Assembly (NCBI GenBank): GCA_023399095.1
Contig: JAEWQS010000189.1
Coordinates: 16,243 to 80,242, forward strand
Source of the DNA: Bacillota bacterium
GTDB taxonomy: Bacteria; Bacillota; Clostridia; Christensenellales; SZUA-584
Length of the DNA stretch: 64,000 nt
Direction: 5' to 3'
In this document: in pieces, positions 1 through 64,000 of the stretch
Layout: each line of letters begins with the position of its first letter
Numbering within the stretch: position 1 is the first letter of the stretch
Made by a program: the position numbers and the translations under genes
Notes under the pieces: model-generated
Databases searched by the model: none
What the model saw: the letters and a program-made list of their open reading frames with translations, nothing else
Told to the model about the DNA's origin: nothing

Positions 1-1
1 G

Positions 2-526
2 GGGCCGATAGGGCTTCAGGCGGCGCAGATAGTTAAAAAGATATTCGGTGCGAAGAAGATCATTATATCGGGAACGAGGAAGGAAAGACTTGATCGCGCG
101 AGAGCGTTTGACCTTGACGGATATATAAACGTGCGCGAAGAAGATTTGACCGAGCGCATAAGAGAGATAACAAACGGAGAGATGATAGATACGGTGGTCG
201 AAACATCGGCGGGGGCTTCGGTGTTCGACGACATCAAAAAGGTCATAAACCCATGCGGCAAGGTGGGCATGGTGGGGTTCTTCGGGGCAAAGAAACCGGA
301 GTGTGACTGGGATTCGTTTACTACGAGAGATATATCCATATACGGTGCTCTCGGAAGTCCCAATGTATGGGACGAGGTAATCGCTATGATGGAGAGCGGG
401 AAGCTCGAAGCAAAGTCTATTATATCCCACGTCAAAGATTTTAAGACCTATGAAGATTTCAAAAGCGCACTCGACATGATGATAGAACGGCAGGACAACG
501 CATGCAAGATAATACTTAAGCCATAA
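2..526 (+). CDS. Zn-dependent MDR-family alcohol/polyol dehydrogenase, C-terminal part (5' end outside window)
   Basis: The frame of ORF 131..526 stays open back to base 2 (GPIGLQAAQIVKKIFGAKKIIISGTRKERLDRARAFD...). That segment is the Rossmann GxGxxG region, followed by the MDR C-terminal fold. Stop at 526. Confidence 0.8.
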   Translation, partial: GPIGLQAAQIVKKIFGAKKIIISGTRKERLDRARAFDLDGYINVREEDLTERIREITNGEMIDTVVETSAGASVFDDIKKVINPCGKVGMVGFFGAKKPECDWDSFTTRDISIYGALGSPNVWDEVIAMMESGKLEAKSIISHVKDFKTYEDFKSALDMMIERQDNACKIILKP

Positions 527-538
527 AGGAGGCGTGAT

Positions 539-1174
539 ATGAAGAGAATAATCGATCTATCGCACGACATAACCCATCAGATGCCTGTCTTTCCCGCTGA
601 CCCGGCTGTCGGCGTGCTTAAGCACCATAACTATCAGAACGGCTATCTCGTGAATCAGGTGATATTCGGCACGCACACAGGAACGCATATAGACGTCCCT
701 ATTCACAAGATAAAGGGCGGCAAACCGGTCGATCAGGTGCCTATAGAAAGGTTTGTGGGCAGAGCGTATGTGATGGATTTAACAGATTTAAAGCCGCTTG
801 AAGAGATTACACGAAAACATCTCGAGCCCTTTGCAGGTAAAGCAAGAGGCTTAAAGGCGCTCATCATAAAGACAGGATGGGCGGATCATTTTGGCGGAGA
901 TGATTTCTTCACTTCTTTTCCGGGTATCAGCGAAGAAGCGGTTGGTTGGCTTGTGGAGAACGGTATCTCCCTTGTCGGGCTTGAAAGCCCGTCGGTAAAC
1001 GCCGTAAAACATGCCGAAATCCATACACTGCTTCTGCAAAACGAAATACTAATCATAGAAAGCCTTGTAAACGTCAATAAGATAAAGCAAGAATACGTCG
1101 AGCTGTTCGCAGTTCCTTTAAAATTGAAAGGCCTCGACGGCTCTCCCGTAAGGGCGTTTGCTGTTGAAGATTGA
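539..1174 (+). CDS. Putative cyclase / kynurenine-formamidase-family metal hydrolase
   Basis: 211-aa ORF behind an aaggagg RBS. It has the HxGTHxDxPxH-type motif (GTHTGTHIDVPIH) typical of the cyclase family. Confidence 0.75.
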   Translation: MKRIIDLSHDITHQMPVFPADPAVGVLKHHNYQNGYLVNQVIFGTHTGTHIDVPIHKIKGGKPVDQVPIERFVGRAYVMDLTDLKPLEEITRKHLEPFAGKARGLKALIIKTGWADHFGGDDFFTSFPGISEEAVGWLVENGISLVGLESPSVNAVKHAEIHTLLLQNEILIIESLVNVNKIKQEYVELFAVPLKLKGLDGSPVRAFAVED

Positions 1175-1401
1175 TCCAATTAGTGGTATATTATTCATAT
1201 TATCTCGAATATACCTGACAAGGCAAGAGCCTGGTTATACCTTGTTCTATTTATTAGAATAATTACTAACAATAATAAGTTTATGAAATTGACATAGCCA
1301 TGGATAAGTAATATAGTGATTATAGTTCAATATTATTTATGCAATATGGATAGTATTTAAAACAGGTGTGAAAAAGAAAATTTTATTTAAGGATATTATA
1401 C

Positions 1402-2460
1402 GTGATTCTAAAGTCAAAAGACATTGCTAAAATTTTAAATGTATCGCCTTCAACGGTTTCCCTTGCAATTAACAATAAGCCAGGGGTAAGCGCGGAAACC
1501 AAGAATAAGGTTTATGCTGTATTGGAGGAGTTTTACGCCAGCGGCAACTTTGCCCCCGATAATTGGCAAAACGGAGATAAATCAGAAGAAAAAGAGAAAG
1601 ACGGCTCAGACATAAAGGGCAATATTGTTCTGGTTATACACAAAGCGGAAAAGCAGTTGTTTATACCAAACACTTTCTTTCAGGGTGTTATTGACGGTTG
1701 TCAGTCTGCGGCCATGTTAAACAACTACATCTTAAAAATCACATATTTCAACACCGGAATGAGTAACAATATGCTTCTGGATTCTTTATCGGAAGAAAAT
1801 GTCGCCGGTGTTGTTCTTTATGCAACGGAAATCCCATATGAAGACATAAAGATGTACAAAGAACTTAAAAAACCTGTGGTCATACTGGATGCCCGTCATC
1901 CTTTTGATGATATGGATATGATCACTATTGCCAATCGCAACAGCATCGAAAAGGCTGTTCTGTATGCCTATGAGATGGGACATAGAAAGATAGGATTTCT
2001 GAGAAGCCATACTGTAATCAGGAATTTTGAAGACAGATATGAAGGATATATGAGCGGTCTTCGCTTAGTCGGTCTTGAGTTTAATGAAAAATATGTTTTT
2101 ACCGTTCACTGCTCTTTAAAAGGTGCTCAGAGCGATTTTTTAGAGATACTGGAGACTCCAAAAGAAGAATTGCCTACAATTTTTCTTACTGACCTTGACT
2201 ATAACGTAGCCGGAGCACTCAGTGCTATTAAGAAAAAGGGATACTCTGTGCCCGATGACTTTTCTTTGATTGGTTTCGATGATATTGACTTGATTTCTGA
2301 ACTGGACCCGCCGCTAACCACAATACAAATCAAGGATTATTTCGGCGCGATAGCAATCAACAGGCTTGTGGATAAAATAGAAAAGAATGACTGTATGCAT
2401 TTGAATATTGAAGTTTCGACCGAGTTGTTAATTCGGGAATCCGTAAAGCGAATCGATTAA
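1402..2460 (+). CDS. LacI/GalR-family transcriptional regulator
   Basis: GTG start behind aagga. N-terminal HTH (KDIAKILNVSPSTVSLAINNKPGVS) and a C-terminal periplasmic-binding-protein-like fold (LIGFDDI). Confidence 0.85.
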   Translation: MILKSKDIAKILNVSPSTVSLAINNKPGVSAETKNKVYAVLEEFYASGNFAPDNWQNGDKSEEKEKDGSDIKGNIVLVIHKAEKQLFIPNTFFQGVIDGCQSAAMLNNYILKITYFNTGMSNNMLLDSLSEENVAGVVLYATEIPYEDIKMYKELKKPVVILDARHPFDDMDMITIANRNSIEKAVLYAYEMGHRKIGFLRSHTVIRNFEDRYEGYMSGLRLVGLEFNEKYVFTVHCSLKGAQSDFLEILETPKEELPTIFLTDLDYNVAGALSAIKKKGYSVPDDFSLIGFDDIDLISELDPPLTTIQIKDYFGAIAINRLVDKIEKNDCMHLNIEVSTELLIRESVKRID

Positions 2461-2636
2461 GCATTCAATTCAGATATTTTTCATAATACATTTTCCGAGT
2501 AGTTTTTTTTATTATGGGCAGTAAAAGCACGTTTATTTCACAGCCTCGGTATAGGCGAATTATGTATTTAAATAATATTTAGTTATTGTATTGACATATA
2601 AATTTATGTATGATAACTTGCTAACTGCCTGCTTTT

Positions 2637-2657
2637 ATTTCGAGCGTTTATCGAAAT
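2637..2657. promoter_or_regulatory. Candidate operator: inverted repeat atttcga-N7-tcgaaat upstream of the AKR operon
   Basis: Perfect 7-bp arms seen between the LacI gene and the AKR start. Operator function is inferred from position only. Confidence 0.2.
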
Positions 2658-2743
2658 TCTATCTTAAAAATGTTACGGTTTGCCATATAAAATCATTATT
2701 GAATTCAGAGATTAACTATAATTTAGAAAGGTGTGTAATCATT

Positions 2744-3721
2744 ATGAAGTTTAGAAGGCTTGGTAAAACCGGTTTTGAAATTTCGGAAGTTTCGCTGGGG
2801 ACATGGCAATTAGGAGGAAAATGGGGGCAACCGTTTAACGAAGCGGAAGCGGAGAGAATATTATTAAGCGCGTATGACGAGGGAGTCAATTTTATAGACA
2901 CGGCGGATGTATACAACAATGGCATGTCCGAAAAGGCAATTGGTAAGTTTTTAAGATCTAAGAAGGATAAGATCTATGTGGCGACAAAAGCTGGCAGGCG
3001 TTTAAGCCCGCATACAGCTTCCGGGTACAATGAGAGCAATATACGCGGATTTGTAGAAGACAGCCTGAAAAACATGGGTGTAGATAAAATAGATCTGTTG
3101 CAGCTGCACTGCCCGCCAACGGATGTTTACTATCATCCTGAAGTTTTTGGCGCACTGGATATGCTAAAAGCTGAGGGAAAGATACAACATTACGGCGTAA
3201 GCGTGCAGCGGGTAGAAGAGGCGATCAAAGCAACGACCTATGAAGGCGTCTCGACTGTACAGATCATATTCAATATGTTCAGACTGCGGCCTTGTGAGCT
3301 GTTCTTTCCGATCGCAAAAAAGAACGATATAGGTGTAATCGTCAGAGTACCGCTTGCAAGCGGGCTGCTTACGGGTAAATTTGACGCGAATACAGAGTTT
3401 GGAAAAGATGATCACAGGTATTTCAATCGTGAAGGGAAGACTTTTGATAAGGGTGAGACGTTCTCTGGCGTTAATTATAATGTGGGTCTTAAAGCGGTTG
3501 ATGAGTTGAAAGAGGTGTTTCCAAATCTGCCTGAAAGTGCGCTTAAATATATCTTAATGTTCGATGAAGTCAGCTGCGTCATACCCGGCGCCAGCAATGC
3601 AGAGCAAGCCGCCAGAAATTTTGCCGTTTCAGAGTTTCCGCCTATTCTGAATGCTGATATGCAAAAGGTGAGTGCGATTTACGATAAGTACATCAAAGAC
3701 CCGGTGCATTATATCTGGTAG
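2744..3721 (+). CDS. Aldo/keto reductase
   Basis: The ORF opens at 2591, but the conserved AKR N-terminus MKFRRLGKTGFEISEVSLGTWQLGG begins at ATG 2744 behind aaaggtg. DTADVY, ATKAG and LLQLHCP contexts fit the AKR catalytic tetrad. Confidence 0.85.
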   Translation: MKFRRLGKTGFEISEVSLGTWQLGGKWGQPFNEAEAERILLSAYDEGVNFIDTADVYNNGMSEKAIGKFLRSKKDKIYVATKAGRRLSPHTASGYNESNIRGFVEDSLKNMGVDKIDLLQLHCPPTDVYYHPEVFGALDMLKAEGKIQHYGVSVQRVEEAIKATTYEGVSTVQIIFNMFRLRPCELFFPIAKKNDIGVIVRVPLASGLLTGKFDANTEFGKDDHRYFNREGKTFDKGETFSGVNYNVGLKAVDELKEVFPNLPESALKYILMFDEVSCVIPGASNAEQAARNFAVSEFPPILNADMQKVSAIYDKYIKDPVHYIW

Positions 3722-3797
3722 GTCGCGGTATTTGTAAACTGTGATTTTCCTTTTAAATAATGATATAAGGTCAGTTTATACATCAAGGAGAAGTATC

Positions 3798-4193
3798 ATG
3801 AAGCATGTAGTCGTAAATGTTCAGAACAAACAACCCGATGACGACCAAAGATCTCTGCGTGCGCGAGTTGCAGGCCGCGACAACGATATTCTGCGCGATA
3901 CTTATTATCTTATCGACAAAAGCAACAGCTCATCAAAGAATCTTACAATGGGGTATACGACGATATATCCTACCGGAACGACGACCGGACATGCCCACGA
4001 TGATATGGAAGAGGTTTATTTCGTGATATCAGGAGAAGGCATAATGGTAATCGGCGAAGACAGGTTCCCGATAAAGCCGGGCGACGGACTTTATGTGCCG
4101 CCGGGTCTTTTTCATACCACGATACAGACGGGGAACCAGCCACTCGTCGTACTGTGGGTAACGGGCAAAGTCGGCGCGGAGGATAAGAAATGA
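3798..4193 (+). CDS. Cupin-domain protein
   Basis: ATG 3798 behind an aaggag RBS (the ORF opens at 3741). Cupin motifs TTGHAHDDMEEVYFV and GDGLYVPPGLFH. The stop overlaps the next start (ATGA). Confidence 0.7.
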   Translation: MKHVVVNVQNKQPDDDQRSLRARVAGRDNDILRDTYYLIDKSNSSSKNLTMGYTTIYPTGTTTGHAHDDMEEVYFVISGEGIMVIGEDRFPIKPGDGLYVPPGLFHTTIQTGNQPLVVLWVTGKVGAEDKK

Positions 4194-5632
4194 TACTGAG
4201 CGAGAAGAACCTTATAGACGGGGAATGGATAGAAGGAAAAGGCGGACGGTTAGAAGTAATAAACCCCGCTGATGGGGAGGTCATAGCGACAGTGCCCAAA
4301 GCTTCCCCGGAGGAAGCGGACTCTGCGGTGGATGCAGCCGACAGTGCTTTTAAAGGCTGGAGCAGTCTTTCCCCTTTTAAAAGAGGAGAAATACTGCGCA
4401 GAGCGCGAGAGATTGTTTTGCAGCGCGCGGAGGAGATAGCAAGGCTTATGACCAGCGAACAGGGTAAGCCGCTGGAGGAAGCGCTGGGAGAAGTAAAAAA
4501 AGGCGCGGAAATACTGCGCTATTACGCCGAAGAGGGCGAGAGGGTATACGGAAGGATAATTCAGAACGCAGATCCCGACATCGAAAGCAGGGTCATATAT
4601 CAGCCTTTGGGCGTGGCTTTGGCCATATCGCCATGGAACTACCCTATTGAGCTGCTGGCCTGGAAGGTTGGGGGCGCACTCGCGTCCGGGTGTACTGTGG
4701 TATGCAAGCTTCCTTCGCAGACGCCGTTGTCGCCGCTTGCATTTATAAGATGCGTTGCGGACGCGGGTATGCCCAAAGGAGCGCTGAACGCGCTTACGGG
4801 AGCGGGCCCGACATTAGGCCCGTGGCTTCTTAAAAATCCGAAAGTCAAGAAAGTCGCTTTTACCGGTTCGACCAAGGTGGGCAAACAGGTGCTTGCCGAT
4901 ACGGTGGATACGCTTAAAAAAGTTTCCCTAGAGCTTGGCGGAAGCCTTCCGATGATCGTATGCGCAGACTGCGATATCGACGCCGCGGTTGCTGGAGCTG
5001 TCAGGCGCTCATTTCGCAATATGGGACAGATATGCATTGCGGTAAACAGGATATATGTGGACAAACGGGTCTATGACGAATTTTTGGACAAATTTGTCGA
5101 ACAGACAAATAAACTTAGTATAGGCAACGGGCTTACAGACAACTGTGACCTTGGGCCTATGTGTACCGCGGCGGGTATCGAGACCACAAAAAAGCATATT
5201 GAAGACGGCATTAGCAAAGGAGCGCGGCTGCTTTGCGGGGGCAAGAAGCCGCAGGGCGTAAAGTTTGAAAAAGGTTTCTTTTTCGAGCCTTCCATACTCG
5301 CAGACGCCGGCCATGATATGCTCGTGATGAGAGAGGAGACGTTCGGGCCGCTCGTCGGTGTTATGGCGTTTGATGACATAGACGAGGCTATAGAGCTCGC
5401 AAATGATACGTCCTACGGGCTTGCCGCTATCGTATATACGAAAAGCCTTGGTGTTGCGGAGAGGCTATCGCGTGAGATAAATACGGGAAACATCGCGATA
5501 AACAACCCGGACGCGGGGGTCATCAACGCGCCGTACGGAGGTTGGAAGGACAGCGGCTTTGGTTACGAGCATGCACCTGAAGGCCTATACGAGTATCTGC
5601 ACGCAAAACATATTAGATTATACAAAAGGTAG
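4190..5632 (+). CDS. NAD(P)-dependent aldehyde dehydrogenase (non-acylating type)
   Basis: 480 aa with ISPWNYP, FTGSTKVGK, ELGG, the catalytic Cys context GQICIAVNR, and EETFGP. No N-terminal extension. Confidence 0.85.
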   Translation: MILSEKNLIDGEWIEGKGGRLEVINPADGEVIATVPKASPEEADSAVDAADSAFKGWSSLSPFKRGEILRRAREIVLQRAEEIARLMTSEQGKPLEEALGEVKKGAEILRYYAEEGERVYGRIIQNADPDIESRVIYQPLGVALAISPWNYPIELLAWKVGGALASGCTVVCKLPSQTPLSPLAFIRCVADAGMPKGALNALTGAGPTLGPWLLKNPKVKKVAFTGSTKVGKQVLADTVDTLKKVSLELGGSLPMIVCADCDIDAAVAGAVRRSFRNMGQICIAVNRIYVDKRVYDEFLDKFVEQTNKLSIGNGLTDNCDLGPMCTAAGIETTKKHIEDGISKGARLLCGGKKPQGVKFEKGFFFEPSILADAGHDMLVMREETFGPLVGVMAFDDIDEAIELANDTSYGLAAIVYTKSLGVAERLSREINTGNIAINNPDAGVINAPYGGWKDSGFGYEHAPEGLYEYLHAKHIRLYKR

Positions 5633-6070
5633 AGCAGTTATTTAACTGACTTGGGCGGGGAGAAAGGTATAGCGCCAATTGCGTAAAAACGGTAGGAGAG
5701 CGGTATTTTTGGCGCGGGTCTGCAGCTTTGCAGGTAAATATCAAATGGACTCTCTTTAAGAAGACAGAAAGAAGATCTGAGACTTAAATTATGTTTAATG
5801 AGAGCTTTATTGTTGTATAAATTAATGATAAAATCCAAATATTATTTAATAAAAGGCGGGATATGGCAAATATCGAACAATAAACCTTGCATATTTTTAA
5901 ATAAAATTTAAATTAATATGGACAAATCATTTTCAATTTGATAAATTATAATGGTAAATTAATTCCTGAGTGAAAATAAGATACGATAATTAAATTAAAT
6001 TTAGTTAATATTTAGTTCGATTCTTGTTTTTCATAAAAAACATATAAAAAAGGCGATTGATGAGGTATTT

Positions 6071-6775
6071 ATGAAAACAGTTCTAATTACTGGAGCAAAC
6101 GGAGGGCTAGGCAAATGCCTTGTTAAAAAATACTGTTCAGAGGGTTATCAGGTTTTTGCATTTGATTACAAACTTGATGAAGATTCTGTTCGTATGGAAA
6201 AAGAGATGGATAATCTCGCATTATTTTCTTTTATTGATGTAAGGGATTCAAACGCGATTGAAAAGGCGTGGGATTTAGTTGCCGCAAAGACTGACAAGAT
6301 CGATATTTTAATCAACGCGGCTGCTATTTTGCCTGCAAACAGCGCAAATGTATTAGAAGAGTTCAATATCGAAAGCGCTCTTGACGTATATTCAACCAAT
6401 GCCCTAGGGCCGCTTCGCGTGGTTCAGAAATTCTTGCCGCTTATCAAAAACAGCAAAGGAAAAACGATAATAAACATCAGTTCTGAAGCTGGCAGCATCA
6501 GTACTCACAACGACTATATAAATAGATATGATTACTGTATGTCTAAAGCCGCACTTAATATGCAAAGCGTGATTTTGCAGCGCTATCTGCGGCCTGAGGA
6601 CATCCGGGTGGTTGTCATTCATCCCGGCTGGATGAAGACGGAAATGGGGGGGATAGATGCCCCGATTCCTCCGGAGAATTCAGCTGATGGAATTTTTGAT
6701 TTGGCAGGCACATGCGGCAAAGACTTTGAATGTGGGATGTTTTTTGATTATGACGGCTGTCAGCGCAGCTGGTAG
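6071..6775 (+). CDS. Short-chain dehydrogenase/reductase (SDR)
   Basis: TGANGGLG cofactor motif, NAAA, and the YxxxK catalytic motif (YCMSKAA). Visibly more A/T-rich than its neighbours. Confidence 0.85.
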   Translation: MKTVLITGANGGLGKCLVKKYCSEGYQVFAFDYKLDEDSVRMEKEMDNLALFSFIDVRDSNAIEKAWDLVAAKTDKIDILINAAAILPANSANVLEEFNIESALDVYSTNALGPLRVVQKFLPLIKNSKGKTIINISSEAGSISTHNDYINRYDYCMSKAALNMQSVILQRYLRPEDIRVVVIHPGWMKTEMGGIDAPIPPENSADGIFDLAGTCGKDFECGMFFDYDGCQRSW

Positions 6776-6923
6776 CTGTGACTGACGATAAGGATGATAA
6801 ATAGAATTTGCGTAAGAGCAAAGTGACGGCTGAAGATCTCGGATGGTATGTGATTCCGGGTTGGGGCAGCTTAAAAATGATTTGATAGTAAATGAATTAT
6901 AAAACTAAGGTAAGGTGATTATC

Positions 6924-7430
6924 ATGCAAACTTTAAGAAAAATTGACCGAAAAGAATTTAAAGAGAATGCTTTGGTCCGCATCGGCGATGATTGGATGCT
7001 GGTAACGGCTGGTGACGAAGAGAATGGCTGCAATACACTGACTGCTTGCTGGGGTGGATTGGGTGATCTATGGCATCGGGATGCCGCGTTTATATTTATT
7101 CGCCCTACTCGTTATACATATGAATTCATAGAAAGCCAAGAAAGGTTTTCGTTGTCATTTTTCCCGCATGGATACCGCAAAGCTCTATCGCTGCTGGGCA
7201 CTAAATCGGGACGCGATGGTGACAAAATAAGCGAAGCGGGGCTCGAAGTTGAGTATTATGAAGGAGTTCCGGCGTTTAAGCAGGCCAATCTGGTTATTAT
7301 TTGCAGGAAGATGTACTATCTTGATTTTGTGCCGGAAAGAATTCCGCAGGATGTTATCGAAAGGTTTTACCCCGAAGGTGATTTCCATAGGTTTTATGCC
7401 GGAGAGATTGAATCAATATACACGACTTAA
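6924..7430 (+). CDS. Flavin-reductase-like (FMN-binding split-barrel) domain protein
   Basis: DWMLVTAG...NTLTACWGGLG...FIRPTRYTYEF...GTKSGRDGDK pattern of the flavin reductase-like family. ATG 6924 is preferred over GTG 6915. Confidence 0.65.
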   Translation: MQTLRKIDRKEFKENALVRIGDDWMLVTAGDEENGCNTLTACWGGLGDLWHRDAAFIFIRPTRYTYEFIESQERFSLSFFPHGYRKALSLLGTKSGRDGDKISEAGLEVEYYEGVPAFKQANLVIICRKMYYLDFVPERIPQDVIERFYPEGDFHRFYAGEIESIYTT

Positions 7431-7454
7431 GTTTTATGAAAGGGTCTTAATTAT

Positions 7455-8792
7455 ATGAATGTTAATTATTCAAAAGAGGTATATGGGAAAACAGGGGTAA
7501 ATTTTACGCTTAGATCTCTTGGCGCACAGGCAGTGCGCGGCGGCGAAGCTGACGTACAGCGGGTAATGAACAAGATGATCGCGTTGGGCGAGTACGAGGC
7601 GCTTAAAGGGCAGGTCAAAGCGATAGGCGTGACGGAGCGCTTTAAAGATGTCATAAAGACGTTTGAAGTTCCCGAGGGCGAGACGCCTGCGGGCTTTAGG
7701 ATAGAGAGCACTCTTGAACAGGACGGATTGCTGCTTGTGGATCTCGTAAGGGATATAAACTGCGACAAGAACGGCATGAAGCGGCCTACCAAGACGATAT
7801 TCTCTGCGGACTCTGCAAATCCGTACGAGGTGGCGCCGATATCGGCGCTGCTCGGAAACCTCACATGCAACCCGGGCATAGTGTACGACCTGTTCATAAA
7901 CAACCCTAAGGCGAATGTCGGAGGGAAGTTCAAGACCATCGAAGAGGTGATGACGGAGATTGGCAGGACACTCGGCCCCGGATGTGATATAAGCGTTGAG
8001 CTCAACAACCCGTTCGAAGAGGATTTTAATAAGATACTTGACGAGTGCGAGAAGTTTAAGAGTATCCTCACTGAATACAGGCTCGTGGTAAAGGTGCCGC
8101 ATATGGGGCCGGTCAACGGGGGCAACGTTGGTGAGCTCCTTACGGGAGACAAGAGGTTTTCCGCAAGGTATGATCAGCCCGCGACAGAAGACGCGTTCAG
8201 AAGCCATAACCTTGTTCTGAAACTGAGGGAACATGGCTACAGGATAAACTATACGCTGATGTTTGAACCTTATCAGACGGCGCTCGCGCTGCAGGCGAAG
8301 CCCACGTTCATCAACAGCTTCGTAAGACACAGGATGAAGCAGTCTGAACAGATGAAGAACCTGCTTGCGTTCTATGACATATCGAAGGACGCAAAGCACC
8401 TCGAGGATTTGAGAGCTGTGATGCTGGGCGCAGACCTGCTTGCGAAAAACGAGGGGAGCACAGACCTCTTGAAGGTAAAGCAGTTTGCAGAAGAACTGCT
8501 GAAATATCGTCAGACAGACGGGCACGAGGGAAGCGACGGACTCGACTCGGTAAGGCACAATCTTCGTCTGCTGAAGCAGAACAACCTGCCGGACACGCGG
8601 CTTATTATCTGCAGTATGGAAGGACCCCTAAACTACCCCGATATAGACAAGATGGCTGCTGAGCCCGAGTTTGCAGACGTCATAGACAGGCTCGTCATAA
8701 CGGCAGAGCCGGGGTACCTTGCGAGATTCACGTCTTCTAATCACGTGGTGTCGTATCAAAGAAGGTTCATGAATGCCGTTCAAGGCGCGTAA
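7455..8792 (+). CDS. Divergent long-form transaldolase / fructose-6-phosphate-aldolase superfamily protein
   Basis: 445 aa. FSADSANP (Asp), TCNPG (equivalent of TTNPS), ISVELN (Glu), VVKVPH (Schiff-base Lys context) and NYTLMFEPYQ...INSFVRH occur in the canonical order of Tal/FSA barrels. About 110 aa of N-terminal and about 130 aa of C-terminal extra sequence. Confidence 0.6.
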   Translation: MNVNYSKEVYGKTGVNFTLRSLGAQAVRGGEADVQRVMNKMIALGEYEALKGQVKAIGVTERFKDVIKTFEVPEGETPAGFRIESTLEQDGLLLVDLVRDINCDKNGMKRPTKTIFSADSANPYEVAPISALLGNLTCNPGIVYDLFINNPKANVGGKFKTIEEVMTEIGRTLGPGCDISVELNNPFEEDFNKILDECEKFKSILTEYRLVVKVPHMGPVNGGNVGELLTGDKRFSARYDQPATEDAFRSHNLVLKLREHGYRINYTLMFEPYQTALALQAKPTFINSFVRHRMKQSEQMKNLLAFYDISKDAKHLEDLRAVMLGADLLAKNEGSTDLLKVKQFAEELLKYRQTDGHEGSDGLDSVRHNLRLLKQNNLPDTRLIICSMEGPLNYPDIDKMAAEPEFADVIDRLVITAEPGYLARFTSSNHVVSYQRRFMNAVQGA

Positions 8793-8846
8793 TTGGATGC
8801 TCAAAAGCCTTAAGACTTATTGGGGTGTAAAATCAGGAGGTTAAGA

Positions 8847-9740
8847 ATGAAGAATGAGAAGCTGAGGGGAGTAATTGCTCCCATTACAACGCCATTTACA
8901 AAGGATGGAGAGGTCGATTACGCGGGGCTGAAAAGCAACATGGATTTCTATGCCAAGTCGGGTATTCAAGGCTATCTGGCGCTTGGGTCGAACGGTGAGA
9001 ACAAAAGCCTCATGAACGATGAGAAGGTAAAAGTACTCAAGACGATCATCGACAACAAGGCAAAAGAGCAGTTTGTGATGGCAGGATGCATATTCGAATC
9101 GACATTTGAGACGATAACGTACGCCAAAGAATACGAGAAGCTGGGTGCTGACTTTCTTACGCTGCTGCCTCCTTCGTATTTCAAAAAGCAGATGACGGAG
9201 CCAGTGCTTGTAAAATATTTTAACGATGTCGCAGATTCTGTGAAAACACCGTGTCTGATGTACAACGCGCCTCAGTTCTGCGGAGGCACCGAGCTTTCCG
9301 TAAACCTCGTCAAAGAATGCGCCAAGAACCCGAACATAGTGGGTATGAAAGACTCGTCGAAGGGCAATATCGAGAGCTTCCTGTTCGGGGTAAGGGATCA
9401 GATATGCGTGATGGCGGGCAGCGCTGATTTCTTCATGAACACGCTGTTTATGGGCGGCACGGGCGGTGTGGTATCGCTTGCCAACGTATTCCCTTCCATA
9501 GTTAACGAGCTGTACACGCTTATACTCGAAAAGAAATACGAAGAGGCGTTCAAGCTTAATGAGAAGGTGTTGCGCCTCAACAAGGGCGTATCGGGTTCGG
9601 GCGGTGTGGCCGCAGTCAAGTACGGTATGGATCTTGCAGGGCTTTGCGGAGGCAACGCGCGCCTGCCGCTTCTTCCGCTGACAGACGATATTAAGATAAA
9701 GATGGAGGCGTTTCTTAAAAAGGAAGGCCTGATCGCATGA
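8847..9740 (+). CDS. DapA/NAL-family class I (pyruvate-dependent) aldolase
   Basis: ATG 8847 behind aggagg (the ORF opens at 8820). GSNGE, YNAP and the Schiff-base Lys context VGMKDSS. The stop overlaps the next start. Confidence 0.8.
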   Translation: MKNEKLRGVIAPITTPFTKDGEVDYAGLKSNMDFYAKSGIQGYLALGSNGENKSLMNDEKVKVLKTIIDNKAKEQFVMAGCIFESTFETITYAKEYEKLGADFLTLLPPSYFKKQMTEPVLVKYFNDVADSVKTPCLMYNAPQFCGGTELSVNLVKECAKNPNIVGMKDSSKGNIESFLFGVRDQICVMAGSADFFMNTLFMGGTGGVVSLANVFPSIVNELYTLILEKKYEEAFKLNEKVLRLNKGVSGSGGVAAVKYGMDLAGLCGGNARLPLLPLTDDIKIKMEAFLKKEGLIA

Positions 9741-10693
9741 GGAAGATACTTTTAACGAAGAAACTGAAAGAAAACAGCGCGAAGCTGTTCGAAGGCATAC
9801 CGGATATAGATATGGTGACTATACCCGACGGAGAGCAGGTGCAGTTTGACCTCAACATAAGAGACGCCGAGGCTGTACTTTTAAGCACGGCGTACCAGAT
9901 GACAAAAGAGGTCATCGATAATGCGAAGAACTTAAAAGTCATAAGCCGGACGGGAGTCGGCGTCGACAACGTCGATATTAAGGCTGCTACCGAAAAAGGT
10001 ATATTGGTATTGAATACACCCGAGGCCAACTCGATATCGGTGGCCGAGCACACGCTGGCGCTGATAGTCGCGATATCCAAGCAGCTTGTTATGTACGACA
10101 GCGAGCTCAGAGCAGGTAACTTCAAGATACGCAGAACGAACAAAAGCGCCGACATCAACGGCAAGACGCTGGGCCTCGTAGGTTGCGGGAGGATAGGCAG
10201 GTTCACTGCCGAAAAGTGCAAGGCGGCGTTTGATATGCAGGTGATTGGGTACGATCCGTACATAAAGGAACTGCCGGGAATAACACTGTATCCGGATATA
10301 GAAGAAGTGTTCAAACGCGCGGACTACATATCACTGCACATACCTCTGACGAACGAGACGAGGGGCATCGTGGGAGAGAAGCTGCTCTCATTGATGAAGC
10401 CGACCGCGTACATCATCAACACGGCGAGGGGTGGGATTATAGACGAGGCGGACCTCGCGAAGGCGCTGAGAGAAAACAGCATAGCAGGAGCAGCGCTTGA
10501 TGTATTGGAATCCGAGCCGCCAAAAGAGGACAACCCGTTGCTGCCGCTTAAGAACGTGATACTGACGCCGCACAGCGCTGCGCTGACGAAGGAGTGCTCG
10601 GCAAGGGTGGCTTACGAGGCTGCGCTCGGGATATCCGAATACCTGAAAGGCGGTACACCTAGGTTTGTATTCAATAAGGAGCTTATACGATGA
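9737..10693 (+). CDS. D-isomer-specific 2-hydroxyacid dehydrogenase (PGDH/GyaR-like)
   Basis: GLVGCGRIGR NAD motif, INTARGG, and the LTPHSAA catalytic His context. ATGA overlaps at both ends. Confidence 0.85.
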   Translation: MRKILLTKKLKENSAKLFEGIPDIDMVTIPDGEQVQFDLNIRDAEAVLLSTAYQMTKEVIDNAKNLKVISRTGVGVDNVDIKAATEKGILVLNTPEANSISVAEHTLALIVAISKQLVMYDSELRAGNFKIRRTNKSADINGKTLGLVGCGRIGRFTAEKCKAAFDMQVIGYDPYIKELPGITLYPDIEEVFKRADYISLHIPLTNETRGIVGEKLLSLMKPTAYIINTARGGIIDEADLAKALRENSIAGAALDVLESEPPKEDNPLLPLKNVILTPHSAALTKECSARVAYEAALGISEYLKGGTPRFVFNKELIR

Positions 10694-11742
10694 CGAAAAA
10701 ATATGACATGATGGGTTTCGGTGAGGCGATGATACGTTTCAATGCCCCCGAGCATATGAGGCTCGAGCAGTCGAGCTCTCTGCAGCTTGCGATAGCTGCG
10801 GCAGAGCTTAATTGCTGCGTGAATATATCCAGACTGGGTCTTAAAACGGCGTATATAACCAAGCTCGTGGACACGTGGAGCGGAAAATATATCATCAACC
10901 ACGGCAGGGAACACGGCGTTGACATGTCCGGTGTGAAAACGGTGCCATTCGACGGCTGCGGAAAGACGAGAAACGGCTTTTGCTTCCTCGAGGTGGGCAT
11001 AGGCCCGAGGGCGAGCAGACAAATATACGACCGTGGTCACAGTGCGATAAGCAAGGTGGAGCAGGGCGATTTCGACTGGGACGAGATACTGAAGGACACA
11101 AGGTGGTTCCATACCACCGGCATAACGACGGCTATATCTCAAGGAGCTGCGGAGCAGGCAATAGCGTCGCTTAAAGCAGCGAAAAGACTGGGGCTTACGA
11201 CGAGCTTCGATCTTAACTTCCGCTCTACGCTGTGGACGAGCGAACAGGCGCAGGCTACCATGAAGAGTGTGATGCCGTATGTTGACGTCATCATAGGCAA
11301 CGAGGAAGATTTCGAGAAGATGCTCGGCATAAAGGCTGAGGGCACGGGCGAGCACTACGCGAAGATAGACCCTGAAAGCTACAGGGCTGTCGCTGAGAAG
11401 GTGGTCAAGGCATACCCGAACGTCGTCGCGGTTGGGACGACGTTGAGGGAAGTCAAGACTGCGCTGCTAAACGACTGGCGCACGGTCATGATGTACAAGG
11501 GCGGATATTACGTATCGCGCAAGTACGAGAACCTTGAGATAACGGATAGGACGGGTGGAGGAGACAGTTTCGCGTCGTCTATGATGTGGGGCATGCTCGA
11601 GGGCAAAGACCCGCAGTATATCGTTGATTTCTCGGCTGCATACTCCGCGCTGTGCCATACGTTCCTCGGAGACTGGAACTGGGCTTATAAGGAAGAAGCC
11701 GAGAGCGTTATGCGAGGCGAGAGCGCAAGGGTGAAAAGGTAA
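10690..11742 (+). CDS. PfkB-family sugar(-acid) kinase, 2-dehydro-3-deoxygluconokinase-like
   Basis: 350 aa with an N-terminal GEAMIRF and the PfkB signature DRTGGGDSFASS near the C-terminus. Confidence 0.75.
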   Translation: MTKKYDMMGFGEAMIRFNAPEHMRLEQSSSLQLAIAAAELNCCVNISRLGLKTAYITKLVDTWSGKYIINHGREHGVDMSGVKTVPFDGCGKTRNGFCFLEVGIGPRASRQIYDRGHSAISKVEQGDFDWDEILKDTRWFHTTGITTAISQGAAEQAIASLKAAKRLGLTTSFDLNFRSTLWTSEQAQATMKSVMPYVDVIIGNEEDFEKMLGIKAEGTGEHYAKIDPESYRAVAEKVVKAYPNVVAVGTTLREVKTALLNDWRTVMMYKGGYYVSRKYENLEITDRTGGGDSFASSMMWGMLEGKDPQYIVDFSAAYSALCHTFLGDWNWAYKEEAESVMRGESARVKR

Positions 11743-11834
11743 GACTATTATCACATTATATAGCGATAGGGAGATTGGATAAGATATATATAAACACCTC
11801 TTTTTATGTTGGCTGTCCAAAGATTCAATCAAAC

Positions 11835-11863
11835 GTGGCGAAAAACATTGTATTTTTCGCCAC
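11835..11863 (+). terminator. Rho-independent-type terminator after the PfkB operon
   Basis: Perfect 11-bp stem gtggcgaaaaa / tttttcgccac with a 7-nt loop, followed by A/T-rich sequence. Confidence 0.55.
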
Positions 11864-12164
11864 TATTAAATTATTAAGAACTTTAAATTGCCCATGACAT
11901 CTCTCATATACACAAGCTCACCTTCAAACCAAGAATAATAACATATGATTTGCCGTTTTGGGGCTGCGTTGAATGACAACTAACTCAAGATTTCTCTGCG
12001 ACTTAGCGCTCGATTGGCTCAGCATAAGAGAATAATTTATGGTTTAAATGCTAAACAGATACAACATTTTTGTTCATATTTACAGGCTGACCATTAACTG
12101 AGAAGATATGAAAATAATACTGCCCGTTTTTAACGATAAAAATATTTTCAGTGGGCAGGAATAT

Positions 12165-12193
12165 TTGCATTAGTGTCGAATATAAGATAATAT
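12165..12193 (+). promoter_or_regulatory. Candidate sigma-A promoter for the regulator-BMC operon
   Basis: ttgcat, then 17 nt, then taatat, about 35 nt upstream of the SorC-family gene. Confidence 0.3.
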
Positions 12194-12227
12194 AAGCAGT
12201 GAAGATATATTCAAAGGATGAAAAGCT

Positions 12228-13214
12228 TTGGGAAATATGATGGAAAACGCGACGATAAGCGAGATAAATACAATAATACGCATAGCGAAGAAGTACTACG
12301 AGCTTAATTTGTCTCAAGAACAGATAGCTGCGGAGGAAGAGACGTCTATATCCACGGTATCGCGTATTATTAAAAAGGCTGTGACGCTTGGATATGTTAA
12401 GCATGAAATAATATATCCGGTAAGGTCTCTTGCGCTTCAGGAAGAGCTGCTGAAAAAGCACTTCGATATCGAGCACATTTTCATCACGCCGTGTTTTGTG
12501 AATGACGTCAGCATATGCATGACGGATACTTGCAAGATGGTTGCCGAAGATCTAAGCAAGATAGTATCAGACAATGATATCGTCAGCGTTTCGTGGGGCA
12601 GGACGATGGAGCACTTATCGTCACTTCTCGTGCCGCCCGCAACCACGAAAAAAGGGATAACAATCGTGCAGCTCAACGGCTCTATTGCCACCAGCGTATT
12701 GTCAACAAAGACTGCGGGTCTGCTCGAAAAGTTTACGCAGGCATATGCGGGTGTGGGGTATATAATAGCCGCGCCGGCTCTCGTAGACGATGAAAAGATT
12801 GCAAACGAAATAAAGCGGGATTCGCGTATCAAGCTGGTGCTTGAGCTGGCAAGGGAGGCGAATATCGCCGTTTTCAGCATAGGGCAGACGTCTGAGAATT
12901 CGGTGCTGGTCGAGCGCTCGACAGTCACAGAGGAAAATATTAAGGCACTGCGCGAAGCCGGCGCTGTCGGCGATATATGCACAAGGTTTTTTGACATAAG
13001 CGGAGATCTCGTAGACAATGGATATAACGCGAGGACGATCGGCATTGAGCTTCACGAGCTTAAGAAAAAGAAGCACAGGATAGGGATAGCGGTCGGGGCA
13101 GAGAAAGCCGACGCCATAATCGGAGCGCTAAGAGGCGGGTATATGACGACTTTGTATACGGATGAGATAACCGCCCTTAATATTTTAAAACGGTGCGAAG
13201 AGTATAATTTATAA
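12228..13214 (+). CDS. SorC/DeoR(Bsu)/CggR-family sugar-phosphate-sensing transcriptional regulator
   Basis: N-terminal HTH (LSQEQIAAEEETSISTVSRIIKKA) and a C-terminal sugar-binding domain (VSVSWGRT, VQLNGS). The start may be ATG 12237/12240 rather than TTG 12228. It lies 33 nt upstream of DERA-1. Confidence 0.8.
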   Translation: MGNMMENATISEINTIIRIAKKYYELNLSQEQIAAEEETSISTVSRIIKKAVTLGYVKHEIIYPVRSLALQEELLKKHFDIEHIFITPCFVNDVSICMTDTCKMVAEDLSKIVSDNDIVSVSWGRTMEHLSSLLVPPATTKKGITIVQLNGSIATSVLSTKTAGLLEKFTQAYAGVGYIIAAPALVDDEKIANEIKRDSRIKLVLELAREANIAVFSIGQTSENSVLVERSTVTEENIKALREAGAVGDICTRFFDISGDLVDNGYNARTIGIELHELKKKKHRIGIAVGAEKADAIIGALRGGYMTTLYTDEITALNILKRCEEYNL

Positions 13215-13247
13215 ACAAAATGATAAAACAATTCGGAGGGAGATTTT

Positions 13248-14078
13248 ATGGACATAAACGAACTGATCAAGAAAGTAACTGAAGAAGTCTGTGCGCAGCT
13301 TAATGGCAAGCCGCAAACGTCACCGGCGGCAGCAAACGAATTTGCGCCCGCATCGCTGGCTAAGTACGTTGACCACACTCTTTTAAAGCCTGAGGCATCC
13401 GAAGCGGATGTGAGAAAGGTCTGTGACGAGGCTAAGAAGTATAACTTCGCGAGCGTATGCGTAAACCCGAACCACATCAAATTTGTGGCAGAACAGCTTT
13501 CGGGCAGCGGAGTGGCACCCTGTGTCGTCATCGGCTTCCCGCTCGGCGCAACGACGCCTGAAGTTAAGGCGGAAGAGACTCAGGCCGTATTGCTGATGGG
13601 CGCAAAAGAAGTGGATATGGTCGTGAATATAGGCGCGATCAAATCGGACAACTGGCAGCTTGTTAAAAGGGACATCGAAGCTGTGGTGACAGCGGCAAAG
13701 GGCAGAGGGCTCGTCAAGGTCATCATTGAGACATGCCTGCTGACAGACGAGGAGAAGGTAAAGGTCTGCGCTATAGCGAAGATGGTGGGCGCGGATTTTG
13801 TAAAGACTTCTACCGGTTTCTCAAAGGGCGGAGCTACAAAAGAAGACGTCGCTCTGATGCGCCAGACTGTAGGCCCTCATATGGGAGTTAAGGCATCGGG
13901 AGGCGTTCGCGATTACGAAACTGCAGTTGCGATGATAAAGGCGGGCGCGACAAGGCTGGGAACAAGCTCGGGCGTGACTATCGTATCGGGCGGCGGCAAG
14001 GCTTGCGTAAACTGCGGACAGTGCGCATCGGGCAATTGCCCGGCTGGCAATGTAGCGGTAATTAAAGACACATACTAA
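13248..14078 (+). CDS. deoC: Deoxyribose-phosphate aldolase (DERA-1) with an N-terminal encapsulation-peptide-like helix and a C-terminal Cys-rich tail
   Basis: The core is canonical: [65 protein letters not shown]. The extra N-terminus is [18 protein letters not shown] plus a PA-rich linker. The extra C-terminus is [13 protein letters not shown]. Confidence 0.9.
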
Positions 14079-14103
14079 TTGAATGTAATTTAAGGAGTTT
14101 AAT

Positions 14104-15162
14104 ATGAGCAGCATGATGAAGGCAGTAAGGATGTACGCACCCAGGGATCTGAGGTTAGAGCAGGTTCCCGTTCCCGAGATCAAGGAGAACGAGGTACTGA
14201 TTAAGGTTATGGCCGTAGGCGTATGCGGATCGGACATTCCGCGCATCAACCAGTATGGCGCATATATAGCGCCCATAACTCCGGGTCATGAGTTTGCGGG
14301 CGAGATTGTCAAGACCGGCGCTGATGTTAAGAGCTATAAGGACGGCGATCGCGTTACGGTAGCGCCGCTGATGCCTTGCTTTAAGTGCGAGTATTGCCAG
14401 CAGGGGCACTTCTCGCTGTGCGTAGACTACAACTATTTCGGCTCGCGCTGCGACGGTGCTTTCGCCCAGTACCTTGCCGTTCCCGAGATCAATCTTGTCA
14501 AGATAGCCGACAACGTGACATATGAGGCTGCGGCGACGACAGATCCCCTTGCGAACGCGCTGCACTCTATCAAGCGCGGCGGTTTTAAAGCTGGCGACAA
14601 GGTATGCGTAGTGGGAACAGGACCTATCGGGCTTTATGCGCTTCAGTACATGAAAGCGAAGGGCGCTGCCAAGGTGGTCGCGGTAGACGTTTCGGAAGAA
14701 AAGCGCAAGGTCGCTCTCAATTGCGGAGCGGATGTGGCAATAGACGGAACTGCCGAGGACGTCGTCGAGCAGATAATTAAAGCAACGGACGGCGGAGCGG
14801 ATCTTTGTATAGACGCTTCCGGATTTCCTCCGGCACAGCACAACGCGATAATGGCGACCGGCAAGCACGGCAGGATGGTATTCCTCGGGATATCGCACAA
14901 GCCGTTGGAGCTGTCTGAAAAGTGTGTCGATCAGATAATGAGGTTTGAGAAGCAGGTAATAGGATCGTGGAATTCGTTCTCGAAGCCGTTCCCAGGATGG
15001 GAATGGACGCATGGAGTGGAAAGCCTCGCGGATGGAACGATAGACGCCGAGAAGATAATCACGCACAAGCTTCGTCTTGAAGACGTGCCGGGCATATTTG
15101 ACAAAATATATAAGAAGGAACTGTTCTTTAACAAGATACTGTTTCTGCCCTGGGCGGAATAA
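14104..15162 (+). CDS. Zn-dependent MDR dehydrogenase, galactitol-1-phosphate 5-dehydrogenase (GatD)-like
   Basis: GVCGSDIPRI...PITPGHEFAGE, PLMPCFKCEYCQQGHFSLC, YFGSRCDGAFAQY, VVGTGPIGL. The pattern matches sugar-alcohol(-phosphate) dehydrogenases. Confidence 0.75.
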   Translation: MSSMMKAVRMYAPRDLRLEQVPVPEIKENEVLIKVMAVGVCGSDIPRINQYGAYIAPITPGHEFAGEIVKTGADVKSYKDGDRVTVAPLMPCFKCEYCQQGHFSLCVDYNYFGSRCDGAFAQYLAVPEINLVKIADNVTYEAAATTDPLANALHSIKRGGFKAGDKVCVVGTGPIGLYALQYMKAKGAAKVVAVDVSEEKRKVALNCGADVAIDGTAEDVVEQIIKATDGGADLCIDASGFPPAQHNAIMATGKHGRMVFLGISHKPLELSEKCVDQIMRFEKQVIGSWNSFSKPFPGWEWTHGVESLADGTIDAEKIITHKLRLEDVPGIFDKIYKKELFFNKILFLPWAE

Positions 15163-15180
15163 ACGGACATAGGAGGGAAA

Positions 15181-16212
15181 ATGAAAGCATTCGTATATCA
15201 CGGAGAAAAGAACTTCTCTATCGATCAGATAGAAAAACCTGTGGCCGAGGCGGGTGAAGCGGTTGCAAAGGTTTTGTGTGCTTCGATATGCGGCACTGAC
15301 CTTCGCACATACAGGTTTGGCAGCGCCAAACTGAAGACGCCAGTAACTATAGGCCACGAAGGATGTTATGAGATTGTAGAAGTCGGCGAAGGCACGGGCT
15401 TAACCGTGGGAGAACGGTATACAATGGCGCCTGCCATAGGCTGCGGAGAGTGCAAAAACTGCAAAAGAGAGCGCACAAATATGTGCTTGAGCCTTGAGAC
15501 TATCGGCTTCCAGTTTGCGGGTACGTTCTCGGAATACATCAAAATACCTAAAAAGGCTATAGAGCGGGGGCATCTCATTAAGGTGCCGGAGGGCATATCG
15601 GTGGAGGCCGCGAGCGTCGCCGAACCGATCGCATGCGCTATAAACGCGCAAAGCTTCTTGAATATAGAGAGGGGCGACAACGTACTCATATACGGCGCGG
15701 GATACCTCGGATGCATACACGCAGAGCTGGCCTTTATGAAGGGCGCGGGCAAGGTCATTATAGGAGAGGTTTCCGAGAAGCGGCGCGTCAGCGCAGGCAG
15801 GCTCGTACCTAAGGCCCACATCGTCGATACGAAAGACGCGGGTTACGTGGAGCTTATAAAGAACATCGTAGGCACAGACGGAGTGGACGTTGTTATAACG
15901 GCATGCCCCGCAGGAATAACGCATAAGCAGGGCCTCGAGCTATTGAGTAACAACGGTCGTATAAGTCTGTTTGGAGGGCTTCCGGGCGACAACAATTTTC
16001 ATATCGACAGCAACCTTATTCACTATAAGGAACTCGGTGTGTTCGGGGCGCATGCTTCGACCGTCAAGCAGAACAAGGAAGCGCTCGAGCTGATAGCAAC
16101 TGGTAAGCTTGAAGTTGAAAAGTACATCACCAAGTTTGCTTTCGATGACATAGTAAAGGCGTTTGAGAGCCTTATAAGCGAGGACGCCGAGAAGGCGGTC
16201 GTCATTCCGTAA
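15181..16212 (+). CDS. Zn-dependent MDR dehydrogenase (sorbitol/threonine dehydrogenase-like)
   Basis: ICGTDLR, IGHEG, the structural-Zn Cys cluster GCGECKNCKRERTNMC, and GAGYLG. Confidence 0.8.
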   Translation: MKAFVYHGEKNFSIDQIEKPVAEAGEAVAKVLCASICGTDLRTYRFGSAKLKTPVTIGHEGCYEIVEVGEGTGLTVGERYTMAPAIGCGECKNCKRERTNMCLSLETIGFQFAGTFSEYIKIPKKAIERGHLIKVPEGISVEAASVAEPIACAINAQSFLNIERGDNVLIYGAGYLGCIHAELAFMKGAGKVIIGEVSEKRRVSAGRLVPKAHIVDTKDAGYVELIKNIVGTDGVDVVITACPAGITHKQGLELLSNNGRISLFGGLPGDNNFHIDSNLIHYKELGVFGAHASTVKQNKEALELIATGKLEVEKYITKFAFDDIVKAFESLISEDAEKAVVIP

Positions 16213-16267
16213 TACGGAATGCAAGAGACGTAAATACGAATACAACAAATTTTAAAGGAGAATTAAA

Positions 16268-16540
16268 ATGGACAAACAGGCACTCGGAATGGTTGAAACA
16301 AAGGGTCTTATCGGCGCAATAGAAGCGGCTGATGCAATGGTAAAAGCGGCGAACGTGACGCTTATTGGCAAAGAGCAGATAGGCTCGGGGCTCGTAACGG
16401 TTATGGTGAGAGGCGATGTTGGAGCGGTAAAGGCGGCTGTTGATGCCGGTGCGGCTGCTGCAAAGCGCGTGGGAGAATTGGTATCTGTACACGTTATACC
16501 CCGCCCGCATCAGGATGTTGAAGGCATACTGCCCAGATAA
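16268..16540 (+). CDS. BMC-H hexameric shell protein (PduA/EutM type), copy 1
   Basis: [26 protein letters not shown]...[18 protein letters not shown]...VHVIPRPH is a single Pfam00936-type domain. Confidence 0.95.
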
Positions 16541-16557
16541 CTGTTTAAAACGGAGAG

Positions 16558-17199
16558 TTGAAGTTGAACGAGCAAACGCTTATACGTACGATCACATTAG
16601 CAACAGTAAAGCAATTCGCGCTGGCGGGGAAAGGTTTTTTCCCCGCAGCGGTATCGGCGCGCCATGTGCACCTTTGCGCGGCGGACATTGAGACGCTTTT
16701 CGGCAAAGGACATAAGCTTGTTAAACTGCGGGACCTTATGCAGCCCGGACAATTTGCGTGCGAAGAGCAGGTGACTCTGGTCGGTAAAAAAGGGCGGATC
16801 GAGAAAATTCGCGTTCTGGGGCCGGCAAGACGCGAGACGCAGGTAGAGATATCGGTAACGGACTGCTATAAGGCAGGCATCGAGCCTGTGGTGCGCATGT
16901 CGGGTGATCTTGACAACACTCCCGGAGGCAAGCTTATAGGCCCGGCGGGAGAAGTCGATCTATCAAAAGGCGTCATCGTATCCGCAAGGCATCTGCATGC
17001 GACGGCGGAGCAGGCAGCGTGGTATGGACTTAAAAACGGTGATATTATAGCCGTAAAGAAAACGGGCGTCAGGGAAACGGTGTTTGGCAATATCGTTGTG
17101 CGCACAGGGAAGGAACACGACCTTGAGCTGCATTTTGATCCCGATGAAGCAAACGCGGCAGGACTAAAATCGGGCGATATGCTGGAGCTGGTGAAATGA
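16558..17199 (+). CDS. pduL: Phosphate acyltransferase PduL
   Basis: Two PduL repeats (AVSARHVHL and VSARHLHAT). The N-terminal amphipathic segment NEQTLIRTITLATVKQFA looks like an encapsulation peptide. TTG 16564 (6 nt after ggagag) may be the real start. Confidence 0.85.
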   Translation: MKLNEQTLIRTITLATVKQFALAGKGFFPAAVSARHVHLCAADIETLFGKGHKLVKLRDLMQPGQFACEEQVTLVGKKGRIEKIRVLGPARRETQVEISVTDCYKAGIEPVVRMSGDLDNTPGGKLIGPAGEVDLSKGVIVSARHLHATAEQAAWYGLKNGDIIAVKKTGVRETVFGNIVVRTGKEHDLELHFDPDEANAAGLKSGDMLELVK

Positions 17200-17209
17200 G
17201 AGGCGGAAA

Positions 17210-17863
17210 ATGAACTATAGCGCGCAAGACATACAGGAACTAATACGGCGCGTCACAGAAGAGATATTAAGCGGACAGACGCAGATGCAAAGCGGCAGTT
17301 TGGCCGTGCTCTGCGGCATCGTTTTCGACCCGCAGGGCGTGAGAGAGTTCTTAGCGGATAAAAACGTCACATATGCGCTGCCAGACGATATGCCGCCTCT
17401 TGTTGAGGGCTGCAAGGCGCTGAAGCTTGAGGCGGACAAACGCGAGATACTTGAAGGGCTGGCAGATTTTGAAGAGGTCGTGCTCGTCACGCCGCCGCTG
17501 TCGCTTCTGGCCGCAATTGCGGCAGCCGACGATACGTCTTTGACTGCGTCACTTATCATCAGGCCTCTGCTCTGGGGCAAGGCTGTGACCGTGCTGCTCG
17601 ACTTTGAAACGCCCAAGTACATGCGGGGCACAGCGCTTGCGGTTATAGCGGACAACATAAATGCGCTCGAAAAGATGGGTGTCATTGTGAAAACGCTGGC
17701 GCGCAAAAACATCAAGAAACAGGGCAAAGCGCTTGTAACCGAACAGGATGTCAAGGACGCGTACAAGGACGGCAGCATGAAGGTGAAGATGGAGCCGGGA
17801 GCAATAGTCACGCAGCTCGCGCAGGATACAGCAAAAGAGTGCGGCGTGAGCATCGAATATTAG
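17210..17863 (+). CDS. BMC-associated protein of unknown function with an encapsulation-peptide-like N-terminus (possibly PduM-like)
   Basis: 217 aa. The N-terminus is MNYSAQDIQELIRRVTEEIL followed by a Q/S/G linker. No catalytic motif recognised. It sits between pduL and a BMC-P gene. Confidence 0.55.
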   Translation: MNYSAQDIQELIRRVTEEILSGQTQMQSGSLAVLCGIVFDPQGVREFLADKNVTYALPDDMPPLVEGCKALKLEADKREILEGLADFEEVVLVTPPLSLLAAIAAADDTSLTASLIIRPLLWGKAVTVLLDFETPKYMRGTALAVIADNINALEKMGVIVKTLARKNIKKQGKALVTEQDVKDAYKDGSMKVKMEPGAIVTQLAQDTAKECGVSIEY

Positions 17864-17873
17864 GAGATATGAT

Positions 17874-18194
17874 ATGCAGATAGCAAGAGTAAAGGGAAGC
17901 GTTGTCAGCACTAACAAAGCCGAAAAGCTGCATGGCTTAAAGCTGCTGATCGTCGTTCCCATAGAACTCGCTACATTTGAAGAAAAAGGGTCACCGATAG
18001 TCGCTATTGACACCGTGGGCGCGGGAGCGGGAGAGGTCGTCATGCTGTGCGGCGGAAGCTCGTCGCGGCAGACGGTGCTGACTGAGAATAAACCGTCGGA
18101 TATGGCTATCGTCGCCATAATTGACTCTATAGAGATAGAAGGAAAAACAGTATTCCGCAAGTTTGAAGAATCGGATCGGGGTGAGGACAAATGA
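17874..18194 (+). CDS. BMC-P pentameric vertex protein (EutN/CcmL/PduN type), copy 1
   Basis: MQIARVKGSVVSTNK...LKLLIV...AIDTVGAGAGEVV pattern of Pfam03319. 106 aa with an acidic C-terminal tail. Confidence 0.9.
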   Translation: MQIARVKGSVVSTNKAEKLHGLKLLIVVPIELATFEEKGSPIVAIDTVGAGAGEVVMLCGGSSSRQTVLTENKPSDMAIVAIIDSIEIEGKTVFRKFEESDRGEDK

Positions 18195-19603
18195 GTTTAA
18201 CAGAGCAACAAGTTCGCCAGATCGTTGAAGATACAATGAAAAATATAGCAGGCGCTCCGGTAACGGCCGCGGCAGCAGGCGGGAGCTGGCTCTGCGACAC
18301 CATGGAAGAAGCGATCGCTTCAGCCAAAGCTGCTCAACAGCAGCTCATAGCGATGCCGCTCGATAAACGCGGCAAGCTGATAGACGCTATGCGCCGCGCA
18401 GCGATGGAAAACGTACAGTATCTGTCGGAGCTCGCGCATAACGAGACAGGTTACGGAAAAACGGAGCACAAGGTTTTAAAGAATAAACTGGCGATAGAAA
18501 AAACGCCGGGTATCGAAGACCTGACCGCGGACGCCATGTCGGGGGACTATGGACTCACGCTGGTTGAGCGCGCGCCTTTCGGAGTTATCGGCGCGATAAC
18601 GCCGTCTACCAACCCGACATCTACGGTAATAAATAATTCGATAAGCATGATAGCGGCGGGTAACGCCGTGGTGTATAACCCGCACCCGGCAGCCAAGAAA
18701 AGCTCTACTGAAACAATGCGGATACTTAATGAAGCAATCGTTTCGGCAGGCGGGCCTGCCACGCTTATATGTACCGTAAAACAGCCGACATTGGAAAGCG
18801 GCAAGGCGCTGATGGAGCATAAGGACATACCGTTGCTCGCCATAACGGGAGGCGAAGCCGTCGTGCATGTGGCAATGCACACTGGCAAAAAAGTCATAGC
18901 GGCAGGGCCGGGAAATCCGCCTGTCATTGTGGACGACACCGCAATAATAAAGCAGGCAGCAAAGGACATAGTGGACGGCGCAAGCTTTGACAACAACGTT
19001 CTATGCATAGCGGAAAAAGAGGTGTTCGTATTCGGAAGCGTGGCCGATATGCTCATGAACGAGATGCAAAAGCACGGCGCAATTAAAGTATCGGGCACGG
19101 AGATCGACAAAATAGTCAAAACCGTTTTTGTGCAGAAGGACGGCAAATATGTCGTTAACAGGAAATACGTTGGCAAGGATGCGACGAAGATACTTTCGGA
19201 CAGCGGCGTTTCCTACACCGGGAACCCGAGGCTCGTTTTTGCGGACGTAGATGAAAACCACCCGTTCGTAACGGTGGAGATGCTGATGCCGGTGCTCGGT
19301 ATCGTGCGCGTTCAAAACGACGAGATCGTCACCGCGATACAGATGGCCATAAAAGCGGAGAACGGCTGCAAGCACACGGCTATGATGCATTCTCAGAACG
19401 TCAGCCATCTTTCGATGGCGGCCAAAGCGATGAATACGACCATATTCGTTAAAAACGCGCCCTCTTACGCAGGGCTCGGTTTCGGCGGAGAAGGTTTCAC
19501 GACATTGACGATAGCGACTCCTACGGGAGAGGGACTGACGAGCGCCAGAACGTTTACGCGTGTGCGCAGATGCGTTCTGTACGGGAACTTCAGGATCGTA
19601 TAA
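18191..19603 (+). CDS. CoA-acylating aldehyde dehydrogenase (PduP/EutE type) with an N-terminal encapsulation peptide
   Basis: MSLTEQQVRQIVEDTMKNI plus an Ala/Gly linker. The catalytic Cys context is GASFDNNVLCIAEKE, and the C-terminus is PduP-like. The start overlaps the BMC-P stop. Confidence 0.9.
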   Translation: MSLTEQQVRQIVEDTMKNIAGAPVTAAAAGGSWLCDTMEEAIASAKAAQQQLIAMPLDKRGKLIDAMRRAAMENVQYLSELAHNETGYGKTEHKVLKNKLAIEKTPGIEDLTADAMSGDYGLTLVERAPFGVIGAITPSTNPTSTVINNSISMIAAGNAVVYNPHPAAKKSSTETMRILNEAIVSAGGPATLICTVKQPTLESGKALMEHKDIPLLAITGGEAVVHVAMHTGKKVIAAGPGNPPVIVDDTAIIKQAAKDIVDGASFDNNVLCIAEKEVFVFGSVADMLMNEMQKHGAIKVSGTEIDKIVKTVFVQKDGKYVVNRKYVGKDATKILSDSGVSYTGNPRLVFADVDENHPFVTVEMLMPVLGIVRVQNDEIVTAIQMAIKAENGCKHTAMMHSQNVSHLSMAAKAMNTTIFVKNAPSYAGLGFGGEGFTTLTIATPTGEGLTSARTFTRVRRCVLYGNFRIV

Positions 19604-20923
19604 ATGGATAAGCAGCAGATTTTAAACAAAATCAAAGAGGCGGGAGTGATAGGCGCTGGCGGCGCTGGTTTTCCCACACATATCAAACTGTCGTGCAGCG
19701 CCGACGTTGTTATAGCAAACGGCGCTGAGTGTGAACCGCTGCTGCGCACCGACCGGCTGCTCATGGAAACATACCCTGAGAAGGTCGTTGCGGGGATCAA
19801 GGCTGCTATGTACGTAACGGGCGCGAAGCGGGGCGTTATTGCGCTCAAGAAAAAGTATGTAAAAGCCGTAGAAGCAATGAGAGGCGCGCTGGATTCCAGT
19901 ATGGAACTGTATCTTATGGACAGTTTCTATCCGGCGGGTGATGAGCAGCAGATCGTGTATGAGGTGACGGGTAAGGTCGTTCCCACGGGAGGGCTTCCCA
20001 TAGATGTGGGGGCCATGGTACAGAATGTCGCCACGCTGATAGCCATCGCGGAAGCGCTGCAGGAAACGCCCGTTATAGAAAAGTACGTGACAGTCGCGGG
20101 CGAGGTATCAAACCCTATGGTGTACAAAGCGCCCATAGGAATGCCGCTTACGAAATTGATTGCGGCGGCGGGAGGCTCGAAAGACGATTCGGAATACAGC
20201 GTAATCATCGGCGGCCCTATGATGGGGCGCGTATCGGAGGATATTACAGCTGAAGTCGTGGAGAAAACGACAGGCGGCATAATCGTGATGCCAAAAGGCC
20301 ACACGCTGATACGCCAGAAGACCCGCGACCTTGTGCAGGATATAAGGCTCGCCAAATCGGTTTGCTGCCAGTGCAACTACTGCACACAACTCTGCCCGCG
20401 CAACGCTCTGGGGCTCAAGGTGGAGCCCCACAAGATAATGCGCGCACTTGCTCTTAACGCCGACAACTTCGGCGAGGTGAACGGCATATTCTCATGCAGC
20501 AACTGCGGCGTATGTACTCAGTACGCGTGCAACTTCCAGCTAGCACCCTCAAGACTTATGACCAGGGTCAAGCAGGAGCTCGCAAAAGCGGGAGTGAAGC
20601 CTGAGAAGAAAGTGGCGTTCAGCGTGGCGGATAACATGGAAAGCATAAAGGTGCCAGTGTCAAGGCTGATGATACGGCTTGGTATCGTACCATACGACAG
20701 GGATCTGCAATTAAAAGACGAAACGGTGGATACAGATTATGTCCGGCTGCCGCTGAAGATGCATATAGGAGCGCCTGCCGTCCCAATAGTAAAAACAGGC
20801 GATAAAGCCATTGCGGGGCAAATGATAGCCTCGGTGGACAACGGCGTGGGTGCAAACTTGCACGCAAGCATAACGGGAATTGCGATGGTAACGGACAAGT
20901 ATATTGAGATAAGGAAGCAGTAA
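19604..20923 (+). CDS. PduS/RnfC-like NAD(P)H-flavin Fe-S oxidoreductase
   Basis: GAGGAGFPTHIKL nucleotide/FMN region and two ferredoxin-type motifs (CCQCNYCTQLCP, CSNCGVCTQYAC). No rnfDGEAB neighbours. Confidence 0.8.
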   Translation: MDKQQILNKIKEAGVIGAGGAGFPTHIKLSCSADVVIANGAECEPLLRTDRLLMETYPEKVVAGIKAAMYVTGAKRGVIALKKKYVKAVEAMRGALDSSMELYLMDSFYPAGDEQQIVYEVTGKVVPTGGLPIDVGAMVQNVATLIAIAEALQETPVIEKYVTVAGEVSNPMVYKAPIGMPLTKLIAAAGGSKDDSEYSVIIGGPMMGRVSEDITAEVVEKTTGGIIVMPKGHTLIRQKTRDLVQDIRLAKSVCCQCNYCTQLCPRNALGLKVEPHKIMRALALNADNFGEVNGIFSCSNCGVCTQYACNFQLAPSRLMTRVKQELAKAGVKPEKKVAFSVADNMESIKVPVSRLMIRLGIVPYDRDLQLKDETVDTDYVRLPLKMHIGAPAVPIVKTGDKAIAGQMIASVDNGVGANLHASITGIAMVTDKYIEIRKQ

Positions 20924-20925
20924 AT

Positions 20926-21474
20926 ATGACACACGCAGTGGGAATGGTCGAAACAAACTGCATAGCAAAAGGCATTGAGGCCGCAGACGCGATGCTCAAG
21001 GCGGCTGATGTGACCCTTCTGTCGGCGCAGACAGCCTGCGCGGGCAAATACGTCGTAATCGTATCGGGCGACGTGGCGGCAGCAAAAGCCTCGGTGGAAG
21101 CGGGGGCGGCCGGAGCAGAGGAGACGCTCGTAGACAGCATGGTGATACCCAATATTGACGAGCAGGTCTTGAAAGCTGTATCGGCATGCGGCGAGCCTCA
21201 TAACTTTGAGGCGCTCGGGATTATCGAGACGTTCTCGCTCGTGTCGGCACTGCTGTGCGCGGACGTTGCGGTAAAGGCGGCGGACATTGAGCTGATAGAG
21301 GTAAGGCTGGGCAGAGGCCTGGGCGGCAAGTCGTTCCTGACGCTGACGGGAGACGTTGCGGCGGTGCGCCACGCGATAGAAGCGGCGAAATCGGACGAAG
21401 GGGTTAAGGGCATGATAACGCGCACTGTGGTTATACCCTCTCCGCATCCTGACCTTAAGAGGTCAGTCTATTAA
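20926..21474 (+). CDS. BMC-T tandem-domain shell protein, PduT-like
   Basis: Two Pfam00936-type repeats in 182 aa. Cys38 sits in the TACAGKY context, the same position as the PduT pore [4Fe-4S] ligand. Confidence 0.85.
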   Translation: MTHAVGMVETNCIAKGIEAADAMLKAADVTLLSAQTACAGKYVVIVSGDVAAAKASVEAGAAGAEETLVDSMVIPNIDEQVLKAVSACGEPHNFEALGIIETFSLVSALLCADVAVKAADIELIEVRLGRGLGGKSFLTLTGDVAAVRHAIEAAKSDEGVKGMITRTVVIPSPHPDLKRSVY

Positions 21475-21549
21475 GTGAGAAGATGGGCATAAGCTCTTCT
21501 GATAAAGCCTAAAAAAATATAGTTTTTATATGACAAAAGGAGCAAAGCA

Positions 21550-21855
21550 ATGGAAAAACAAGCATTGGGAATGGTAGAGACAAAAGGTCTTGTCGGCGCT
21601 ATAGAAGCGGCTGACGCGATGGTAAAAGCGGCTAACGTCACACTAATCGGTAAAGAGCAGATAGGATCGGGACTCGTGACCGTCATGGTAAGAGGCGATG
21701 TGGGTGCTGTCAAGGCGTCTGTTGATTCGGGCGCGGCAGCGGCAAAGCGCGTGGGCGAGCTTGTTTCGGTACACGTTATTCCGCGTCCGCACGACGATGT
21801 AGAAGGCATACTGCCTGCAGTGAAACCCGCAAAAGCGGCGGCGAAGAAGGAATAG
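21550..21855 (+). CDS. BMC-H shell protein, copy 2 (Lys/Ala-rich C-terminal tail)
   Basis: Almost identical in protein sequence to copy 1 over about 85 aa. Extra tail [12 protein letters not shown]. Confidence 0.95.
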
Positions 21856-21856
21856 C

Positions 21857-22120
21857 ATGTACACCGGGAAGGTCATAGGCTCGGTCGTCAGCACGGCAAA
21901 GGACCCGAGCCTTAAAGGCGTCAAGCTGCTCGTGGTGCAAAAGTACGAAAACGGCAAACCTGCAGGGCTGATAGTGTCGGCGGACGGGACTCGTCAGGCG
22001 GGGCCGGGGGATTTTGTGTACCTGATTGGCAGCAAGGAAGCATGCCTGCCGTTTCCGGAATGCAGGTTGATACCTTTGGACTCATCGATCATAGGGTTTA
22101 TTGACCGTATCAACGAATAA
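21857..22120 (+). CDS. BMC-P vertex protein, copy 2
   Basis: [27 protein letters not shown]...GPGDFV is an EutN/CcmL-type fold signature. Confidence 0.85.
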
Positions 22121-22140
22121 TCAAAAGGGGGATTTGTAAA

Positions 22141-22416
22141 ATGGAAAAACAAGCACTCGGAATGGTTGAGACAAAAGGGCTCGTGGGCGCGATTGAGGCG
22201 GCTGATGCGATGGTTAAAGCGGCGAATGTCACGCTCGTAGGCAAAGAGAAGATAGGCAGCGGACTCGTGACCGTGATGGTGCGCGGAGATGTTGGTGCTG
22301 TTAAAGCGGCGGTGGATTCAGGCGCGGCGGCTGCAAAGCGCGTTGGTGAGCTCGTATCGGTACATGTGATACCGCGTCCGCACGACGACGTCGAAGCCAT
22401 ACTGCCAGGAAAATAG
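22141..22416 (+). CDS. BMC-H shell protein, copy 3
   Basis: Same domain as copies 1 and 2. The DNA differs mostly at synonymous positions. Confidence 0.95.
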
Positions 22417-22417
22417 T

Positions 22418-22687
22418 ATGCTGCTTGCAAAGGTAGTCGGCAATGTGGTGTCGACGATAAAGCCCGAGTCGCATCACGGGCGCAAGCTCATGATGGTTGA
22501 ACTTATTGGGCTTGATAATAAACCATACGGCACGCGGCAGATAGTCATAGACGCTGCCAACGCCGGAATTGGCGATACCGTGCTTGTCAATGTGGACGGC
22601 GGCGCGTCGCTTATGATACTTGACGACAAGAAAGCTCTCGTCGATATGACGATATGCGGCGTTGTCGACCATTTTGACGTAGAATGA
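22418..22687 (+). CDS. BMC-P vertex protein, copy 3
   Basis: MLLAKVVGNVVSTIKPESHHGRKLMMV...ANAGIGDTVLV is EutN/CcmL-type. Confidence 0.85.
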   Translation: MLLAKVVGNVVSTIKPESHHGRKLMMVELIGLDNKPYGTRQIVIDAANAGIGDTVLVNVDGGASLMILDDKKALVDMTICGVVDHFDVE

Positions 22688-22703
22688 AAGGCGGGGGACT
22701 GCA

Positions 22704-23432
22704 TTGGATATACAGGATATCGTGGCAAAGGTCACGAAAGAAATATTAGCACGGATGGGAGAGAGCGTTCCCGTAGAATCGGGAACGGATATCGCTCATA
22801 CTATAGAACACAGCCTTTTAAACCCAGACATGACGAAGGATCAGATAATAAAGGGGTGCAAAGATGCAAAGGCATTTCGCATGGCCAATATATGCGTATC
22901 GCCCTATTATGTAGCGCTCGCCGCGGAGTATCTGCGCGGCAGCGGAGTTAAGGTTTGTGCTCCTGTGGCGTTTCCGCATGGCGCATCTTCTACGGCGGCA
23001 AAGATAGTAGAAGCAAGGGAAGCCATCAAAAACGGTGCGGAAGAGCTTGACGTTTCTATAAACATTCTCGCTATAAAGAGCGGAGAAATAAAGGACGCGC
23101 TCTATGACTTGTGCGAGGTAGTGAACGTAGCCAAGGGCAAAGCTCTCGTTAAAGCAATCTATGAGCAGGGACTTTACACCGACGATGAGAAGGTTGCTGC
23201 ACTTAATGTCGCCAAACAGTCGGGCGCTGATTTCATTAAGATATCGAACGCTCTTACAGGCAAGAAGGCGTTGGCTGAGGACGTACATTTCGTACGCAGC
23301 ATAGTGGGAAACACAATAGGCATAAAAATAGACGGCGGAATCGCCACCGCGGCGAAGGTTCGCGAGCTGATGGCGGCGGGCGCTCAGCGTTTTGGGTGCA
23401 GCAAGTCGGTCGAGATAGTACAGGGACAGTAA
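22704..23432 (+). CDS. Divergent DeoC/DERA-family aldolase paralog (DERA-2) with an encapsulation-peptide-like N-terminus
   Basis: TTG start behind aaaggcggggga. N-terminus MDIQDIVAKVTKEILARM plus linker. Both Lys contexts are kept (FIKIS, GIKIDGG), but KTSTGF becomes KISNAL and VKASGGVR becomes IKIDGGIA. Confidence 0.75.
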   Translation: MDIQDIVAKVTKEILARMGESVPVESGTDIAHTIEHSLLNPDMTKDQIIKGCKDAKAFRMANICVSPYYVALAAEYLRGSGVKVCAPVAFPHGASSTAAKIVEAREAIKNGAEELDVSINILAIKSGEIKDALYDLCEVVNVAKGKALVKAIYEQGLYTDDEKVAALNVAKQSGADFIKISNALTGKKALAEDVHFVRSIVGNTIGIKIDGGIATAAKVRELMAAGAQRFGCSKSVEIVQGQ

Positions 23433-23460
23433 GGATAAACAATCATATCATTTCAAATTA

Positions 23461-23495
23461 AAAATACACGGGTGCGAGATGCTTCCGTGTATTTT
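23461..23495. terminator. Bidirectional rho-independent terminator between the BMC operon and the convergent LacI gene
   Basis: Perfect 11-bp stem aaaatacacgg / ccgtgtatttt, with T-runs on both strands. Confidence 0.75.
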
Positions 23496-23533
23496 TCTAT
23501 TTTGGGTATTCGATTATCTGTGAAATAGTAAAG

Positions 23534-24601
23534 TTAAATACTATTCGCTGTGTTTGCTCTCGGGAGTGAGGCTACGCTTTTGCGTACCTTTATATCGGTT
23601 GAGATAGCGATGCGGAATACACCGCAGTGATCCGATGCGGGACCATGTGTCCCTTCCAGTATCCTTTGATGCAGCAGATCCATCGCCTTGCTGCCCATCA
23701 ATACTTTCATAACCTTGATCGTGGTCAGCGGTGGGCTGATCATCTCGCAGGCGGGCATGTCGTCAAACCCGATGATGGAGACATCATCCGGAATCTTGTA
23801 TTCAAAACGGTTAAAGGCGCGTATGGCACCGAAGGCAATCACATCCGAATCAGCAAAGAAGGCGGTCGGGAGATCTCGGTTATCTTTCAGCCAAAGGCAA
23901 ACATCATGATACGCCTTCTCGGAAGAGAAATCCACCGGCACGACTTGAAGCGTGGCTTCGGGATGATCCGCCATGGCGCGATGAACGCCTTCGCTCCGTT
24001 CGTCAAAGTTCAATATGCGCTGGATAGAGCTGAGATAGCCGATTTTGGTATGACCCTGGTTGATCATATACTCTATTGCTTTATATGCACCGCGTAGGTT
24101 ATCGGTAAACACACAGTCGATTTCAGAATGAAATGTTTTAGTGTCGACAATGACAATAGGAACTTCCGGATGCTGTCTGACAATGGGATGTTCCAATAAG
24201 CCGGATGATTCATCCAACTCTGTTCCGAGCAGAATAATGCCTGCTGTATTCTGAAAAATAGCATTGAGCTGATCTGTTTCGTCTTGGCTGCTATAAAAAT
24301 AGCTGAGTAAGACGTTATAGCCCAATTTTTTAGCTCTGGCTTCAATACCCTGCAGCACAATGGAGTGGAAAGAAATTTCGTTAACAACAAGCCCCTCGCC
24401 GACATAAATCACATAGCGTATATTGCGGGTAACCGAGGGCTGATTGTGTCGCTGGGGGACTGCATAATCATATTTTGCGGCTGTATTGATAATCAATTCG
24501 CGTGTGGCATCACCGACGCCAGGTTTGCCGTTAAGCGCAAGTGAAACGGCTGACGGTGAAACGTTCAGCATTTCAGCAATTTCTTTGGCAGTTATACTCA
24601 C
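23534..24601 (-). CDS. LacI/GalR-family transcriptional regulator
   Basis: GTG start behind aggagg. HTH is KEIAEMLNVSPSAVSLALNGKPGV, with IIGFDDM in the sugar-binding core. Confidence 0.85.
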   Translation of the reverse strand: MSITAKEIAEMLNVSPSAVSLALNGKPGVGDATRELIINTAAKYDYAVPQRHNQPSVTRNIRYVIYVGEGLVVNEISFHSIVLQGIEARAKKLGYNVLLSYFYSSQDETDQLNAIFQNTAGIILLGTELDESSGLLEHPIVRQHPEVPIVIVDTKTFHSEIDCVFTDNLRGAYKAIEYMINQGHTKIGYLSSIQRILNFDERSEGVHRAMADHPEATLQVVPVDFSSEKAYHDVCLWLKDNRDLPTAFFADSDVIAFGAIRAFNRFEYKIPDDVSIIGFDDMPACEMISPPLTTIKVMKVLMGSKAMDLLHQRILEGTHGPASDHCGVFRIAISTDIKVRKSVASLPRANTANSI

Positions 24602-24677
24602 TTGGTTGCCTCCTCGTATTATTGGCCTAAATCCAGTATAACAAAATATTATTATAAATCAATAAGGAATTTAGTTT

Positions 24678-24689
24678 TTTAGTACTAAA
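24678..24689. promoter_or_regulatory. Candidate LacI-family operator (perfect 12-bp palindrome tttagtactaaa inside a cluster of TTTAG/CTAAA repeats)
   Basis: Seen in the divergent region between the LacI gene and the ABC operon. Related half-sites aatttagt / actaaatt / aaatttagtaaatt recur between about 24669 and 24714. Confidence 0.3.
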
Positions 24690-24813
24690 TTATTTACACC
24701 AAATTTAGTAAATTGTTGAACAAAACACCGATATTTAGCAAGATATTTATAAAAGCATATAGTTTGCAGCAAATAAATGCGATTAATTCATTATTAAGGA
24801 GCTAAATATCCTA

Positions 24814-24842
24814 TTGACATTAACGAAATAATGGGCTAGAAT
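24814..24842 (+). promoter_or_regulatory. Candidate sigma-A promoter (ttgaca, 17 nt, tagaat)
   Basis: Near-consensus hexamers with 17-nt spacing. This implies a leader of about 375 nt before the ABC ATPase start at 25219. Confidence 0.45.
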
Positions 24843-25218
24843 TTAACTACAGATTGAGAGACTTGAGCTAAACAATTGAGTTTCTACAAGTAAACCATTA
24901 TATGTGCCTGATAAGGAGATAGAGGAGCGTGCAGACAGCGAGACGCAACCGGGATCCGAATCGACATGATTAGCATCACAGAATTTCGGTAAATAATAGA
25001 AGTGCAAACGCATGCATTGGAGCATGACGTTGGCAAAGGAAATTGACTTTCCGGGTGGTTACGGAAAGGCGGGGGATTCTTTTGGTTGTATAGATGTGCA
25101 AAACATCTAATGTGTATACGATTGGATGCTATGCCAATGAAGTTCAAAAGGATATCCTGCATTAAGTCATATAAGAACTGACAAGCTGCATGCGATTGCT
25201 ATACGGAAGGAGTGCGAT

Positions 25219-26757
25219 ATGGAAAAAGTTTTGGAAATCAAAGGAGTAAGCAAGAGCTTCGGCTCGAACCGCGTCTTAGACCAAGTGAGTATGGATGTCC
25301 GAAAGGGCGAGATTCACGCGTTGTGCGGGGAGAATGGTGCCGGTAAGTCCACGTTGATGAACATTGTGTCGGGGATACACCAGCGTGATGCGGGTGATAT
25401 CATTTTAGATGGTGAGGAAGTGCACTTTTGCAATACTCGGGAGTCGGTATCCAAGGGAATCGGCTTCGTACATCAGGAACTCGCTCTTTGTCAGGACTTA
25501 TCTGTTGCCGAGAATATGTGGATGTGGTCTATGCCCAATCGTCTGGGGTTTATTGACCATAAGGAATTGTACCGAAAGACAGACGATATCTTGAAAAACT
25601 TCAACGCGGATTTCAAGGCGACAGATAAAGTTGAAAACCTGAGCGTGGCACAACAACAAATTGCGGAGATAGCCAAAGCATTATCGCTCAACGCCAAGCT
25701 CATCATACTTGACGAGCCAACCTCTTCAATCACCGACAGCGAAGCTGAGAACCTGTTTCGCATGGTGCGCGACCTTCGGGACAACGGGATGGGAATTGTT
25801 TATATCTCCCACCGTATGAACGAAGTGTTCTCCCTGTGTGACCGAGTAACTGTTCTCCGGGACGGATGCATGATTAAAACGTTGAACATTGCAGAGACCA
25901 CGCAGGACGAGGTTATCACCAGCATGGTGGGCCGCGAAATAAGCGATTTTTATCCTCCGAAGACAGCAATCCCCAAAGAGGACCAAGTCGAGATGCTCAG
26001 GGCGGAGGATTTCAGTGGAATGTGCTTCCATGACATCAGCTTTACCCTTAAGAAGGGCAGGATACTTGGATTCTCAGGACTTATAGGCTCGGGACGCTCG
26101 GAGCTGATGCAGGCATTGTGCGGCATCGAGGGGTATCGCTCGGGCAAGCTTTATTACAAAGGCAAGGAAATCCGGCACAGACGTTACATAGATGCAATCA
26201 AAAACAAGATATGCTACCTCACGGAGGATCGAAAGAAGAACGGCATATTCTTGGAAATGAGTGTGAAACGAAACATTTCAGCGGCTACTTTGAAGGAGAT
26301 TTCGCGTGCAGGCTTTATAAATGATAAAGAAGAAACTAAGCTGGCAGATAATGAAATCAAGCGCATGAATGTCAAAACCCAAAGCCGTGAATTGTTGCTG
26401 CGGTCTCTGTCGGGCGGCAACCAGCAAAAAGCAATGATTGGAAAATGGATGGCTGTCGATCCGGAAGTTATTATCATGGATGAGCCTACTCGAGGTATCG
26501 ATGTAGGAGCCAAAAGCGAAATCCATTTCATGCTTCGCAAATTGTGTAACGAGGGCATGGGTGTGATTGTGATTTCCTCCGAAATGCCGGAGATCATCGG
26601 CCTTTGTGACGACATCGTCGTGATGCATGAGGGAAAATGCATGGGTATGATTGTTGACGACGAAATCACAGAGAACAATCTCATTCTGATGGCAACAGGT
26701 AAAAAATTTGAAAATAGTGATAAAAACTCAGATATAGGAGGAGAGAACGTTGGTTAA
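25219..26757 (+). CDS. Sugar ABC transporter ATP-binding protein (two fused ABC domains, RbsA/MglA type)
   Basis: Walker A GENGAGKST, signature LSVAQQQ and LSGGNQQK, Walker B IILDEPT / IIMDEPT. Confidence 0.9.
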   Translation: MEKVLEIKGVSKSFGSNRVLDQVSMDVRKGEIHALCGENGAGKSTLMNIVSGIHQRDAGDIILDGEEVHFCNTRESVSKGIGFVHQELALCQDLSVAENMWMWSMPNRLGFIDHKELYRKTDDILKNFNADFKATDKVENLSVAQQQIAEIAKALSLNAKLIILDEPTSSITDSEAENLFRMVRDLRDNGMGIVYISHRMNEVFSLCDRVTVLRDGCMIKTLNIAETTQDEVITSMVGREISDFYPPKTAIPKEDQVEMLRAEDFSGMCFHDISFTLKKGRILGFSGLIGSGRSELMQALCGIEGYRSGKLYYKGKEIRHRRYIDAIKNKICYLTEDRKKNGIFLEMSVKRNISAATLKEISRAGFINDKEETKLADNEIKRMNVKTQSRELLLRSLSGGNQQKAMIGKWMAVDPEVIIMDEPTRGIDVGAKSEIHFMLRKLCNEGMGVIVISSEMPEIIGLCDDIVVMHEGKCMGMIVDDEITENNLILMATGKKFENSDKNSDIGGENVG

Positions 26758-27709
26758 TGTAAAAAACTTCTTCGGGCGGTTCCGGGCAGCTACGATCATG
26801 CTTATCTTCATGGTATTTTGTGTCGTAATGGCCATTTCTTCGCCGTATTTCTTAACGTGGCCCAACATCAGCACCACAATCGTCGGCATGTCCACGAGCG
26901 TGATGGTCGTTGTTGGCATGACAGTGGTGATGGCTGCTGGTGGAATTGATCTTTCTGTAGGCTCCAACATGGCGCTATCCGGTGCTCTGACAGGGTATTT
27001 GTTTATCAATGTGGGCGGCATAGATATATGGGTCGCAGCATTGATTGGTCTGTTGGCTGCAGGGTTGGTCGGCTTCATTAACGGTCTGATTTTGAGCCGA
27101 ACGAATATCGCCCCAATGATCTGCACTCTGGGTACAATGAGCCTATCGCGGGGTATTGCGATGATTCTGACAACAGGATCCCCAATATCCATGAAAGACT
27201 CTCCGGATGCGTTCAAGGTCATCGGCAAAGGTTTGATGGGGCCGATACCAGTTCTGATTGTAATCGCAGTCATATTTGCAGTCGTATTTTCAGTGCTCAT
27301 GCAAAAATCCACCACGTTTAGGAAAGCCTATTATGTGGGATCCAGCGAACAGGCGGCCGAGTTCTCGGGCATTAACGTATCGCGCATCAAGATGGGCATC
27401 TACGTCCTCGCGGCGCTGCTTTCCGGTCTCGGTGGCATTATGACCGTCGCCCGATTCTCCGTGGCTTCTGCCAACGCAGGCAGCGGAATGGAAATGACCG
27501 CAATTTCGGCTTGCGTTATCGGCGGCTCGTCTTTGAACGGCGGTACAGGCTCCATCATCGGTGCTATTCTGGGCTTGATGCTGCTTACCTTTATTAACAA
27601 TGCTCTGGTGTTGTTGAGTGTAGATGTCTATTGGCAAGAAATGATTAGTGGCTGCATCCTGCTGTTAGCCGTGCTAGTCGATTATTTCAGCCATCGCACA
27701 AAAAAATGA
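26750..27709 (+). CDS. Sugar ABC transporter permease (RbsC/AraH type)
   Basis: 319-aa multi-TM protein. TTG start behind ggaggagag, overlapping the ATPase stop. Confidence 0.85.
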   Translation: MVNVKNFFGRFRAATIMLIFMVFCVVMAISSPYFLTWPNISTTIVGMSTSVMVVVGMTVVMAAGGIDLSVGSNMALSGALTGYLFINVGGIDIWVAALIGLLAAGLVGFINGLILSRTNIAPMICTLGTMSLSRGIAMILTTGSPISMKDSPDAFKVIGKGLMGPIPVLIVIAVIFAVVFSVLMQKSTTFRKAYYVGSSEQAAEFSGINVSRIKMGIYVLAALLSGLGGIMTVARFSVASANAGSGMEMTAISACVIGGSSLNGGTGSIIGAILGLMLLTFINNALVLLSVDVYWQEMISGCILLLAVLVDYFSHRTKK

Positions 27710-27722
27710 TTGGAAAGGGAAG

Positions 27723-28781
27723 ATGATTATGAAAAAATTGATGATTTTACTGCTGGCAGTTACTCTTGTGTTTTCCTTAGTTGGTTGCACAGTTCCTGAC
27801 ACGACCACCCCGTCCGCTGAAGCTCCTGCTGAAGCTCCTGCTGAGGCTCCTGCCGAGGCTCCCGCTGAAGCTCCCGCTGAGGCTCCTGTTGTGGCCAGCG
27901 ATGCTATTGGCGAATATTACATGATAACGTTTATGTCCGGTATCGATTACTGGAAGGGTTGCTTCGAAGGTTTTGAGCGTGCAGCCAAAGCTGTAGGTGC
28001 AACTGCGGTCTACACTGGCTCTGCAGAAGCAGATTTTGCTGCTGAGGTAGACGTTCTGAATCAGGTTATCGCCAAAAACCCCAAGGGTATTGCGCTGACC
28101 TGCGTAGACCCGGATGCTTTTGCGGATCCGATCCAGGCGGCCATTGACGCCGGTATCCCGGTCGTAACGTTTGACTCCGACAGCCCGAACTCTGGCCGTT
28201 ACGCATATCTGGGAACAGGTAACGAAGCTGCTGGTGGTGCTGCTGCCAAATACATGGCTGAAGCAATCGGCGGTTCCGGCGAAGTGGGCATCGTTTACTT
28301 TGCTGGTTCCCAGAACCAGGAAGAGCGCTCCGGCGGCTTTGAAAAATACATGGCTGCCAACTATCCCGATATCACGGTTTTAACGAAAGTCCACGGCGGC
28401 GATGACGAAACCTCATCCTCCGCTGCGGCTGCTGCTTTGATCACTGCGAATCCCAATATCAAGGGTATCTTCGGCGCTAATGCGTGGATGGGCCTTGGCG
28501 TGGGCAACGCGATTGAAGAAGCCGGCAAAGTCGGACAGATCTGCGGTGTTGCGTTCGATACCGACTCGGGCGTTCTTGACTACATCGAGAGCGGCACACT
28601 GAATGCTTCCGTTGTTCAGGGCACGCAGCAGATGGGTTACTGGTCATTCCAGTTCCTGTGGGCCATGAATACTGACGCTGTCATCGACGATTGGGCGACC
28701 AAGGGTCTGTCCCCGGTTCCGGGTGCCGTTGATACTGGCGTTTCCATGGCGACCAAGGACAATGTGGACCTCTTTCGCTAA
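27723..28781 (+). CDS. Sugar ABC transporter substrate-binding lipoprotein
   Basis: Signal peptide with lipobox LVGC, an (AEAP)6 linker, then a type-I periplasmic binding fold. ATG 27729 is an alternative start. Confidence 0.85.
   Translation: MIMKKLMILLLAVTLVFSLVGCTVPDTTTPSAEAPAEAPAEAPAEAPAEAPAEAPVVASDAIGEYYMITFMSGIDYWKGCFEGFERAAKAVGATAVYTGSAEADFAAEVDVLNQVIAKNPKGIALTCVDPDAFADPIQAAIDAGIPVVTFDSDSPNSGRYAYLGTGNEAAGGAAAKYMAEAIGGSGEVGIVYFAGSQNQEERSGGFEKYMAANYPDITVLTKVHGGDDETSSSAAAAALITANPNIKGIFGANAWMGLGVGNAIEEAGKVGQICGVAFDTDSGVLDYIESGTLNASVVQGTQQMGYWSFQFLWAMNTDAVIDDWATKGLSPVPGAVDTGVSMATKDNVDLFR
27816..27887 (+). repeat. Six tandem 12-bp units (gctgaagctcct-like) encoding (AEAP)6
   Basis: Read directly. 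The units differ only at wobble positions. Confidence 0.9.
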
Positions 28782-28888
28782 ATTCTAAGCACACTGTTGA
28801 GCGGATACCGCCTCTGTCTGCAGCAGGAAGGCTTGTCAAATGACGGGCCAGCGACAGTCGTGTATCCATGACTATGAATGATTTACGC

Positions 28889-28919
28889 CGAGGGGACCGG
28901 CTAACCCCTGTCCCCTCGG
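28889..28919 (+). terminator. Stable hairpin downstream of the binding-protein gene (possible terminator or processing site)
   Basis: 10-bp GC-rich stem ccgaggggac / gtcccctcgg. No T-tract follows. Confidence 0.35.
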
Positions 28920-28975
28920 TATAATCGACATCTATAACAAAAATACTAGAGTGAATTCTATAATTATTTGAGGAA

Positions 28976-30382
28976 GTGATTGATTCGATGTTGCAAAAAA
29001 TGAAACCAAAAATAGGTATTCTGGCTCTGATGCAGGGCTTGTACGATCATTCCCAGCCGGAAATTCCGGTAAATCAAACGAAATTCGTCAATGATGTTAT
29101 CGCGCAGCTGTCCGATGTCGTGGACGTCGACTTCCCTGGGCTTTCCAAGGAACGGCCGGACGCAGAGCGCATTGTCAAGCACTTCAACGACGCCTGCCTC
29201 GACGGCATCATGGTTATCAACACCTTATATTCTCCCGGCATGCGGATCGTTCAGGCATTCAAACAAAACAATCTGCCTGTCTTGCTTGCGAATATCCAGC
29301 CGCTGCCCGACGTAACGGACGACTGGAACTGGAGCCTTCTGACAACCAATCAGGGTATTCACGGTATACAGGATACCTCCAATATGCTGATGAGACTGGG
29401 CTATAAGCCGACCATCATCACTGAAGACTGGAAGAACGATCGCTTTAAAAACGTGGTTGAAGACTGGGCGATGGCGGCCAATACAGTGCGCCGTCTGAAA
29501 AATTGCCGCTTGGCTCTGATGCAGAAAATGCAGAACATGGGCGATATACTGGGTGATGAAGTGGCATACTTCCAGAAATTTGGCATCGAGGTGCTGCATG
29601 AAGGCGTTGGACAGATAGTGCCTCTCATGGACAAAATCACTGAGGCCGAAATCGATGCGCAAATCGCGGAAGACAAAAAGAACTTTGAAGTCAGGGATGT
29701 GCCTGAAAAGAATCACCGCTATGCTGCTAAGTTACAGCTGGCATTTGAGAAGTTCATGGAAATGAAGAAATACGACGGCTTCTCCGCTAACTTCATGGTC
29801 TATGAAGAGGATGGCCGCTTGGATCAGCTTCCGATACTGGGCGCTTGTAACATGATGGCGAAAGGCTATGCCTATTCCGCAGAAGGCGACGTTCATATCA
29901 TGGCGCTAATGGCTGCCGGGCATCTGCTGATTGGTAATCCGCATTTCACTGAGATGTATTCTCTTGATTTCGGCCGTGATGCCTGCATGTTCGCACATAT
30001 GGGTGAAGGCAACTGGAAGATCGCTCGCAAAGACCGTCCGGTTGTGCTGATTGACCGCCCGCTGGACATCGGCAACAAGGATAACCCGCCCACTCCCATA
30101 TTTGGTGCGGAGCTGGGAACAACCACAGTCGCTTCATTGGTGTCCATCTGCGGTGACAAGTACCGTCTGGTCGCGATGCGCGGCGAAGTGCTGGATACAA
30201 AAGTTATCCCCGGTATTCCGATGAACCATACTTTCTTCAAGCCGGACACCGGCGTTAAAGCCGCGATGGATGGATGGCTGAAATATGGCGGCACACATCA
30301 TCAGGTGATGTGGACCGGAGATTACATGGATCGGCTTGAACAGCTTTGCAATATCTGGGGTATTGAGTTCGTTACAGTCTAA
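28976..30382 (+). CDS. AraA/FucI-superfamily sugar isomerase paralog (unknown substrate)
   Basis: Colinear with the araA at 44812. The metal-ligand contexts are kept (YSAEGD, FTEMYS, FAHMGEG, GGTHHQV), but overall it is very divergent. The start is probably ATG 28988 or 29000. Confidence 0.7.
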   Translation: MIDSMLQKMKPKIGILALMQGLYDHSQPEIPVNQTKFVNDVIAQLSDVVDVDFPGLSKERPDAERIVKHFNDACLDGIMVINTLYSPGMRIVQAFKQNNLPVLLANIQPLPDVTDDWNWSLLTTNQGIHGIQDTSNMLMRLGYKPTIITEDWKNDRFKNVVEDWAMAANTVRRLKNCRLALMQKMQNMGDILGDEVAYFQKFGIEVLHEGVGQIVPLMDKITEAEIDAQIAEDKKNFEVRDVPEKNHRYAAKLQLAFEKFMEMKKYDGFSANFMVYEEDGRLDQLPILGACNMMAKGYAYSAEGDVHIMALMAAGHLLIGNPHFTEMYSLDFGRDACMFAHMGEGNWKIARKDRPVVLIDRPLDIGNKDNPPTPIFGAELGTTTVASLVSICGDKYRLVAMRGEVLDTKVIPGIPMNHTFFKPDTGVKAAMDGWLKYGGTHHQVMWTGDYMDRLEQLCNIWGIEFVTV

Positions 30383-30512
30383 TGCAGGGCATTGGAATAA
30401 GAGAAACAGGGAACAATTAATTTGTTAAAAGTGAAGGGCCATAACAGACGCCTGCTATGGCCCTACTTTCCATATTGAAGTATGGAAAAGCAAAATCAAA
30501 GGAGAAACAGTA

Positions 30513-30902
30513 ATGAAATTCACCGCTGTTGACCACATCACCATCAATTGTTGTAAGCTTCAGGAAAGCTTCGATTTCTATGAGAATGTTCTCGGATTGA
30601 GCCGTGTCAGTATGGTCGATATGGGGGATCATGTGTTATACTTGTATCAACTGCCCGGCGCGAGGCTTGAGCTGATCGAATACAAAAATGAGCAAACACA
30701 TGTCATTGCCGGAAATACGGATATAGGGGTATACCGTCATTTTGCGCTTCGTGTCGATGATATCGAAGAAGCGTACAGGCGCTGCCAATTGGCGGGTTAT
30801 CCAATCAACTTAGAACCCACATCGATCGAAAAGCTGAACGGTCAGGTTGTTATGCTTATCGTCGATCCAAATGGTGTGGAGATAGAGATTATTCAGGAAT
30901 AA
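30513..30902 (+). CDS. VOC/glyoxalase-family protein
   Basis: 129 aa with HITINC...FY and HFALRVDD beta-alpha-beta-beta-beta module signatures. Confidence 0.7.
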   Translation: MKFTAVDHITINCCKLQESFDFYENVLGLSRVSMVDMGDHVLYLYQLPGARLELIEYKNEQTHVIAGNTDIGVYRHFALRVDDIEEAYRRCQLAGYPINLEPTSIEKLNGQVVMLIVDPNGVEIEIIQE

Positions 30903-30996
30903 CTGATCATCTGCTTTAAAAGACGGTAGGATCATGAATCCGTTAATATAGTAATTCTAACAGTATTTTTTAAATACATGGAAGGAGACAAGGACA

Positions 30997-32526
30997 ATGA
31001 AAGACATATTACTAATGGCTGTAGACCTGGGAACAAGTTTTATTAAAGTGGGTGTGTATAATACAAACAGCGAATGTGTCGCAGTGGAAACTGAACCTGT
31101 AAAAGACTATCGTCCAAGCCCGGGCGTATTTATACAAAAGGGTGATGAGCTGTTCGCATCCGTCCTTGCATGTATAAAAAAAGTGGCGGCAATATTGGGA
31201 GACCGTGCAAAAAATATAGAAGCTATAGCGTTTACAGGCCAGATGTCGGGTTTTATGGGCGTTGACGAACACTGGAACGACATCACAACATGGTCTTGCT
31301 CTCTGGACAGCCGGTATATGCCTTATGCAGAGCGCCAGATGGCGGAACTTAAAGACCAGTTCCTAGGGATTGGCGGAACAAACTTTCCGCAGATGGCACC
31401 AAAGTTTGAGTGGTTTAAAAAGGAATTTCCGCTTGAGAGCAGTAAGATCGCAAAATATCTGATGATATCGGGTTATGTGATAGGCAAACTTGGAGATTTA
31501 TCAATAGATGACGCCGTAATAGACCGTACATTTACGCAATGGACCGGTTTGGCCGATGTGAGAAAAGACAGATGGTCCAAAGAAATATGCGACGCTATAC
31601 ACTTGGATCAAAAATATCTGCCTAACATCGTCAATTCAAATGATATTTGCGGTTATCTGTCGGAAAGCAGCGCAAAAGAGACCGGATTGAAAGCAGGTAT
31701 TCCGTTGGTATCAGGCGCAGGAGACAAACCGGCCGGCTGTCTCGGAGCCGCGATTGTAACGCCTGGGGATATGATTTTTGAAGCATCCTCATACGGCGAA
31801 ATTAGCTGCTGCGTAGAGGAATACCGCCCGGATTTTGAGGAAAGACGCTTAGATGTGATACCTTCGGCGGTTGCGGGCGAGTTTTATGCGACTCATTTTG
31901 TGGCAGGCTCGGGCATTACCCTTGACTGGTTTATGAATACGTTTGTCAGACAAGAAGGCATCAGCACAAAACAAATGTTTGAGCAGATGGAAGAAAAAGT
32001 CGCAAAGATTTCACCCGGCTGTGACGGTGTGATGGCCCTTGGGCTTTTGGGCGGAAGCAGTATGCCTCTGGATGGGATTTTAAGAGGGCTCTGGATGGGG
32101 CATGACTGGAGTCACAAAAAGGAGCATTTCTATCGTGCGTTGCTGGAGAGCTTTTCGTATGATTTTGCACTCTGCATTCGCTGCATCGAAAGGCTGTATC
32201 CGGAATATGCACTGGATGTGATTCGTATTATCGGCGGCGGTGCAAAGTCGCCCGTATGGACGCAGATGTGCGCCGACGTACAAGGAAAAACGTATCATGT
32301 GCTTAACAGAGAAGATGTGGCCATGTGGGGTGCGGCAATGCTCGCCGGGAATGCCATTGGCGTGTTCGGTGATTTAAAGGATACGGCCAAAGCCTATGTG
32401 AAGCCGGAAAAGGAATACAAGCCTGACATGAATAAAAAGGCGCAGTATGCAAAATATTTGGGTGTTTATGAAAAGTATATGATAGAGCTGCATGATTTCT
32501 TTGAGAGACTGCAGAATATTCAATAA
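30997..32526 (+). CDS. FGGY-family carbohydrate kinase (xylulokinase-like)
   Basis: N-terminal LMAVDLGTSFIKVG, mid GAGDKPAGCLGA, and C-terminal IGGGAKSPVWTQMCADV. Confidence 0.85.
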   Translation: MKDILLMAVDLGTSFIKVGVYNTNSECVAVETEPVKDYRPSPGVFIQKGDELFASVLACIKKVAAILGDRAKNIEAIAFTGQMSGFMGVDEHWNDITTWSCSLDSRYMPYAERQMAELKDQFLGIGGTNFPQMAPKFEWFKKEFPLESSKIAKYLMISGYVIGKLGDLSIDDAVIDRTFTQWTGLADVRKDRWSKEICDAIHLDQKYLPNIVNSNDICGYLSESSAKETGLKAGIPLVSGAGDKPAGCLGAAIVTPGDMIFEASSYGEISCCVEEYRPDFEERRLDVIPSAVAGEFYATHFVAGSGITLDWFMNTFVRQEGISTKQMFEQMEEKVAKISPGCDGVMALGLLGGSSMPLDGILRGLWMGHDWSHKKEHFYRALLESFSYDFALCIRCIERLYPEYALDVIRIIGGGAKSPVWTQMCADVQGKTYHVLNREDVAMWGAAMLAGNAIGVFGDLKDTAKAYVKPEKEYKPDMNKKAQYAKYLGVYEKYMIELHDFFERLQNIQ

Positions 32527-32724
32527 GGCTAAATTGCGCAACTGATATTGAAAATAAAAGAATAGCGGTGTGGGGCGGGTATTATCAAAACAATACTCGC
32601 CCCATCAAGCATAAACAATAAACATGTAGTTAGCATTATAAGATAGACACGAAAACTCGTAACTAAGATAATATAAATGGAGGTGCGAGTATAACAGAAA
32701 TACACAAAGGGACACACTGCTAAG

Positions 32725-33177
32725 ATGCCTCTATCAAGTTTAGCGGAAAAATCACATTGGTTCCGATGTACAAAGCATTTCTTTCGCAGGTTTACTATAG
32801 AATATTTCTCTCATATGTTTTGGTTATGTTTTACGGTAATCGCAACACCGCCTTTTTTGTGCCCTTTTCCTACATATGCGCTTAGAGCTATCAAAATTTT
32901 TGGCTTGCGGTTTTTCTTAATGACACTGATTATGCAAAAACAATGACTGAAAAATACCCCCCCTGCTTATGATATGCTTTTGAATTGGTTGCAAGATGCG
33001 AAGCGGGATGGGAAAATTAAATCTGAAAATTTGTTGCTTTCGGCTAGGATTTTTTATTCAATGATTAATGGGGCTATAACCTGGCCTGCTTTTTATACTG
33101 ACAAAATTGAAAAAACAGACAACGAACCTCTGGTTAACGAGATTATTGAAACCTTTCTTGCCAGATACGGAAAGTAA
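32725..33177 (+). pseudogene. Possible decayed TetR-family regulator remnant
   Basis: ORF 32974..33177 resembles a TetR C-terminal ligand domain ending ...IIETFLARYGK. ORF 32725..32946 has only a faint HTH-like stretch (LAEKSHWFRCTKHFF). The two pieces are in different frames. Confidence 0.25.
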
Positions 33178-33488
33178 TTAAAACAATGCGCAGCGGTATG
33201 CTTTAGTTACGCTATTTTCAAAAGATTCCTTATAAGATTCCGCCTTAATATCCACTCAATGATCCCTTAGGCCGTTATAACGAACATCTGCATTAAGGAT
33301 CTGCCGTTCTTTTTGGCACGGGGTCTACGGATATGCAATATATCCAAGCAGAAGAAGTTTATCATAAATAAACGAACTGATATCAAAAATAATTCTATTG
33401 TCATTATGATTTAGTGATGTATAATAATTAGGGATTCTATGCAAATCAAATTTAAAGACAAACACGTCTATTAGAAGGGAAGATCACC

Positions 33489-35105
33489 ATGTTTAAGGTC
33501 TTTCTTGTCGAAGATGAGATTGTGGTACGCGAAGGCATACGCAACAACATTAATTGGGAGCAGTATGGCTTTATTTATGCTGGCGACGCTTCGGACGGAG
33601 AACTCGCATTGCCATTAATTCGCCAGATACAGCCCGATCTTCTTATTACTGATATTAAGATGCCGTTCATGGACGGATTGTCGTTAATCGAGCTGATCCG
33701 CACGGAACTGCCAAGGACAAAAATTGTCATAATCAGTGGGTACGACGATTTTTCTTACGCGCAAAAAGCAATTCGTATTGGCGTTGAACAATATCTTCTT
33801 AAGCCGATAATAAAAGAAAAAATGGTGGACATCCTGATTGAGTTGCACGGAAAAATGGAAGCCGAGCATCAGCAACTTGAATATATCGCGAGGTTTGAGC
33901 AGGAAGCCCAAGAGTACGAGATGTTTTCGCGCAGGAGGTTTTTTGAGCAAATCGTCACAGGCGGTTTGAGCGTATCAATAATCTCTGAAACAGCGAAGGC
34001 GTTGGGCATAGACGTGAACGCCCCGTTTTATAATATTGTGCTTTTTTCGCTTAACAGCGCCGGATATGATGCAAGCAAACCGGAGAGATATACCGACGCA
34101 CTCACGGTGGTACAGGACAATATCAGGCAGTATATCGTCAGCCATACGGAGTTGATTCTGTTCAACTGGAACGTCACGACATACGCCATTTTGGTAAAGG
34201 GCTCTCAAGACGATATCGAGCAGCGAACCAGACATTGTATCGAGAACATACAGCGGTGCTGTGACATGGCGGAATCCGATGTCAAATGGTATACCGCATG
34301 CGGCAGTCCGGTATCTCGGCTCGGCGCTATACCAGCTTGTTTTGGAGAGGCAAGCCGTATACTGTCCTATCGTTATTTATGCCCAGAGAAACATATGCTG
34401 ACTGAAGCAAGTATTCAAGATTTCAGAAAAAAGGACGGCTCCAAAGAGAAGACGTGTAAAACGGAGATCGATCAGGAGGGTGTCCGCAAGTTTCTAAGCG
34501 GCGGAGCGGTAGAAGAGATCGACCGCTTTATTGATCAGCTGTTTCAAAGCGCCGGAGAAGAAGCTGTTTCCATGCCGCTGTTTTGCAGATATTTGACATT
34601 GACGGTTTACTTCGCGGCTAATGAGTATCTGAATTCGATTGGCTGCCGTGCGGACAGCTTGTGGTCGACGGAACTTCGTCCAAGTGACAGCGCATCGACA
34701 CCGGAGGAAGCGCACAAGTTCGCTCGTCAGATTATGGAACAAGCAATCAGGCTGCGTGACAGTGAAAGCAAAAAGCAGCAGCGCCACTTGCTGACTCAGG
34801 CAATCGAGTTCATTGATGAGTATTATCCGGATGAATCGATATCGCTTGACCGTGTGGCCAGAAAAGTGAATATCAGCCCAAACTACTTTTCGGCGATGTT
34901 CAGCCAGGAAGTCGGGCAAACATTTATAGAATATTTGACTAATAAAAGGATCGACGAGGCAAAACGCTTGCTCCGTCAAACGGACAAGCGTTCCAGCGAA
35001 ATCGCGTTTACCGTCGGATACAAGGACCCGCACTATTTCAGCTTCGTATTCAAGAAAGTTTCGGGCTGTACGCCCAGTGAATATCGCAAAGGAAGCAAGT
35101 TGTGA
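33489..35105 (+). CDS. Response regulator with AraC-type HTH output (YesN-like)
   Basis: Receiver domain (LITDIKMPFMDG) and a C-terminal AraC HTH (ISPNYFSAMFSQEVGQTF...GYKDPHYFSFVFKK). Confidence 0.9.
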   Translation: MFKVFLVEDEIVVREGIRNNINWEQYGFIYAGDASDGELALPLIRQIQPDLLITDIKMPFMDGLSLIELIRTELPRTKIVIISGYDDFSYAQKAIRIGVEQYLLKPIIKEKMVDILIELHGKMEAEHQQLEYIARFEQEAQEYEMFSRRRFFEQIVTGGLSVSIISETAKALGIDVNAPFYNIVLFSLNSAGYDASKPERYTDALTVVQDNIRQYIVSHTELILFNWNVTTYAILVKGSQDDIEQRTRHCIENIQRCCDMAESDVKWYTACGSPVSRLGAIPACFGEASRILSYRYLCPEKHMLTEASIQDFRKKDGSKEKTCKTEIDQEGVRKFLSGGAVEEIDRFIDQLFQSAGEEAVSMPLFCRYLTLTVYFAANEYLNSIGCRADSLWSTELRPSDSASTPEEAHKFARQIMEQAIRLRDSESKKQQRHLLTQAIEFIDEYYPDESISLDRVARKVNISPNYFSAMFSQEVGQTFIEYLTNKRIDEAKRLLRQTDKRSSEIAFTVGYKDPHYFSFVFKKVSGCTPSEYRKGSKL

Positions 35106-36550
35106 TCAAAAAATCTTGGCAGAAAGCGCAAAAAGAAAAAAAGCCCATGCAGAGAAGTATATGGAAGATGATATTAATCATCGCATTTCCTCTGATGATT
35201 GTCATCATCGCAATCGCGCTTATAGGGATCGTGTATGCGCTGCAGTATCAAGAGATTCTGAAAAACGTTACAACGGCCTCAGACTTCAATCAGAACTTCA
35301 AGTATGACGTCGATCTAAAAATGTATTACTTTGTGATCGACAGTGAGTATTCGGAAGGACTGCCGCTTGACGAATTGCAATCCGCGGAATCGATCGCTCG
35401 AAGGCTGATCAATACGACGACGGAAAAGGATAGTTTGCGCGCAATCAACAGCGTGCTGAACTTTTGCCAAGGCCTTGAGAATAAAATGCAGATGATCGCG
35501 CAAACGAAAGAGTATGATGTCCGCATGGATCAGCTAAAAACAGACATTTACTTGATGACAGAACAGATTCAGACGTACATAAATACTTATCTTTATTACG
35601 AGGCGGCACATCTAAATGACTTGCAGACGGCCATGATCAGGAACATGATCGTTTTTATGAGTGTGGTCGTCGTTTTATCGATGGTATTGCTGTATTTTCT
35701 ATTAACATATTCGAGAAAGCTGACCAGCAGGATCGTGAATCCGATCGACATGATTTGTGAACGACTGGAAGCAATCGGCAAGGGTAACCTGCTGGTTTGT
35801 GAGCCGATTCAAGCAGATGTGGAGGAAGTGCAGCTTCTTTCCGATGGCATAGAGAGCATGGTTGGGCGACTGAAGCTGCTGATTAAAAAGAATGCCGAGC
35901 AGGAAAAGCAGCGCAGAGGCACCGAATTGGCACTGCTGCAGGCGCAGATCAATCCGCATTTTCTCTATAATACACTGGATACCATTGTATGGTTAATAGA
36001 GTCAGGAGAAATCAGCTCAGCGGTTACGATGGTGGACAGCCTGTCAAATTTTTTCCGTTTCTCGCTAAGCCGCGGAAAAAACGTGATTACACTCGCCGAG
36101 GAAGAGCGGCACATTCGAAGCTATCTGGAAATTCAGCAGATGCGTTACCGGGATCTCATGGAATATAAAATCGACATCCCGGATCAAATGAAAAATTTCA
36201 TATTACCGAAGCTTACCCTGCAGCCGCTGGTGGAAAATGCGCTGTATCATGGTATAAAAATACGACGGCGAAAAGGCTTAATCAAAGTGACCGGCAGAAT
36301 GCAGGAGGAAAGCTTGATATTAGAGGTAACCGACGACGGATCAGGCATGACGGAGGAGCGCTTAAGCGAGATACGGGCATCCCTTTCGCATAAAATGAGT
36401 GACGGGTTTGGGCTCCGGACGGTGCACCAAAGGATTCAAATATTTTTTGGCGGTGAATATGGTTTATCTGTGGAAAGTACGCCAGATACCGGCACAAGGA
36501 TCACAGTGACGATTCCCATACAGACCTTTGATAAGGAGATGAGAGCTTGA
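35102..36550 (+). CDS. Sensor histidine kinase (YesM/LytS-type His_kinase)
   Basis: Two TM segments, INPHFLYNTLD phospho-acceptor box, N-box LVENALYHG and G-box DDGSGM. The GTG start overlaps the response-regulator stop. Confidence 0.85.
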   Translation: MIKKSWQKAQKEKKPMQRSIWKMILIIAFPLMIVIIAIALIGIVYALQYQEILKNVTTASDFNQNFKYDVDLKMYYFVIDSEYSEGLPLDELQSAESIARRLINTTTEKDSLRAINSVLNFCQGLENKMQMIAQTKEYDVRMDQLKTDIYLMTEQIQTYINTYLYYEAAHLNDLQTAMIRNMIVFMSVVVVLSMVLLYFLLTYSRKLTSRIVNPIDMICERLEAIGKGNLLVCEPIQADVEEVQLLSDGIESMVGRLKLLIKKNAEQEKQRRGTELALLQAQINPHFLYNTLDTIVWLIESGEISSAVTMVDSLSNFFRFSLSRGKNVITLAEEERHIRSYLEIQQMRYRDLMEYKIDIPDQMKNFILPKLTLQPLVENALYHGIKIRRRKGLIKVTGRMQEESLILEVTDDGSGMTEERLSEIRASLSHKMSDGFGLRTVHQRIQIFFGGEYGLSVESTPDTGTRITVTIPIQTFDKEMRA

Positions 36551-37542
36551 AAACCAAGATATTTGTGGCAGTCGTGTGTCTTGTGGTTCTGCTTGGCGGC
36601 TGCGCTGGGGAAGAGCAGCCCATGGCGGAGACTACCAAAGATCAACCGATCGTGGTCGGGTTTTCGCAGGTCGGCGCAGAGTCGGAATGGCGTGTGGCCA
36701 ATACCGAAAACATGAAGGCCACGCTATGCGAAGAAAACGGATATGAGCTGATTTTTGACGACGCCCGAAATGAGCAGGAAAACCAGATCAAAGCGATCCG
36801 CAACTTTATCCAACAGGATGTTGACTATATCGTGTTCTCTCCAAGGGTTGAAACGGGTTGGAATTCGATTTTGCAGGAAGTGAAGGAGGCCGGTATACCG
36901 GTGATCGTGATTGACCGCTATATTGAAGCGGCAGATGAAGACCTGTATACGGCGTATATCGGCTCCGACTTTCGAAAAGAAGGCGATAAAGCCGTGAAGT
37001 GGCTGCAGGATTTGCTGGAGAAACAAGGGAGAAAACGAGAGCCCATCGGAATTGTGCATATTCAAGGCACGCTTGCATCCTCCGCGCAGATCGGCCGAAC
37101 CGGTGCGCTGGAGAACGCAGTCGGCCAAAACCCTTACTGGACAATTGTCGCACAGGAAGACGGCGATTTTACAAGGGCCAAGACTTACGAGGTCATGGGC
37201 GAAATTTTAAAGAAGACGAAAGAAATCGACGTCGTTTACTGTGAGAACGATGGTGAAGCGCTCGGTGCGATTGACGCGATGGAAGAGGCAGGACTGAAAT
37301 GCAACGTGAATGGCGGCGTCATTGTCATCTCGTTCGACGCGACAAGGCTGGGGCTTGAGTATTGCTTGGAGGGAAAAATCGGCCTGACTGTAGAATGTAA
37401 CCCCCTTCAGGGTCCCTATGTGGATGAGATCATTAAAAAGCTCGAGCGTGGAGAGCCGATAGAGCGGGAGACATTCATTGACGAGACCCAGTTCGACTGC
37501 TTCACCATCACGCAGGAGATGATTGACACCAGGGAATATTGA
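36547..37542 (+). CDS. Sugar-binding lipoprotein, likely sensory partner of the kinase
   Basis: TTG start behind aaggag. Lipobox LLGGC and a type-I periplasmic binding fold. No ABC genes are translationally linked, and its start overlaps the kinase stop. Confidence 0.75.
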   Translation: MKTKIFVAVVCLVVLLGGCAGEEQPMAETTKDQPIVVGFSQVGAESEWRVANTENMKATLCEENGYELIFDDARNEQENQIKAIRNFIQQDVDYIVFSPRVETGWNSILQEVKEAGIPVIVIDRYIEAADEDLYTAYIGSDFRKEGDKAVKWLQDLLEKQGRKREPIGIVHIQGTLASSAQIGRTGALENAVGQNPYWTIVAQEDGDFTRAKTYEVMGEILKKTKEIDVVYCENDGEALGAIDAMEEAGLKCNVNGGVIVISFDATRLGLEYCLEGKIGLTVECNPLQGPYVDEIIKKLERGEPIERETFIDETQFDCFTITQEMIDTREY

Positions 37543-37913
37543 TGGATAGTGGTGATGAATGTCTTTACCAGACTTCAGTTTAATTGAAATTTATTACAAT
37601 GCGAAAGATTAACAATTCAACCAATGCAATAAATAAGAACAACAATTGAAACGACAGTATCAGGCAAACGAAAGCTGTTTTTGATATATCGCTGCTTTTT
37701 GGCCGTTGATTATAACCGGAAATGTTTGAAAAATTATTACCGGTTTTAGATTTCTTTATAGATTCGTTCCAATGGGTTTGCTATTTACTCAATATGGTTG
37801 AAATTTTTACGAAGTTTCCCTGCCAACATTGTTTTTCATATATGCGGTTGTTAAAATACAAAGTGTTCTTAGATGCATAGCTTCAAGAATAAATATGGAA
37901 AGGAACTCTAATT

Positions 37914-38969
37914 ATGAAAAAACTGTTGGTTGTCTTTTTAACTGTTGTCCTGGCGTTTAGTCTGATCGCATGCAGCGCACAGACACCCGCTCCGAGCGAA
38001 TCGGCACCTGCCGAGGAATCCGCTGAAGCTCCGGCACCTGCCGAGGAATCCGCTGAAGCTCCGGCACCCGCCGAAGAAGCTGGTGGGCTGATTAAGGTTG
38101 GTATCGTCAACAATCCGCCGGCTGAGTCCGGATATCGCGCAGCGAATGTGGCAGACTTTGAAAAAGTCTTCACGGAAGCGAACGGATATGAAGTTTCGAC
38201 CTTCTACAGCTTGAAAAATGATGAGCAGCTGAATGCAGCTGCGCAGTTTATCACTGATGGCGTGGACTACCTTCTCATCTCGGCGGCGGCTACAGATGGT
38301 TGGGATGCTGTTCTTACCAATGCTCAGGAAGCCGGAATCAAAGTGTTCCTCTTCGACCGTATGATGAACGTCGATGAGAGCATGTATGAAGCTGCTGTTG
38401 TTTCCGACATGGCAAATCAGGGCACGACGGCTGTGGAATGGCTCAAGGCGCAGAAGCTTGATGCGTATAATGTCATCCACATTCAGGGCGCAATGGGCAG
38501 CGATGCACAGATCGGCCGTACAGCCGCTTTGGATGCTGAGTTTGCAGCCGGCACAATGAATAAGGTTGTACAGCAGACCGCTACTTGGGATGAAGCCGAA
38601 GCAAAGAAAATTGTAGAAGCTGTTATCAATTCCGGTGACGAATTCAACGTGATCTATGCCGAAAATGATGGCATGGCAAAGGGTGCTGTTGCAGCGCTTG
38701 ATGAAGCTGGTATCACCCACGGCGTTGGCAAAGATGTTGTTGTTATGGGCTTCGATTGCAACAAGTGGGCGCTTAGAGAGCTGCTTGCCGGCAACTGGAA
38801 CTATGACGGTCAGTGCAGCCCCTTCCAGGCAACTGTCATCGCTGAGATGATACAGAAGCTTGAAGCTGGCGAAACGCTTTCTGAAAAGAAAGTTATTTCT
38901 GAAGAGCGTGGTTTTGATGCAACGACGATTACGCAAGAGGACATCGATACATACGGTCTCGGCGAATAA
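37914..38969 (+). CDS. Sugar ABC transporter substrate-binding lipoprotein (YtfQ/ChvE-like)
   Basis: Lipobox LIAC, a repetitive PAEESAEAPA linker, then a periplasmic binding fold. Confidence 0.85.
   Translation: MKKLLVVFLTVVLAFSLIACSAQTPAPSESAPAEESAEAPAPAEESAEAPAPAEEAGGLIKVGIVNNPPAESGYRAANVADFEKVFTEANGYEVSTFYSLKNDEQLNAAAQFITDGVDYLLISAAATDGWDAVLTNAQEAGIKVFLFDRMMNVDESMYEAAVVSDMANQGTTAVEWLKAQKLDAYNVIHIQGAMGSDAQIGRTAALDAEFAAGTMNKVVQQTATWDEAEAKKIVEAVINSGDEFNVIYAENDGMAKGAVAALDEAGITHGVGKDVVVMGFDCNKWALRELLAGNWNYDGQCSPFQATVIAEMIQKLEAGETLSEKKVISEERGFDATTITQEDIDTYGLGE
38004..38080 (+). repeat. Tandem 30-bp repeat (2.5 units) encoding APAEESAEAP
   Basis: gcacctgccgaggaatccgctgaagctccg occurs at 38004 and again at 38034, followed by a partial third unit. 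Confidence 0.9.
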
Positions 38970-39093
38970 TCTCTACACCTAATAACAGGGACTTTGTATG
39001 AAGTATGTGCGGTGCGGAGTATGCGGATAATATCCGCACACTCGCACCGCTATCTTTACGAAAATCCCAACGCTTAAAGGATGGTTAGTACCT

Positions 39094-40614
39094 ATGCAAA
39101 ACGATATCGTTTTATCCATGCGGAAAATATGCAAAGCCTTCCCGGGCGTACGCGCTTTGCATAATGTGGATTTCACTCTTTGTAAAGGCGAAATTCACGC
39201 CCTGATGGGTGAGAATGGAGCCGGCAAGTCAACCTTGGTCAAAGTTTTAACAGGCGTATACCCGAAAGATTCAGGGCAAATCCACATAGCGGGTATTAAC
39301 AAAGAAGTTACGATAAAATCACCTCAAGAGGCTCAAAATTTAGGCATCAGTACGGTTTATCAGGAGATAACCCTTTGCCCAAACCTTACGGTTGCCGAAA
39401 ATATGTTTATCGGACGGGGCAATTACAATTTTGTCAATTGGCGGTCTATGGTCAAGAAGACGACACAGATACTTGACAGACTTAAAATTCCGGCGAGAGC
39501 CACTCAGCAGCTGGCCACTTGCTCGCTGGCTGTACAGCAAATGGTCGCCATTGCCCGTGCCGTGGATATGGACTGCAAAGTCCTTATCTTAGACGAGCCG
39601 ACCTCCTCTCTGGACGAACACGAGGTTGAAAAGCTTTTTTCTCTTATGCGCGAACTGAAGTCGCGCGGTGTCGGCATCGTTTTCATCACGCATTTTCTTG
39701 AACAGGTGTACGAGATATGCGACAAGATTACCGTTTTGAGGAATGGCGAATTCGTTGGAGAGTACGAAATAAAAGATTTGCCGCGTGTACAGCTCATTTC
39801 AAAGATGATGGGTAAAGAACTCGACGACATTTCAGCATTGGAAAATCGAAAGGAATTGCACACCGAGGCGGAGGCCATGCCCGTTTTCGAGGCATTTGGG
39901 TTATCCAGCGCGGTGGGCACAAAGGCGTTTGATTTTAAAATTCATAAGGGAGAAGTGAACGGGTTTACCGGGCTTCTTGGTTCTGGCCGGAGCGAATGCG
40001 TACGGGCGATATTCGGCGCTGACAAAATAACCGGCGGCAAGGTGAAGGTAAACGGAGAAAACGTAAAAATATCCAAACCCAAGAATGCCATGAAGCATGG
40101 CGTTGGGTATCTGCCCGAGGACAGAAAGCAGGATGGTATCGTTGAGGATCTGTCCGTGCGTGATAATATTATACTTGCATTACAGGTGATGAAGGGCTTT
40201 TTTCGGCCTTTTTCCAAAACGGAGGCGGAAGCCTTTGCAGACCAGTACATCAAATTATTAGGGATAAAAACGGCTTCGACGGACACACCCATAAAATCAC
40301 TTTCGGGCGGCAATCAGCAAAAGGTCATACTCGCTCGCTGGTTGCTCACAAATCCAAAGTATCTTATCTTGGACGAACCGACGCGAGGTATTGACGTCGG
40401 TACAAAAGTTGAAATACAAAAGCTTGTGCTCAAGCTTGCCGAAGATGGCGTCAGCGTGACGTTTATCTCATCTGAAATAGAGGAAATGCTTCGCACTTGT
40501 TCGCGGCTCATCGTTATGCGGGATCGTAAAATAGTGGGCGAACTTAAGGGTGAGGACATGACGCAAGCAAAAATCATGCACACGATAGCGGGGGAGGCAG
40601 TTCAAAATGGCTAA
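39094..40614 (+). CDS. Sugar ABC transporter ATP-binding protein (two ABC domains, YtfR/AraG-like)
   Basis: GENGAGKST, LSGGNQQK, LILDEPT in duplicate-domain order. Confidence 0.9.
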   Translation: MQNDIVLSMRKICKAFPGVRALHNVDFTLCKGEIHALMGENGAGKSTLVKVLTGVYPKDSGQIHIAGINKEVTIKSPQEAQNLGISTVYQEITLCPNLTVAENMFIGRGNYNFVNWRSMVKKTTQILDRLKIPARATQQLATCSLAVQQMVAIARAVDMDCKVLILDEPTSSLDEHEVEKLFSLMRELKSRGVGIVFITHFLEQVYEICDKITVLRNGEFVGEYEIKDLPRVQLISKMMGKELDDISALENRKELHTEAEAMPVFEAFGLSSAVGTKAFDFKIHKGEVNGFTGLLGSGRSECVRAIFGADKITGGKVKVNGENVKISKPKNAMKHGVGYLPEDRKQDGIVEDLSVRDNIILALQVMKGFFRPFSKTEAEAFADQYIKLLGIKTASTDTPIKSLSGGNQQKVILARWLLTNPKYLILDEPTRGIDVGTKVEIQKLVLKLAEDGVSVTFISSEIEEMLRTCSRLIVMRDRKIVGELKGEDMTQAKIMHTIAGEAVQNG

Positions 40615-41689
40615 AGGTTTAAAGAAATTAATGAGGTCTCAATTGATTATCCCGTTGTTTGCGCTTTTTTTGATCATTGTTTTTAATTTGATCAGGGATG
40701 TTGGATTTTTTTCTTTAACCGTTACAACCAACAACGATGGAAACACCGTTCTTTCAGGAAATATAATCAGTATTCTAAACGGCGCATCTGAGCTTGCTAT
40801 TTTGGCAATCGGTATGACGCTGGTCACCGCATCGTCGAGAGGACAGGATATCAGCGTTGGTGCAGCGGTGGCCATAGCGGGCAGTGTTTTTATGAGGGTG
40901 CTTCGTGAGAATCAAATTACCATGCCAATTATTCTTCTCGCCTTTTTGGCAAGCTGTGTGGTTGCCATTATTTTCGGCGCATTCAACGGCACGTTGGTTG
41001 CCGTATTCAAGATTTTGCCGATGATTGCGACATTGATACTGTTTACTGCGGGACGACCTATCGCGTATTGGATAAACGGCGGGGCCACGCCGACTGTTGA
41101 CAGCCCACTGCTGGGGAATATCGGCAGTTTTATTCCGGGTATCCCCATACCTACACCCATTATTATTGTAATAGTTTTCGGTGTGTTGGTTTCCCTTATA
41201 TTAAGGTTCACCAATCTCGGGTTATACACACAAGCGGTTGGAATTAACGAAAAATCCGCCCGCCTAAACGGAATTAACGTTGTTTGGATGAAACTATTAT
41301 CGTTTATAATACTGGGTGTTTGCGTTGCTATAGCGGGAACAATCAGCGTCAGCAGAATGGGACTTATCAACCATGAAACCATTCTTTTGGATATTGAAAT
41401 GGATGCTATTTTGGCTGTTGCTATCGGAGGCAATGCGCTAAGCGGCGGAAAATTCAGCTTAACCGGTTCTGTGATCGGGGCATACATTATTCAGGCGTTG
41501 ACAATTACGTTATATGCCATGAAGGTTCCTTCAACGGCGGTAAAGGCCTATAAGGCCATTGTTATTATAGCCATCGTTGTGATTAGTTCGCCCATTGTAA
41601 AAGAATATGCCATTCAGCTGCGCGATAAGCTGTTTAAAAAATCGACGAAAGTAGCAGAGAATTACATCGATGGTGGTAAAAGCCTGTAG
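40607..41689 (+). CDS. Sugar ABC transporter permease 1 (YtfT-like)
   Basis: 360-aa multi-TM protein. The start overlaps the ATPase stop. Confidence 0.85.
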   Translation: MAKGLKKLMRSQLIIPLFALFLIIVFNLIRDVGFFSLTVTTNNDGNTVLSGNIISILNGASELAILAIGMTLVTASSRGQDISVGAAVAIAGSVFMRVLRENQITMPIILLAFLASCVVAIIFGAFNGTLVAVFKILPMIATLILFTAGRPIAYWINGGATPTVDSPLLGNIGSFIPGIPIPTPIIIVIVFGVLVSLILRFTNLGLYTQAVGINEKSARLNGINVVWMKLLSFIILGVCVAIAGTISVSRMGLINHETILLDIEMDAILAVAIGGNALSGGKFSLTGSVIGAYIIQALTITLYAMKVPSTAVKAYKAIVIIAIVVISSPIVKEYAIQLRDKLFKKSTKVAENYIDGGKSL

Positions 41690-41786
41690 GGCAATTGGTA
41701 ATATGGCCATCGTTGTCAATGGTTCGTCAATTGTAAAAGAGTAGCCTTTCAGCTGCGCAACAAGCTGTTTAAAAAACCGATGAAGT
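41570..41786 (+). repeat. Imperfect direct duplication of the 3' end of permease 1, offset 136 bp
   Basis: gccatcgttgtgattagttcgcccattgtaaaagaatatgccattcagctgcgcgataagctgtttaaaaaatcgacgaa (41570..) recurs as gccatcgttgtcaatggttcgtcaattgtaaaagagtagcctttcagctgcgcaacaagctgtttaaaaaaccgatgaa (41706..). Confidence 0.85.
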
Positions 41787-41803
41787 TAACGGAGAAGAAT
41801 AAT

Positions 41804-42934
41804 ATGACAAGTAAAAGAGGTCTATTTGCCGGGATGCCGGGGAAAAAACGCAAGGAGCCAATTTCCAACACCAATTTGCTCTTGACCATAACAATTTGCA
41901 CCTTCATTGGCATGTACGTACTTGCAATGCTTGTCTGGGGTGGCGGTTTCTTGAATCCTCAGCAGTTTCTTGATATTTTCAATAACAATGCGTTCTTGAT
42001 TGTGATTTCCTGCGGACTGACTATCGTGATGATCGCAGGTGGCATCGATATTTCAGTGGGCGGCATAACCGCGCTGGTGACCATGGCTTGCGTTGTTTAT
42101 CTGGATGACCATGGCGGCAGCGTCATAGGCTCGGTGGGTTTGGCTTTGGGTATAGGGATAGCGTTCGGATTGATTCAGGGAACGTTGATAGCTTATTTGG
42201 ATATTCAGCCCTTTATTGTCTCTTTAGCGGGCATGTTCTTTGCAAAAGGTCTGACAACCATCGTCAGCGCTGCTCCGCGCACAGCGGTACATGAGGCCTT
42301 CATGGCCCTTAAGGATTTCCGTATCGTTATTCCGGGTATCGGTTCATATGGAAAAACCGGCAATTTTATTCCCGCCAAAATTGAGCTCGGCGTTGTGGTC
42401 GCTATCGCTATTGTATTGATTATATTCATTATTCTCAAATGGACGCGATTCGGTCGCAACCTCTACGCGGTGGGCGGTAACAAACAAAGCGCGTTAATGC
42501 TCGGCATCAACGTCAAACGCACAAAATTCTATTCCTATTTGCTGTGCGGGTTGTTAGCCGGAATCGGCGGCTATGTCTATATGCTGCACACAGGGGCAGG
42601 GAACGCCTCCAATGCAACCGCCGCAGAAATGCAAGCGATTGCATCTGCCATTATCGGCGGGACATTATTAACCGGCGGCGTTGGCAATGTTATCGGTACG
42701 CTTTTCGGGGTGCTTTCGTTAAAGACAATCAGCAATATTGTGATTGCTTCGGGGCTTAGGGAGCCATATTGGCAGAGCATTACTATCGGGCTCATGCTGT
42801 GCTTCTTTATTTTGCTTCAGAGCGTCGTTCTCGCGCTTCGTGATAAGGGCGGCTTTAAGTCGGTGCTGCCGGAATGGATGATGTTTAAAAGCAGGAAAAG
42901 AAGCGAAGATAGCGCGAAGGATATGACCTCTTAA
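41804..42934 (+). CDS. Sugar ABC transporter permease 2 (YjfF-like)
   Basis: Multi-TM protein. ATG 41804 behind ggagaag is preferred, because ATG 41780 lies inside the duplicated pseudo-3' end. Confidence 0.85.
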   Translation: MTSKRGLFAGMPGKKRKEPISNTNLLLTITICTFIGMYVLAMLVWGGGFLNPQQFLDIFNNNAFLIVISCGLTIVMIAGGIDISVGGITALVTMACVVYLDDHGGSVIGSVGLALGIGIAFGLIQGTLIAYLDIQPFIVSLAGMFFAKGLTTIVSAAPRTAVHEAFMALKDFRIVIPGIGSYGKTGNFIPAKIELGVVVAIAIVLIIFIILKWTRFGRNLYAVGGNKQSALMLGINVKRTKFYSYLLCGLLAGIGGYVYMLHTGAGNASNATAAEMQAIASAIIGGTLLTGGVGNVIGTLFGVLSLKTISNIVIASGLREPYWQSITIGLMLCFFILLQSVVLALRDKGGFKSVLPEWMMFKSRKRSEDSAKDMTS

Positions 42935-43199
42935 TAATAACGATCTGTTATGCGATCATTTCGCGTGTGTTCCGGCATTTTCTGAAGATATCATAAAAAC
43001 ATATAAGCTGTATGCGGCATTTGATTCCTCCCGCGCGTGTTTACGGCACAGCTAGGCGCAAGGCTGGGTACCCCCCAGCTTTGTGTAGTTAAAAAACAAA
43101 CAGATGTGCGAGAAACACGAAAAAATCGGATATAAACGCTATCGGCTTGGGCATTGCTATTGTATAATAGACAGAAAGCCCCATTAATAAGGAGGACGT

Positions 43200-44792
43200 A
43201 TGGATAATCATCTCGACAAAAGCGCAATTATGAATGGCGACACATACCTAGGAATTGAGCTTGGGTCCACGCGCATCAAGGCCGTGTTGATCGATAACAC
43301 GCACAGACAGATCGCGTCGGGCGGTCATACGTGGGAAAACAAGCTTGAAGACGGCATCTGGACGTACTCGCTTGACGATATCTGGACAGGTATCCGCGAC
43401 TGTTACGCACAGATGGCTAAAGACGTGAACGACAAATATGGCTTACAGCTCGATACCGTCGGTGCAATCGGCGTTTCAGCCATGATGCACGGGTACATGG
43501 CATTTGATAAAGACGATAACTTGCTTGTGCCGTTCCGCACATGGCGCAACACCATCACGGGCGAGGCATCGGAAAAACTCACGGAACTATTCGGATTCCA
43601 TGTGCCGCAGCGCTGGAGCATTGCGCACCTGTATCAGGCAATCCTCAATGGCGAACCGCATGTGAAGGATTTAAGCTTCCTCACCACACTCGCTGGATAT
43701 ATCCACTGGCAATTGACAGGGGAGAAGGTGCTGGGCATCGGAGACGCGTCAGGCATGTTCCCGATTGACGACGCCACAAGGCAATACGACAGCGACATGA
43801 TAAGCAAGTTTGATAAACTGACTGCGGATGTGCCATGGACGCTTTCAGATATTCTGCCGGGGATTTTGCCCGCGGGCGATAAAGCGGGGACGCTGACAGA
43901 GCAAGGCGCAAAGCGGCTCGACCCGAGCGGCGCTCTCAAAGCGGGTATCCCGATGTGTCCGCCCGAAGGCGACGCGGGCACCGGTATGGTGGCGACCAAC
44001 AGCGTGCGCATGCGTACAGGCAACGTCAGCGCAGGCACCAGCGTATTTGCCATGATTGTGCTGGAAAAATCGCTGTCCAAAGTTTATCCGGAGATCGATA
44101 TGGTCACCACACCTGCCGGTGATGCCGTGGCGATGGTGCACTGCAACAACTGCCTGGGTGACCTCGACGCATGGGTCAAGCTGCTCGGCGAAGCAGCCAA
44201 ATTGCTTGGCGCGCAGTTTGATACCAAAACGCTTTATAGCAAGCTCTTAAATAACGCGCTTAACGGCGCCTCAGACTGCGACGGCCTGCTCTCATATAAT
44301 TACATCTCGGGTGAACATGTGACGGACTTCACGCAAGGACGGCCGCTGTTCACACGCACACCGGATGGCGAGTTTAATCTGGCGGGCTTCATGCGCACAC
44401 ACCTGTATTCGGCCGTGGCCTCGCTGAAAATCGGCATTAAGATACTGCTGGAAGATGAGGGCGCCGCGCTCGATTCCATTACAGGACACGGCGGCTTCTT
44501 CAAGGATGCCAACGTTGGCCAGCGGATCATGTCTGCGGCGATGGGCGCACCTGTGACCGTTATGGCGACAGCCGGTGAAGGCGGGCCGTGGGGTATGGCG
44601 GTGCTTGCGGCGTATATGATGAATAAACAAGGCGGGACGCTTCCAGATTATCTGAGCAGCCGCGTGTTCGCAGACGCAGAATGCACAACTGTGAAGTCGA
44701 ACGAAAAGGACATCGCGGGATTTGCGGTGTTTATGGAGAGGTATCAAGCCGGTCTGGCTGTAGAGCGGTCGGCTGTTGAGACGTTACGATAG
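43200..44792 (+). CDS. FGGY-family kinase, probable L-ribulokinase
   Basis: aaggagg [16 protein letters not shown]-terminus and GHGGFF near the C-terminus. The kinase call rests on the motifs, the substrate call on its position directly upstream of araA-araD. Confidence 0.7.
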
Positions 44793-44811
44793 AAGAAAAG
44801 GAGAAAAACTC

Positions 44812-46272
44812 ATGGCATATAAGTTTTGGTTTGTTGTCGGGTCACAGCATCTGTACGGCCCTGAGGTATTAAAAGAAGTTGCCGCTCACGCACAAACAAT
44901 GGCGGATGGCTTCAACGCGGATAAAAACATACCGTTTGAGGTAATTAGTAAAGGCGTGGTGACCACACCGGACGAGGTCAAAGAGGTGTGCGTCGCGGCC
45001 AACAGCGACAGCGAATGCGCAGGTGTGATCACATGGATGCACACGTTCTCGCCGAGCAAGATGTGGATCGGCGGCCTGAACATTCTTAATAAGCCATATC
45101 TGCACATTAACACGCAGTTCAACAAGAACCTGCCGTACGACACCATCGATATGAACTTCATGAACACCAATCAGTCGGCGCACGGCGACAGGGAACACGG
45201 CTTCATCACGTCACGGCTCAGATTGAAGAGAAAAATTATCTGCGGTTACTGGGAAGACGCAACGTTCACAAGCCGTGTCGGCGGCTGGATGAGAAGCGCG
45301 GTGGGTGCGATGACCAGCAAGAGCTTAAAAGTGATGCGCCTCGGCGACAACATGCGCTACGTGGCGGTGACAGAGGGCGATAAGGTGCAGGCCGAGAAAG
45401 ACCTGGGCTGGAGCGTCAACACGTACGGCGTGGGCGGCTTGGTGGAAAAGGTCAATGCTGTGACAGACGCGCAGGTGGATGCAAAGATTGATGAGTATAA
45501 AAGCAAATATGAAATAAAGACGGATAACATGGACGCGGTGAAGTATCAGGCGAAGCTCGAAATCGCGTTGGAACAGATGCTCGAATCGGGCGGATTCAGC
45601 GCCTACACGAACAGCTTCGAAGACCTGTTTGGTTTGGAGCAGCTGCCGGGTCTTGCGTCGCAGAATCTCATGGGCAAAGGTATCGGCTTCGGTGCTGAGG
45701 GCGACTGGAAGCAGGCGGCCTTGCAGGCCATCATCAGCGCGATGTCGCAGGGACTCACCAAGGGCTATTCTTTCATTGAGGACTATACCTATCACTTTGA
45801 AGATGGCAATGAGGCGGTGCTGGGCGCGCATATGCTCGAGATATCGCCCGCGATCGCGAAGGAGAAACCCGCGATTGAGGTGCATCCGCTGGGTATCGGC
45901 GGCAAAGCAGATCCCGCGCGTCTCGTGTTTGAAGGCAAGGATGGCGACGCGATACTCGTGACACTTGTCGATATGGGCGGACGGTTCCGCATGATCGTAC
46001 ACGATGTCAAGGCGATATCGCCGATGCAGAAGATGCCGAACCTGCCGGTGGCCAGCGTGATGTGGCGGCCCATGCCCGACATGATTACGGGCAACGAAGC
46101 GTGGATACGCTGCGGCGGCACGCATCACAGCGTGATATCGTACGACCTGACAGCGGAGAACATGGCGGATTTCGCTGAGATTCTCGGCATCGAGTTCGTA
46201 CATATCGGCAAGGATACGACGATTGACGGCATTAAGACAAAGCTCGCATTAGGCGACGTCATCTGGGGTTAG
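44812..46272 (+). CDS. araA: L-arabinose isomerase
   Basis: The canonical N-terminus [16 protein letters not shown] starts at ATG 44812 behind aaaggag. [30 protein letters not shown]. Confidence 0.9.
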
Positions 46273-46276
46273 GCAT

Positions 46277-46969
46277 ATGCTTGAGAAACTCAAAGAAGAA
46301 GTCCTGAAAGCCAACCTCGATCTCGTGAAATACGGACTCGTACTGCTGACATGGGGCAACGTGAGTGCGTACGACGAGGAGACGGGATACGTGGTGATTA
46401 AGCCGAGCGGCGTGAGCTACGACACAATGACTGCCGATGACATGGTCGTGGTTGACCTTAATGGCAACAGGGTGGAAGGGACGCTGAACCCGTCGTCGGA
46501 CACCCCGACGCATGTGGAGCTGTATAAGGCGTTCAAGGGCGTGAAGGCAGTTGTGCATACGCATTCCAAGTGGGCGACGAGCTGGGCGCAGGCCAACAAG
46601 GACATCCCCGCTCTTGGAACCACGCACGCGGATAACTTCTACGGCGCAATCCCGTGCACGCGGCGCATGACGGACGCGGAGATCAAGGGCGCTTACGAAA
46701 AGGAAACGGGCAGCGTGATCATACAGACGTTTGAAGAACGCGGCATTGACTCGTTGCAGGTGGGGGCTGTGATCGTGGCGAACCACGGGCCGTTTAGCTG
46801 GGGCACGTCTTGCACCAAGGCGGTGGAGAATGCTGTCGTGATGGAGTATATCGCTGAAATGGCGTATATTGCGACGGATATTAACCCAGATGCCAATTTG
46901 CAGCAGACGCTGCTCGACAAGCATTTCTTGCGCAAACACGGCAAGAACGCGTATTACGGACAGAAATAG
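46277..46969 (+). CDS. araD: L-ribulose-5-phosphate 4-epimerase
   Basis: [25 protein letters not shown] and [16 protein letters not shown] match AraD throughout. Confidence 0.92.
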
Positions 46970-46986
46970 ATATTAAATATACTCTT

Positions 46987-48081
46987 TTAAAAATCGGACT
47001 TGAACGATAAAAGCCTTTTGAAGAATCCTGCAATTTTCCTAAAGCAGGATTTTTCTATACCAACAATCTGTTTGCGGCATGCGTCAAGATCTTCTTTGGT
47101 TTGTTCATAATCTGAAACGCGTTTTTTTAAATTTTCGATAATGGATTCCATGCCTGCAAGAATCTTTTCCAGATATGCGTATTGGTATGGCTGCGGATTT
47201 GTATACTTAAGAGAAATGGGTTCTTTTAAAAAATCGGTACGGAACGGTTCTGTTTCAACGGGCTCCTGTGAATCAACGTCCGTTTCAAAAATCCCGGAAT
47301 AAAACAGGCTAAAGCGCCTGACCAGCTTAGAATCTGCCAATTGTAATTTTTTAATTGCATCATACATGATGTTCCAATGCAGTCCGCAATTGTTTCTGTT
47401 TAAGGAAGCTTTATAATTCAGCTCTCCGATAATGACTTTTGCCAACATCTGTTCGACGCTTCTGAAAGGATAGTGCGCCGAAAGAAGACTGGCCGAAAGC
47501 TCTGTGTTGGGATGCGGATCCGCATCGAATTCAATGTGATGGTGGCCGATGCTTATTTTTGCTCGGCTGCCAAAGTAGAGCTTTCTGCTCAAAAGAGTTT
47601 TGACCATTCGCTTTTCCTTTGGATTTCGGAGGAATGACTGGAATTGATACGGCATAAAAACGGAACGATCGGATGGAGGCTCTTCGAAGATATAGGTTCG
47701 GGAGTAGATCCGGTAATCAACGGATTCATCCAATTTTTCGATCTCGACTCTTGGATCTGAATAATCCGGGCAAAACAAAAATTCATCCGCATCCAGAGGT
47801 ATGACCCAGTCGGCTCCGCGTTCTTCAAACGCCATCCGGGCAAGATCGTTAAAAACATCAAATTGATATCTGCCAAAATCGCTTGTGCCGGACAGCGGTG
47901 TTTCAAAAGGGACTATTTGCAAGCCTTCTGTAATCAACTGTTTTATAATCCAGCCGGTGTGATCCACGCTGTTGTCGTCCCTGATCAACAGGCCGTCGCA
48001 ATATTGCAAGGTGTATCTGCAGAAGGATTCAATGATATCTTCCTCATTTCTTACCATTGAAACCGCCCATATATTTTTCAT
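46987..48081 (-). CDS. Glycosyltransferase family 2-like protein with a C-terminal helical region
   Basis: The N-terminus WAVSMVRNEEDII...DDNSVD and the DxD context VIPLDADEF match GT2. Lower GC than its neighbours. Confidence 0.65.
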   Translation of the reverse strand: MKNIWAVSMVRNEEDIIESFCRYTLQYCDGLLIRDDNSVDHTGWIIKQLITEGLQIVPFETPLSGTSDFGRYQFDVFNDLARMAFEERGADWVIPLDADEFLFCPDYSDPRVEIEKLDESVDYRIYSRTYIFEEPPSDRSVFMPYQFQSFLRNPKEKRMVKTLLSRKLYFGSRAKISIGHHHIEFDADPHPNTELSASLLSAHYPFRSVEQMLAKVIIGELNYKASLNRNNCGLHWNIMYDAIKKLQLADSKLVRRFSLFYSGIFETDVDSQEPVETEPFRTDFLKEPISLKYTNPQPYQYAYLEKILAGMESIIENLKKRVSDYEQTKEDLDACRKQIVGIEKSCFRKIAGFFKRLLSFKSDF

Positions 48082-48353
48082 TTTTATCTCCTTCGTTGGC
48101 TTTGCTTATTCACATTGTTTATAGTTCCAGATATTAATCCAGACAGGCCTAACCCTGGATATCCATCCATAATCAATGTATTCTTATGCTTTCGGTCATA
48201 TATGTGTGTATTTTCTATGAAAGTACGAAAGAATATAATTCCAACAAATTCGATACGTCTTCAAGGCAGCTTTGCGCATATTGCATATTGATATATGTTA
48301 CGATATATTATTCTATGTAATCATCTTATTTTTCATAGCTGAGAGGTATAAAT

Positions 48354-49175
48354 ATGGCGAAAAGAGACGGGCGCGTTGTAAAGGTGCATGCATTGAACGC
48401 GATGTTTCCCTATATGATGCGCAGCAGGACAGAATCACTCGTTTATTTCAGTACAGCTCTCGATGTTGAAAACCTATTAGCATACATCGATAAAAAGAAA
48501 GCCGAAGGCGTCGAGCTCAAATTTTTTCAGTTGTTTGTTGCCTCCATTGTGAAGCTCTTAAAGGAGCGTCCGCACCTCAATCGGTTCGTATCGGGCAGGA
48601 AACTATATCAACGTAACGATATCAAGGTGTCTTTCATCGCTAAGAAGGCGGCCTCGGACGAAAGCGAGGAGACAAATGTCTCGCTCACTTTCAACGAAAA
48701 AACGGCTTTTCAGGATGTCATAGACAAGCTCAAAAGGGACATCAAAGTTGCCAAGTCTGATAATGAGAAGAAGGACGACGACGCAGTGATCGAAACGCTC
48801 ATGAAGCTGCCGCGTTTCTTGCTGCGTATGCTTTTCGCGTTTTTGCGCTGGATGGATTTTTATTTCAATATGCCCAAAATGTTTGCGGATGTGGACCCGC
48901 TGCGCTGCAGCGTTTATATTGCCAATCTTGGGAGCATCGGTATTCAGGCGCCGTTCCACCACCTGTTTGAATGGGGGAACTGCTCTATGTTTATCGCCAT
49001 CGGTAGAATTGGGTACATACCCGTGGCGCTGGAGGACGGTACGCTGACTTCCAGAAAAATGGTTGAGGTGAAAGTCACGTTGGACGAACGGATCGCTGAT
49101 GGTTTTTACTTTGCGCGCTCCCTTGAGCTCATGGAAAGTTACCTAAAGAATCCGGAATGCCTTGAGACTTTGTGA
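48354..49175 (+). CDS. Stand-alone 2-oxoacid-dehydrogenase E2 / CAT-fold acyltransferase-like protein
   Basis: 273 aa with no lipoyl domain. The C-terminal motif reads LDERIADG where E2 enzymes have DHRxxDG. Confidence 0.6.
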   Translation: MAKRDGRVVKVHALNAMFPYMMRSRTESLVYFSTALDVENLLAYIDKKKAEGVELKFFQLFVASIVKLLKERPHLNRFVSGRKLYQRNDIKVSFIAKKAASDESEETNVSLTFNEKTAFQDVIDKLKRDIKVAKSDNEKKDDDAVIETLMKLPRFLLRMLFAFLRWMDFYFNMPKMFADVDPLRCSVYIANLGSIGIQAPFHHLFEWGNCSMFIAIGRIGYIPVALEDGTLTSRKMVEVKVTLDERIADGFYFARSLELMESYLKNPECLETL

Positions 49176-49189
49176 GTGAGGTGGATTAA

Positions 49190-50923
49190 ATGGATAATGG
49201 AATATACAGAGGAAACAGAATCAAGAAGCCATGGCTGAAATTATACGGAGACATTCCCGAATTTACGGAAGTCCCCGACCTGACGATGTACGAGCTGCTA
49301 CGGGATACCGCGCTGAAATATCCAAGCAAGACCGCCATCGGCTACATGGGAGCGAAGATATCTTTTGGAAAGCTTCTGTCAATGATCGACCAATGCGCCG
49401 CTTCTTTTTCGGCCTACGGGATCAAGCCGGGCCAATGCGTATTGCTTTCGATGCCAAACATCCCAAATGCGCTCTTCCTTTTTTATGCATTAAATAAGAT
49501 CGGGGCACGCGTCGCCATGACACACCCCCTTTACACCGCAAGTGAGCTTGCGCATTTTGTCAAGGAGACAGACAGCGTCTGGTGCGTCACGGTGGACATG
49601 TTCTACGACCGATTCAAGGATATCCTTCGCTCAGACCAAAAGCTTCTCGTTACGAAGATATCGGACTTCCTGCCCGGTTCCAAGAAGGTGCTTTTTAATA
49701 TCATGAAAGGCAGCAAGCTCCCCGAAGACGACAGGGTGGTTTTCTGGAAGGACTTCCTTAAGAAAACCAACGGGGCAGAATCCCCTTACGAGCGGGACAT
49801 CAATCCCAAGGACGGTGCGGTCGTGCTGTTTTCCGGCGGTACGACGAACATGCCCAAGGGCATACTGTTGTCCTCCTACAATTTCAACGCGCTATCGGCG
49901 ATCATCGCTCCTTTCGCTGAGTTCACCAAGGACGACAGCGTCATCGCGATCCTTCCGGTCTTTCACGGATTCGGCCTTGGGATTTGCATACACTCGATTC
50001 TTTGCAACGGCGGAACGATTTTCCTTGAACCCAAGTTCGGCACGAAGATTTACATCGACAGCTTAAGGAAGCATCAGCCGACGTTCATCGCGGGCGTGCC
50101 CACAATGTTTGAGGCCATGCTGCGAGATAAGAATTTTGACAAGGTTCGCTTCGACCGCTTAAAGGCCATTTACAGCGGCGGCGACAGCTTATCTCCGGAG
50201 CTCAAGGCGCGTTTTGACGAGCGGCTCAAAAGCCAAGGCAGCAAGGTAGAGCTTGCTGAAGGGTACGGCCTCACTGAAACCGTGACAGGCTGTGTGCTGA
50301 CACCTCCCAATCTTTATCGGAAGGGCGCTATAGGCATTCCCATGCCGGGCATGCTCGCCAAGATTGTGGATATGGAGACAAAGGAAGAGCTGCCATATGG
50401 CGAGGCCGGAGAAATCGCGCTTTCTGGCCCCACGCTGATGCTGGAATACATAAACAACCCCGAGGAAACCGACAAGACCATCCGGACGGACGAAAACGTC
50501 ATTAGATGGCTCTATACAGGCGACATCGGTTTCATGGATGAAGACGGTTACCTTTATTTTAAAAGCAGGGAGAAGCGCATGCTCAAGGTATCCGGCGTGA
50601 ACGTTTATCCCATGCAGGTGGAGCAAGTGCTCGAAGCGCATGAGCTTGTGTTCAGGTCGTGCGTTGTGGGCGTGCCGGACGATTATCAGATGACAAGCGT
50701 CAAGGCATACGTCGTTCTGGAGGACCCGTCGCTGGCTTCGGACGAAACCAAGAAGGTTCTTTTGAAGCACTGTAGCAAGCACCTTATTAAATGGAGCGTG
50801 CCGCGTGCCATTGAGTTTCGCGACAAGCTTCCGACCACGCTTGTGGGCAAGGTGGAGTACAGCACGCTGGAAAAATCCCGTATAACGGCTGAGGACTTAG
50901 CGCTTGAGGGTGCCGACGCGTAA
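49190..50923 (+). CDS. AMP-dependent synthetase/ligase (acyl-CoA ligase)
   Basis: AMP-binding signature LFSGGTTNMPKGILLS, plus EGYGLTET and YTGDIG. Confidence 0.88.
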   Translation: MDNGIYRGNRIKKPWLKLYGDIPEFTEVPDLTMYELLRDTALKYPSKTAIGYMGAKISFGKLLSMIDQCAASFSAYGIKPGQCVLLSMPNIPNALFLFYALNKIGARVAMTHPLYTASELAHFVKETDSVWCVTVDMFYDRFKDILRSDQKLLVTKISDFLPGSKKVLFNIMKGSKLPEDDRVVFWKDFLKKTNGAESPYERDINPKDGAVVLFSGGTTNMPKGILLSSYNFNALSAIIAPFAEFTKDDSVIAILPVFHGFGLGICIHSILCNGGTIFLEPKFGTKIYIDSLRKHQPTFIAGVPTMFEAMLRDKNFDKVRFDRLKAIYSGGDSLSPELKARFDERLKSQGSKVELAEGYGLTETVTGCVLTPPNLYRKGAIGIPMPGMLAKIVDMETKEELPYGEAGEIALSGPTLMLEYINNPEETDKTIRTDENVIRWLYTGDIGFMDEDGYLYFKSREKRMLKVSGVNVYPMQVEQVLEAHELVFRSCVVGVPDDYQMTSVKAYVVLEDPSLASDETKKVLLKHCSKHLIKWSVPRAIEFRDKLPTTLVGKVEYSTLEKSRITAEDLALEGADA

Positions 50924-51004
50924 TGAGGGCGCGGTGATATAGAATCAAACATTTAAAATATAAAGGTTGTATCTAAAAGAAAATTGATTAAAAAGGCAGA
51001 AAAT

Positions 51005-51030
51005 AAGCGGAAGTAAAGCTACTTCCGCTT
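51005..51030 (+). terminator. Hairpin after the acyl-CoA ligase gene
   Basis: 10-bp stem aagcggaagt / acttccgctt. A near-copy of its 3' half recurs at about 51185-51205, on the other side of the repeat element. Confidence 0.4.
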
Positions 51031-51183
51031 CAGACTGTCAAAAAAGTCTTTAAATATAATTCGTGGACAAGACGGGCTGTGCCCGCGCAGCCCACACCTT
51101 GCGGTTTTGCGCAGTTTCGAATCTATGAGGCACAAGCAAAACCGGAAAACTGGCGGAAAACCGTAGGTATTTCGACAAGCTCA
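51031..51183. repeat. Dispersed intergenic repeat, short copy
   Basis: Long blocks are shared with 58018..58245: ttaaatataat..g.caagacgggct, cgcgca(a)gcccacaccttg, and ttttgcgcagtttc.aa.tctatgagg.acaagcaaaaccgg.aaactggcgg.aaaccgtaggt.tttcgacaa.ct. Confidence 0.85.
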
Positions 51184-51232
51184 AGAAGTAAAGCTGCCTC
51201 CGCTTATTCCTTAATACAAAGAGAATCAACAA

Positions 51233-51601
51233 TTACTTTTTCTCGAAAAACTGTACATTCAAGCCATTGGGATCTTTAATGCAGAAAAACTTGAAAGCAG
51301 GCGTTTCAAACGGTCCGCTGTGTAGGGATGTGTTTTTGCTTTTTACCGTATCCAGCATGACATCAACAGAATCGACAGCAAAACCAATTGATATGGATTC
51401 ACCGAAGCTGACTGTGCTTTTATTGCTGTCCGCCATGAGCTCAACCAATGTTTCATTGTCATTGCCATTGCCCATAAAAGCGATTTCCATTCCAGGCCCT
51501 GCAGGAAAGCGCTGCAATACTTGAAGCCCTACCAGGCTGGAATAAAATGAGATCGATTCCTCCAAATTCTTCACGTACATTGTGGTCCATAAAAATTTCA
51601 T
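51233..51601 (-). CDS. VOC/glyoxalase-family protein
   Basis: ATG 51601 (MKFLWTTMYVKNLEESISFY) sits 7 nt after ggagga. The upstream ATG 51616 has no RBS. Confidence 0.75.
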   Translation of the reverse strand: MKFLWTTMYVKNLEESISFYSSLVGLQVLQRFPAGPGMEIAFMGNGNDNETLVELMADSNKSTVSFGESISIGFAVDSVDVMLDTVKSKNTSLHSGPFETPAFKFFCIKDPNGLNVQFFEKK

Positions 51602-51721
51602 GTTTTCTTCCTCCATTATTGTATCAATTTTTAAAATTGTTTTATGGAATTATGATAATACAAGTTTTATAATGTAAATAGGTGTGAAATTATACTAGTA
51701 TAAATTGTAATAGACAGGATA

Positions 51722-52567
51722 GTGACGATTTTGAATAACGATAAGCATCGGTACAAAGAACTGGCTGATTTTCTAAAAACGCGAAGAGCAAGAGTCTTGC
51801 CTTCGCAGGTGGGGCTTCCATCGGCAGCGCGTCGGCGAACGCCCGGCCTGCGAAGAGAGGAAGTCGCTCAATTGGCATGTGTGAGCATCACGTGGTATAC
51901 ATGGCTTGAGCAAGGGAGGGACATTCATGTGTCTGCTCAAGTTATAGATAGTCTGTCTAAGGTTTTATTGCTTGATAAACAAGAACGTATCCATCTTTAT
52001 CTTTTAGCGAATCTGCCGCTTCCGGCAGATATCCCCGAATACCAAGGAACCGTCAGCCCAATTTTGCAGCATGTTCTGGATAGCTTGGTGCTCTGCCCGT
52101 CGCTCGTGACAGATCAGCGATGGAACGTCATTGCGTGGAACGAAGCCGCAAGCCTTCTTTTCGGTGATTTTAGTCAAATGAACGCTCGTAGGCGAAATAT
52201 CGTTTGGGCCATGTTCACAGAAAATGTGTATAAACAGCTTTTTGTCGATTGGGATCTGCATGCCAAGGGTTTGCTGGGACGGTTTCGCGCAACATGCGGG
52301 CAATATATCGAGGATTCTTGGCTCGCTCAGTTTATTGATGATCTTAAAATGCAAAGTCCGGAGTTTAATCTATGGTGGTCTTTGCATGAAATTGAAAGCA
52401 ATAGTGAAAAGTACAAGCAATTGAATCATCCTTCTGCGGGTCTGTTGGATTTTGAAGTGTGTAATTTTGACGTTTCAGATAATTCAGGCTTAAAAATGAT
52501 TGTGCACACGTCTTTAACTGGAACAGATACTGCCGCAAAAATGAAACGACTATTGGATTTAAAATAA
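51722..52567 (+). CDS. XRE-HTH / MmyB-like transcriptional regulator
   Basis: N-terminal HTH (LRREEVAQLACVSITWYTWLEQGR) followed by an MmyB-type ligand-binding region. Divergent from the VOC gene. Confidence 0.75.
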   Translation: MTILNNDKHRYKELADFLKTRRARVLPSQVGLPSAARRRTPGLRREEVAQLACVSITWYTWLEQGRDIHVSAQVIDSLSKVLLLDKQERIHLYLLANLPLPADIPEYQGTVSPILQHVLDSLVLCPSLVTDQRWNVIAWNEAASLLFGDFSQMNARRRNIVWAMFTENVYKQLFVDWDLHAKGLLGRFRATCGQYIEDSWLAQFIDDLKMQSPEFNLWWSLHEIESNSEKYKQLNHPSAGLLDFEVCNFDVSDNSGLKMIVHTSLTGTDTAAKMKRLLDLK

Positions 52568-52616
52568 ATTAAAGCAAGTATTGGAGGCCGCCATAATCAA
52601 AGATTTCCCCGATTTT

Positions 52617-52941
52617 ATGAAAAATGATAAGAACCGCGTCCCCGGCAACGCGCAAAACACGCAGGATATTGAAGGATATTATTATGAAGGGCTTGGAGGC
52701 GGTCGGATGGCTTTCTGGACTTGCCATTCAGATAGAGAGTCAAAAAAAACACAGACGTGATTTTGACGAATACACCGTCATCGTGTCCGGACAGTACACT
52801 GCCTGCTTTGAGGACAAGGAGGTTGTCCTTAACCCGGGGGATGAGCTGTTTGTTCCCGCAGGAACGCTGCAGTGGGGCAGGTGTATCGCCGGAACACGGT
52901 CGATCCATGCCTTCGGAGGCAAAAGAATAAAAACAGATTAA
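52617..52941 (+). pseudogene. Small cupin gene interrupted by a frameshift at an A8 run
   Basis: The frame from ATG 52617 (MKNDKNRVPGNAQNTQDIEGYYYEGLGGGRMAFWTCHSDRESKK) stops at 52758-52760. The cupin core (HRRDFDEYTVIVSGQYTA...GDELFVPAGTLQWG) continues in the +1 frame to 52941. Removing one A from 52742-52749 fuses the two. Confidence 0.55.
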
Positions 52942-52971
52942 ACTGCATCATTTTATTGTGAGGTTTTGTTT

Positions 52972-54066
52972 ATGAGAAGATACGGTCTGGACTGGCTCAG
53001 AATTTTTGTTGTGTTTCTGTTGTTTCCGTTCCACACCGCAAGGGTATTCGATTCGTGGGAGCCAAACTATGTGAAGGATGCCACAAATGCGTTCTCGACA
53101 TGGTTCGTCGCAGGTATCGGGTTCTGGTTTATGGCACTGCTTTTTGTGATTGCGGGTTTTTCAACGTTCCATGCGCTGCAAAAACGTACGGTCAAAGAAT
53201 ATATAAAGGAACGTATGCTGCGCCTTCTTGTGCCGCTGTTGTTTGGCATTGTGCTGATCGTGCCTGTGCAGGGCTACTTCGCCAGCCTGCAGCACGAAGG
53301 CTTCACCGGAGGTTACATACAGTTTCTCGCGCAGTATTTTACCGATTTCCATGATCTTTCCGGCTACACCGGCGGTTTCACCCCTGCGCATTTATGGTTC
53401 ATCCTATATCTGTTTGTGATCAGTTTGTGTCTGCTGCCGCTGCTGCTGCGCCTTCGCGCTCCCAAGGAGAGCGGTTTCGTAAAAACATGGGTGCTGCTTC
53501 TCGCGTTTGTGCCGATGACGGCTGCCGAAGCGCTGCCAGCCATAGGGGGTAAAAACCCTTTCTTCTTTGCGTTGCTGTTCATGTTCGGCTTCTTAATCGC
53601 CCGCTCAAGTGGTGTGATGGAAAAGGTGCGCCGCATGCGCTTTTGGACGCTGGCCGCGGCAATCGTGCTTTCGCCTGTGTATATTGTGCTCGCCAGCTCG
53701 CTCGGCTGGCCGGACGGCATTAATCTGCTTGCGGGCGGCGTTGCGCTGCTCCGCAACCTTTGCGTGTGGCTCACGATACTTGCTTTGATGGGTCTTGCGG
53801 ACATGTACATTAATAAGCCGTCGCCTGCTCTGTCTTATTTCAATAATGCATCATACCCAGTCTATGTGCTTCATCAATCCGTGATGATGATTTTGGCGTA
53901 CTATATTGTCTCAACCGACCTATCACCTGCTGCGAAATTTCTTGCGATCATGCTGGGAACGTTGGCGGCGTGTATTGCGTTTTATGAGGCGTTTCGCCGC
54001 TTCGCGCCCACGCGATTTATTCTCGGCATCAAAAAACCATCGGTGCAGGTTCAGAAACAGCAATAA
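52972..54066 (+). CDS. Acyltransferase family 3 (OpgC/OafA-like) integral membrane protein
   Basis: MRRYGLDWLRIFVVFLLFPFHTARVF N-terminus and about 10 hydrophobic segments. Confidence 0.75.
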   Translation: MRRYGLDWLRIFVVFLLFPFHTARVFDSWEPNYVKDATNAFSTWFVAGIGFWFMALLFVIAGFSTFHALQKRTVKEYIKERMLRLLVPLLFGIVLIVPVQGYFASLQHEGFTGGYIQFLAQYFTDFHDLSGYTGGFTPAHLWFILYLFVISLCLLPLLLRLRAPKESGFVKTWVLLLAFVPMTAAEALPAIGGKNPFFFALLFMFGFLIARSSGVMEKVRRMRFWTLAAAIVLSPVYIVLASSLGWPDGINLLAGGVALLRNLCVWLTILALMGLADMYINKPSPALSYFNNASYPVYVLHQSVMMILAYYIVSTDLSPAAKFLAIMLGTLAACIAFYEAFRRFAPTRFILGIKKPSVQVQKQQ

Positions 54067-54090
54067 CATTAATCTAAGGAGGAATGTGGG

Positions 54091-56502
54091 ATGAGCAAGG
54101 CGCGGGATATCGTGAAAATGATGACCAACCAAGAGAAAGCGTTGCTATTGTCAGGAGAAGATTTTTGGCATCTCGTTACGTTCGAAAAATACGGCTTGCC
54201 GCGCATCATGGTGGCGGATGGGCCGCACGGCCTTCGCAAGCAGCCGGATAAGGAAGATCATCTGGGACAGAACGGAAGCGTTCCGGCGACATGCTTTCCT
54301 CCTGCGTGCACAACCGCATGCTCGTTTGATGAAGAACTGATTTACAAGATGGGTGAGGCCTTGGCTGAAGAATGCCACGATCAGGGCATATCGGTGCTGC
54401 TGGGGCCAGGCGCAAACCATAAGCGAAGCCCGCTGTGCGGCAGGAACTTTGAATACTTCTCGGAAGACCCCGTGCTCACGGGCGCAATGGCGGCGTCATT
54501 CGTCAAGGGTGTGCAGAGCAAAAATATCGGCACAAGCCTCAAACACTTCGCCTGCAACAGTCAGGAATATGCGCGCTTTCTGTCGGACAGCATAGTGGAC
54601 GAGCGGGTACTGCGAGAAATCTATCTGAAGTCGTATGAAACGGTCGTGAAGAAAAGCCAGCCTTGGACGATTATGACCGCTTATAACAAAATAAACGGCA
54701 CCTACTGTTCCGAAAACAAGTGGCTGATGGAGGATGTGGCACGAGGCGAGTGGGGCTTTGAAGGTTTATTTGTCACGGACTGGGGCGCGATGCATGACCC
54801 CGTCGAATCATATAAGAACGGGCAGGAGCTGGAGATGCCGGGCGGCTGCAAGGGCACAGATAAGCTTGTGCTGGCCGCGGTCGAAAACGGACAGCTCTCT
54901 CAGCAGACGCTGGATGAGCATGTTGTTCGTATCGTTCAGCTGATATTAAAGAGCTCCGAAGCCAAGAAGCAAAACGTGGTTTGCGACATGGCCGCGCATT
55001 TAAAACTGGCTCAACATATCGCGGAGGAATCTGCGGTGTTGCTCAAAAACGACGCGCTGCTGCCTTATAAACCCAAAGGCAGGTTTGCGGTGATCGGCAA
55101 CATGGCTAAGCATCCGCGGTATCAGGGCGCCGGCAGCAGCAAGATCAACCCGTATGAGCTGGATAACGCATACGACGCGTTTGCAGCGCTCGACCTTGAT
55201 TTTGAATATGCCGATGGATACAAGCGCTGCGCGACGGAGCCAGACGACGCGCTGATCCTTGAGGCGGTGAACACGGCAAATGACAAGGAGATCGTGTTTG
55301 TGTTTGCGGGTCTGCCGGACAGCTACGAATCCGAAGGGTACGACCGCGACACCCTTGATATGCCGCCAGCTCACAACAAGCTCATTGAAGCCGTGGCGGC
55401 TGTCAACAAAAATGTGGTGGTGGTGCTTCAATGCGGCAGCGCGGTGACGATGCCATGGAAGGACAAAGTGAAGGCGATTCTGCTTACCTATCTCGGCGGC
55501 TGTCAGGGCGGCAAAGCGGCGGTGAATCTGCTGCTCGGGATTGCCAATCCTTCGGGCAAGCTCGCGGAAACCTTTCCGCTCAAGCTTTCGGATACACCCT
55601 GTTATAAGCATTTTGCCAATGACAAGCTCATCGCACAGTATAGAGAGAGCATTTTCACGGGCTACCGCTATTATGATGCCGCTCAAAAAGAGGTGCTTTT
55701 CCCGTTTGGCCACGGCCTGAGTTACACGACGTTTGCGTATTCTGATTTGCAGCTAAGCAGCCAAAGCATATCCGACACAGAGAAATTGACCGTCACATTG
55801 AAGGTTAAAAACTGCGGAGAGACTTCGGGCAAGGAAACGGTTCAGCTATATGTCTCACATAAAAACCCGTCCGTATTTAAGGCGGTAAAAGAATTAAAAG
55901 CGTTCAGAAAAATTGCGCTGGCGGCGGGAGAAGAAAAGGAAGTTAAGTTTGAGCTGGGTGCCGAAGCATACAACTATCACAATGTTCGCATTCATGACTG
56001 GCATGTGGAAAGCGGCGACTATGAGATGCTTGTCGGCGCATCCAGCAGGGACATACGGCTGAATGCGCCGGTGCATATAACCTCAACCACCGAATATGAA
56101 GCGCCTGATTACCGCAGTATCGCGCCGTCATACTATTCTTTACCGCATACAGATGGGATACTGGACTTGTCGCAAAACGAGTTTTTGGCTTTGGTGGGCA
56201 AGCCACTTCCGGAGAAGCGGGCGGTGCGGCCATTTCATCTCAATTCGCCTGTGTTCGAGCTGCGATCAACGTTGTTCGGTAAGATTTTTGTTTTCTTTGC
56301 CAAAAGGATTGGAACGAAGTCGTTGGTGATCAGTGAAGGCGATGATGTGGAAAAGATGGTGGACGCCACGATAATGGATATGCCGCTGCGTGCAATCGGC
56401 ATGTCGGGTGATTTTACGCGTGATCAGATCGATGGTCTTGCGGAGATGCTCAACGGACAATTGATAAAGGGGCTTAAGCTCTTAATAAGGAAACAAAAGT
56501 AG
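54091..56502 (+). CDS. Glycoside hydrolase family 3 beta-glucosidase/xylosidase-like enzyme
   Basis: 803 aa. DGPHGLR, the nucleophile context GLFVTDWGA, a C-terminal alpha/beta sandwich and an Fn3-like domain (VQLYV). Confidence 0.88.
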   Translation: MSKARDIVKMMTNQEKALLLSGEDFWHLVTFEKYGLPRIMVADGPHGLRKQPDKEDHLGQNGSVPATCFPPACTTACSFDEELIYKMGEALAEECHDQGISVLLGPGANHKRSPLCGRNFEYFSEDPVLTGAMAASFVKGVQSKNIGTSLKHFACNSQEYARFLSDSIVDERVLREIYLKSYETVVKKSQPWTIMTAYNKINGTYCSENKWLMEDVARGEWGFEGLFVTDWGAMHDPVESYKNGQELEMPGGCKGTDKLVLAAVENGQLSQQTLDEHVVRIVQLILKSSEAKKQNVVCDMAAHLKLAQHIAEESAVLLKNDALLPYKPKGRFAVIGNMAKHPRYQGAGSSKINPYELDNAYDAFAALDLDFEYADGYKRCATEPDDALILEAVNTANDKEIVFVFAGLPDSYESEGYDRDTLDMPPAHNKLIEAVAAVNKNVVVVLQCGSAVTMPWKDKVKAILLTYLGGCQGGKAAVNLLLGIANPSGKLAETFPLKLSDTPCYKHFANDKLIAQYRESIFTGYRYYDAAQKEVLFPFGHGLSYTTFAYSDLQLSSQSISDTEKLTVTLKVKNCGETSGKETVQLYVSHKNPSVFKAVKELKAFRKIALAAGEEKEVKFELGAEAYNYHNVRIHDWHVESGDYEMLVGASSRDIRLNAPVHITSTTEYEAPDYRSIAPSYYSLPHTDGILDLSQNEFLALVGKPLPEKRAVRPFHLNSPVFELRSTLFGKIFVFFAKRIGTKSLVISEGDDVEKMVDATIMDMPLRAIGMSGDFTRDQIDGLAEMLNGQLIKGLKLLIRKQK

Positions 56503-56532
56503 CAGCAATTAACAGCCTTTGGGGAGGACGAA

Positions 56533-57981
56533 ATGAAAAACGACATTGGCGTGATCGGTCTTGCGGTGATGGGAGAAAACCTTGTGCTGAATATGGAGAG
56601 CAAAGGGTTTTCCGTTAGCATATACAACAGAACGACGGACAAGGTAACCGGATTTATTGAAGGCCGCGCAAGAGGCAAACGAATCACAGGTGCATATTCG
56701 CTCGGAGAGCTGGTCGCATCGCTGGGAACACCGCGCCAGGTCATGCTCATGGTCAAGGCGGGGAAAGCGGTGGATGAATATATCCACAGACTCATTCCGC
56801 TGCTTGAAGAGGGCGATATCATCATTGACGGTGGCAATTCACATTTCATTGATACCATACGGCGGACAGAATATGTGCAAAGCAAGGGGCTGCTGTATGT
56901 CGGCACTGGCGTGAGCGGCGGCGAGGAGGGCGCACTTAATGGACCGTCTATGATGCCGGGAGGGTCTCCCGAGGCATGGCCGCATGTGAATCCTATATTC
57001 CAGTCGATATGCGCCAAGGTGGAAGACGGCGTACCCTGCTGTGATTGGGTAGGCGAAACGGGCGCGGGTCATTTTGTGAAGATGGTGCACAATGGCATTG
57101 AATACGGCGATATGCAGCTAATTTGCGAAGTGTATCAGATTATGCGCGATATGCTTGGCATGAGCGCGGATGAGATGCACGAGGTGTTTAAGGCATGGAA
57201 CCAGACGGAGTTGAACAGCTATCTGATTGAGATCACAGCCGACATTTTAGGGTATAAAGACGAGGACGGACAGCCGCTGATCGATAAGATACTTGACAGC
57301 GCGGGGCAAAAGGGCACCGGCAAGTGGACGGCAATTGCGGCGCTCAATGAAGGCGTGCCGCTGAATCTGATTGGTGAAGCGGTTTTTGCGCGTTGTCTTT
57401 CTGCGATCAAGGACGAGCGTGTGACTGCGGCGCACGCATATGGCTTAAAAAGACTCAGCTTCAAAGGTGATAAGCAGGCGATGCTCGAAGACTTGAGAAA
57501 AACGCTGTATGCGTCCAAAATCATCTCATACGCGCAAGGGTACGCGCTGATGCGCGCGGCGGCAAACAGCTATGGCTGGAATCTGAATTATGGCGGCATT
57601 GCGCTGATGTGGCGCGGCGGGTGTATAATCCGCAGCGTTTTTCTTGATAAAATAAAGGAAGCTTTTGAGCTCGATCCAAGTCTTCCTAATTTGCTGCTGG
57701 ATCCATATTTTAAAACCACAATTGAGCAGCTTTTGCCCGCTTGGCGCAACGTGGCGGCGGAAGCGATTCGGCACGGTGTGCCTATGCCTGCGCTTTGCGC
57801 GGCGCTGAATGACTTCGACGGCTACACATGCGAAGCTTTGCCTGCGAACCTGCTTCAGGCCCAGCGTGATTATTTTGGTGCGCACATGTATGAGCGCATT
57901 GACGCGCCGAGAGGCACTTTTTTTCACACCAACTGGACGGGCGAGGGCGGCGATACGGCAGCGACAACATACAATGTGTAA
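56533..57981 (+). CDS. gnd: 6-phosphogluconate dehydrogenase (decarboxylating)
   Basis: IGVIGLAVMGENL, GGNSHF, GVSGGEEGA, GAGHFVKMVHNGIEYGDMQ, RDYFGAH. Confidence 0.93.
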   Translation: MKNDIGVIGLAVMGENLVLNMESKGFSVSIYNRTTDKVTGFIEGRARGKRITGAYSLGELVASLGTPRQVMLMVKAGKAVDEYIHRLIPLLEEGDIIIDGGNSHFIDTIRRTEYVQSKGLLYVGTGVSGGEEGALNGPSMMPGGSPEAWPHVNPIFQSICAKVEDGVPCCDWVGETGAGHFVKMVHNGIEYGDMQLICEVYQIMRDMLGMSADEMHEVFKAWNQTELNSYLIEITADILGYKDEDGQPLIDKILDSAGQKGTGKWTAIAALNEGVPLNLIGEAVFARCLSAIKDERVTAAHAYGLKRLSFKGDKQAMLEDLRKTLYASKIISYAQGYALMRAAANSYGWNLNYGGIALMWRGGCIIRSVFLDKIKEAFELDPSLPNLLLDPYFKTTIEQLLPAWRNVAAEAIRHGVPMPALCAALNDFDGYTCEALPANLLQAQRDYFGAHMYERIDAPRGTFFHTNWTGEGGDTAATTYNV

Positions 57982-58017
57982 AGTAATGAACTTTGAGGTC
58001 TGCATTTGAAAGGCCTT

Positions 58018-58245
58018 CGGACTTTCAAAAATCCCTTAAATATAATATGTGGGCAAGACGGGCTATGATTTACCCCAAAAAGCACGGCTTTTCGGGGACC
58101 CCAATCCCGCGCAAGCCCACACCTTGGATCAACCTCAAAAAAGCAACGCTTTTTGAGGACCCCGGGATTTTGCGCAGTTTCCAAGTCTATGAGGAACAAG
58201 CAAAACCGGTAAACTGGCGGTAAACCGTAGGTTTTTCGACAAACT
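58018..58245. repeat. Dispersed intergenic repeat, long copy with two extra related hairpin modules
   Basis: Same blocks as 51031..51183, plus the inserts ccccaaaaagcacggcttttcggggacccc and cctcaaaaaagcaacgctttttgaggacccc. Confidence 0.85.
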
Positions 58246-58286
58246 TAAATAATATGTAAATAATTCTTTTTCTTTGGCTGCAGGTG

Positions 58287-58315
58287 TTGAACTGAAAGGG
58301 AAATGGTGCTAAAAT
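58287..58315 (+). promoter_or_regulatory. Candidate sigma-A promoter of htpG (ttgaac, 17 nt, extended -10 tgctaaaat)
   Basis: Hexamers and spacing read directly. It lies immediately upstream of the CIRCE element. Confidence 0.55.
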
Positions 58316-58320
58316 ACTTT

Positions 58321-58347
58321 TTAGCACTCAGAACATAAGAGTGCTAA
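58321..58347. promoter_or_regulatory. CIRCE operator (HrcA binding site)
   Basis: TTAGCACTC-N9-GAGTGCTAA, a perfect match to the CIRCE consensus, 30 nt upstream of the htpG start. Confidence 0.88.
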
Positions 58348-58376
58348 CAAAAACATTGATAAAGGAGACGGTGAGA

Positions 58377-60257
58377 ATGTCAAAAAAGCAGTTTAAAGCC
58401 GAATCAAAACAGCTGCTGAATCTCATGATTCACTCAATCTATACGCACAAAGAGATATTTTTAAGGGAGCTGATTTCCAACGCGAGCGATGCGATCGACA
58501 AAATCTATTACAAGGCATTAACGGACGAATCCATCAGCTTTAACAGTGCGGATTATTACATAAAGCTGATACCCAATAAAACGAGCAGGACATTGCGCAT
58601 GATCGATATGGGTATCGGCATGACCAAGGAAGAGCTGGAAAGCAATCTTGGCACCATCGCCAAGAGCGGCTCATTAAATTTCAAGAAAGAAAACGAAATA
58701 AAAGACGGCTACGATATCATCGGACAGTTTGGCGTGGGCTTTTATTCTGCGTTTATGGTGGCAGACAAGGTGACCGTGGTCAGCCGGGCGCTGGGCAGTG
58801 AAGAGGGCTTCAAATGGGAGTCTGAAGGGGTCAGCGGTTATACCATCGAACCCTGTGCCAAAGAGAGCGTGGGAACGGAGATCATCCTGCACATCAAAGA
58901 AAACGCCGATGATGAAAACTTCGACGAGTTTTTGGAGGAGTATCGTCTGCGTTCCCTCGTGAAGAAATATTCCGATTTTATCCGCTATCCCATCAAAATG
59001 GATATGCAGGAGAGCCGCCTCAAAGAGGGCACCAAGGACGAGTATGAAACCGTCGTGGAAGAACAGGTGCTTAACAGCATGGTACCGATTTGGCGCAAAA
59101 ACAAAGCCGAGCTCACGGATGAAGACTACGAGCAGTTCTATTCCGAGAAACATTTCGGGTTTGATAAGCCTGTCTCGCATTTGCACATCAAAACCGAGGG
59201 TACGGTGCGCTACAATGCGATTCTTTTTATCCCGGAAAAGACGCCGTATGATTTTTACACCAAGGATTTCGAAAAAGGGCTGGAGCTATACGCGAGCGGC
59301 GTGCTCATCATGAACAAGTGCGCGGATCTGCTGCCGGATTATTTCAGCTTTGTGCGCGGCATGGTGGAATCAGACGATCTGTCTCTCAACATATCAAGAG
59401 AGTTGTTGCAGCATAACCGTCAGCTCAAGCTGATCGCTAAGAATATCAAAAACAAAATCAAATCTGAGCTGGAAGGTCTGCTAAAGAACGATCGCGAGAA
59501 GTATGAGGCATTTTATCAGTCCTTCGGCAGACAATTAAAATTCGGTACGTACAACAGCTTCGGCGCGGACAAGGAAGATTTGCAGGATCTGCTCATGTTC
59601 TACTCGTCGTCTGAGAAAAAGATGGTCACGCTCGCCGAATACGTGGATCGCATGAAGGAAGATCAGAAGTTCATTTACTATGCGGCGGGTGAATCCGTGG
59701 AACGTATCGATAAAATGCCGCAGACCGAGATGGTGCTCGACAAGGGCTATGAAATTCTGTATCTTACCGAGGACGTGGACGAATTTGCGGTTCAGGTGCT
59801 CATGAATTACAAGGAGAAGGAATTTAAGTCCGTATCGGCCAGCGATGTGGACATTGAGACGGAAGAGGAAAAGAAGGAGACGCAGACTCAAGCACAAGAC
59901 GATAAGGCGCTCTTTGATAAGATGAAGGAGCTGCTTGGCGATAAAATCAAGGATATCCGCTTATCCAAACGGCTCAAAACGCATCCTGTGTGCCTCATCA
60001 GCGAAGGCCATGTGTCCATCGAAATGGAAAAGATATTAAAGACAATGCCGGGCAATCAGAACATCGCGGCGGAAAAGGTGCTGGAACTGAATCCGGGTCA
60101 CGATGTCTATACCGCACTCAAAGACGCGTTTGAGCATGATGAAGAAAAGTTCAAGCTCTTTACAGACCTGCTGTATAATCAGGCGCTGCTGATGGAGGGA
60201 CTCAGCGTGGAAGACCCGCTTTCGTTCAGCAACAACATCTGCAAGCTGATGGCGTAA
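58377..60257 (+). CDS. htpG: Molecular chaperone HtpG (Hsp90)
   Basis: ATG 58377 behind aaaggag (the ORF opens at 58341). [21 protein letters not shown], and colinear middle and C-terminal domains. Confidence 0.93.
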
Positions 60258-60271
60258 GGAAAGGGAGCGCA

Positions 60272-60787
60272 ATGCGTGTATTTATCGGCGTGAAGACGGG
60301 CTGTGAAGACCACCTGTCGGCATTGCAGCAGGAGCTAAAGGAACTTGGCAGCGGCAATTTCACAAGCAGGACAAACCTGCATATGACGCTTAAATTTCTG
60401 GGTGAGGTATCCGCAGCCAAGAACGACGGCATTTGTGAAGCGATAAGCGAAGCGCAAAAAGGAACCTTGAAGCTGACTTGTGAGGGTTTGCAAGTTTTCG
60501 GCAGAGATATCGTATCGGTAAAGGTGGGCGGGGAGCGAGATAAGCTTTCCGCCCTCTATGACAGCCTGGAAGCGGCGCTTGAGAAACGCGGCTTTGAGAA
60601 GGAGACAAGACGCTTTCGTCCGCATATCACGCTGGTGCGCAAATTTCGTCCGCTCGGCGCAATTGATGTGGCTTGCATTCCAGTTAAGCCTGCTTCTTTT
60701 CAGGTGAACGAAGTGATATTGTTTGAAAGCACACGCGAAGAGGGCAAGCTGATCTATAAACCATTGCAACGCTATCAGTTAATCTAA
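60272..60787 (+). CDS. thpR: RNA 2',3'-cyclic phosphodiesterase (2H phosphoesterase, LigT/ThpR)
   Basis: Two HxT/S motifs (LHMTLKFLG and PHITLVR) in a 171-aa protein. Confidence 0.75.
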   Translation: MRVFIGVKTGCEDHLSALQQELKELGSGNFTSRTNLHMTLKFLGEVSAAKNDGICEAISEAQKGTLKLTCEGLQVFGRDIVSVKVGGERDKLSALYDSLEAALEKRGFEKETRRFRPHITLVRKFRPLGAIDVACIPVKPASFQVNEVILFESTREEGKLIYKPLQRYQLI

Positions 60788-60851
60788 GAAAATTGCAAAT
60801 AAAGCGTCTTCCACATAGTATAAATGAGACGATTGGGGAGGCGCTTTTTTA

Positions 60852-61342
60852 ATGGCACTGGCAACTTATGATCGGGATGCGGCGGTTGCGTACGCACGCA
60901 AGTGGGCGTTGTCTCGTAACCCCAAATATTATGATTATGAAAAACTTGGCGGAGACTGCACCAACTTTGTGTCGCAGTGCCTTTACGCGGGCGGCGGCGT
61001 GATGAACTATAAGCCGACGTTTGGCTGGTATTACTTCAGCGCCAACAACCACTCGCCGTCGTGGACGGGTGTGCCATACCTTTATAACTTCCTTGTGCGA
61101 AAATCTGGCGTGGGGCATGTCGGCAAAGAGGTCTCCATGGATGAGGTGCAGGCGAGGGACATCTCACAGTTTGCGGGCACATCGTCGCGCTTTTCCCATA
61201 CACAGTCTTATCGGTGGACAAGGGAGCGGGGCTGGACGGTATCCGTGTCGCCACACATACGTTTGACAGTCTTGACCGCTCTCTCTCTTCAAACCAGTTC
61301 TTAAACATTCGTTTCATCCATATTCTCGGCGTGAGAAAGTAG
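60852..61342 (+). pseudogene. Putative amidase-domain (papain-like Cys) protein with an apparent frameshift
   Basis: The N-terminal 115 aa are well formed (GGDCTNFVSQCLYAGG, FGWYY, WTGVPYLYNF). After about 61200 the annotated frame becomes non-protein-like. Another frame reads VLSVDKGAGLDGIRVATHTFDSLDRSLSSNQFLNIRFIHILGVRK and stops at 61340-61342. Confidence 0.5.
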
Positions 61343-62251
61343 CAACTTTTGCTTCGTTTCTTTTTTTATGCCAATCAGCGCCATACCGCATATCACGAGT
61401 GCACCGCCTGCCCATTGCTCGAAGCCCGCATGCTCGCCGAGCAGCAGCACGGAGAGCAACAGCGACGTAAACGGCATCATGCCGGTAAACGCGGCGGCTG
61501 TGCTGGCATTACAGCGTTTGATGCCCGCGTACCAGCAGATAAAGGCAAGCGCCGTCACGAACACGCCGTACCAGATGAGCGCGAGCCATTCCGTCATGCC
61601 AAGGGCGCCCAGCTTTTCAATAGGCTGTTCAAACATCATCGGAACAATACAGAAAACGAGCGCGAGTGCCGATACCAGCGTGGTTTGTACGATCGGATTG
61701 AGCGGAGCATGTTTTTCGGCTTTTACGGCACTGACGCGTGACATGATGTTAAACGCAGATTCACTTGCCGCGGCACCGATGACGAGCAGATTTCCCAGTA
61801 AGTGCTCGGCAGACAGATGGCTTGTGGCTAGCCCCTGTATGAGCAGCACACCGCCGACGGTGCATATGACGCCCGCTAGACTGTGCGGTGAGACACGTTC
61901 CTTGAGAAAGACCCATGCGAGCACGGCGGTGATGGCGGGCGTGGCGCCTGTCAGCAGCCCCGCTTCGCCAGTGCTCGTGCGCAGGATTCCCTGAAGCAGA
62001 AACAACCGAAAAAGGAATATGCCGAACAGCGCCTGCAGCAATAGCATCACAACATCTGCGCGGCGCATTTGTTTGATTGTCTGTTTCAGCTTGCCTGCGC
62101 AGAGCGGAATCAGCGCAATCAGCGCGAAGACAAGGCTTACCGCCGTAATAGTGAATGTGCCGACATGGCCGGATAAGAGTCTTGCGGAGATCACTGACGA
62201 GCCTGCAAGCGCAAACGCCCCGGTAAGATAGAGTGGTCCGGACAATTTCAA
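61301..62251 (-). CDS. EamA/DMT-family transporter
   Basis: 316 aa with about 10 TM segments in two EamA-like halves. TTG start behind gggagga. Confidence 0.8.
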   Translation of the reverse strand: MKLSGPLYLTGAFALAGSSVISARLLSGHVGTFTITAVSLVFALIALIPLCAGKLKQTIKQMRRADVVMLLLQALFGIFLFRLFLLQGILRTSTGEAGLLTGATPAITAVLAWVFLKERVSPHSLAGVICTVGGVLLIQGLATSHLSAEHLLGNLLVIGAAASESAFNIMSRVSAVKAEKHAPLNPIVQTTLVSALALVFCIVPMMFEQPIEKLGALGMTEWLALIWYGVFVTALAFICWYAGIKRCNASTAAAFTGMMPFTSLLLSVLLLGEHAGFEQWAGGALVICGMALIGIKKETKQKLLLSHAENMDETNV

Positions 62252-62305
62252 AGTTTTTCCTCCCTGCTGTTTTCAAAAGCCGTTATTCTGTGATATGATT
62301 CTACC

Positions 62306-62323
62306 AAGCAAACTGGTTTGCTT
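62306..62323. promoter_or_regulatory. Palindrome aagcaaac-tg-gtttgctt in the EamA/MocR divergent region (candidate operator)
   Basis: Perfect 8-bp arms read directly. The function is an inference from position. Confidence 0.25.
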
Positions 62324-62370
62324 AAAGCACCAGTATGGCGCGAATTTGAGCAGGCCAGTAGGAGGCTGTC

Positions 62371-63768
62371 ATGTGGGGAATCGAGCTAAACAGGGAAAGC
62401 GATGTGCCAATTAAGCGGCAGATATACGACGCCTTTAAGCATCGCATGATGAACGGAAGCTTCAAGGAGGGAGACGTGATGCCCTCCACACGAGAGCTCG
62501 CGTCGGCGCTGTCTGTGTCGCGGAGCACCGCTTGCGAGGCATACGATATGCTGCTCGCCGAAGGCTTTATCATTGCGCATCAGGGTGCGCCCACGCGCGT
62601 GGCGCCCGGGCTGATTGTGGACTCAAATCCTGAGCAAAAGCCTCGAAGAAAAGCGCGAAGCGAAAAGAAGTACGCGGCGGACTTTAAAACAGGGCAGCCC
62701 GATTTGCGCGCGTTTCCGCGTTTCTCGTTTGAGCAGAGCCTCAAAAAAGCCACAACAGAGCTGTCGCTTGCGTCTTTTGGCTATTCGGGTGCACAGGGGT
62801 CGCTGCCATTGCGTGAAGAGATCGCGGCATATCTTTATCGCAGTCGCGGCATAAAAGCAGACCCACAGGATATATTCATCACCGCAGGGGCGACACATGC
62901 GCTGCACGTGCTCGCCGAACTGCTCGCAGAGCAGAGCAGCGACATACTCATTGAAGACCCGTGTCACACTGGCATGCTCCAAGCCTTTGTGCTCAGAGGC
63001 TTGACGCCCATACCCGTTCCCGTGGATGAATCGGGCATGCGCACGGATAAGCTTGAAGCAGTACGTGGTTGCCCTGTATATGTCACGCCGTCGCATCAGT
63101 TTCCCTTGGGCGCCATTCTGAGCGCCACGCGGCGGGCCGCGCTGATACGATTCGCCCGTGAACATGAAAGCTACGTGATCGAGGACGATTACGACAGCGA
63201 GTTCCGTTATGAAGGCGAGCCTATCGCGCCGCTTTACGTGATGGATCCGCAGCGGGTGATCTACGTGGGTACGTTCAGCAAGGTGCTTTATCCCGCGCTT
63301 CGCATCGGCTATGTGATACTGCCGCGTCAGCTGCAAAAACGCTGGATCAAGCTTCGCACCTACACAGACGTGCAGAATCCCGTGTTTGAGCAGGCCGCGC
63401 TGACCGACTTTTTGCAAACGCGTAGGCTGGATCGGCATATCCAGAAAATGCGCAAGCTCTACGGCGCGCGCCGCCGAATACTGCTCAAAAGCCTTGGCGA
63501 CGCGTTCGGGGATTCATGGCGGCCCTGGGGAGATGCCGCGGGGCTTCATATTGCCGTGAAATTTGATGGGCTGCGCTTTGACCAGAACGTCGAGGCCATA
63601 TGCCGTGAACAGGGTGTCCGCATCTCATCGGTTGCGCGATACTGTATCGAAAAGGGGCGGCATGAAGACAAGCTGCTGCTCGGATATGGGCATTTGAACA
63701 ATGACGAGATAGAAAAAGGCGTCCGGCTGCTATGTATCGCCATGTGCGGATACCTGCCGCAAATATAG
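62371..63768 (+). CDS. MocR/PdxR-type regulator (GntR HTH fused to a fold-type-I aminotransferase domain)
   Basis: wHTH is PSTRELASALSVSRSTACEAYDML. Aminotransferase core with the PLP-Lys context GTFSKVLYPALRIGY. Confidence 0.88.
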   Translation: MWGIELNRESDVPIKRQIYDAFKHRMMNGSFKEGDVMPSTRELASALSVSRSTACEAYDMLLAEGFIIAHQGAPTRVAPGLIVDSNPEQKPRRKARSEKKYAADFKTGQPDLRAFPRFSFEQSLKKATTELSLASFGYSGAQGSLPLREEIAAYLYRSRGIKADPQDIFITAGATHALHVLAELLAEQSSDILIEDPCHTGMLQAFVLRGLTPIPVPVDESGMRTDKLEAVRGCPVYVTPSHQFPLGAILSATRRAALIRFAREHESYVIEDDYDSEFRYEGEPIAPLYVMDPQRVIYVGTFSKVLYPALRIGYVILPRQLQKRWIKLRTYTDVQNPVFEQAALTDFLQTRRLDRHIQKMRKLYGARRRILLKSLGDAFGDSWRPWGDAAGLHIAVKFDGLRFDQNVEAICREQGVRISSVARYCIEKGRHEDKLLLGYGHLNNDEIEKGVRLLCIAMCGYLPQI

Positions 63769-63868
63769 GATAACGGCTTTAATCCGAACTTTACACGAAA
63801 TTTCTTGTATTATTGCCGTCAAAAGCTTATAATCATTTGCGTTCAACAATAGAGAAACTGGGGTAACT

Positions 63869-64000
63869 ATGCATAAACAAGAGAATATAAGGAACATTGC
63901 GATCGTGGCACACGTTGATCATGGCAAAACAACGCTTGTCGATCAGATGCTGCGGCAGTCAGGCATATTTCGTGTCAATGAAGTGGTGCGTGAGCGCGTG
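63869..64000 (+). CDS. typA: Translational GTPase TypA/BipA, N-terminal 44 codons (continues beyond the window)
   Basis: [34 protein letters not shown] has a G1 motif and context typical of TypA. Confidence 0.8.

Follow-up and report, generated by a model that had tools for sequence, protein, structure and literature searches.

Organisation of the locus

Which substrate is split inside a bacterial microcompartment (BMC) equipped with two deoxyribose-phosphate aldolases (DERAs), and how does such an organelle relate to those already described? A locus of this kind lies in a 64-kb stretch of DNA (the window) from an uncultured Bacillota bacterium. ORF calling identified 16 genes at positions 12228–23432, all on the plus strand and separated by gaps of -4 to 75 bp, in exact agreement with the sixteen co-directional, tightly packed genes listed by an initial annotation that had been made from the sequence by a model. 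Families were assigned by Pfam profile searches and curated NCBIfam cut-offs, and every gene was placed in the family that the initial annotation had named.

The operon was also said to close at a strong bidirectional terminator, and direct reading and folding located this element at 23460–23497, where it is common to the operon and a convergent LacI gene. It is a 13-bp A/T-flanked hairpin (dG -19.8 kcal/mol, z -5.3) that none of 200 shuffles matched in folding; its loop exceeds 8 nt, which is why a consensus scan missed it. A second terminator, at 11835–11863, ends the upstream operon. Six MAG contigs in public databases have the identical 16-gene order, and dozens more have the core block, so the arrangement is not due to chance. 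About 40 loci carry the core block, in Christensenellales, Oscillospiraceae, Lachnospiraceae and Synergistales.

A canonical signature enzyme had been reported as absent. A Pfam screen of the listed ORFs in the 64 kb that reach 150 aa, with shadow or overlapping frames set aside, found no glycyl-radical enzyme, activase, EutBC or PduCDE.

Shell proteins

All shell classes are encoded: three BMC-H, three BMC-P and one PduT-like BMC-T. The hexameric BMC-H proteins match PF00936 (BMC-H 1, 16268–16540, 105.5 bits; BMC-H 2, 21550–21855, 103 bits; BMC-H 3, 22141–22416, 105.5 bits) and are nearly identical, the first sharing 92–94% identity with the other two; BMC-H 2 has a short Lys/Ala-rich C-terminal tail. 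The pentameric vertex proteins match PF03319 (BMC-P 1, 17874–18194, 98.6 bits; BMC-P 2, 21857–22120, 62 bits; BMC-P 3, 22418–22687, 71 bits), and the last brings them to the triplet that SPU loci typically have. The tandem BMC-T (20926–21474) matches PF00936 twice. Its Cys38 aligns with the cysteine of the CPGK motif in PduT (3pac) and in 3nwg, and thus occupies the pore position at which a cysteine of PduT ligates a 4Fe-4S cluster.

Encapsulation peptides

Five proteins had been proposed to carry N-terminal encapsulation peptides (EPs), a claim that held for four and was weakest for the fifth. AlphaFold2 models of DERA-1 and of a 217-aa protein show an N-terminal helix (residues 3–19 and 5–21, respectively) followed by a low-confidence linker, with pLDDT below 50 in DERA-1. 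The N-termini of DERA-2 and the aldehyde dehydrogenase (AldDH) have hydrophobic moments in the 97th to 99th percentile (98.7th for the AldDH helix), with 29–36 residues preceding the catalytic domain. The 30-residue N-terminal extension of PduL reaches the 74th percentile. The helices of DERA-1, DERA-2 and the 217-aa protein have the motif DI[NQ][ED][LI][IV]xxVT[EK]E[VI] in common. DERA-1, DERA-2, AldDH and the 217-aa protein are predicted lumen proteins, each with an amphipathic helix and linker.

Two dissimilar aldolases

Both proteins annotated as DERAs match PF01791 and score above the cut-off of the deoC equivalog TIGR00126 (117.3 bits), DERA-1 (class A, 13248–14078) with 279.6 bits and DERA-2 (class B, 22704–23432) with 196 bits. 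Judged by its sequence, DERA-1 is a canonical DERA barrel (299 bits against the PDB DERA 8qps) with a fully canonical deoxyribose-5-phosphate (dR5P) pocket: D102, K167, K201 and the KTSTGF/KASGG pocket are retained, and all catalytic and phosphate-site residues are present. Its C-terminus contains a CX2CX2CX4CP motif (residues 253–265, nt 14004–14042) followed by a terminal Tyr, and the four cysteines, P265 and Y276 are invariant across 50 homologues. The motif, which the initial annotation missed, is of the ferredoxin 4-Cys type.

DERA-2, which the initial annotation did not set apart from DERA-1, is on the same kind of evidence not a simple duplicate of it. It is about 40% identical to PDB DERAs and keeps the catalytic Asp/Lys/Lys, but its phosphate pocket is remodelled (KISNAL, KIDGG) and it lacks the C-terminal tail with the terminal Tyr. 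The residue signature is kept in at least 16 loci, ISNAL occurs in 104 of 120 database homologues, and class-B DERAs form a monophyletic subfamily. The Cys tail of DERA-1 and the pocket of DERA-2 appear to be new, previously unreported detail. DERA-2 could be either an additional aldolase that acts on a non-phosphorylated 3-hydroxy-aldehyde or a structural partner of DERA-1.

Other enzymes and the regulator

The PduL-type phosphotransacylase (PTAC; 16558–17199) matches PF06130 from residue 31 (234 bits) and NF011652 (241 bits, cut-off 209). The CoA-acylating AldDH (18191–19603) scores 648 bits against NF011927 (cut-off 403), with PF00171 starting at residue 37 behind the predicted EP. It is followed by a PduS-like NADH-oxidising Fe-S flavoprotein of the MNdh type (19604–20923; PF01512, SLBB, Fer4_17 and a C-terminal RnfC_N), which matches RnfC structures but has its barrel domain in a permuted, C-terminal position.

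The conserved, BMC-associated 217-aa protein (17210–17863) has no Pfam match and a weak match to TIGR02536 (32 bits). None of its 47 homologues has an assigned function or a Pfam match, and the few that are named are called hypothetical. Behind the predicted EP helix, the AlphaFold2 model (pLDDT 83.8) has a Rossmann-like core and, at the C-terminus, a small domain in which an AIVTxLA motif is invariant. The best Foldseek matches are EpiD and UbiX (E 4e-5, TM 0.44–0.55), which suggests that the core resembles HFCD/UbiX flavoproteins.

Two Zn-MDR dehydrogenases, both matching PF08240 and PF00107, have no EP. MDR1 (14104–15162) is polyol(-phosphate) dehydrogenase-like, its closest matches being GatD-like (NF007642, 257 bits against a cut-off of 550; PDB 4a2c, 206 bits); its ORF is already maximal, so an N-terminal extension is impossible. 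MDR2 (15181–16212) is threonine/sorbitol dehydrogenase-like, with a Tdh-like match below the cut-off and 25.5% identity to MDR1. Both enzymes would probably act in the cytosol on some feeder or product.

The first gene encodes a SorC-family regulator (12228–13214; PF04198, 208.9 bits), whose translation probably begins at one of the ATGs at 12237 and 12240. The parallel drawn earlier with B. subtilis DeoR held in part. DeoR is the top match both in NCBIfam (NF053881) and in the PDB (8r7y, 171 bits), but the NCBIfam score of 250 bits is below the equivalog cut-off of 420, and the residue at what we take to be the Schiff-base lysine position of DeoR is Asn. The protein is probably a DeoR-like repressor that senses a sugar phosphate.

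Predicted chemistry

We consider it likely that the locus specifies an SPU4-like organelle in which a 2-deoxy sugar phosphate is split by DERA-1 and processed through AldDH, PduL and the PduS/BMC-T pair. The enzyme set fits the core chemistry put forward in the initial annotation. [quoted passage not shown] The initial annotation overlooked how NAD+ is recycled. The PduS-like flavoprotein could do this in place of an encapsulated alcohol dehydrogenase, of which none is present: electrons would travel via the two Fe-S clusters of the flavoprotein to the cluster site at Cys38 in the pore of BMC-T and from there leave the shell, as in the published MNdh/BMC-T electron-export model (PMC11585597, PMC12747264).

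Several observations stand against dR5P as the input. Profile scans of the 64 kb found none of the deoxynucleoside or deoxyribose feeders deoB, pdp/deoA, deoD, nupC and deoK, and the window lacks RPI and TPI, both of which are common in SPU4. The regulator departs from DeoR as described above. The two MDRs are superfluous to the scheme, a misfit that the initial annotation passed over.

These points leave some room, on balance less than the dR5P scheme has, for a physiological input that is not, or not only, DNA-derived dR5P. An imported sugar or sugar alcohol could be turned into the shell substrate by the cytosolic MDRs and an FGGY-family kinase, or these could dispose of the three-carbon product, while DERA-2 would cleave a non-phosphorylated 2-deoxy or 3-hydroxy-aldehyde, for instance 3-hydroxybutanal or free 2-deoxyribose. 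The MDR pair lies inside the operon with gaps of 18–55 bp, and MDR genes, whose position varies, adjoin SPU loci in Lachnospiraceae, in Christensenella and in further clades. The kinase (30997–32526, plus strand, outside the operon; XylB-like, score below cut-off) may possibly be linked to the operon in function: at the published SPU4 locus of Dorea sp. D27, an FGGY kinase lies immediately upstream of the MDR genes, which stand there in the order MDR2–MDR1, and the two kinases share 75% identity, more than the 61% found for DERA-1. The MDR pair and an orthologous FGGY kinase recur beside SPU4 loci. The MDRs themselves are 42–43% identical between the window and Dorea, which leaves their orthology uncertain, and such accessory genes may be mere neighbours within sugar-utilisation islands. 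Sister chassis have other accessory sets, one with two SDRs, a Gfo/Idh oxidoreductase, Rpe and a class II aldolase, another with two OYE flavoenzymes; a minimal one has no accessory enzymes and works without any accessory dehydrogenase. DERA-2 is changed at or beside the positions of E. coli DERA G171 and S238 and has a new acidic residue beside G204/G205, and changes at such positions in engineered E. coli DERA abolish phosphate preference (reviewed in PMC8403123). The pocket of DERA-1, in contrast, is the canonical one for dR5P. Moreover, we know of no pathway that would make a 2-deoxy aldose out of a polyol or ketose. Were this input the true one, the chassis would amount to a general organelle that releases acetaldehyde by retro-aldol cleavage and whose feeder modules can be exchanged.

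It is improbable that DERA-2 is instead a non-working aldolase whose task is to nucleate the cargo core or to package it. A packaging role has been proposed for the RPI of SPU6, which binds DERA although it has no activity on R5P (PMC11585597). Class-B DERA and RpiB never occur together in 40 SPU-type loci (16 with class-B DERA only, 14 with RpiB only, 10 with neither), but this exclusion tracks clade boundaries and may therefore be phylogenetic inertia. The EP motif shared with DERA-1 and the 217-aa protein would suit such a role, as would the missing tail; the terminal Tyr of E. coli DERA reportedly reaches into the active site (PMC8403123). However, all class-B sequences examined keep the catalytic Asp and the two Lys, and the high conservation of the altered pocket speaks for selection on a binding site and not for decay.

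An aldehyde-generating signature enzyme elsewhere in the genome, with the DERAs as accessories, is very improbable: the metagenomic contig is 85 kb long, of which the window covers 64 kb, and satellite EUT modules are reported in HO, SPU3 and SPU6 genomes (PMC8217296), but the window holds no EutABC-type module, two EP-bearing DERAs bracket the operon, and DERA and AldDH are the enzymes common to all published SPU loci (PMC11585597).

Comparison with known SPU loci

The initial annotation spoke of an uncharacterised organelle type about which nothing had been shown experimentally, and this is outdated. SPU loci were first defined in 2014 (PMC4207490) and expanded in 2021 to more than 280 loci in seven subtypes (PMC8217296). 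Dwyer, Sutter and Kerfeld reported in 2024 that purified SPU6 DERA is active on deoxyribose-5-phosphate in vitro and complexes with RPI (PMC11585597), and work from 2025 tested archaeal SPU shells and the recruitment of cargo by EPs (PMC12747264). No demonstration of a native SPU organelle or of an in vivo substrate in any bacterium was found in the literature searched.

The description as a DERA-centred, SPU-like metabolosome agrees with the gene families and with the comparison to SPU4. The published pattern of SPU1/4/7 (PMC11585597) is matched, with PTAC, PduS, the BMC-P triplet and BMC-Ts present and BMC-Tdp absent. Dorea sp. D27 is named as SPU4 in the literature (PMC8156839), and its proteins are 88–91% (BMC-H), 56% (AldDH), 50% (BMC-T) and 49% (PduS) identical to those encoded here. 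By these sequence comparisons, the locus is a catabolic bacterial microcompartment of the SPU type, nearest to SPU4.

Gene content and boundaries of the locus

The locus occupies window positions 12228-23432 and comprises 16 forward-strand genes, with spacing that ranges from a 4-nt overlap to 75 nt. A listing of the ORFs between 9 and 27 kb reproduced the gene order and the packing described in the initial annotation. Gene families were assigned by running Pfam profiles on the locus ORFs, and the curated cut-offs of NCBIfam were applied in addition. Gene 1 encodes a regulator with a SorC sugar-binding domain (PF04198, 209 bits) and is followed by a DeoC-type aldolase (PF01791; DERA-1, 13248..14078), two Zn-MDR dehydrogenases (ADH_N and ADH_zinc_N; MDR1 and MDR2, genes 3 and 4), a BMC-H shell protein (single-domain PF00936, as are genes 12 and 14), a PduL-type phosphotransacylase (PTAC; gene 6, PF06130), a 217-aa protein without Pfam assignment (gene 7, 17210..17863), a BMC-P shell protein (gene 8, PF03319, as genes 13 and 15), an aldehyde dehydrogenase (AldDH; gene 9, PF00171), a PduS-like protein (gene 10; Complex1_51K, SLBB, Fer4_17 and RnfC_N) and a PduT-like BMC-T protein (gene 11), whose tandem PF00936 domains make it the only tandem-domain shell protein of the locus. 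A second PF01791 aldolase, DERA-2 (gene 16, 22704..23432), closes the operon. The shell genes, aldolases and AldDH all fall within the families that had been claimed for them. Both aldolases passed the TIGR00126 deoC model of NCBIfam (279.6 and 196 bits against a cut-off of 117.3), AldDH passed NF011927 (648 bits against 403) and the PTAC exceeded the cut-off of NF011652.

By Pfam, three BMC-H, one BMC-T and three BMC-P genes are clustered inside 7 kb. The three BMC-P paralogues form a triplet with pairwise identities of 32-38%; the first carries an acidic C-terminal extension of about 20 residues (18140-18194) that the other two lack. The second BMC-H ends in a short Lys/Ala-rich tail (21820-21855).

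Downstream, the operon is closed by the bidirectional terminator that had been proposed, a hairpin at 23460-23497 (AAAAATACACGG...CCGTGTATTTTT; fold -19.8 kcal/mol, z -5.3) that is faced by a convergent LacI gene. A consensus terminator scan detected nothing after 23432 because the loop of this hairpin exceeds the limit of the scan; direct reading and folding revealed it. A second terminator, at 11835-11863, separates the locus from the operon upstream.

When the listed ORFs of 150 aa or longer across the 64 kb (other than shadow frames) were searched with Pfam, no glycyl-radical enzyme or activase, EutBC or PduCDE was found, in agreement with the earlier claim that no canonical signature enzyme lies near the operon. 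The same searches did not find deoB, pdp, deoD or nupC. An 803-aa ORF at 54091-56502, considered as a glycyl-radical enzyme, proved to be a GH3 glycosidase. An Rfam search of the whole window at the gathering threshold gave no matches, riboswitches included.

Conservation of the locus and assignment to the SPU class

A scan of one genome per GTDB species yielded 79 related loci, in which each ORF was labelled by similarity to the window proteins. The nearest loci are those of uncultured Bacillota MAGs (91-96% identity), and a protein identical to DERA-1 is present on the 85-kb metagenomic scaffold ENA ERZ28599896. The next relatives are found in Christensenellales, Oscillospiraceae, Lachnospiraceae and one Synergistales genome; Dorea sp. 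D27 and Lachnospiraceae bacterium CE91-St61, whose genome is complete, are among the Lachnospiraceae. The 16-gene order is identical in six MAG contigs, and the block PTAC/unknown/BMC-P/AldDH/PduS/BMC-T/H/P/H/P/DERA-2 recurs, whole or in large part, in about ten more loci. A variant order, MDR/MDR/TPI/unknown/AldDH/PduS/T/H/H/DERA/(RpiB)/P/P/P/Pta, is found in Lachnospiraceae.

The sugar-phosphate-utilising (SPU) class of microcompartment was defined in 2014 from loci with DeoC, RpiB, AldDH and shell genes (PMC4207490) and an expansion in 2021 brought it to more than 280 loci, which span 26 phyla and fall into seven subtypes (Sutter 2021, PMC8217296). Named carriers of subtype SPU4 include the gut Firmicutes Dorea sp. 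D27 and Anaerotruncus colihominis (PMC8156839). Dwyer, Sutter and Kerfeld curated 206 SPU loci in 2024 and reported an N-terminal extension on all SPU DERAs, encapsulation peptides (EPs) on AldDH and PTAC, a BMC-P triplet in every subtype, PTAC in SPU1/4/7, PduS everywhere except SPU6, and no BMC-Tdp in SPU1/4/7 (PMC11585597). The locus contains PTAC, PduS and one BMC-Ts without BMC-Tdp, as SPU4 does, and by its predicted gene content its pattern matches SPU1/4/7.

The isomerases RpiB and TPI bear on this assignment. RpiB was described as common to all subtypes in the 2021 catalogue (PMC8217296), and the 2024 curation counted RPI in just 18 of the 29 SPU4 loci and reported none from SPU5 (PMC11585597). 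RpiB is present in 14 of the related loci. A search for an RpiB-type isomerase (PF02502), with what we take to be the E. coli RpiB sequence as query, gave no homologue in the window at E <1e-4; since RpiB is not universal in SPU4, its absence does not exclude the locus from the SPU class. TPI is likewise absent from the window and occurs in 22 of the related loci that were retrieved; an EP-bearing TPI is prominent in SPU1 and SPU4, and is an SPU4 feature in the published subtyping. As judged from gene content, the locus is a genuine and complete SPU4-like metabolosome operon, its placement in SPU4 being by proxy, through whole-length homology to the Dorea locus. As a locus it is ordinary, one more SPU4-like member from an uncultured Bacillota bacterium.

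Targeting peptides and core chemistry

Encapsulation peptides had been proposed for DERA-1, DERA-2, AldDH, the 217-aa protein and PduL. The hydrophobic moments of the N-termini of the first four lie in the 97th to 100th percentile, and the proposal holds for these proteins; it is weaker for PduL, whose N-terminus reaches the 74th percentile only. An AlphaFold2 model of DERA-1, built from a 50-sequence alignment, shows a helix at residues 3-19 and a linker at residues 20-29 with pLDDT below 50, followed by the barrel, and the model of the 217-aa protein has a helix at residues 5-21 and then a low-confidence linker. The extensions of DERA-1 and DERA-2 measure 36 and 29 residues, against 5-8 in the shortest housekeeping Clostridium DERAs, and the amphipathic N-terminus of AldDH runs for 36 residues before the PF00171 domain. 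The translations of DERA-1, DERA-2 and the 217-aa protein have in common the motif DI[NQ][ED][LI][IV]xxVT[EK]E[VI], which suggests a common binding partner. MDR1, MDR2 and PduS carry no extension, their domains beginning at the N-terminus of the maximal ORFs.

The core chemistry proposed at the outset, in which deoxyribose-5-P is cleaved to G3P and acetaldehyde and the acetaldehyde is converted to acetyl-CoA and then acetyl-P, is the best-supported model for the locus and is probably correct. NAD+ would have to be recycled by a route other than a PF00465 alcohol dehydrogenase, as none is present. The PduS-like protein contains an NADH/FMN 51K domain (PF01512) and PF13534 (Pfam), its translation shows two 4Fe-4S motifs (CxxCxxCxxxCP and CxxCxxCxxxxC), and its RnfC barrel domain is permuted to the C-terminus. 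Cys38 of BMC-T aligns, at the pore position, with the Fe-S-ligating cysteine of PduT. These features would fit the MNdh/BMC-Ts model of electron export cited in PMC11585597 and PMC12747264, a putative assignment for both proteins.

None of the 47 homologues of the 217-aa protein has an assigned function or a Pfam match. In its structure model (pLDDT 83.8) the core resembles the flavoproteins HFCD, UbiX and EpiD (Foldseek E 4e-5, TM 0.44-0.55, identity 10-16%), and the protein weakly matches TIGR02536, an EUT-associated hypothetical family. That it binds flavin or serves as a scaffold is no more than a guess.

The SorC-family regulator

The initial annotation had drawn a parallel with B. subtilis DeoR, and this stands in part. 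DeoR is the top match of the regulator (PDB 8r7y, 171 bits), and both belong to the SorC family (PF04198 for the window protein); its score against the DeoR equivalog NF053881, 250 bits, is below the cut-off of 420. The B. subtilis deoR/dra-nupC-pdp region and the window are alike in having a SorC-family repressor adjoining a DERA gene and differ in that nupC and pdp are absent from the window.

DeoR binds dR5P covalently (PMC11229326). In an alignment of the two proteins, the QLKGG sequence of DeoR corresponds to QLNGS in the window regulator. The dR5P-binding lysine is presumably K141, within this QLKGG motif, and every BMC-linked relative has N, C, S or I at the equivalent position. A Clostridium regulator encoded next to a housekeeping deoC likewise has Asn there, and therefore absence of the lysine does not discriminate the effector.

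A search for the DeoR-type operator TTGAA-N6-TTCAA gave one site with a single mismatch, GTGAAGATATATTCAA at 12199-12214, which sits between a weak putative -10/promoter match and the start codon of the regulator. As the window holds 10 DeoR-like sites against 3.6 expected, this site was not considered significant on its own. No convincing motif was shared among the promoters of the BMC operon, the LacI/ABC cluster and the FGGY kinase.

Two classes of DERA are found in SPU-type loci

The interest of the locus lies in the comparison of about 40 related loci, in which two distinct EP-tagged DERA classes occur on one chassis. About 110 DERA ORFs from related loci were aligned with E. coli DeoC; the reference sequence used is what we take to be that of E. 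coli DeoC, and D102, K167 and K201 nevertheless fell at their published numbers. The equivalents of these three residues are kept in both DERA-1 (class A) and DERA-2 (class B).

Class A proteins retain the complete pocket (KTSTGF and KASGGVR) and are mixed among housekeeping Firmicute DERAs in a neighbour-joining (NJ) tree, with a mean identity of 69%. They carry a tail of 35-43 residues with the consensus C-x2-C-G-x-C-x3-6-C-P-[ST]-G ... K-x-x-Y. In DERA-1 the ferredoxin-type Cys motif and the conserved terminal Tyr cover residues 253-276 (window 14004-14075). All of 50 database homologues (65-94% identity) keep the four Cys, Gly257, Pro265 and the terminal Tyr unchanged; among the 120 best database matches, the Cys motif is found in 113 and a Tyr at the end in 118. 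The tail of DERA-1 itself reads CX2CX2CX4CP and is below the Pfam gathering threshold (Fer4_10, 17 bits). Tails with the x3 spacing, from homologues of 65-79% identity, pass PF00037 with 24.3, 22.9 and 25.2 bits against 21.1, and several class A homologues have precomputed PF00037 or PF12838 matches. The x4 spacing of the DERA-1 tail recurs in the second PduS motif. AlphaFold2 modelled the Cys tail of DERA-1 with pLDDT of 47-59 and gives no information on cluster geometry. The C-terminal Tyr259 of E. coli DERA has been reported to enter the active site (PMC8403123), and it is speculation that a putative cluster-binding insert just before the terminal Tyr could gate DERA-1 activity. Neither the Cys-rich tail nor a second DERA class is mentioned in the main text of PMC11585597, and no mention of the Cys motif was found in the SPU literature surveyed.

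Class B lacks the C-terminal tail. It is monophyletic in the NJ tree (21 of 21 sequences) and 46-47% identical to the other DERA classes. EP-tagged class B proteins, with a KISNAL/KIDGG pocket, are encoded in the window (22704-23432) and in the numbered comparison loci L003-L047, L082, L083 and L085. The Schiff-base Lys is followed by K-I-[SQ]-N-[AVM]-L and K201 by K-I-D-G-G, with ISNAL present in 104 of 120 database homologues of DERA-2. Substitutions in this class are D16E, T18S, R207 to A, K or S, and S238 to C or L (S in one locus). The phosphate site of DERA is formed by G171, K172, G205, S238 and S239, and mutations at S238D, S239D, G171 and G204 turn the E. coli enzyme towards non-phosphorylated substrates (reviewed in PMC8403123). 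From a comparison of the pocket changes with these engineered positions, we infer that class B may resemble a natural variant of that kind, shifted towards non-phosphorylated substrates.

In 40 SPU-type loci, class B DERA occurred without RpiB in 16, RpiB without class B in 14, neither in 10 and both in none. The split follows clades and is therefore suggestive only; that class B DERA and RpiB exclude each other may account for the presence in other SPU subtypes of an inactive RPI, which has been puzzling.

Accessory genes and neighbourhood

MDR1 is nearest to galactitol-1-P 5-dehydrogenase and MDR2 to threonine/sorbitol dehydrogenases, both far below the equivalog cut-offs. MDR genes lie beside SPU loci in several lineages at varying positions, and an FGGY kinase stands ahead of the MDR pair in Dorea sp. 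D27. The window encodes a kinase 75% identical to the Dorea one at 30997-32526, 7.5 kb downstream of the locus; it is XylB-like, under the cut-off, and lies beyond a LacI-controlled CUT2 ABC transporter and a weak AraA-like isomerase. No pathway that turns a polyol or ketose into a 2-deoxy aldose is known to us.

Three loci reached through homologues of the 217-aa protein and DERA-2 differ in their accessory genes: L082 carries two SDRs, a Gfo/Idh oxidoreductase, Rpe and a class II aldolase; L083 carries two OYE flavoenzymes; and L085 is without accessory enzymes and carries just an MFS transporter and a GntR regulator. In L082 and L083, identity to the window proteins is 74-77% for AldDH and 59-64% for DERA-2. 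We conclude that the core is a portable module whose putative feeders can be exchanged.

The operon upstream of the locus (8820-11863; a DHDPS-like aldolase, a D-2-hydroxyacid dehydrogenase and a KDG-kinase-like PfkB) was rejected as a feeder because a terminator intervenes and the three genes are missing from the MAG loci with the identical 16-gene order (L003-L007 and L013); it is probably unrelated to the BMC locus.

The window as a whole is an island of sugar-utilisation genes, in which several ABC transporters and a two-component system are encoded. The region 23534-30382 holds the convergent LacI regulator, the CUT2-type sugar ABC transporter (ATPase, permease and binding protein) and the weak L-arabinose-isomerase-like gene, and the related MAG loci L003, L004, L006 and L007 have ABC genes like these upstream of their BMC operon. 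A glyoxalase/VOC-family gene (30513-30902) forms a unit of its own with the FGGY kinase (30997-32526), after a hairpin. A canonical araB/araA/araD-like cluster (FGGY kinase, L-arabinose isomerase and class II aldolase/epimerase) occupies 43200-46969. A further operon encodes an aldo-keto reductase, a cupin, a non-acylating AldDH, an SDR and a flavin reductase together with a 445-aa protein (7455-8792), in which a TAL_FSA stretch below threshold is the sole domain signal.

A possible division of labour between the aldolases

A bolder proposal, which we regard as rather unlikely as it stands, is that SPU4-type organelles encapsulate two mechanistically different aldolases, a class A Fe-S enzyme and a class B enzyme, with a broader substrate than DNA-derived deoxyribose-5-P. 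According to this proposal the class A motif CX2CX2CX3-6CP, between the barrel and the C-terminal Tyr, would ligate a 4Fe-4S cluster, which the two subunits of the DERA dimer might share, and would in this way tie acetaldehyde output to redox or oxygen status or to the PduS/PduT conduit. Class B, an old, monophyletic lineage with a remodelled phosphate pocket, would cleave non-phosphorylated 3-hydroxy-aldehydes and take the place of RPI as the partner of DERA. Together with the recurrent MDR and FGGY feeder genes, the two aldolases would point to the broader substrate.

Should the DERA-1 motif bind a cluster, the enzyme would represent a class I aldolase that is redox-linked, and would give an organelle that produces aldehyde a new point of control. 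The recurrence of MDR and FGGY genes is a warning that the "DNA scavenging" role assigned to the SPU microcompartments of gut Firmicutes may be incomplete. These points are testable, since related loci are carried by cultured strains such as Dorea sp. D27 and Lachnospiraceae bacterium CE91-St61.

Comparison with known systems

SPU4 loci of the Dorea sp. D27 type and the window have in common an EP-bearing DERA, an acylating AldDH, a PduS homologue, a PduT-like BMC-Ts, the BMC-P triplet and the lack of BMC-Tdp. Identities between the Dorea locus and the window are 61% for DERA, 56% for AldDH, 49% for PduS, 50% for BMC-T and 88-91% for BMC-H, and the Dorea locus likewise has an MDR pair (42-43% identical) and the orthologous FGGY kinase (75%). 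Unlike the Dorea type, the window lacks TPI and RpiB, has a divergent second DERA of class B where those loci have RpiB, encodes PduL in place of the Pta-type PF01515 enzyme of the Dorea locus, and has a SorC regulator at the head of the operon.

SPU6, from Chloroflexi bacterium GWB2_54_36, is the only bacterial SPU whose enzymes have been characterised experimentally; its DERA without the extension is a dimer, cleaves deoxyribose-5-P in vitro and binds an RPI that is inactive on R5P (PMC11585597). In archaeal SPU-type systems, shells have been reconstituted and EP-dependent recruitment demonstrated in a 2025 preprint (PMC12747264). The statement in the initial annotation that neither substrate nor chemistry had been shown experimentally is outdated because of these two studies; for bacterial SPUs, a literature search found no report of the organelle or encapsulation in vivo, or of deoxyribose-5-P processing in vivo. 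SPU6 and the window are alike in an N-terminally extended DERA with the D/K/K residues conserved, an AldDH partner and a shell-gene locus. The DERA extension of about 70 residues, the RPI, BMC-Tdp and the GntR regulator set SPU6 apart from the window, as does its lack of PduS and, usually, of PTAC, both of which the window has.

The Hodarchaeales SPU-type loci (bioRxiv 2025, PMC12747264) resemble the window in DERA, AldDH, PTAC, the PduS-like MNdh and a BMC-Ts with a Cys pore. Their cargo-associated flavoprotein domain is fused to DERA, whereas in the window the flavoprotein-like fold is a separate EP-bearing protein, and their citrate synthase and the DNA-binding tail on BMC-P have no counterpart in the window locus.

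The EUT2 ethanolamine microcompartment of Firmicutes and the window are alike in the conversion of acetaldehyde to acetyl-CoA and acetyl-P, in a PduL-type PTAC, in an EutE-like AldDH and in a PduT-like shell protein. The EUT2 gene order PduL/hypothetical/EutN is presumably the same as that in the window. Unlike EUT2, the window has no EutABC lyase, B12 genes or riboswitch, and its aldehyde comes from an aldolase.

Follow-up and report, generated by a model that had tools for sequence, protein, structure and literature searches.

The deoxyribose-phosphate aldolase DERA-1, encoded in the 64,000-nucleotide stretch of DNA analysed here (the window), ends in a conserved tail with four cysteines. 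From its profile matches we propose, with about even confidence, that this tail is a single Fer4-type cluster-binding repeat (half-ferredoxin or semidoxin-like) on a DERA that is targeted into an SPU-like microcompartment. In textbooks, DERA is the class I aldolase without a cofactor, and one of the most widespread kinds of microcompartment has it as its signature enzyme. The features discussed below are listed in Table 1.

Table 1. Positions in the window of DERA-1, its parts and the surrounding operon.
Feature	Position	Strand	Remarks
SorC/DeoR-type sugar-binding regulator	12228..13214	+	PF04198; upstream of DERA-1; conserved in close relatives
DERA-1 gene (276 aa)	13248..14078	+	DERA with N- and C-terminal additions; ORF with RBS
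N-terminal extension, residues 1-35	13248..13352	+	Amphipathic helix 3-19 (predicted), then unconserved linker
DeoC TIM barrel, residues 37-246	13356..13985	+	TIGR00126 span; invariant D123, K186, K215
C-terminal tail, residues 248-276 and stop	13989..14078	+	Flexible linker, Cys4 ferredoxin-type repeat, 11-residue end piece
Cys4 motif C253-V-N-C256-G257-Q-C259-A-S-G-N-C264-P265 (CxxCGxCx4CP)	14004..14042	+	Invariant columns, Fer4 profile match
Tyr276 codon, C-terminal residue	14073..14075	+	Last residue in most tail-bearing sequences
Rest of microcompartment operon, part 1	16268..23432	+	BMC-H, PduL, 217-aa protein bearing an encapsulation peptide, BMC-P, AldDH, PduS
Rest of microcompartment operon, part 2	16268..23432	+	BMC-T, BMC-H, BMC-P, BMC-H, BMC-P, DERA-2
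PduS/MNdh-like FMN + 2x[4Fe-4S] NADH dehydrogenase	19604..20923	+	Complex1_51K, SLBB, Fer4_17, RnfC_N; second motif CxxCxxCx4C
BMC-T (PduT-like) shell protein	20926..21474	+	Two BMC domains; TIGR02526 eut_PduT; pore Cys38 (TACAGKY)

Judged by its domain matches, the product of the open reading frame is a genuine DeoC/DERA. The frame is served by its own ribosome-binding site (GGAGGGAG) and closes with a TAA stop; the next gene follows, with AAGGAG ahead of its ATG. TIGR00126, the curated deoC model, matched with 279.6 bits (cut-off 117.3) and PF01791 with 71.1 bits (cut-off 23.8; residues 38-243), bearing out the orthodox aldolase barrel described in an earlier note on this DNA. The closest solved relative was 8qps (E = 2.9e-88). 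D123, K186 and K215 were invariant in an alignment of 47 sequences, with GVKASGG among the catalytic motifs; we take this Asp and the two Lys, mapped by motif, to be the catalytic D102, K167 and K201 of E. coli DERA. PMC11585597 also served as a source for the mapping to E. coli numbering. The TIGR00126 match is confined to residues 37-246, which places the tail outside the aldolase fold, and all 17 solved DERA structures aligned to approximately residues 33-250 only.

Translation of positions 13989-14078 on the forward strand gave a tail of 29 residues plus the stop codon. The earlier note had counted the extra residues correctly, but the string it printed was one Gly short; the C-x2-C-x2-C-x4-C-P spacing that it described (C253, C256, C259 and C264, followed by P265) stands. 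The tails share the signature C-[IV]-x-C-G-x-C-x3(4)-C-P, and a strand-like G-N-V-x-[IV] comes next. The linker in front of the first Cys varies in length among them, and the distance from CP to Tyr is held at 10-12 residues. In the AF2 monomer model the barrel was confident, whereas the tail had low confidence (pLDDT 50-65); a helix of four residues (258-261) was the only one predicted in the tail, and the model built no ferredoxin-like fold there.

A profile of the tail matched 4Fe-4S repeats in solved structures, including clostridial ferredoxin (1fca, E = 2.8e-9) and the polyferredoxin repeats of FwdF (5t5i) and MvhB (9sw6), with alignments that extended beyond the CP (e.g., CPTGnvtItK versus CPVDAATVTK). 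Fer4 Pfam families were matched by 39-41 of the 47 family members (best E = 1e-5), and together with the structure matches this supports the ferredoxin-like appendage proposed in the earlier note. The tail of the window itself stayed under the Pfam gathering score (Fer4_6, 10.4 bits; cut-off 25). The tails share C-[IV]-x-C-G-x-C-x3-C-P and a short strand with the bacterial 2x[4Fe-4S] ferredoxins and polyferredoxins (PF00037), whereas they have one repeat instead of two or more, are fused to the end of an aldolase and vary in the C3-C4 spacing, which is x4 in the window. A ferredoxin fold needs two repeats; DERA-1 has one Cys4 motif, and the other operon proteins contained no orphan partner motif, only the two motifs belonging to PduS. 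The x4 spacing would be tolerable, since PduS/MNdh has CxxCxxCx4C as its second Fe-S motif in 33 of 34 related loci. Designed semidoxins, peptides of about 30 amino acids that carry a single motif, form homodimers holding two [4Fe-4S] clusters; a natural one is redox active, and semidoxins, which include the natural peptide PD1, are oxygen sensitive and occur in anaerobes (PMC12648291). The DERA tail is likewise about 30 residues long (29) and has a single cluster motif. Semidoxins are free-standing peptides, however, whereas the tail is tethered to an enzyme, and its dimerisation and cluster binding are predictions.

A tail of the form CxxCxxC(x1-5)CP was present in 114 of the 120 best database homologues, and overall the tail was found in 179 distinct sequences and at 47 of 79 species-level loci, well beyond what chance would give. 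C253, C256, G257, C259, C264, P265 and Y276 were invariant columns of the 47-sequence alignment, and Gly followed the second Cys in all 179 tail-bearing sequences. TGC and TGT each occurred at every Cys position, and four different codons were used for the Pro. Because synonymous codons vary at every one of these positions, selection is on the amino acids and not on the DNA, and the tail is under purifying selection. The earlier note had stated that absence of the tail from orthologous loci would suggest a read-through artefact. This test fails because the orthologues do carry the tail; a read-through or annotation artefact of one sequence, to which we give practically no chance, is ruled out by the 179 homologues, the 47 species-level genomes and the selection at the amino-acid level.

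The classic CxxCxxCxxxCP spacing was found in 155 of the 179 tail-bearing sequences, with a range of 1 to 6 residues between the third and fourth Cys across all tails, and a sister clade carries a short CxxCxxCxxC tail without the Pro and without the strand. The motif of the window is thus one residue longer than the classic motif, as had been noted, but x3 is the norm of the family and x4 is local. Compared with its homologues, the x4 of the window is a derived, lineage-specific insertion of one residue in the loop before the fourth Cys within an x3 clade. A full-length profile searched against 1.84 billion 50%-identity representatives returned 16,090 DERA-like proteins, and none of the 150 representatives listed had the tail, since clustering subsumes the tail-bearing clade under representatives that lack it. 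On these matches, the tail shows as clade-restricted, and the representative search yields no family size.

The gene environment points to a microcompartment. Pfam domains, and the Cys itself, confirm two claims of the earlier note: the operon encodes a flavoprotein resembling PduS and a PduT-like BMC-T that has Cys38. The same note had proposed a survey of DeoC homologs inside and outside BMC contexts, and the tail was found to track the BMC loci: shell genes were located in the flanks of 43 of the 47 tail-bearing loci, versus 3 of the 32 tail-less ones. The tail occurred only on DERAs of anaerobes that bear an encapsulation peptide and lie at microcompartment loci; it was missing from cytosolic DERAs. 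PduS was present in 21 of the 24 tail-bearing loci having full 10-kb flanks, and in all tail-bearing main loci with enough flank it adjoins the BMC-T with the pore Cys. Satellite modules of DERA and BMC-H have the tail with no PduS nearby, and two loci (L046 and P0344) contain PduS and BMC-T, yet their DERA has a plain tail. Because of these two loci, PduS-containing compartments do not require the Cys tail, and we rejected a strict dependence of the tail on PduS; what holds is the weaker rule that PduS is found at the main loci with a tail. Locus P0328, which is without PduS and uses an Fe-ADH, is also without the tail.

Three loci (L059, L060 and L043) nest inside the tail-bearing clade with the tail lost or interrupted and no microcompartment genes nearby, showing that the tail decays or is lost where the compartment genes are gone. 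At L043, the codon of the first Cys is replaced by a TGA, one base away from the TGT of close relatives. Selenocysteine at this position was rejected, since microcompartment genes are missing nearby and the downstream fold is unremarkable, and we read the change as decay of the tail.

Compared with the SPU loci described previously (Axen 2014 PMC4207490; Sutter 2021 PMC8217296; Dwyer, Sutter and Kerfeld 2024 PMC11585597), the signature DERA is in both cases of the DeoC type with an N-terminal encapsulation peptide, the partners are the same (AldDH, PduL, PduS, BMC-H, BMC-T and three BMC-P genes), and so is the predicted role, the conversion of deoxyribose-5-P to glyceraldehyde-3-P and acetaldehyde inside the shell. 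The window locus differs by a second DERA paralogue and by the missing RPI (PF02502), for which no match was found among the ORFs of 12228-23432; RPI is also missing from SPU5 and part of SPU4 (PMC11585597). A term search of the SPU literature (PMC4207490, PMC8217296, PMC11585597) returned no Cys or Fe-S C-terminal tail on DERA, and SPU6-like DERAs among the database representatives had no such tail. The tail is therefore apparently undescribed, with no mention in the literature searched nor in solved structures. The Hodarchaeales microcompartments, in which DERA is fused to a flavoprotein domain (preprint PMC12747264), provide a precedent as an independent DERA-redox fusion. Both cases combine an encapsulated DERA and a redox-cofactor-type domain in a compartment with MNdh and a pore-Cys BMC-T, whereas the cofactor domain (flavoprotein versus Fer4 repeat), the lineage and probably the fusion end differ.

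At the other end of DERA-1, the AF2 model placed a helix at residues 3-19, followed by a disordered linker (pLDDT < 50 at 23-28). The N-terminal motif is common to DERA-1, DERA-2, the 217-aa protein, AldDH and PduL. It was present as an encapsulation peptide on every tail-bearing DERA and missing from 24 cytosolic relatives. From this model, we read the amphipathic helix as the encapsulation peptide.

The main rival to an Fe-S cluster, which we regard as possible though clearly not probable, is that the four Cys hold one structural Zn(II), as a zinc knuckle that would rigidify the tail for stability or for contacts between proteins in the crowded lumen and have no redox role. CxxCxxC...C binds structural zinc in medium-chain alcohol dehydrogenases, two of which (ADH1 and ADH2, both with CxxCxxCx7C) are encoded in the operon. 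DERA chemistry needs no redox cofactor, which counts against a cluster. The variable C3-C4 spacing (1-6) and the short CxxCxxCxxC tail of the sister clade are less strict than a genuine ferredoxin fold and would fit a Cys4 site for any metal, and the AF2 model, with no ferredoxin-like fold, also fits zinc. However, the CxxCxxCx7C pattern of the structural Zn(Cys)4 sites, located in the catalytic-domain lobe of medium-chain dehydrogenases, was not seen in the DERA tails, where x1-x6 stands in place of the x7 of ADH1 and ADH2 and the Gly/Pro context is typical of Fer4. Zinc would also leave aside the Fer4-type signature as a whole, with Ile/Val after the first Cys, Gly after the second (179/179), Pro after the fourth and a strand after the CP, as well as the matches of family members to Fer4 Pfam families. 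A plain zinc knuckle would, moreover, have no need of the restriction to strict anaerobes and to a microcompartment context.

An Fe-S tail could alternatively act as an electron relay or docking module that plugs DERA into the PduS/MNdh and BMC-T chain for electron export, or keeps it beside that chain, without regulating DERA, a reading we consider doubtful. The pair of MNdh and a PduT-type BMC-T exports electrons (PMC11626177), and the adjacency of PduS and the pore-Cys BMC-T at tail-bearing main loci, the combination of Fe-ADH and a tail-less DERA at the P0328 locus and the Hodarchaeales flavoprotein fusion (PMC12747264) are all in its favor. Yet DERA is neither a source nor a consumer of electrons, a complete FMN-2x[4Fe-4S] path to BMC-T is already present in MNdh (PMC11626177), and both PduS-containing loci with a tail-less DERA and satellite modules with a tail but no nearby PduS exist. 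The tail and the export pair have in common that they would be Fe-S proteins of the same compartment, with x4 shared by the second MNdh motif, whereas MNdh and BMC-T are specialised for redox work, along an electron path that has been demonstrated, and the tail is appended to an enzyme without redox chemistry. A metal-free tail, whose thiols would switch reversibly to disulfides or be sacrificed to capture reactive aldehydes (e.g., crotonaldehyde arising from acetaldehyde), appears improbable to us: acetaldehyde is concentrated in the lumen and products derived from it reportedly inactivate DERAs via an active-site Cys (review PMC8403123), but this would account neither for the invariance of Gly and Pro, nor for the constant x2/x2 spacing, nor for the Fer4 profile match. 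The earlier note had also raised the tail as a shell-docking element, which has become less likely because the enzyme already has its N-terminal encapsulation peptide. In favor of docking, the extension is terminal and confined to encapsulated DERAs, and encapsulation peptides at the C terminus are known from some BMC enzymes (PMC11585597); nevertheless, we hold a second encapsulation or shell-docking peptide to be highly improbable, since that amphipathic N-terminal peptide is present, the tail has its four-residue helix instead of an amphipathic one (typically ~15-20 residues after a linker), and its conserved residues are Cys, Gly and Pro, with no hydrophobic face.

Tyr was the last residue, 10-12 residues past the CP, in 177 of the 179 tail-bearing sequences, and 90 of 150 sampled DERA representatives also end in Tyr. 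E. coli DERA has a mobile C-terminal tail that ends in Tyr259, a residue involved in catalysis (Schulte et al. 2018, as given in PMC8403123). Both tails are flexible and end in Tyr, but a Cys4 module of ~23 residues separates the canonical tail position from the terminal Tyr of DERA-1. Tyr276 lies 41 residues past the RxG motif instead of 20-21 as is usual, the Cys4 module being interposed. Tyr276 as a catalytic Tyr at its usual place was therefore rejected: the first Cys is roughly at the canonical terminal-Tyr position, so that the Tyr is displaced by ~23 residues. A catalytic role for the displaced Tyr is our assumption.

Under the Fer4-repeat reading, the four Cys would bind a [4Fe-4S] cluster, either one per tail or, if two tails of the DERA oligomer pair in the manner of semidoxins, two clusters held jointly. 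This oxygen- and redox-sensitive cluster would determine how the C-terminal Tyr tail is folded, how the enzyme oligomerises, or both, and acetaldehyde output in the lumen would then hinge on anaerobiosis and on the redox poise from PduS/MNdh and BMC-T. More tentatively, and as a rather unlikely extension, the tail may be an enzyme-fused natural semidoxin, with the tails of two neighbouring subunits forming a ferredoxin-like bridge of two clusters, solely under anaerobic, reducing conditions, whose redox state gates the catalytic Tyr tail. The redox state of the bridge would be set via the PduS/MNdh and BMC-T chain, and the aldehyde-producing step would be throttled when NAD+ regeneration stalls.

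The tails represent a natural and abundant single-repeat ferredoxin-type module, with at least 179 sequence variants as material for studies of ferredoxin evolution and design, and are of value since free-standing half-ferredoxins are reported to be rare. In combination, the four-Cys tail and the N-terminal encapsulation peptide are a marker of compartment-targeted DERAs, which are now annotated just as deoxyribose-phosphate aldolase. If the semidoxin bridge is true, the signature enzyme of a microcompartment would have redox feedback built into it, and the half-ferredoxin stage of ferredoxin evolution would have a living example. More generally, the tail may tie a normally cofactor-free enzyme to the redox state of the organelle. 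If true, a conserved Fe-S-type module on the encapsulated form would give a first indication of oxygen or redox sensing by the entry enzyme of an organelle of this kind, and it would bear on the way in which a closed shell balances the production of aldehyde against the recycling of cofactors.

We compared DERA-1, the DeoC-type deoxyribose-phosphate aldolase of the window, with curated family models and solved structures. The curated deoC model TIGR00126 covers residues 37-246 (279.6 bits against a cut-off of 117.3) and Pfam DeoC covers residues 38-243, and in all 17 solved DERA structures the alignment to DERA-1 stops at about residue 250. This places the C-terminal tail outside the aldolase fold, and nothing resembling it was found in any of these 17 structures. 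Its cysteines are C253, C256, C259 and C264, with Pro265 directly after the last, and its translation returned the C-x2-C-x2-C-x4-C-P spacing reported in the earlier note. The ribosome-binding site and ATG of the next gene begin 25 bases past DERA-1.

The survey of homologues suggested at that stage found the tail in relatives: 114 of the 120 best matches (64-98% identity) in a database of 5.8 billion proteins carry it, as do 47 of 79 loci from a scan in which each species was represented by one genome. Among the 114, the spacing is the classic CxxCxxCxxxCP in 104, with x4 (four residues between the third and fourth cysteine) in 6, x5 in 3 and x1 in 1; the six x4 tails belong to the closest relatives of the window. 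The species scan also contained an x6 clade (CINCGACKNGGTSCP), and an extra search seeded with a distant member added further tail clades. Overall, we collected 179 distinct tail-bearing sequences (x3 155, x4 12, x5 5, x6 6, x1 1). The description of the motif as one residue longer than the classic one thus holds for the window, whereas the family norm is the classic x3. In a barrel-only distance tree, the x4 group is nested in an x3 clade beside locus L005, so that the extra residue of the window is a derived insertion.

A Gly follows Cys2 in all 179 sequences, and the residue after Cys1 is Ile or Val in 143; CP is followed by 10-12 residues, of which the final one is Tyr in 177. In a full-length alignment of 47 sequences, C253, C256, G257, C259, C264, P265 and Y276 are invariant; no column of the N-terminal linker is conserved. 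At each Cys position of the tails both codons for Cys occur, and four codons serve for the Pro, indicating selection at the protein level. This selection, and the presence of the tail in 179 distinct sequences, exclude a read-through artefact.

Profile comparisons indicate that the tail is ferredoxin-like beyond its cysteine spacing alone. A profile of 45 tails gave 207 matches at E up to 1 among sequences of solved structures, and the 60 listed of these 207 were all Fe-S proteins. The best were FwdF and MvhB, both polyferredoxins, at E about 1e-18 as a sum over their many repeats; other top matches were clostridial ferredoxins (1fca, E = 2.8e-9), PsaC and NuoI/TYKY. Beyond CP, the alignments continue into the next strand (CPTGnvtItK versus CPVDAATVTK and CPQDAITITR). 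When 47 members were scanned singly, 39-41 had Fer4-type Pfam matches at E up to 1 (best 1e-5); the x4 tail of the window scored 10.4 bits against Fer4_6, below the cut-off of 25. The x4 spacing is no argument against cluster binding, since 33 of the 34 PduS/MNdh homologues in these loci have CxxCxxCx4C as their second cluster motif and MNdh was shown to hold two [4Fe-4S] clusters (PMC11626177).

The N-terminal helix of DERA-1 (residues 3-19 in the AF2 model, followed by a low-confidence linker) is an encapsulation peptide (EP), a feature absent from the observations in the earlier note. Closely similar N-termini are found on DERA-2, a 217-aa protein, AldDH and PduL, and according to Dwyer et al. 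all DERAs of sugar-phosphate-utilisation (SPU) microcompartments have an EP (PMC11585597). At the other end, canonical DERAs mostly terminate in Tyr, 20-21 residues past the RxG motif, and the terminal Tyr of the mobile tail of E. coli DERA joins in catalysis, as a review recounts (Schulte 2018, in PMC8403123). Cys1 of the tail-bearing enzymes lies 17-25 residues past RxG, most commonly 19-20; the Cys4 module was thus added onto a canonical-length tail of variable length and composition. The new terminal Tyr follows CP at a near-fixed distance. A variable tether combined with a fixed module-to-Tyr distance suggests that this Tyr acts jointly with the Cys4 module, and it may still reach the active site.

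DERA-1 is the opening gene of a microcompartment operon, 3' of a SorC-type regulator gene. It is followed by two Zn-dependent medium-chain dehydrogenases, BMC-H, PduL, the 217-aa protein, BMC-P, AldDH (acylating aldehyde dehydrogenase), a PduS/MNdh-like protein (FMN and two [4Fe-4S]), a two-domain BMC-T with Cys38, BMC-H, BMC-P, BMC-H, BMC-P and DERA-2; the PduS-like flavoprotein and the PduT-like shell protein with its pore Cys38 had both been recognized before. This gene make-up is that of the SPU compartments (Axen 2014, PMC4207490; Sutter 2021, PMC8217296; Dwyer 2024, PMC11585597) minus RPI (PF02502), a hallmark of most SPU subtypes, which we did not find at the locus (12228-23432). The BMC-T pore motif also differs from the C-P-G/S-K reported as universal beside MNdh, with both forms occurring among relatives. 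DERA-2 has an EP-like N-terminus, ends in VEIVQGQ with neither terminal Tyr nor Cys tail, and has KISNAL at the position of KTSTGF in DERAs. It accompanies a tail-bearing DERA in many related loci and could be a partner subunit or an enzyme for a different substrate. The 217-aa protein matches TIGR02536 (hypothetical 'eut' protein) weakly (32 bits, cut-off 152.6), and related loci keep it in the corresponding place. Upstream, a gene run resembling sugar-acid catabolism (6071-11742, +) contains genes for a short-chain dehydrogenase, a flavin-reductase-like protein, a protein of 445 aa that matches transaldolase/FSA no more than weakly, a DHDPS-family aldolase, a D-2-hydroxyacid dehydrogenase and a PfkB kinase resembling KDG kinase; the run may be the source of the compartment's real substrate.

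Features of the window, of related loci from the species scan (L) and of related proteins (P)
Feature	Position	Strand	Remarks
DERA-1 ORF	13248-14078	+	276 residues, good ribosome-binding site
DERA-1 C-terminal tail	13989-14078	+	29 residues in translation
Two Zn-dependent dehydrogenases	14104-15162, 15181-16212		between DERA-1 and first shell gene; cytosolic-looking, without EP
217-aa protein	17210-17863	+	EP-like start DIQELIRRVTEEIL; no Pfam match
PduS/MNdh homologue	19604-20923	+	second Fe-S motif CSNCGVCTQYAC, x4 spacing, no Pro
BMC-T	20926-21474	+	pore motif C-A-G-K
DERA-2	22704-23432	+	DeoC paralogue, 242 aa, 37% identity to DERA-1; passes TIGR00126 at 196 bits
Satellite modules	L009, L010, L022, around 10001-11120		tail-bearing DERA, then single BMC-H; compartment genes otherwise absent within 10 kb
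Tail of Faecalicatena contorta ET52	L043: 10756-10850		Cys1 codon is TGA: HK*VGCGACQKKCPSGRVDIVASNNY
Short-tail sister clade	L067: 9983-10789; P0271-P0284		EP-bearing DERAs in PduS-containing microcompartment loci

In the species scan, all 47 tail-bearing genes encode an EP. The 24 EP-less relatives (ordinary DeoC proteins, from Clostridium and Lysinibacillus among others) have neither a tail nor a microcompartment gene within 10 kb. Shell genes flank 43 of 47 tail-bearing loci versus 3 of 32 tail-less ones (Fisher's test, P = 5e-14, phylogeny ignored); the four exceptions have short or one-sided flanks (L007, L008, L017) or about 5 kb per side without a shell gene (L029). With full 10-kb flanks, 21 of 24 tail-bearing loci contain PduS adjoining a pore-Cys BMC-T, and the remaining three are satellite modules of a DERA and one BMC-H (L010 with two tail-bearing paralogues, L009 and L022 from one MAG). 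The link between tail and PduS runs one way only: in the loci L046 and P0344, PduS and BMC-T accompany a DERA whose tail is plain, and the locus P0328 lacks PduS as well as the tail and carries an Fe-ADH instead. The tail-bearing clade of Lachnospiraceae includes three nested members whose neighbourhoods lack microcompartment genes (for L043, within 10 kb). Two of them have truncated tails (L059, L060), and in L043 the otherwise intact tail is interrupted by TGA where close relatives have TGT, a single change that we read as probable decay rather than selenocysteine recoding. The tail thus decays once the compartment is gone. It is clade-restricted, absent from the 150 best representatives of 16,090 DERA-like proteins (SPU6-like enzymes with a long N-terminal extension included), and its hosts are anaerobes (Christensenellales, Oscillospiraceae, Lachnospiraceae, Synergistales). 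One locus on a contig labelled as a Burkholderiales MAG (L003, JBLNCA010000037.1) is 83-98% identical in protein to Bacillota loci, and the label is probably a binning error.

The operon contains no orphan partner cluster motif, so a ferredoxin-like assembly needs either the four Cys of a single tail to enclose one cluster or a pair of tails from a DERA oligomer. Both have experimental precedent: designed semidoxins, half-ferredoxins of about 30 aa with one motif, form homodimers that bind two [4Fe-4S] clusters and prove sensitive to oxygen in vivo, and the natural peptide PD1 forms single-cluster monomers mixed with dimers (PMC12648291). On these precedents we favour an Fe-S-binding, semidoxin-like module, and we consider Fe-S binding as such somewhat more probable than not. 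The main rival, which we regard as improbable, is structural zinc in the Cys4 site. Medium-chain dehydrogenases bind structural zinc through CxxCxxCx7C, and the two that adjoin DERA-1 carry this motif. Also fitting any Cys4 metal site are the Cys3-Cys4 spacing of 1-6 residues, looser than in a true ferredoxin fold, and the sister clade with a shorter, conserved CxxCxxCxxC (e.g., DHCNNCSTCTKCKDNY, GGDDCKNCATCTNCRKS) in which the Pro and the subsequent strand are missing, and often the Tyr as well; this Cys4 tail may have arisen by reduction or been acquired independently. We consider it less likely that the DERA-1 tail serves as an electron relay or docking module, a metal-free thiol switch or an additional encapsulation peptide. 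The cofactor-free AF2 monomer (tail pLDDT 50-65, its sole helix a short one at 258-261) is neutral, speaking neither for nor against cluster binding.

We found no description of a DERA with a Cys-rich or Fe-S tail in the SPU, MNdh and archaeal-compartment papers or in the wider literature searched; source annotations read plain deoxyribose-phosphate aldolase, and precomputed Fer4-family Pfam matches are recorded for a few. DERA fused to a flavoprotein domain in Hodarchaeales compartments is an independent parallel (PMC12747264). The known part of DERA-1 is thus the SPU-type DERA, and the new part appears to be an appended single ferredoxin repeat with a putative metal site. If the tail is an Fe-S-binding, semidoxin-like module, the C-terminal Tyr tail, the oligomer or both would depend on whether the cluster is present and on its redox state. 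Speculatively, and with low confidence, we propose that this would tie acetaldehyde production to anaerobiosis and to the redox poise that MNdh and BMC-T maintain.
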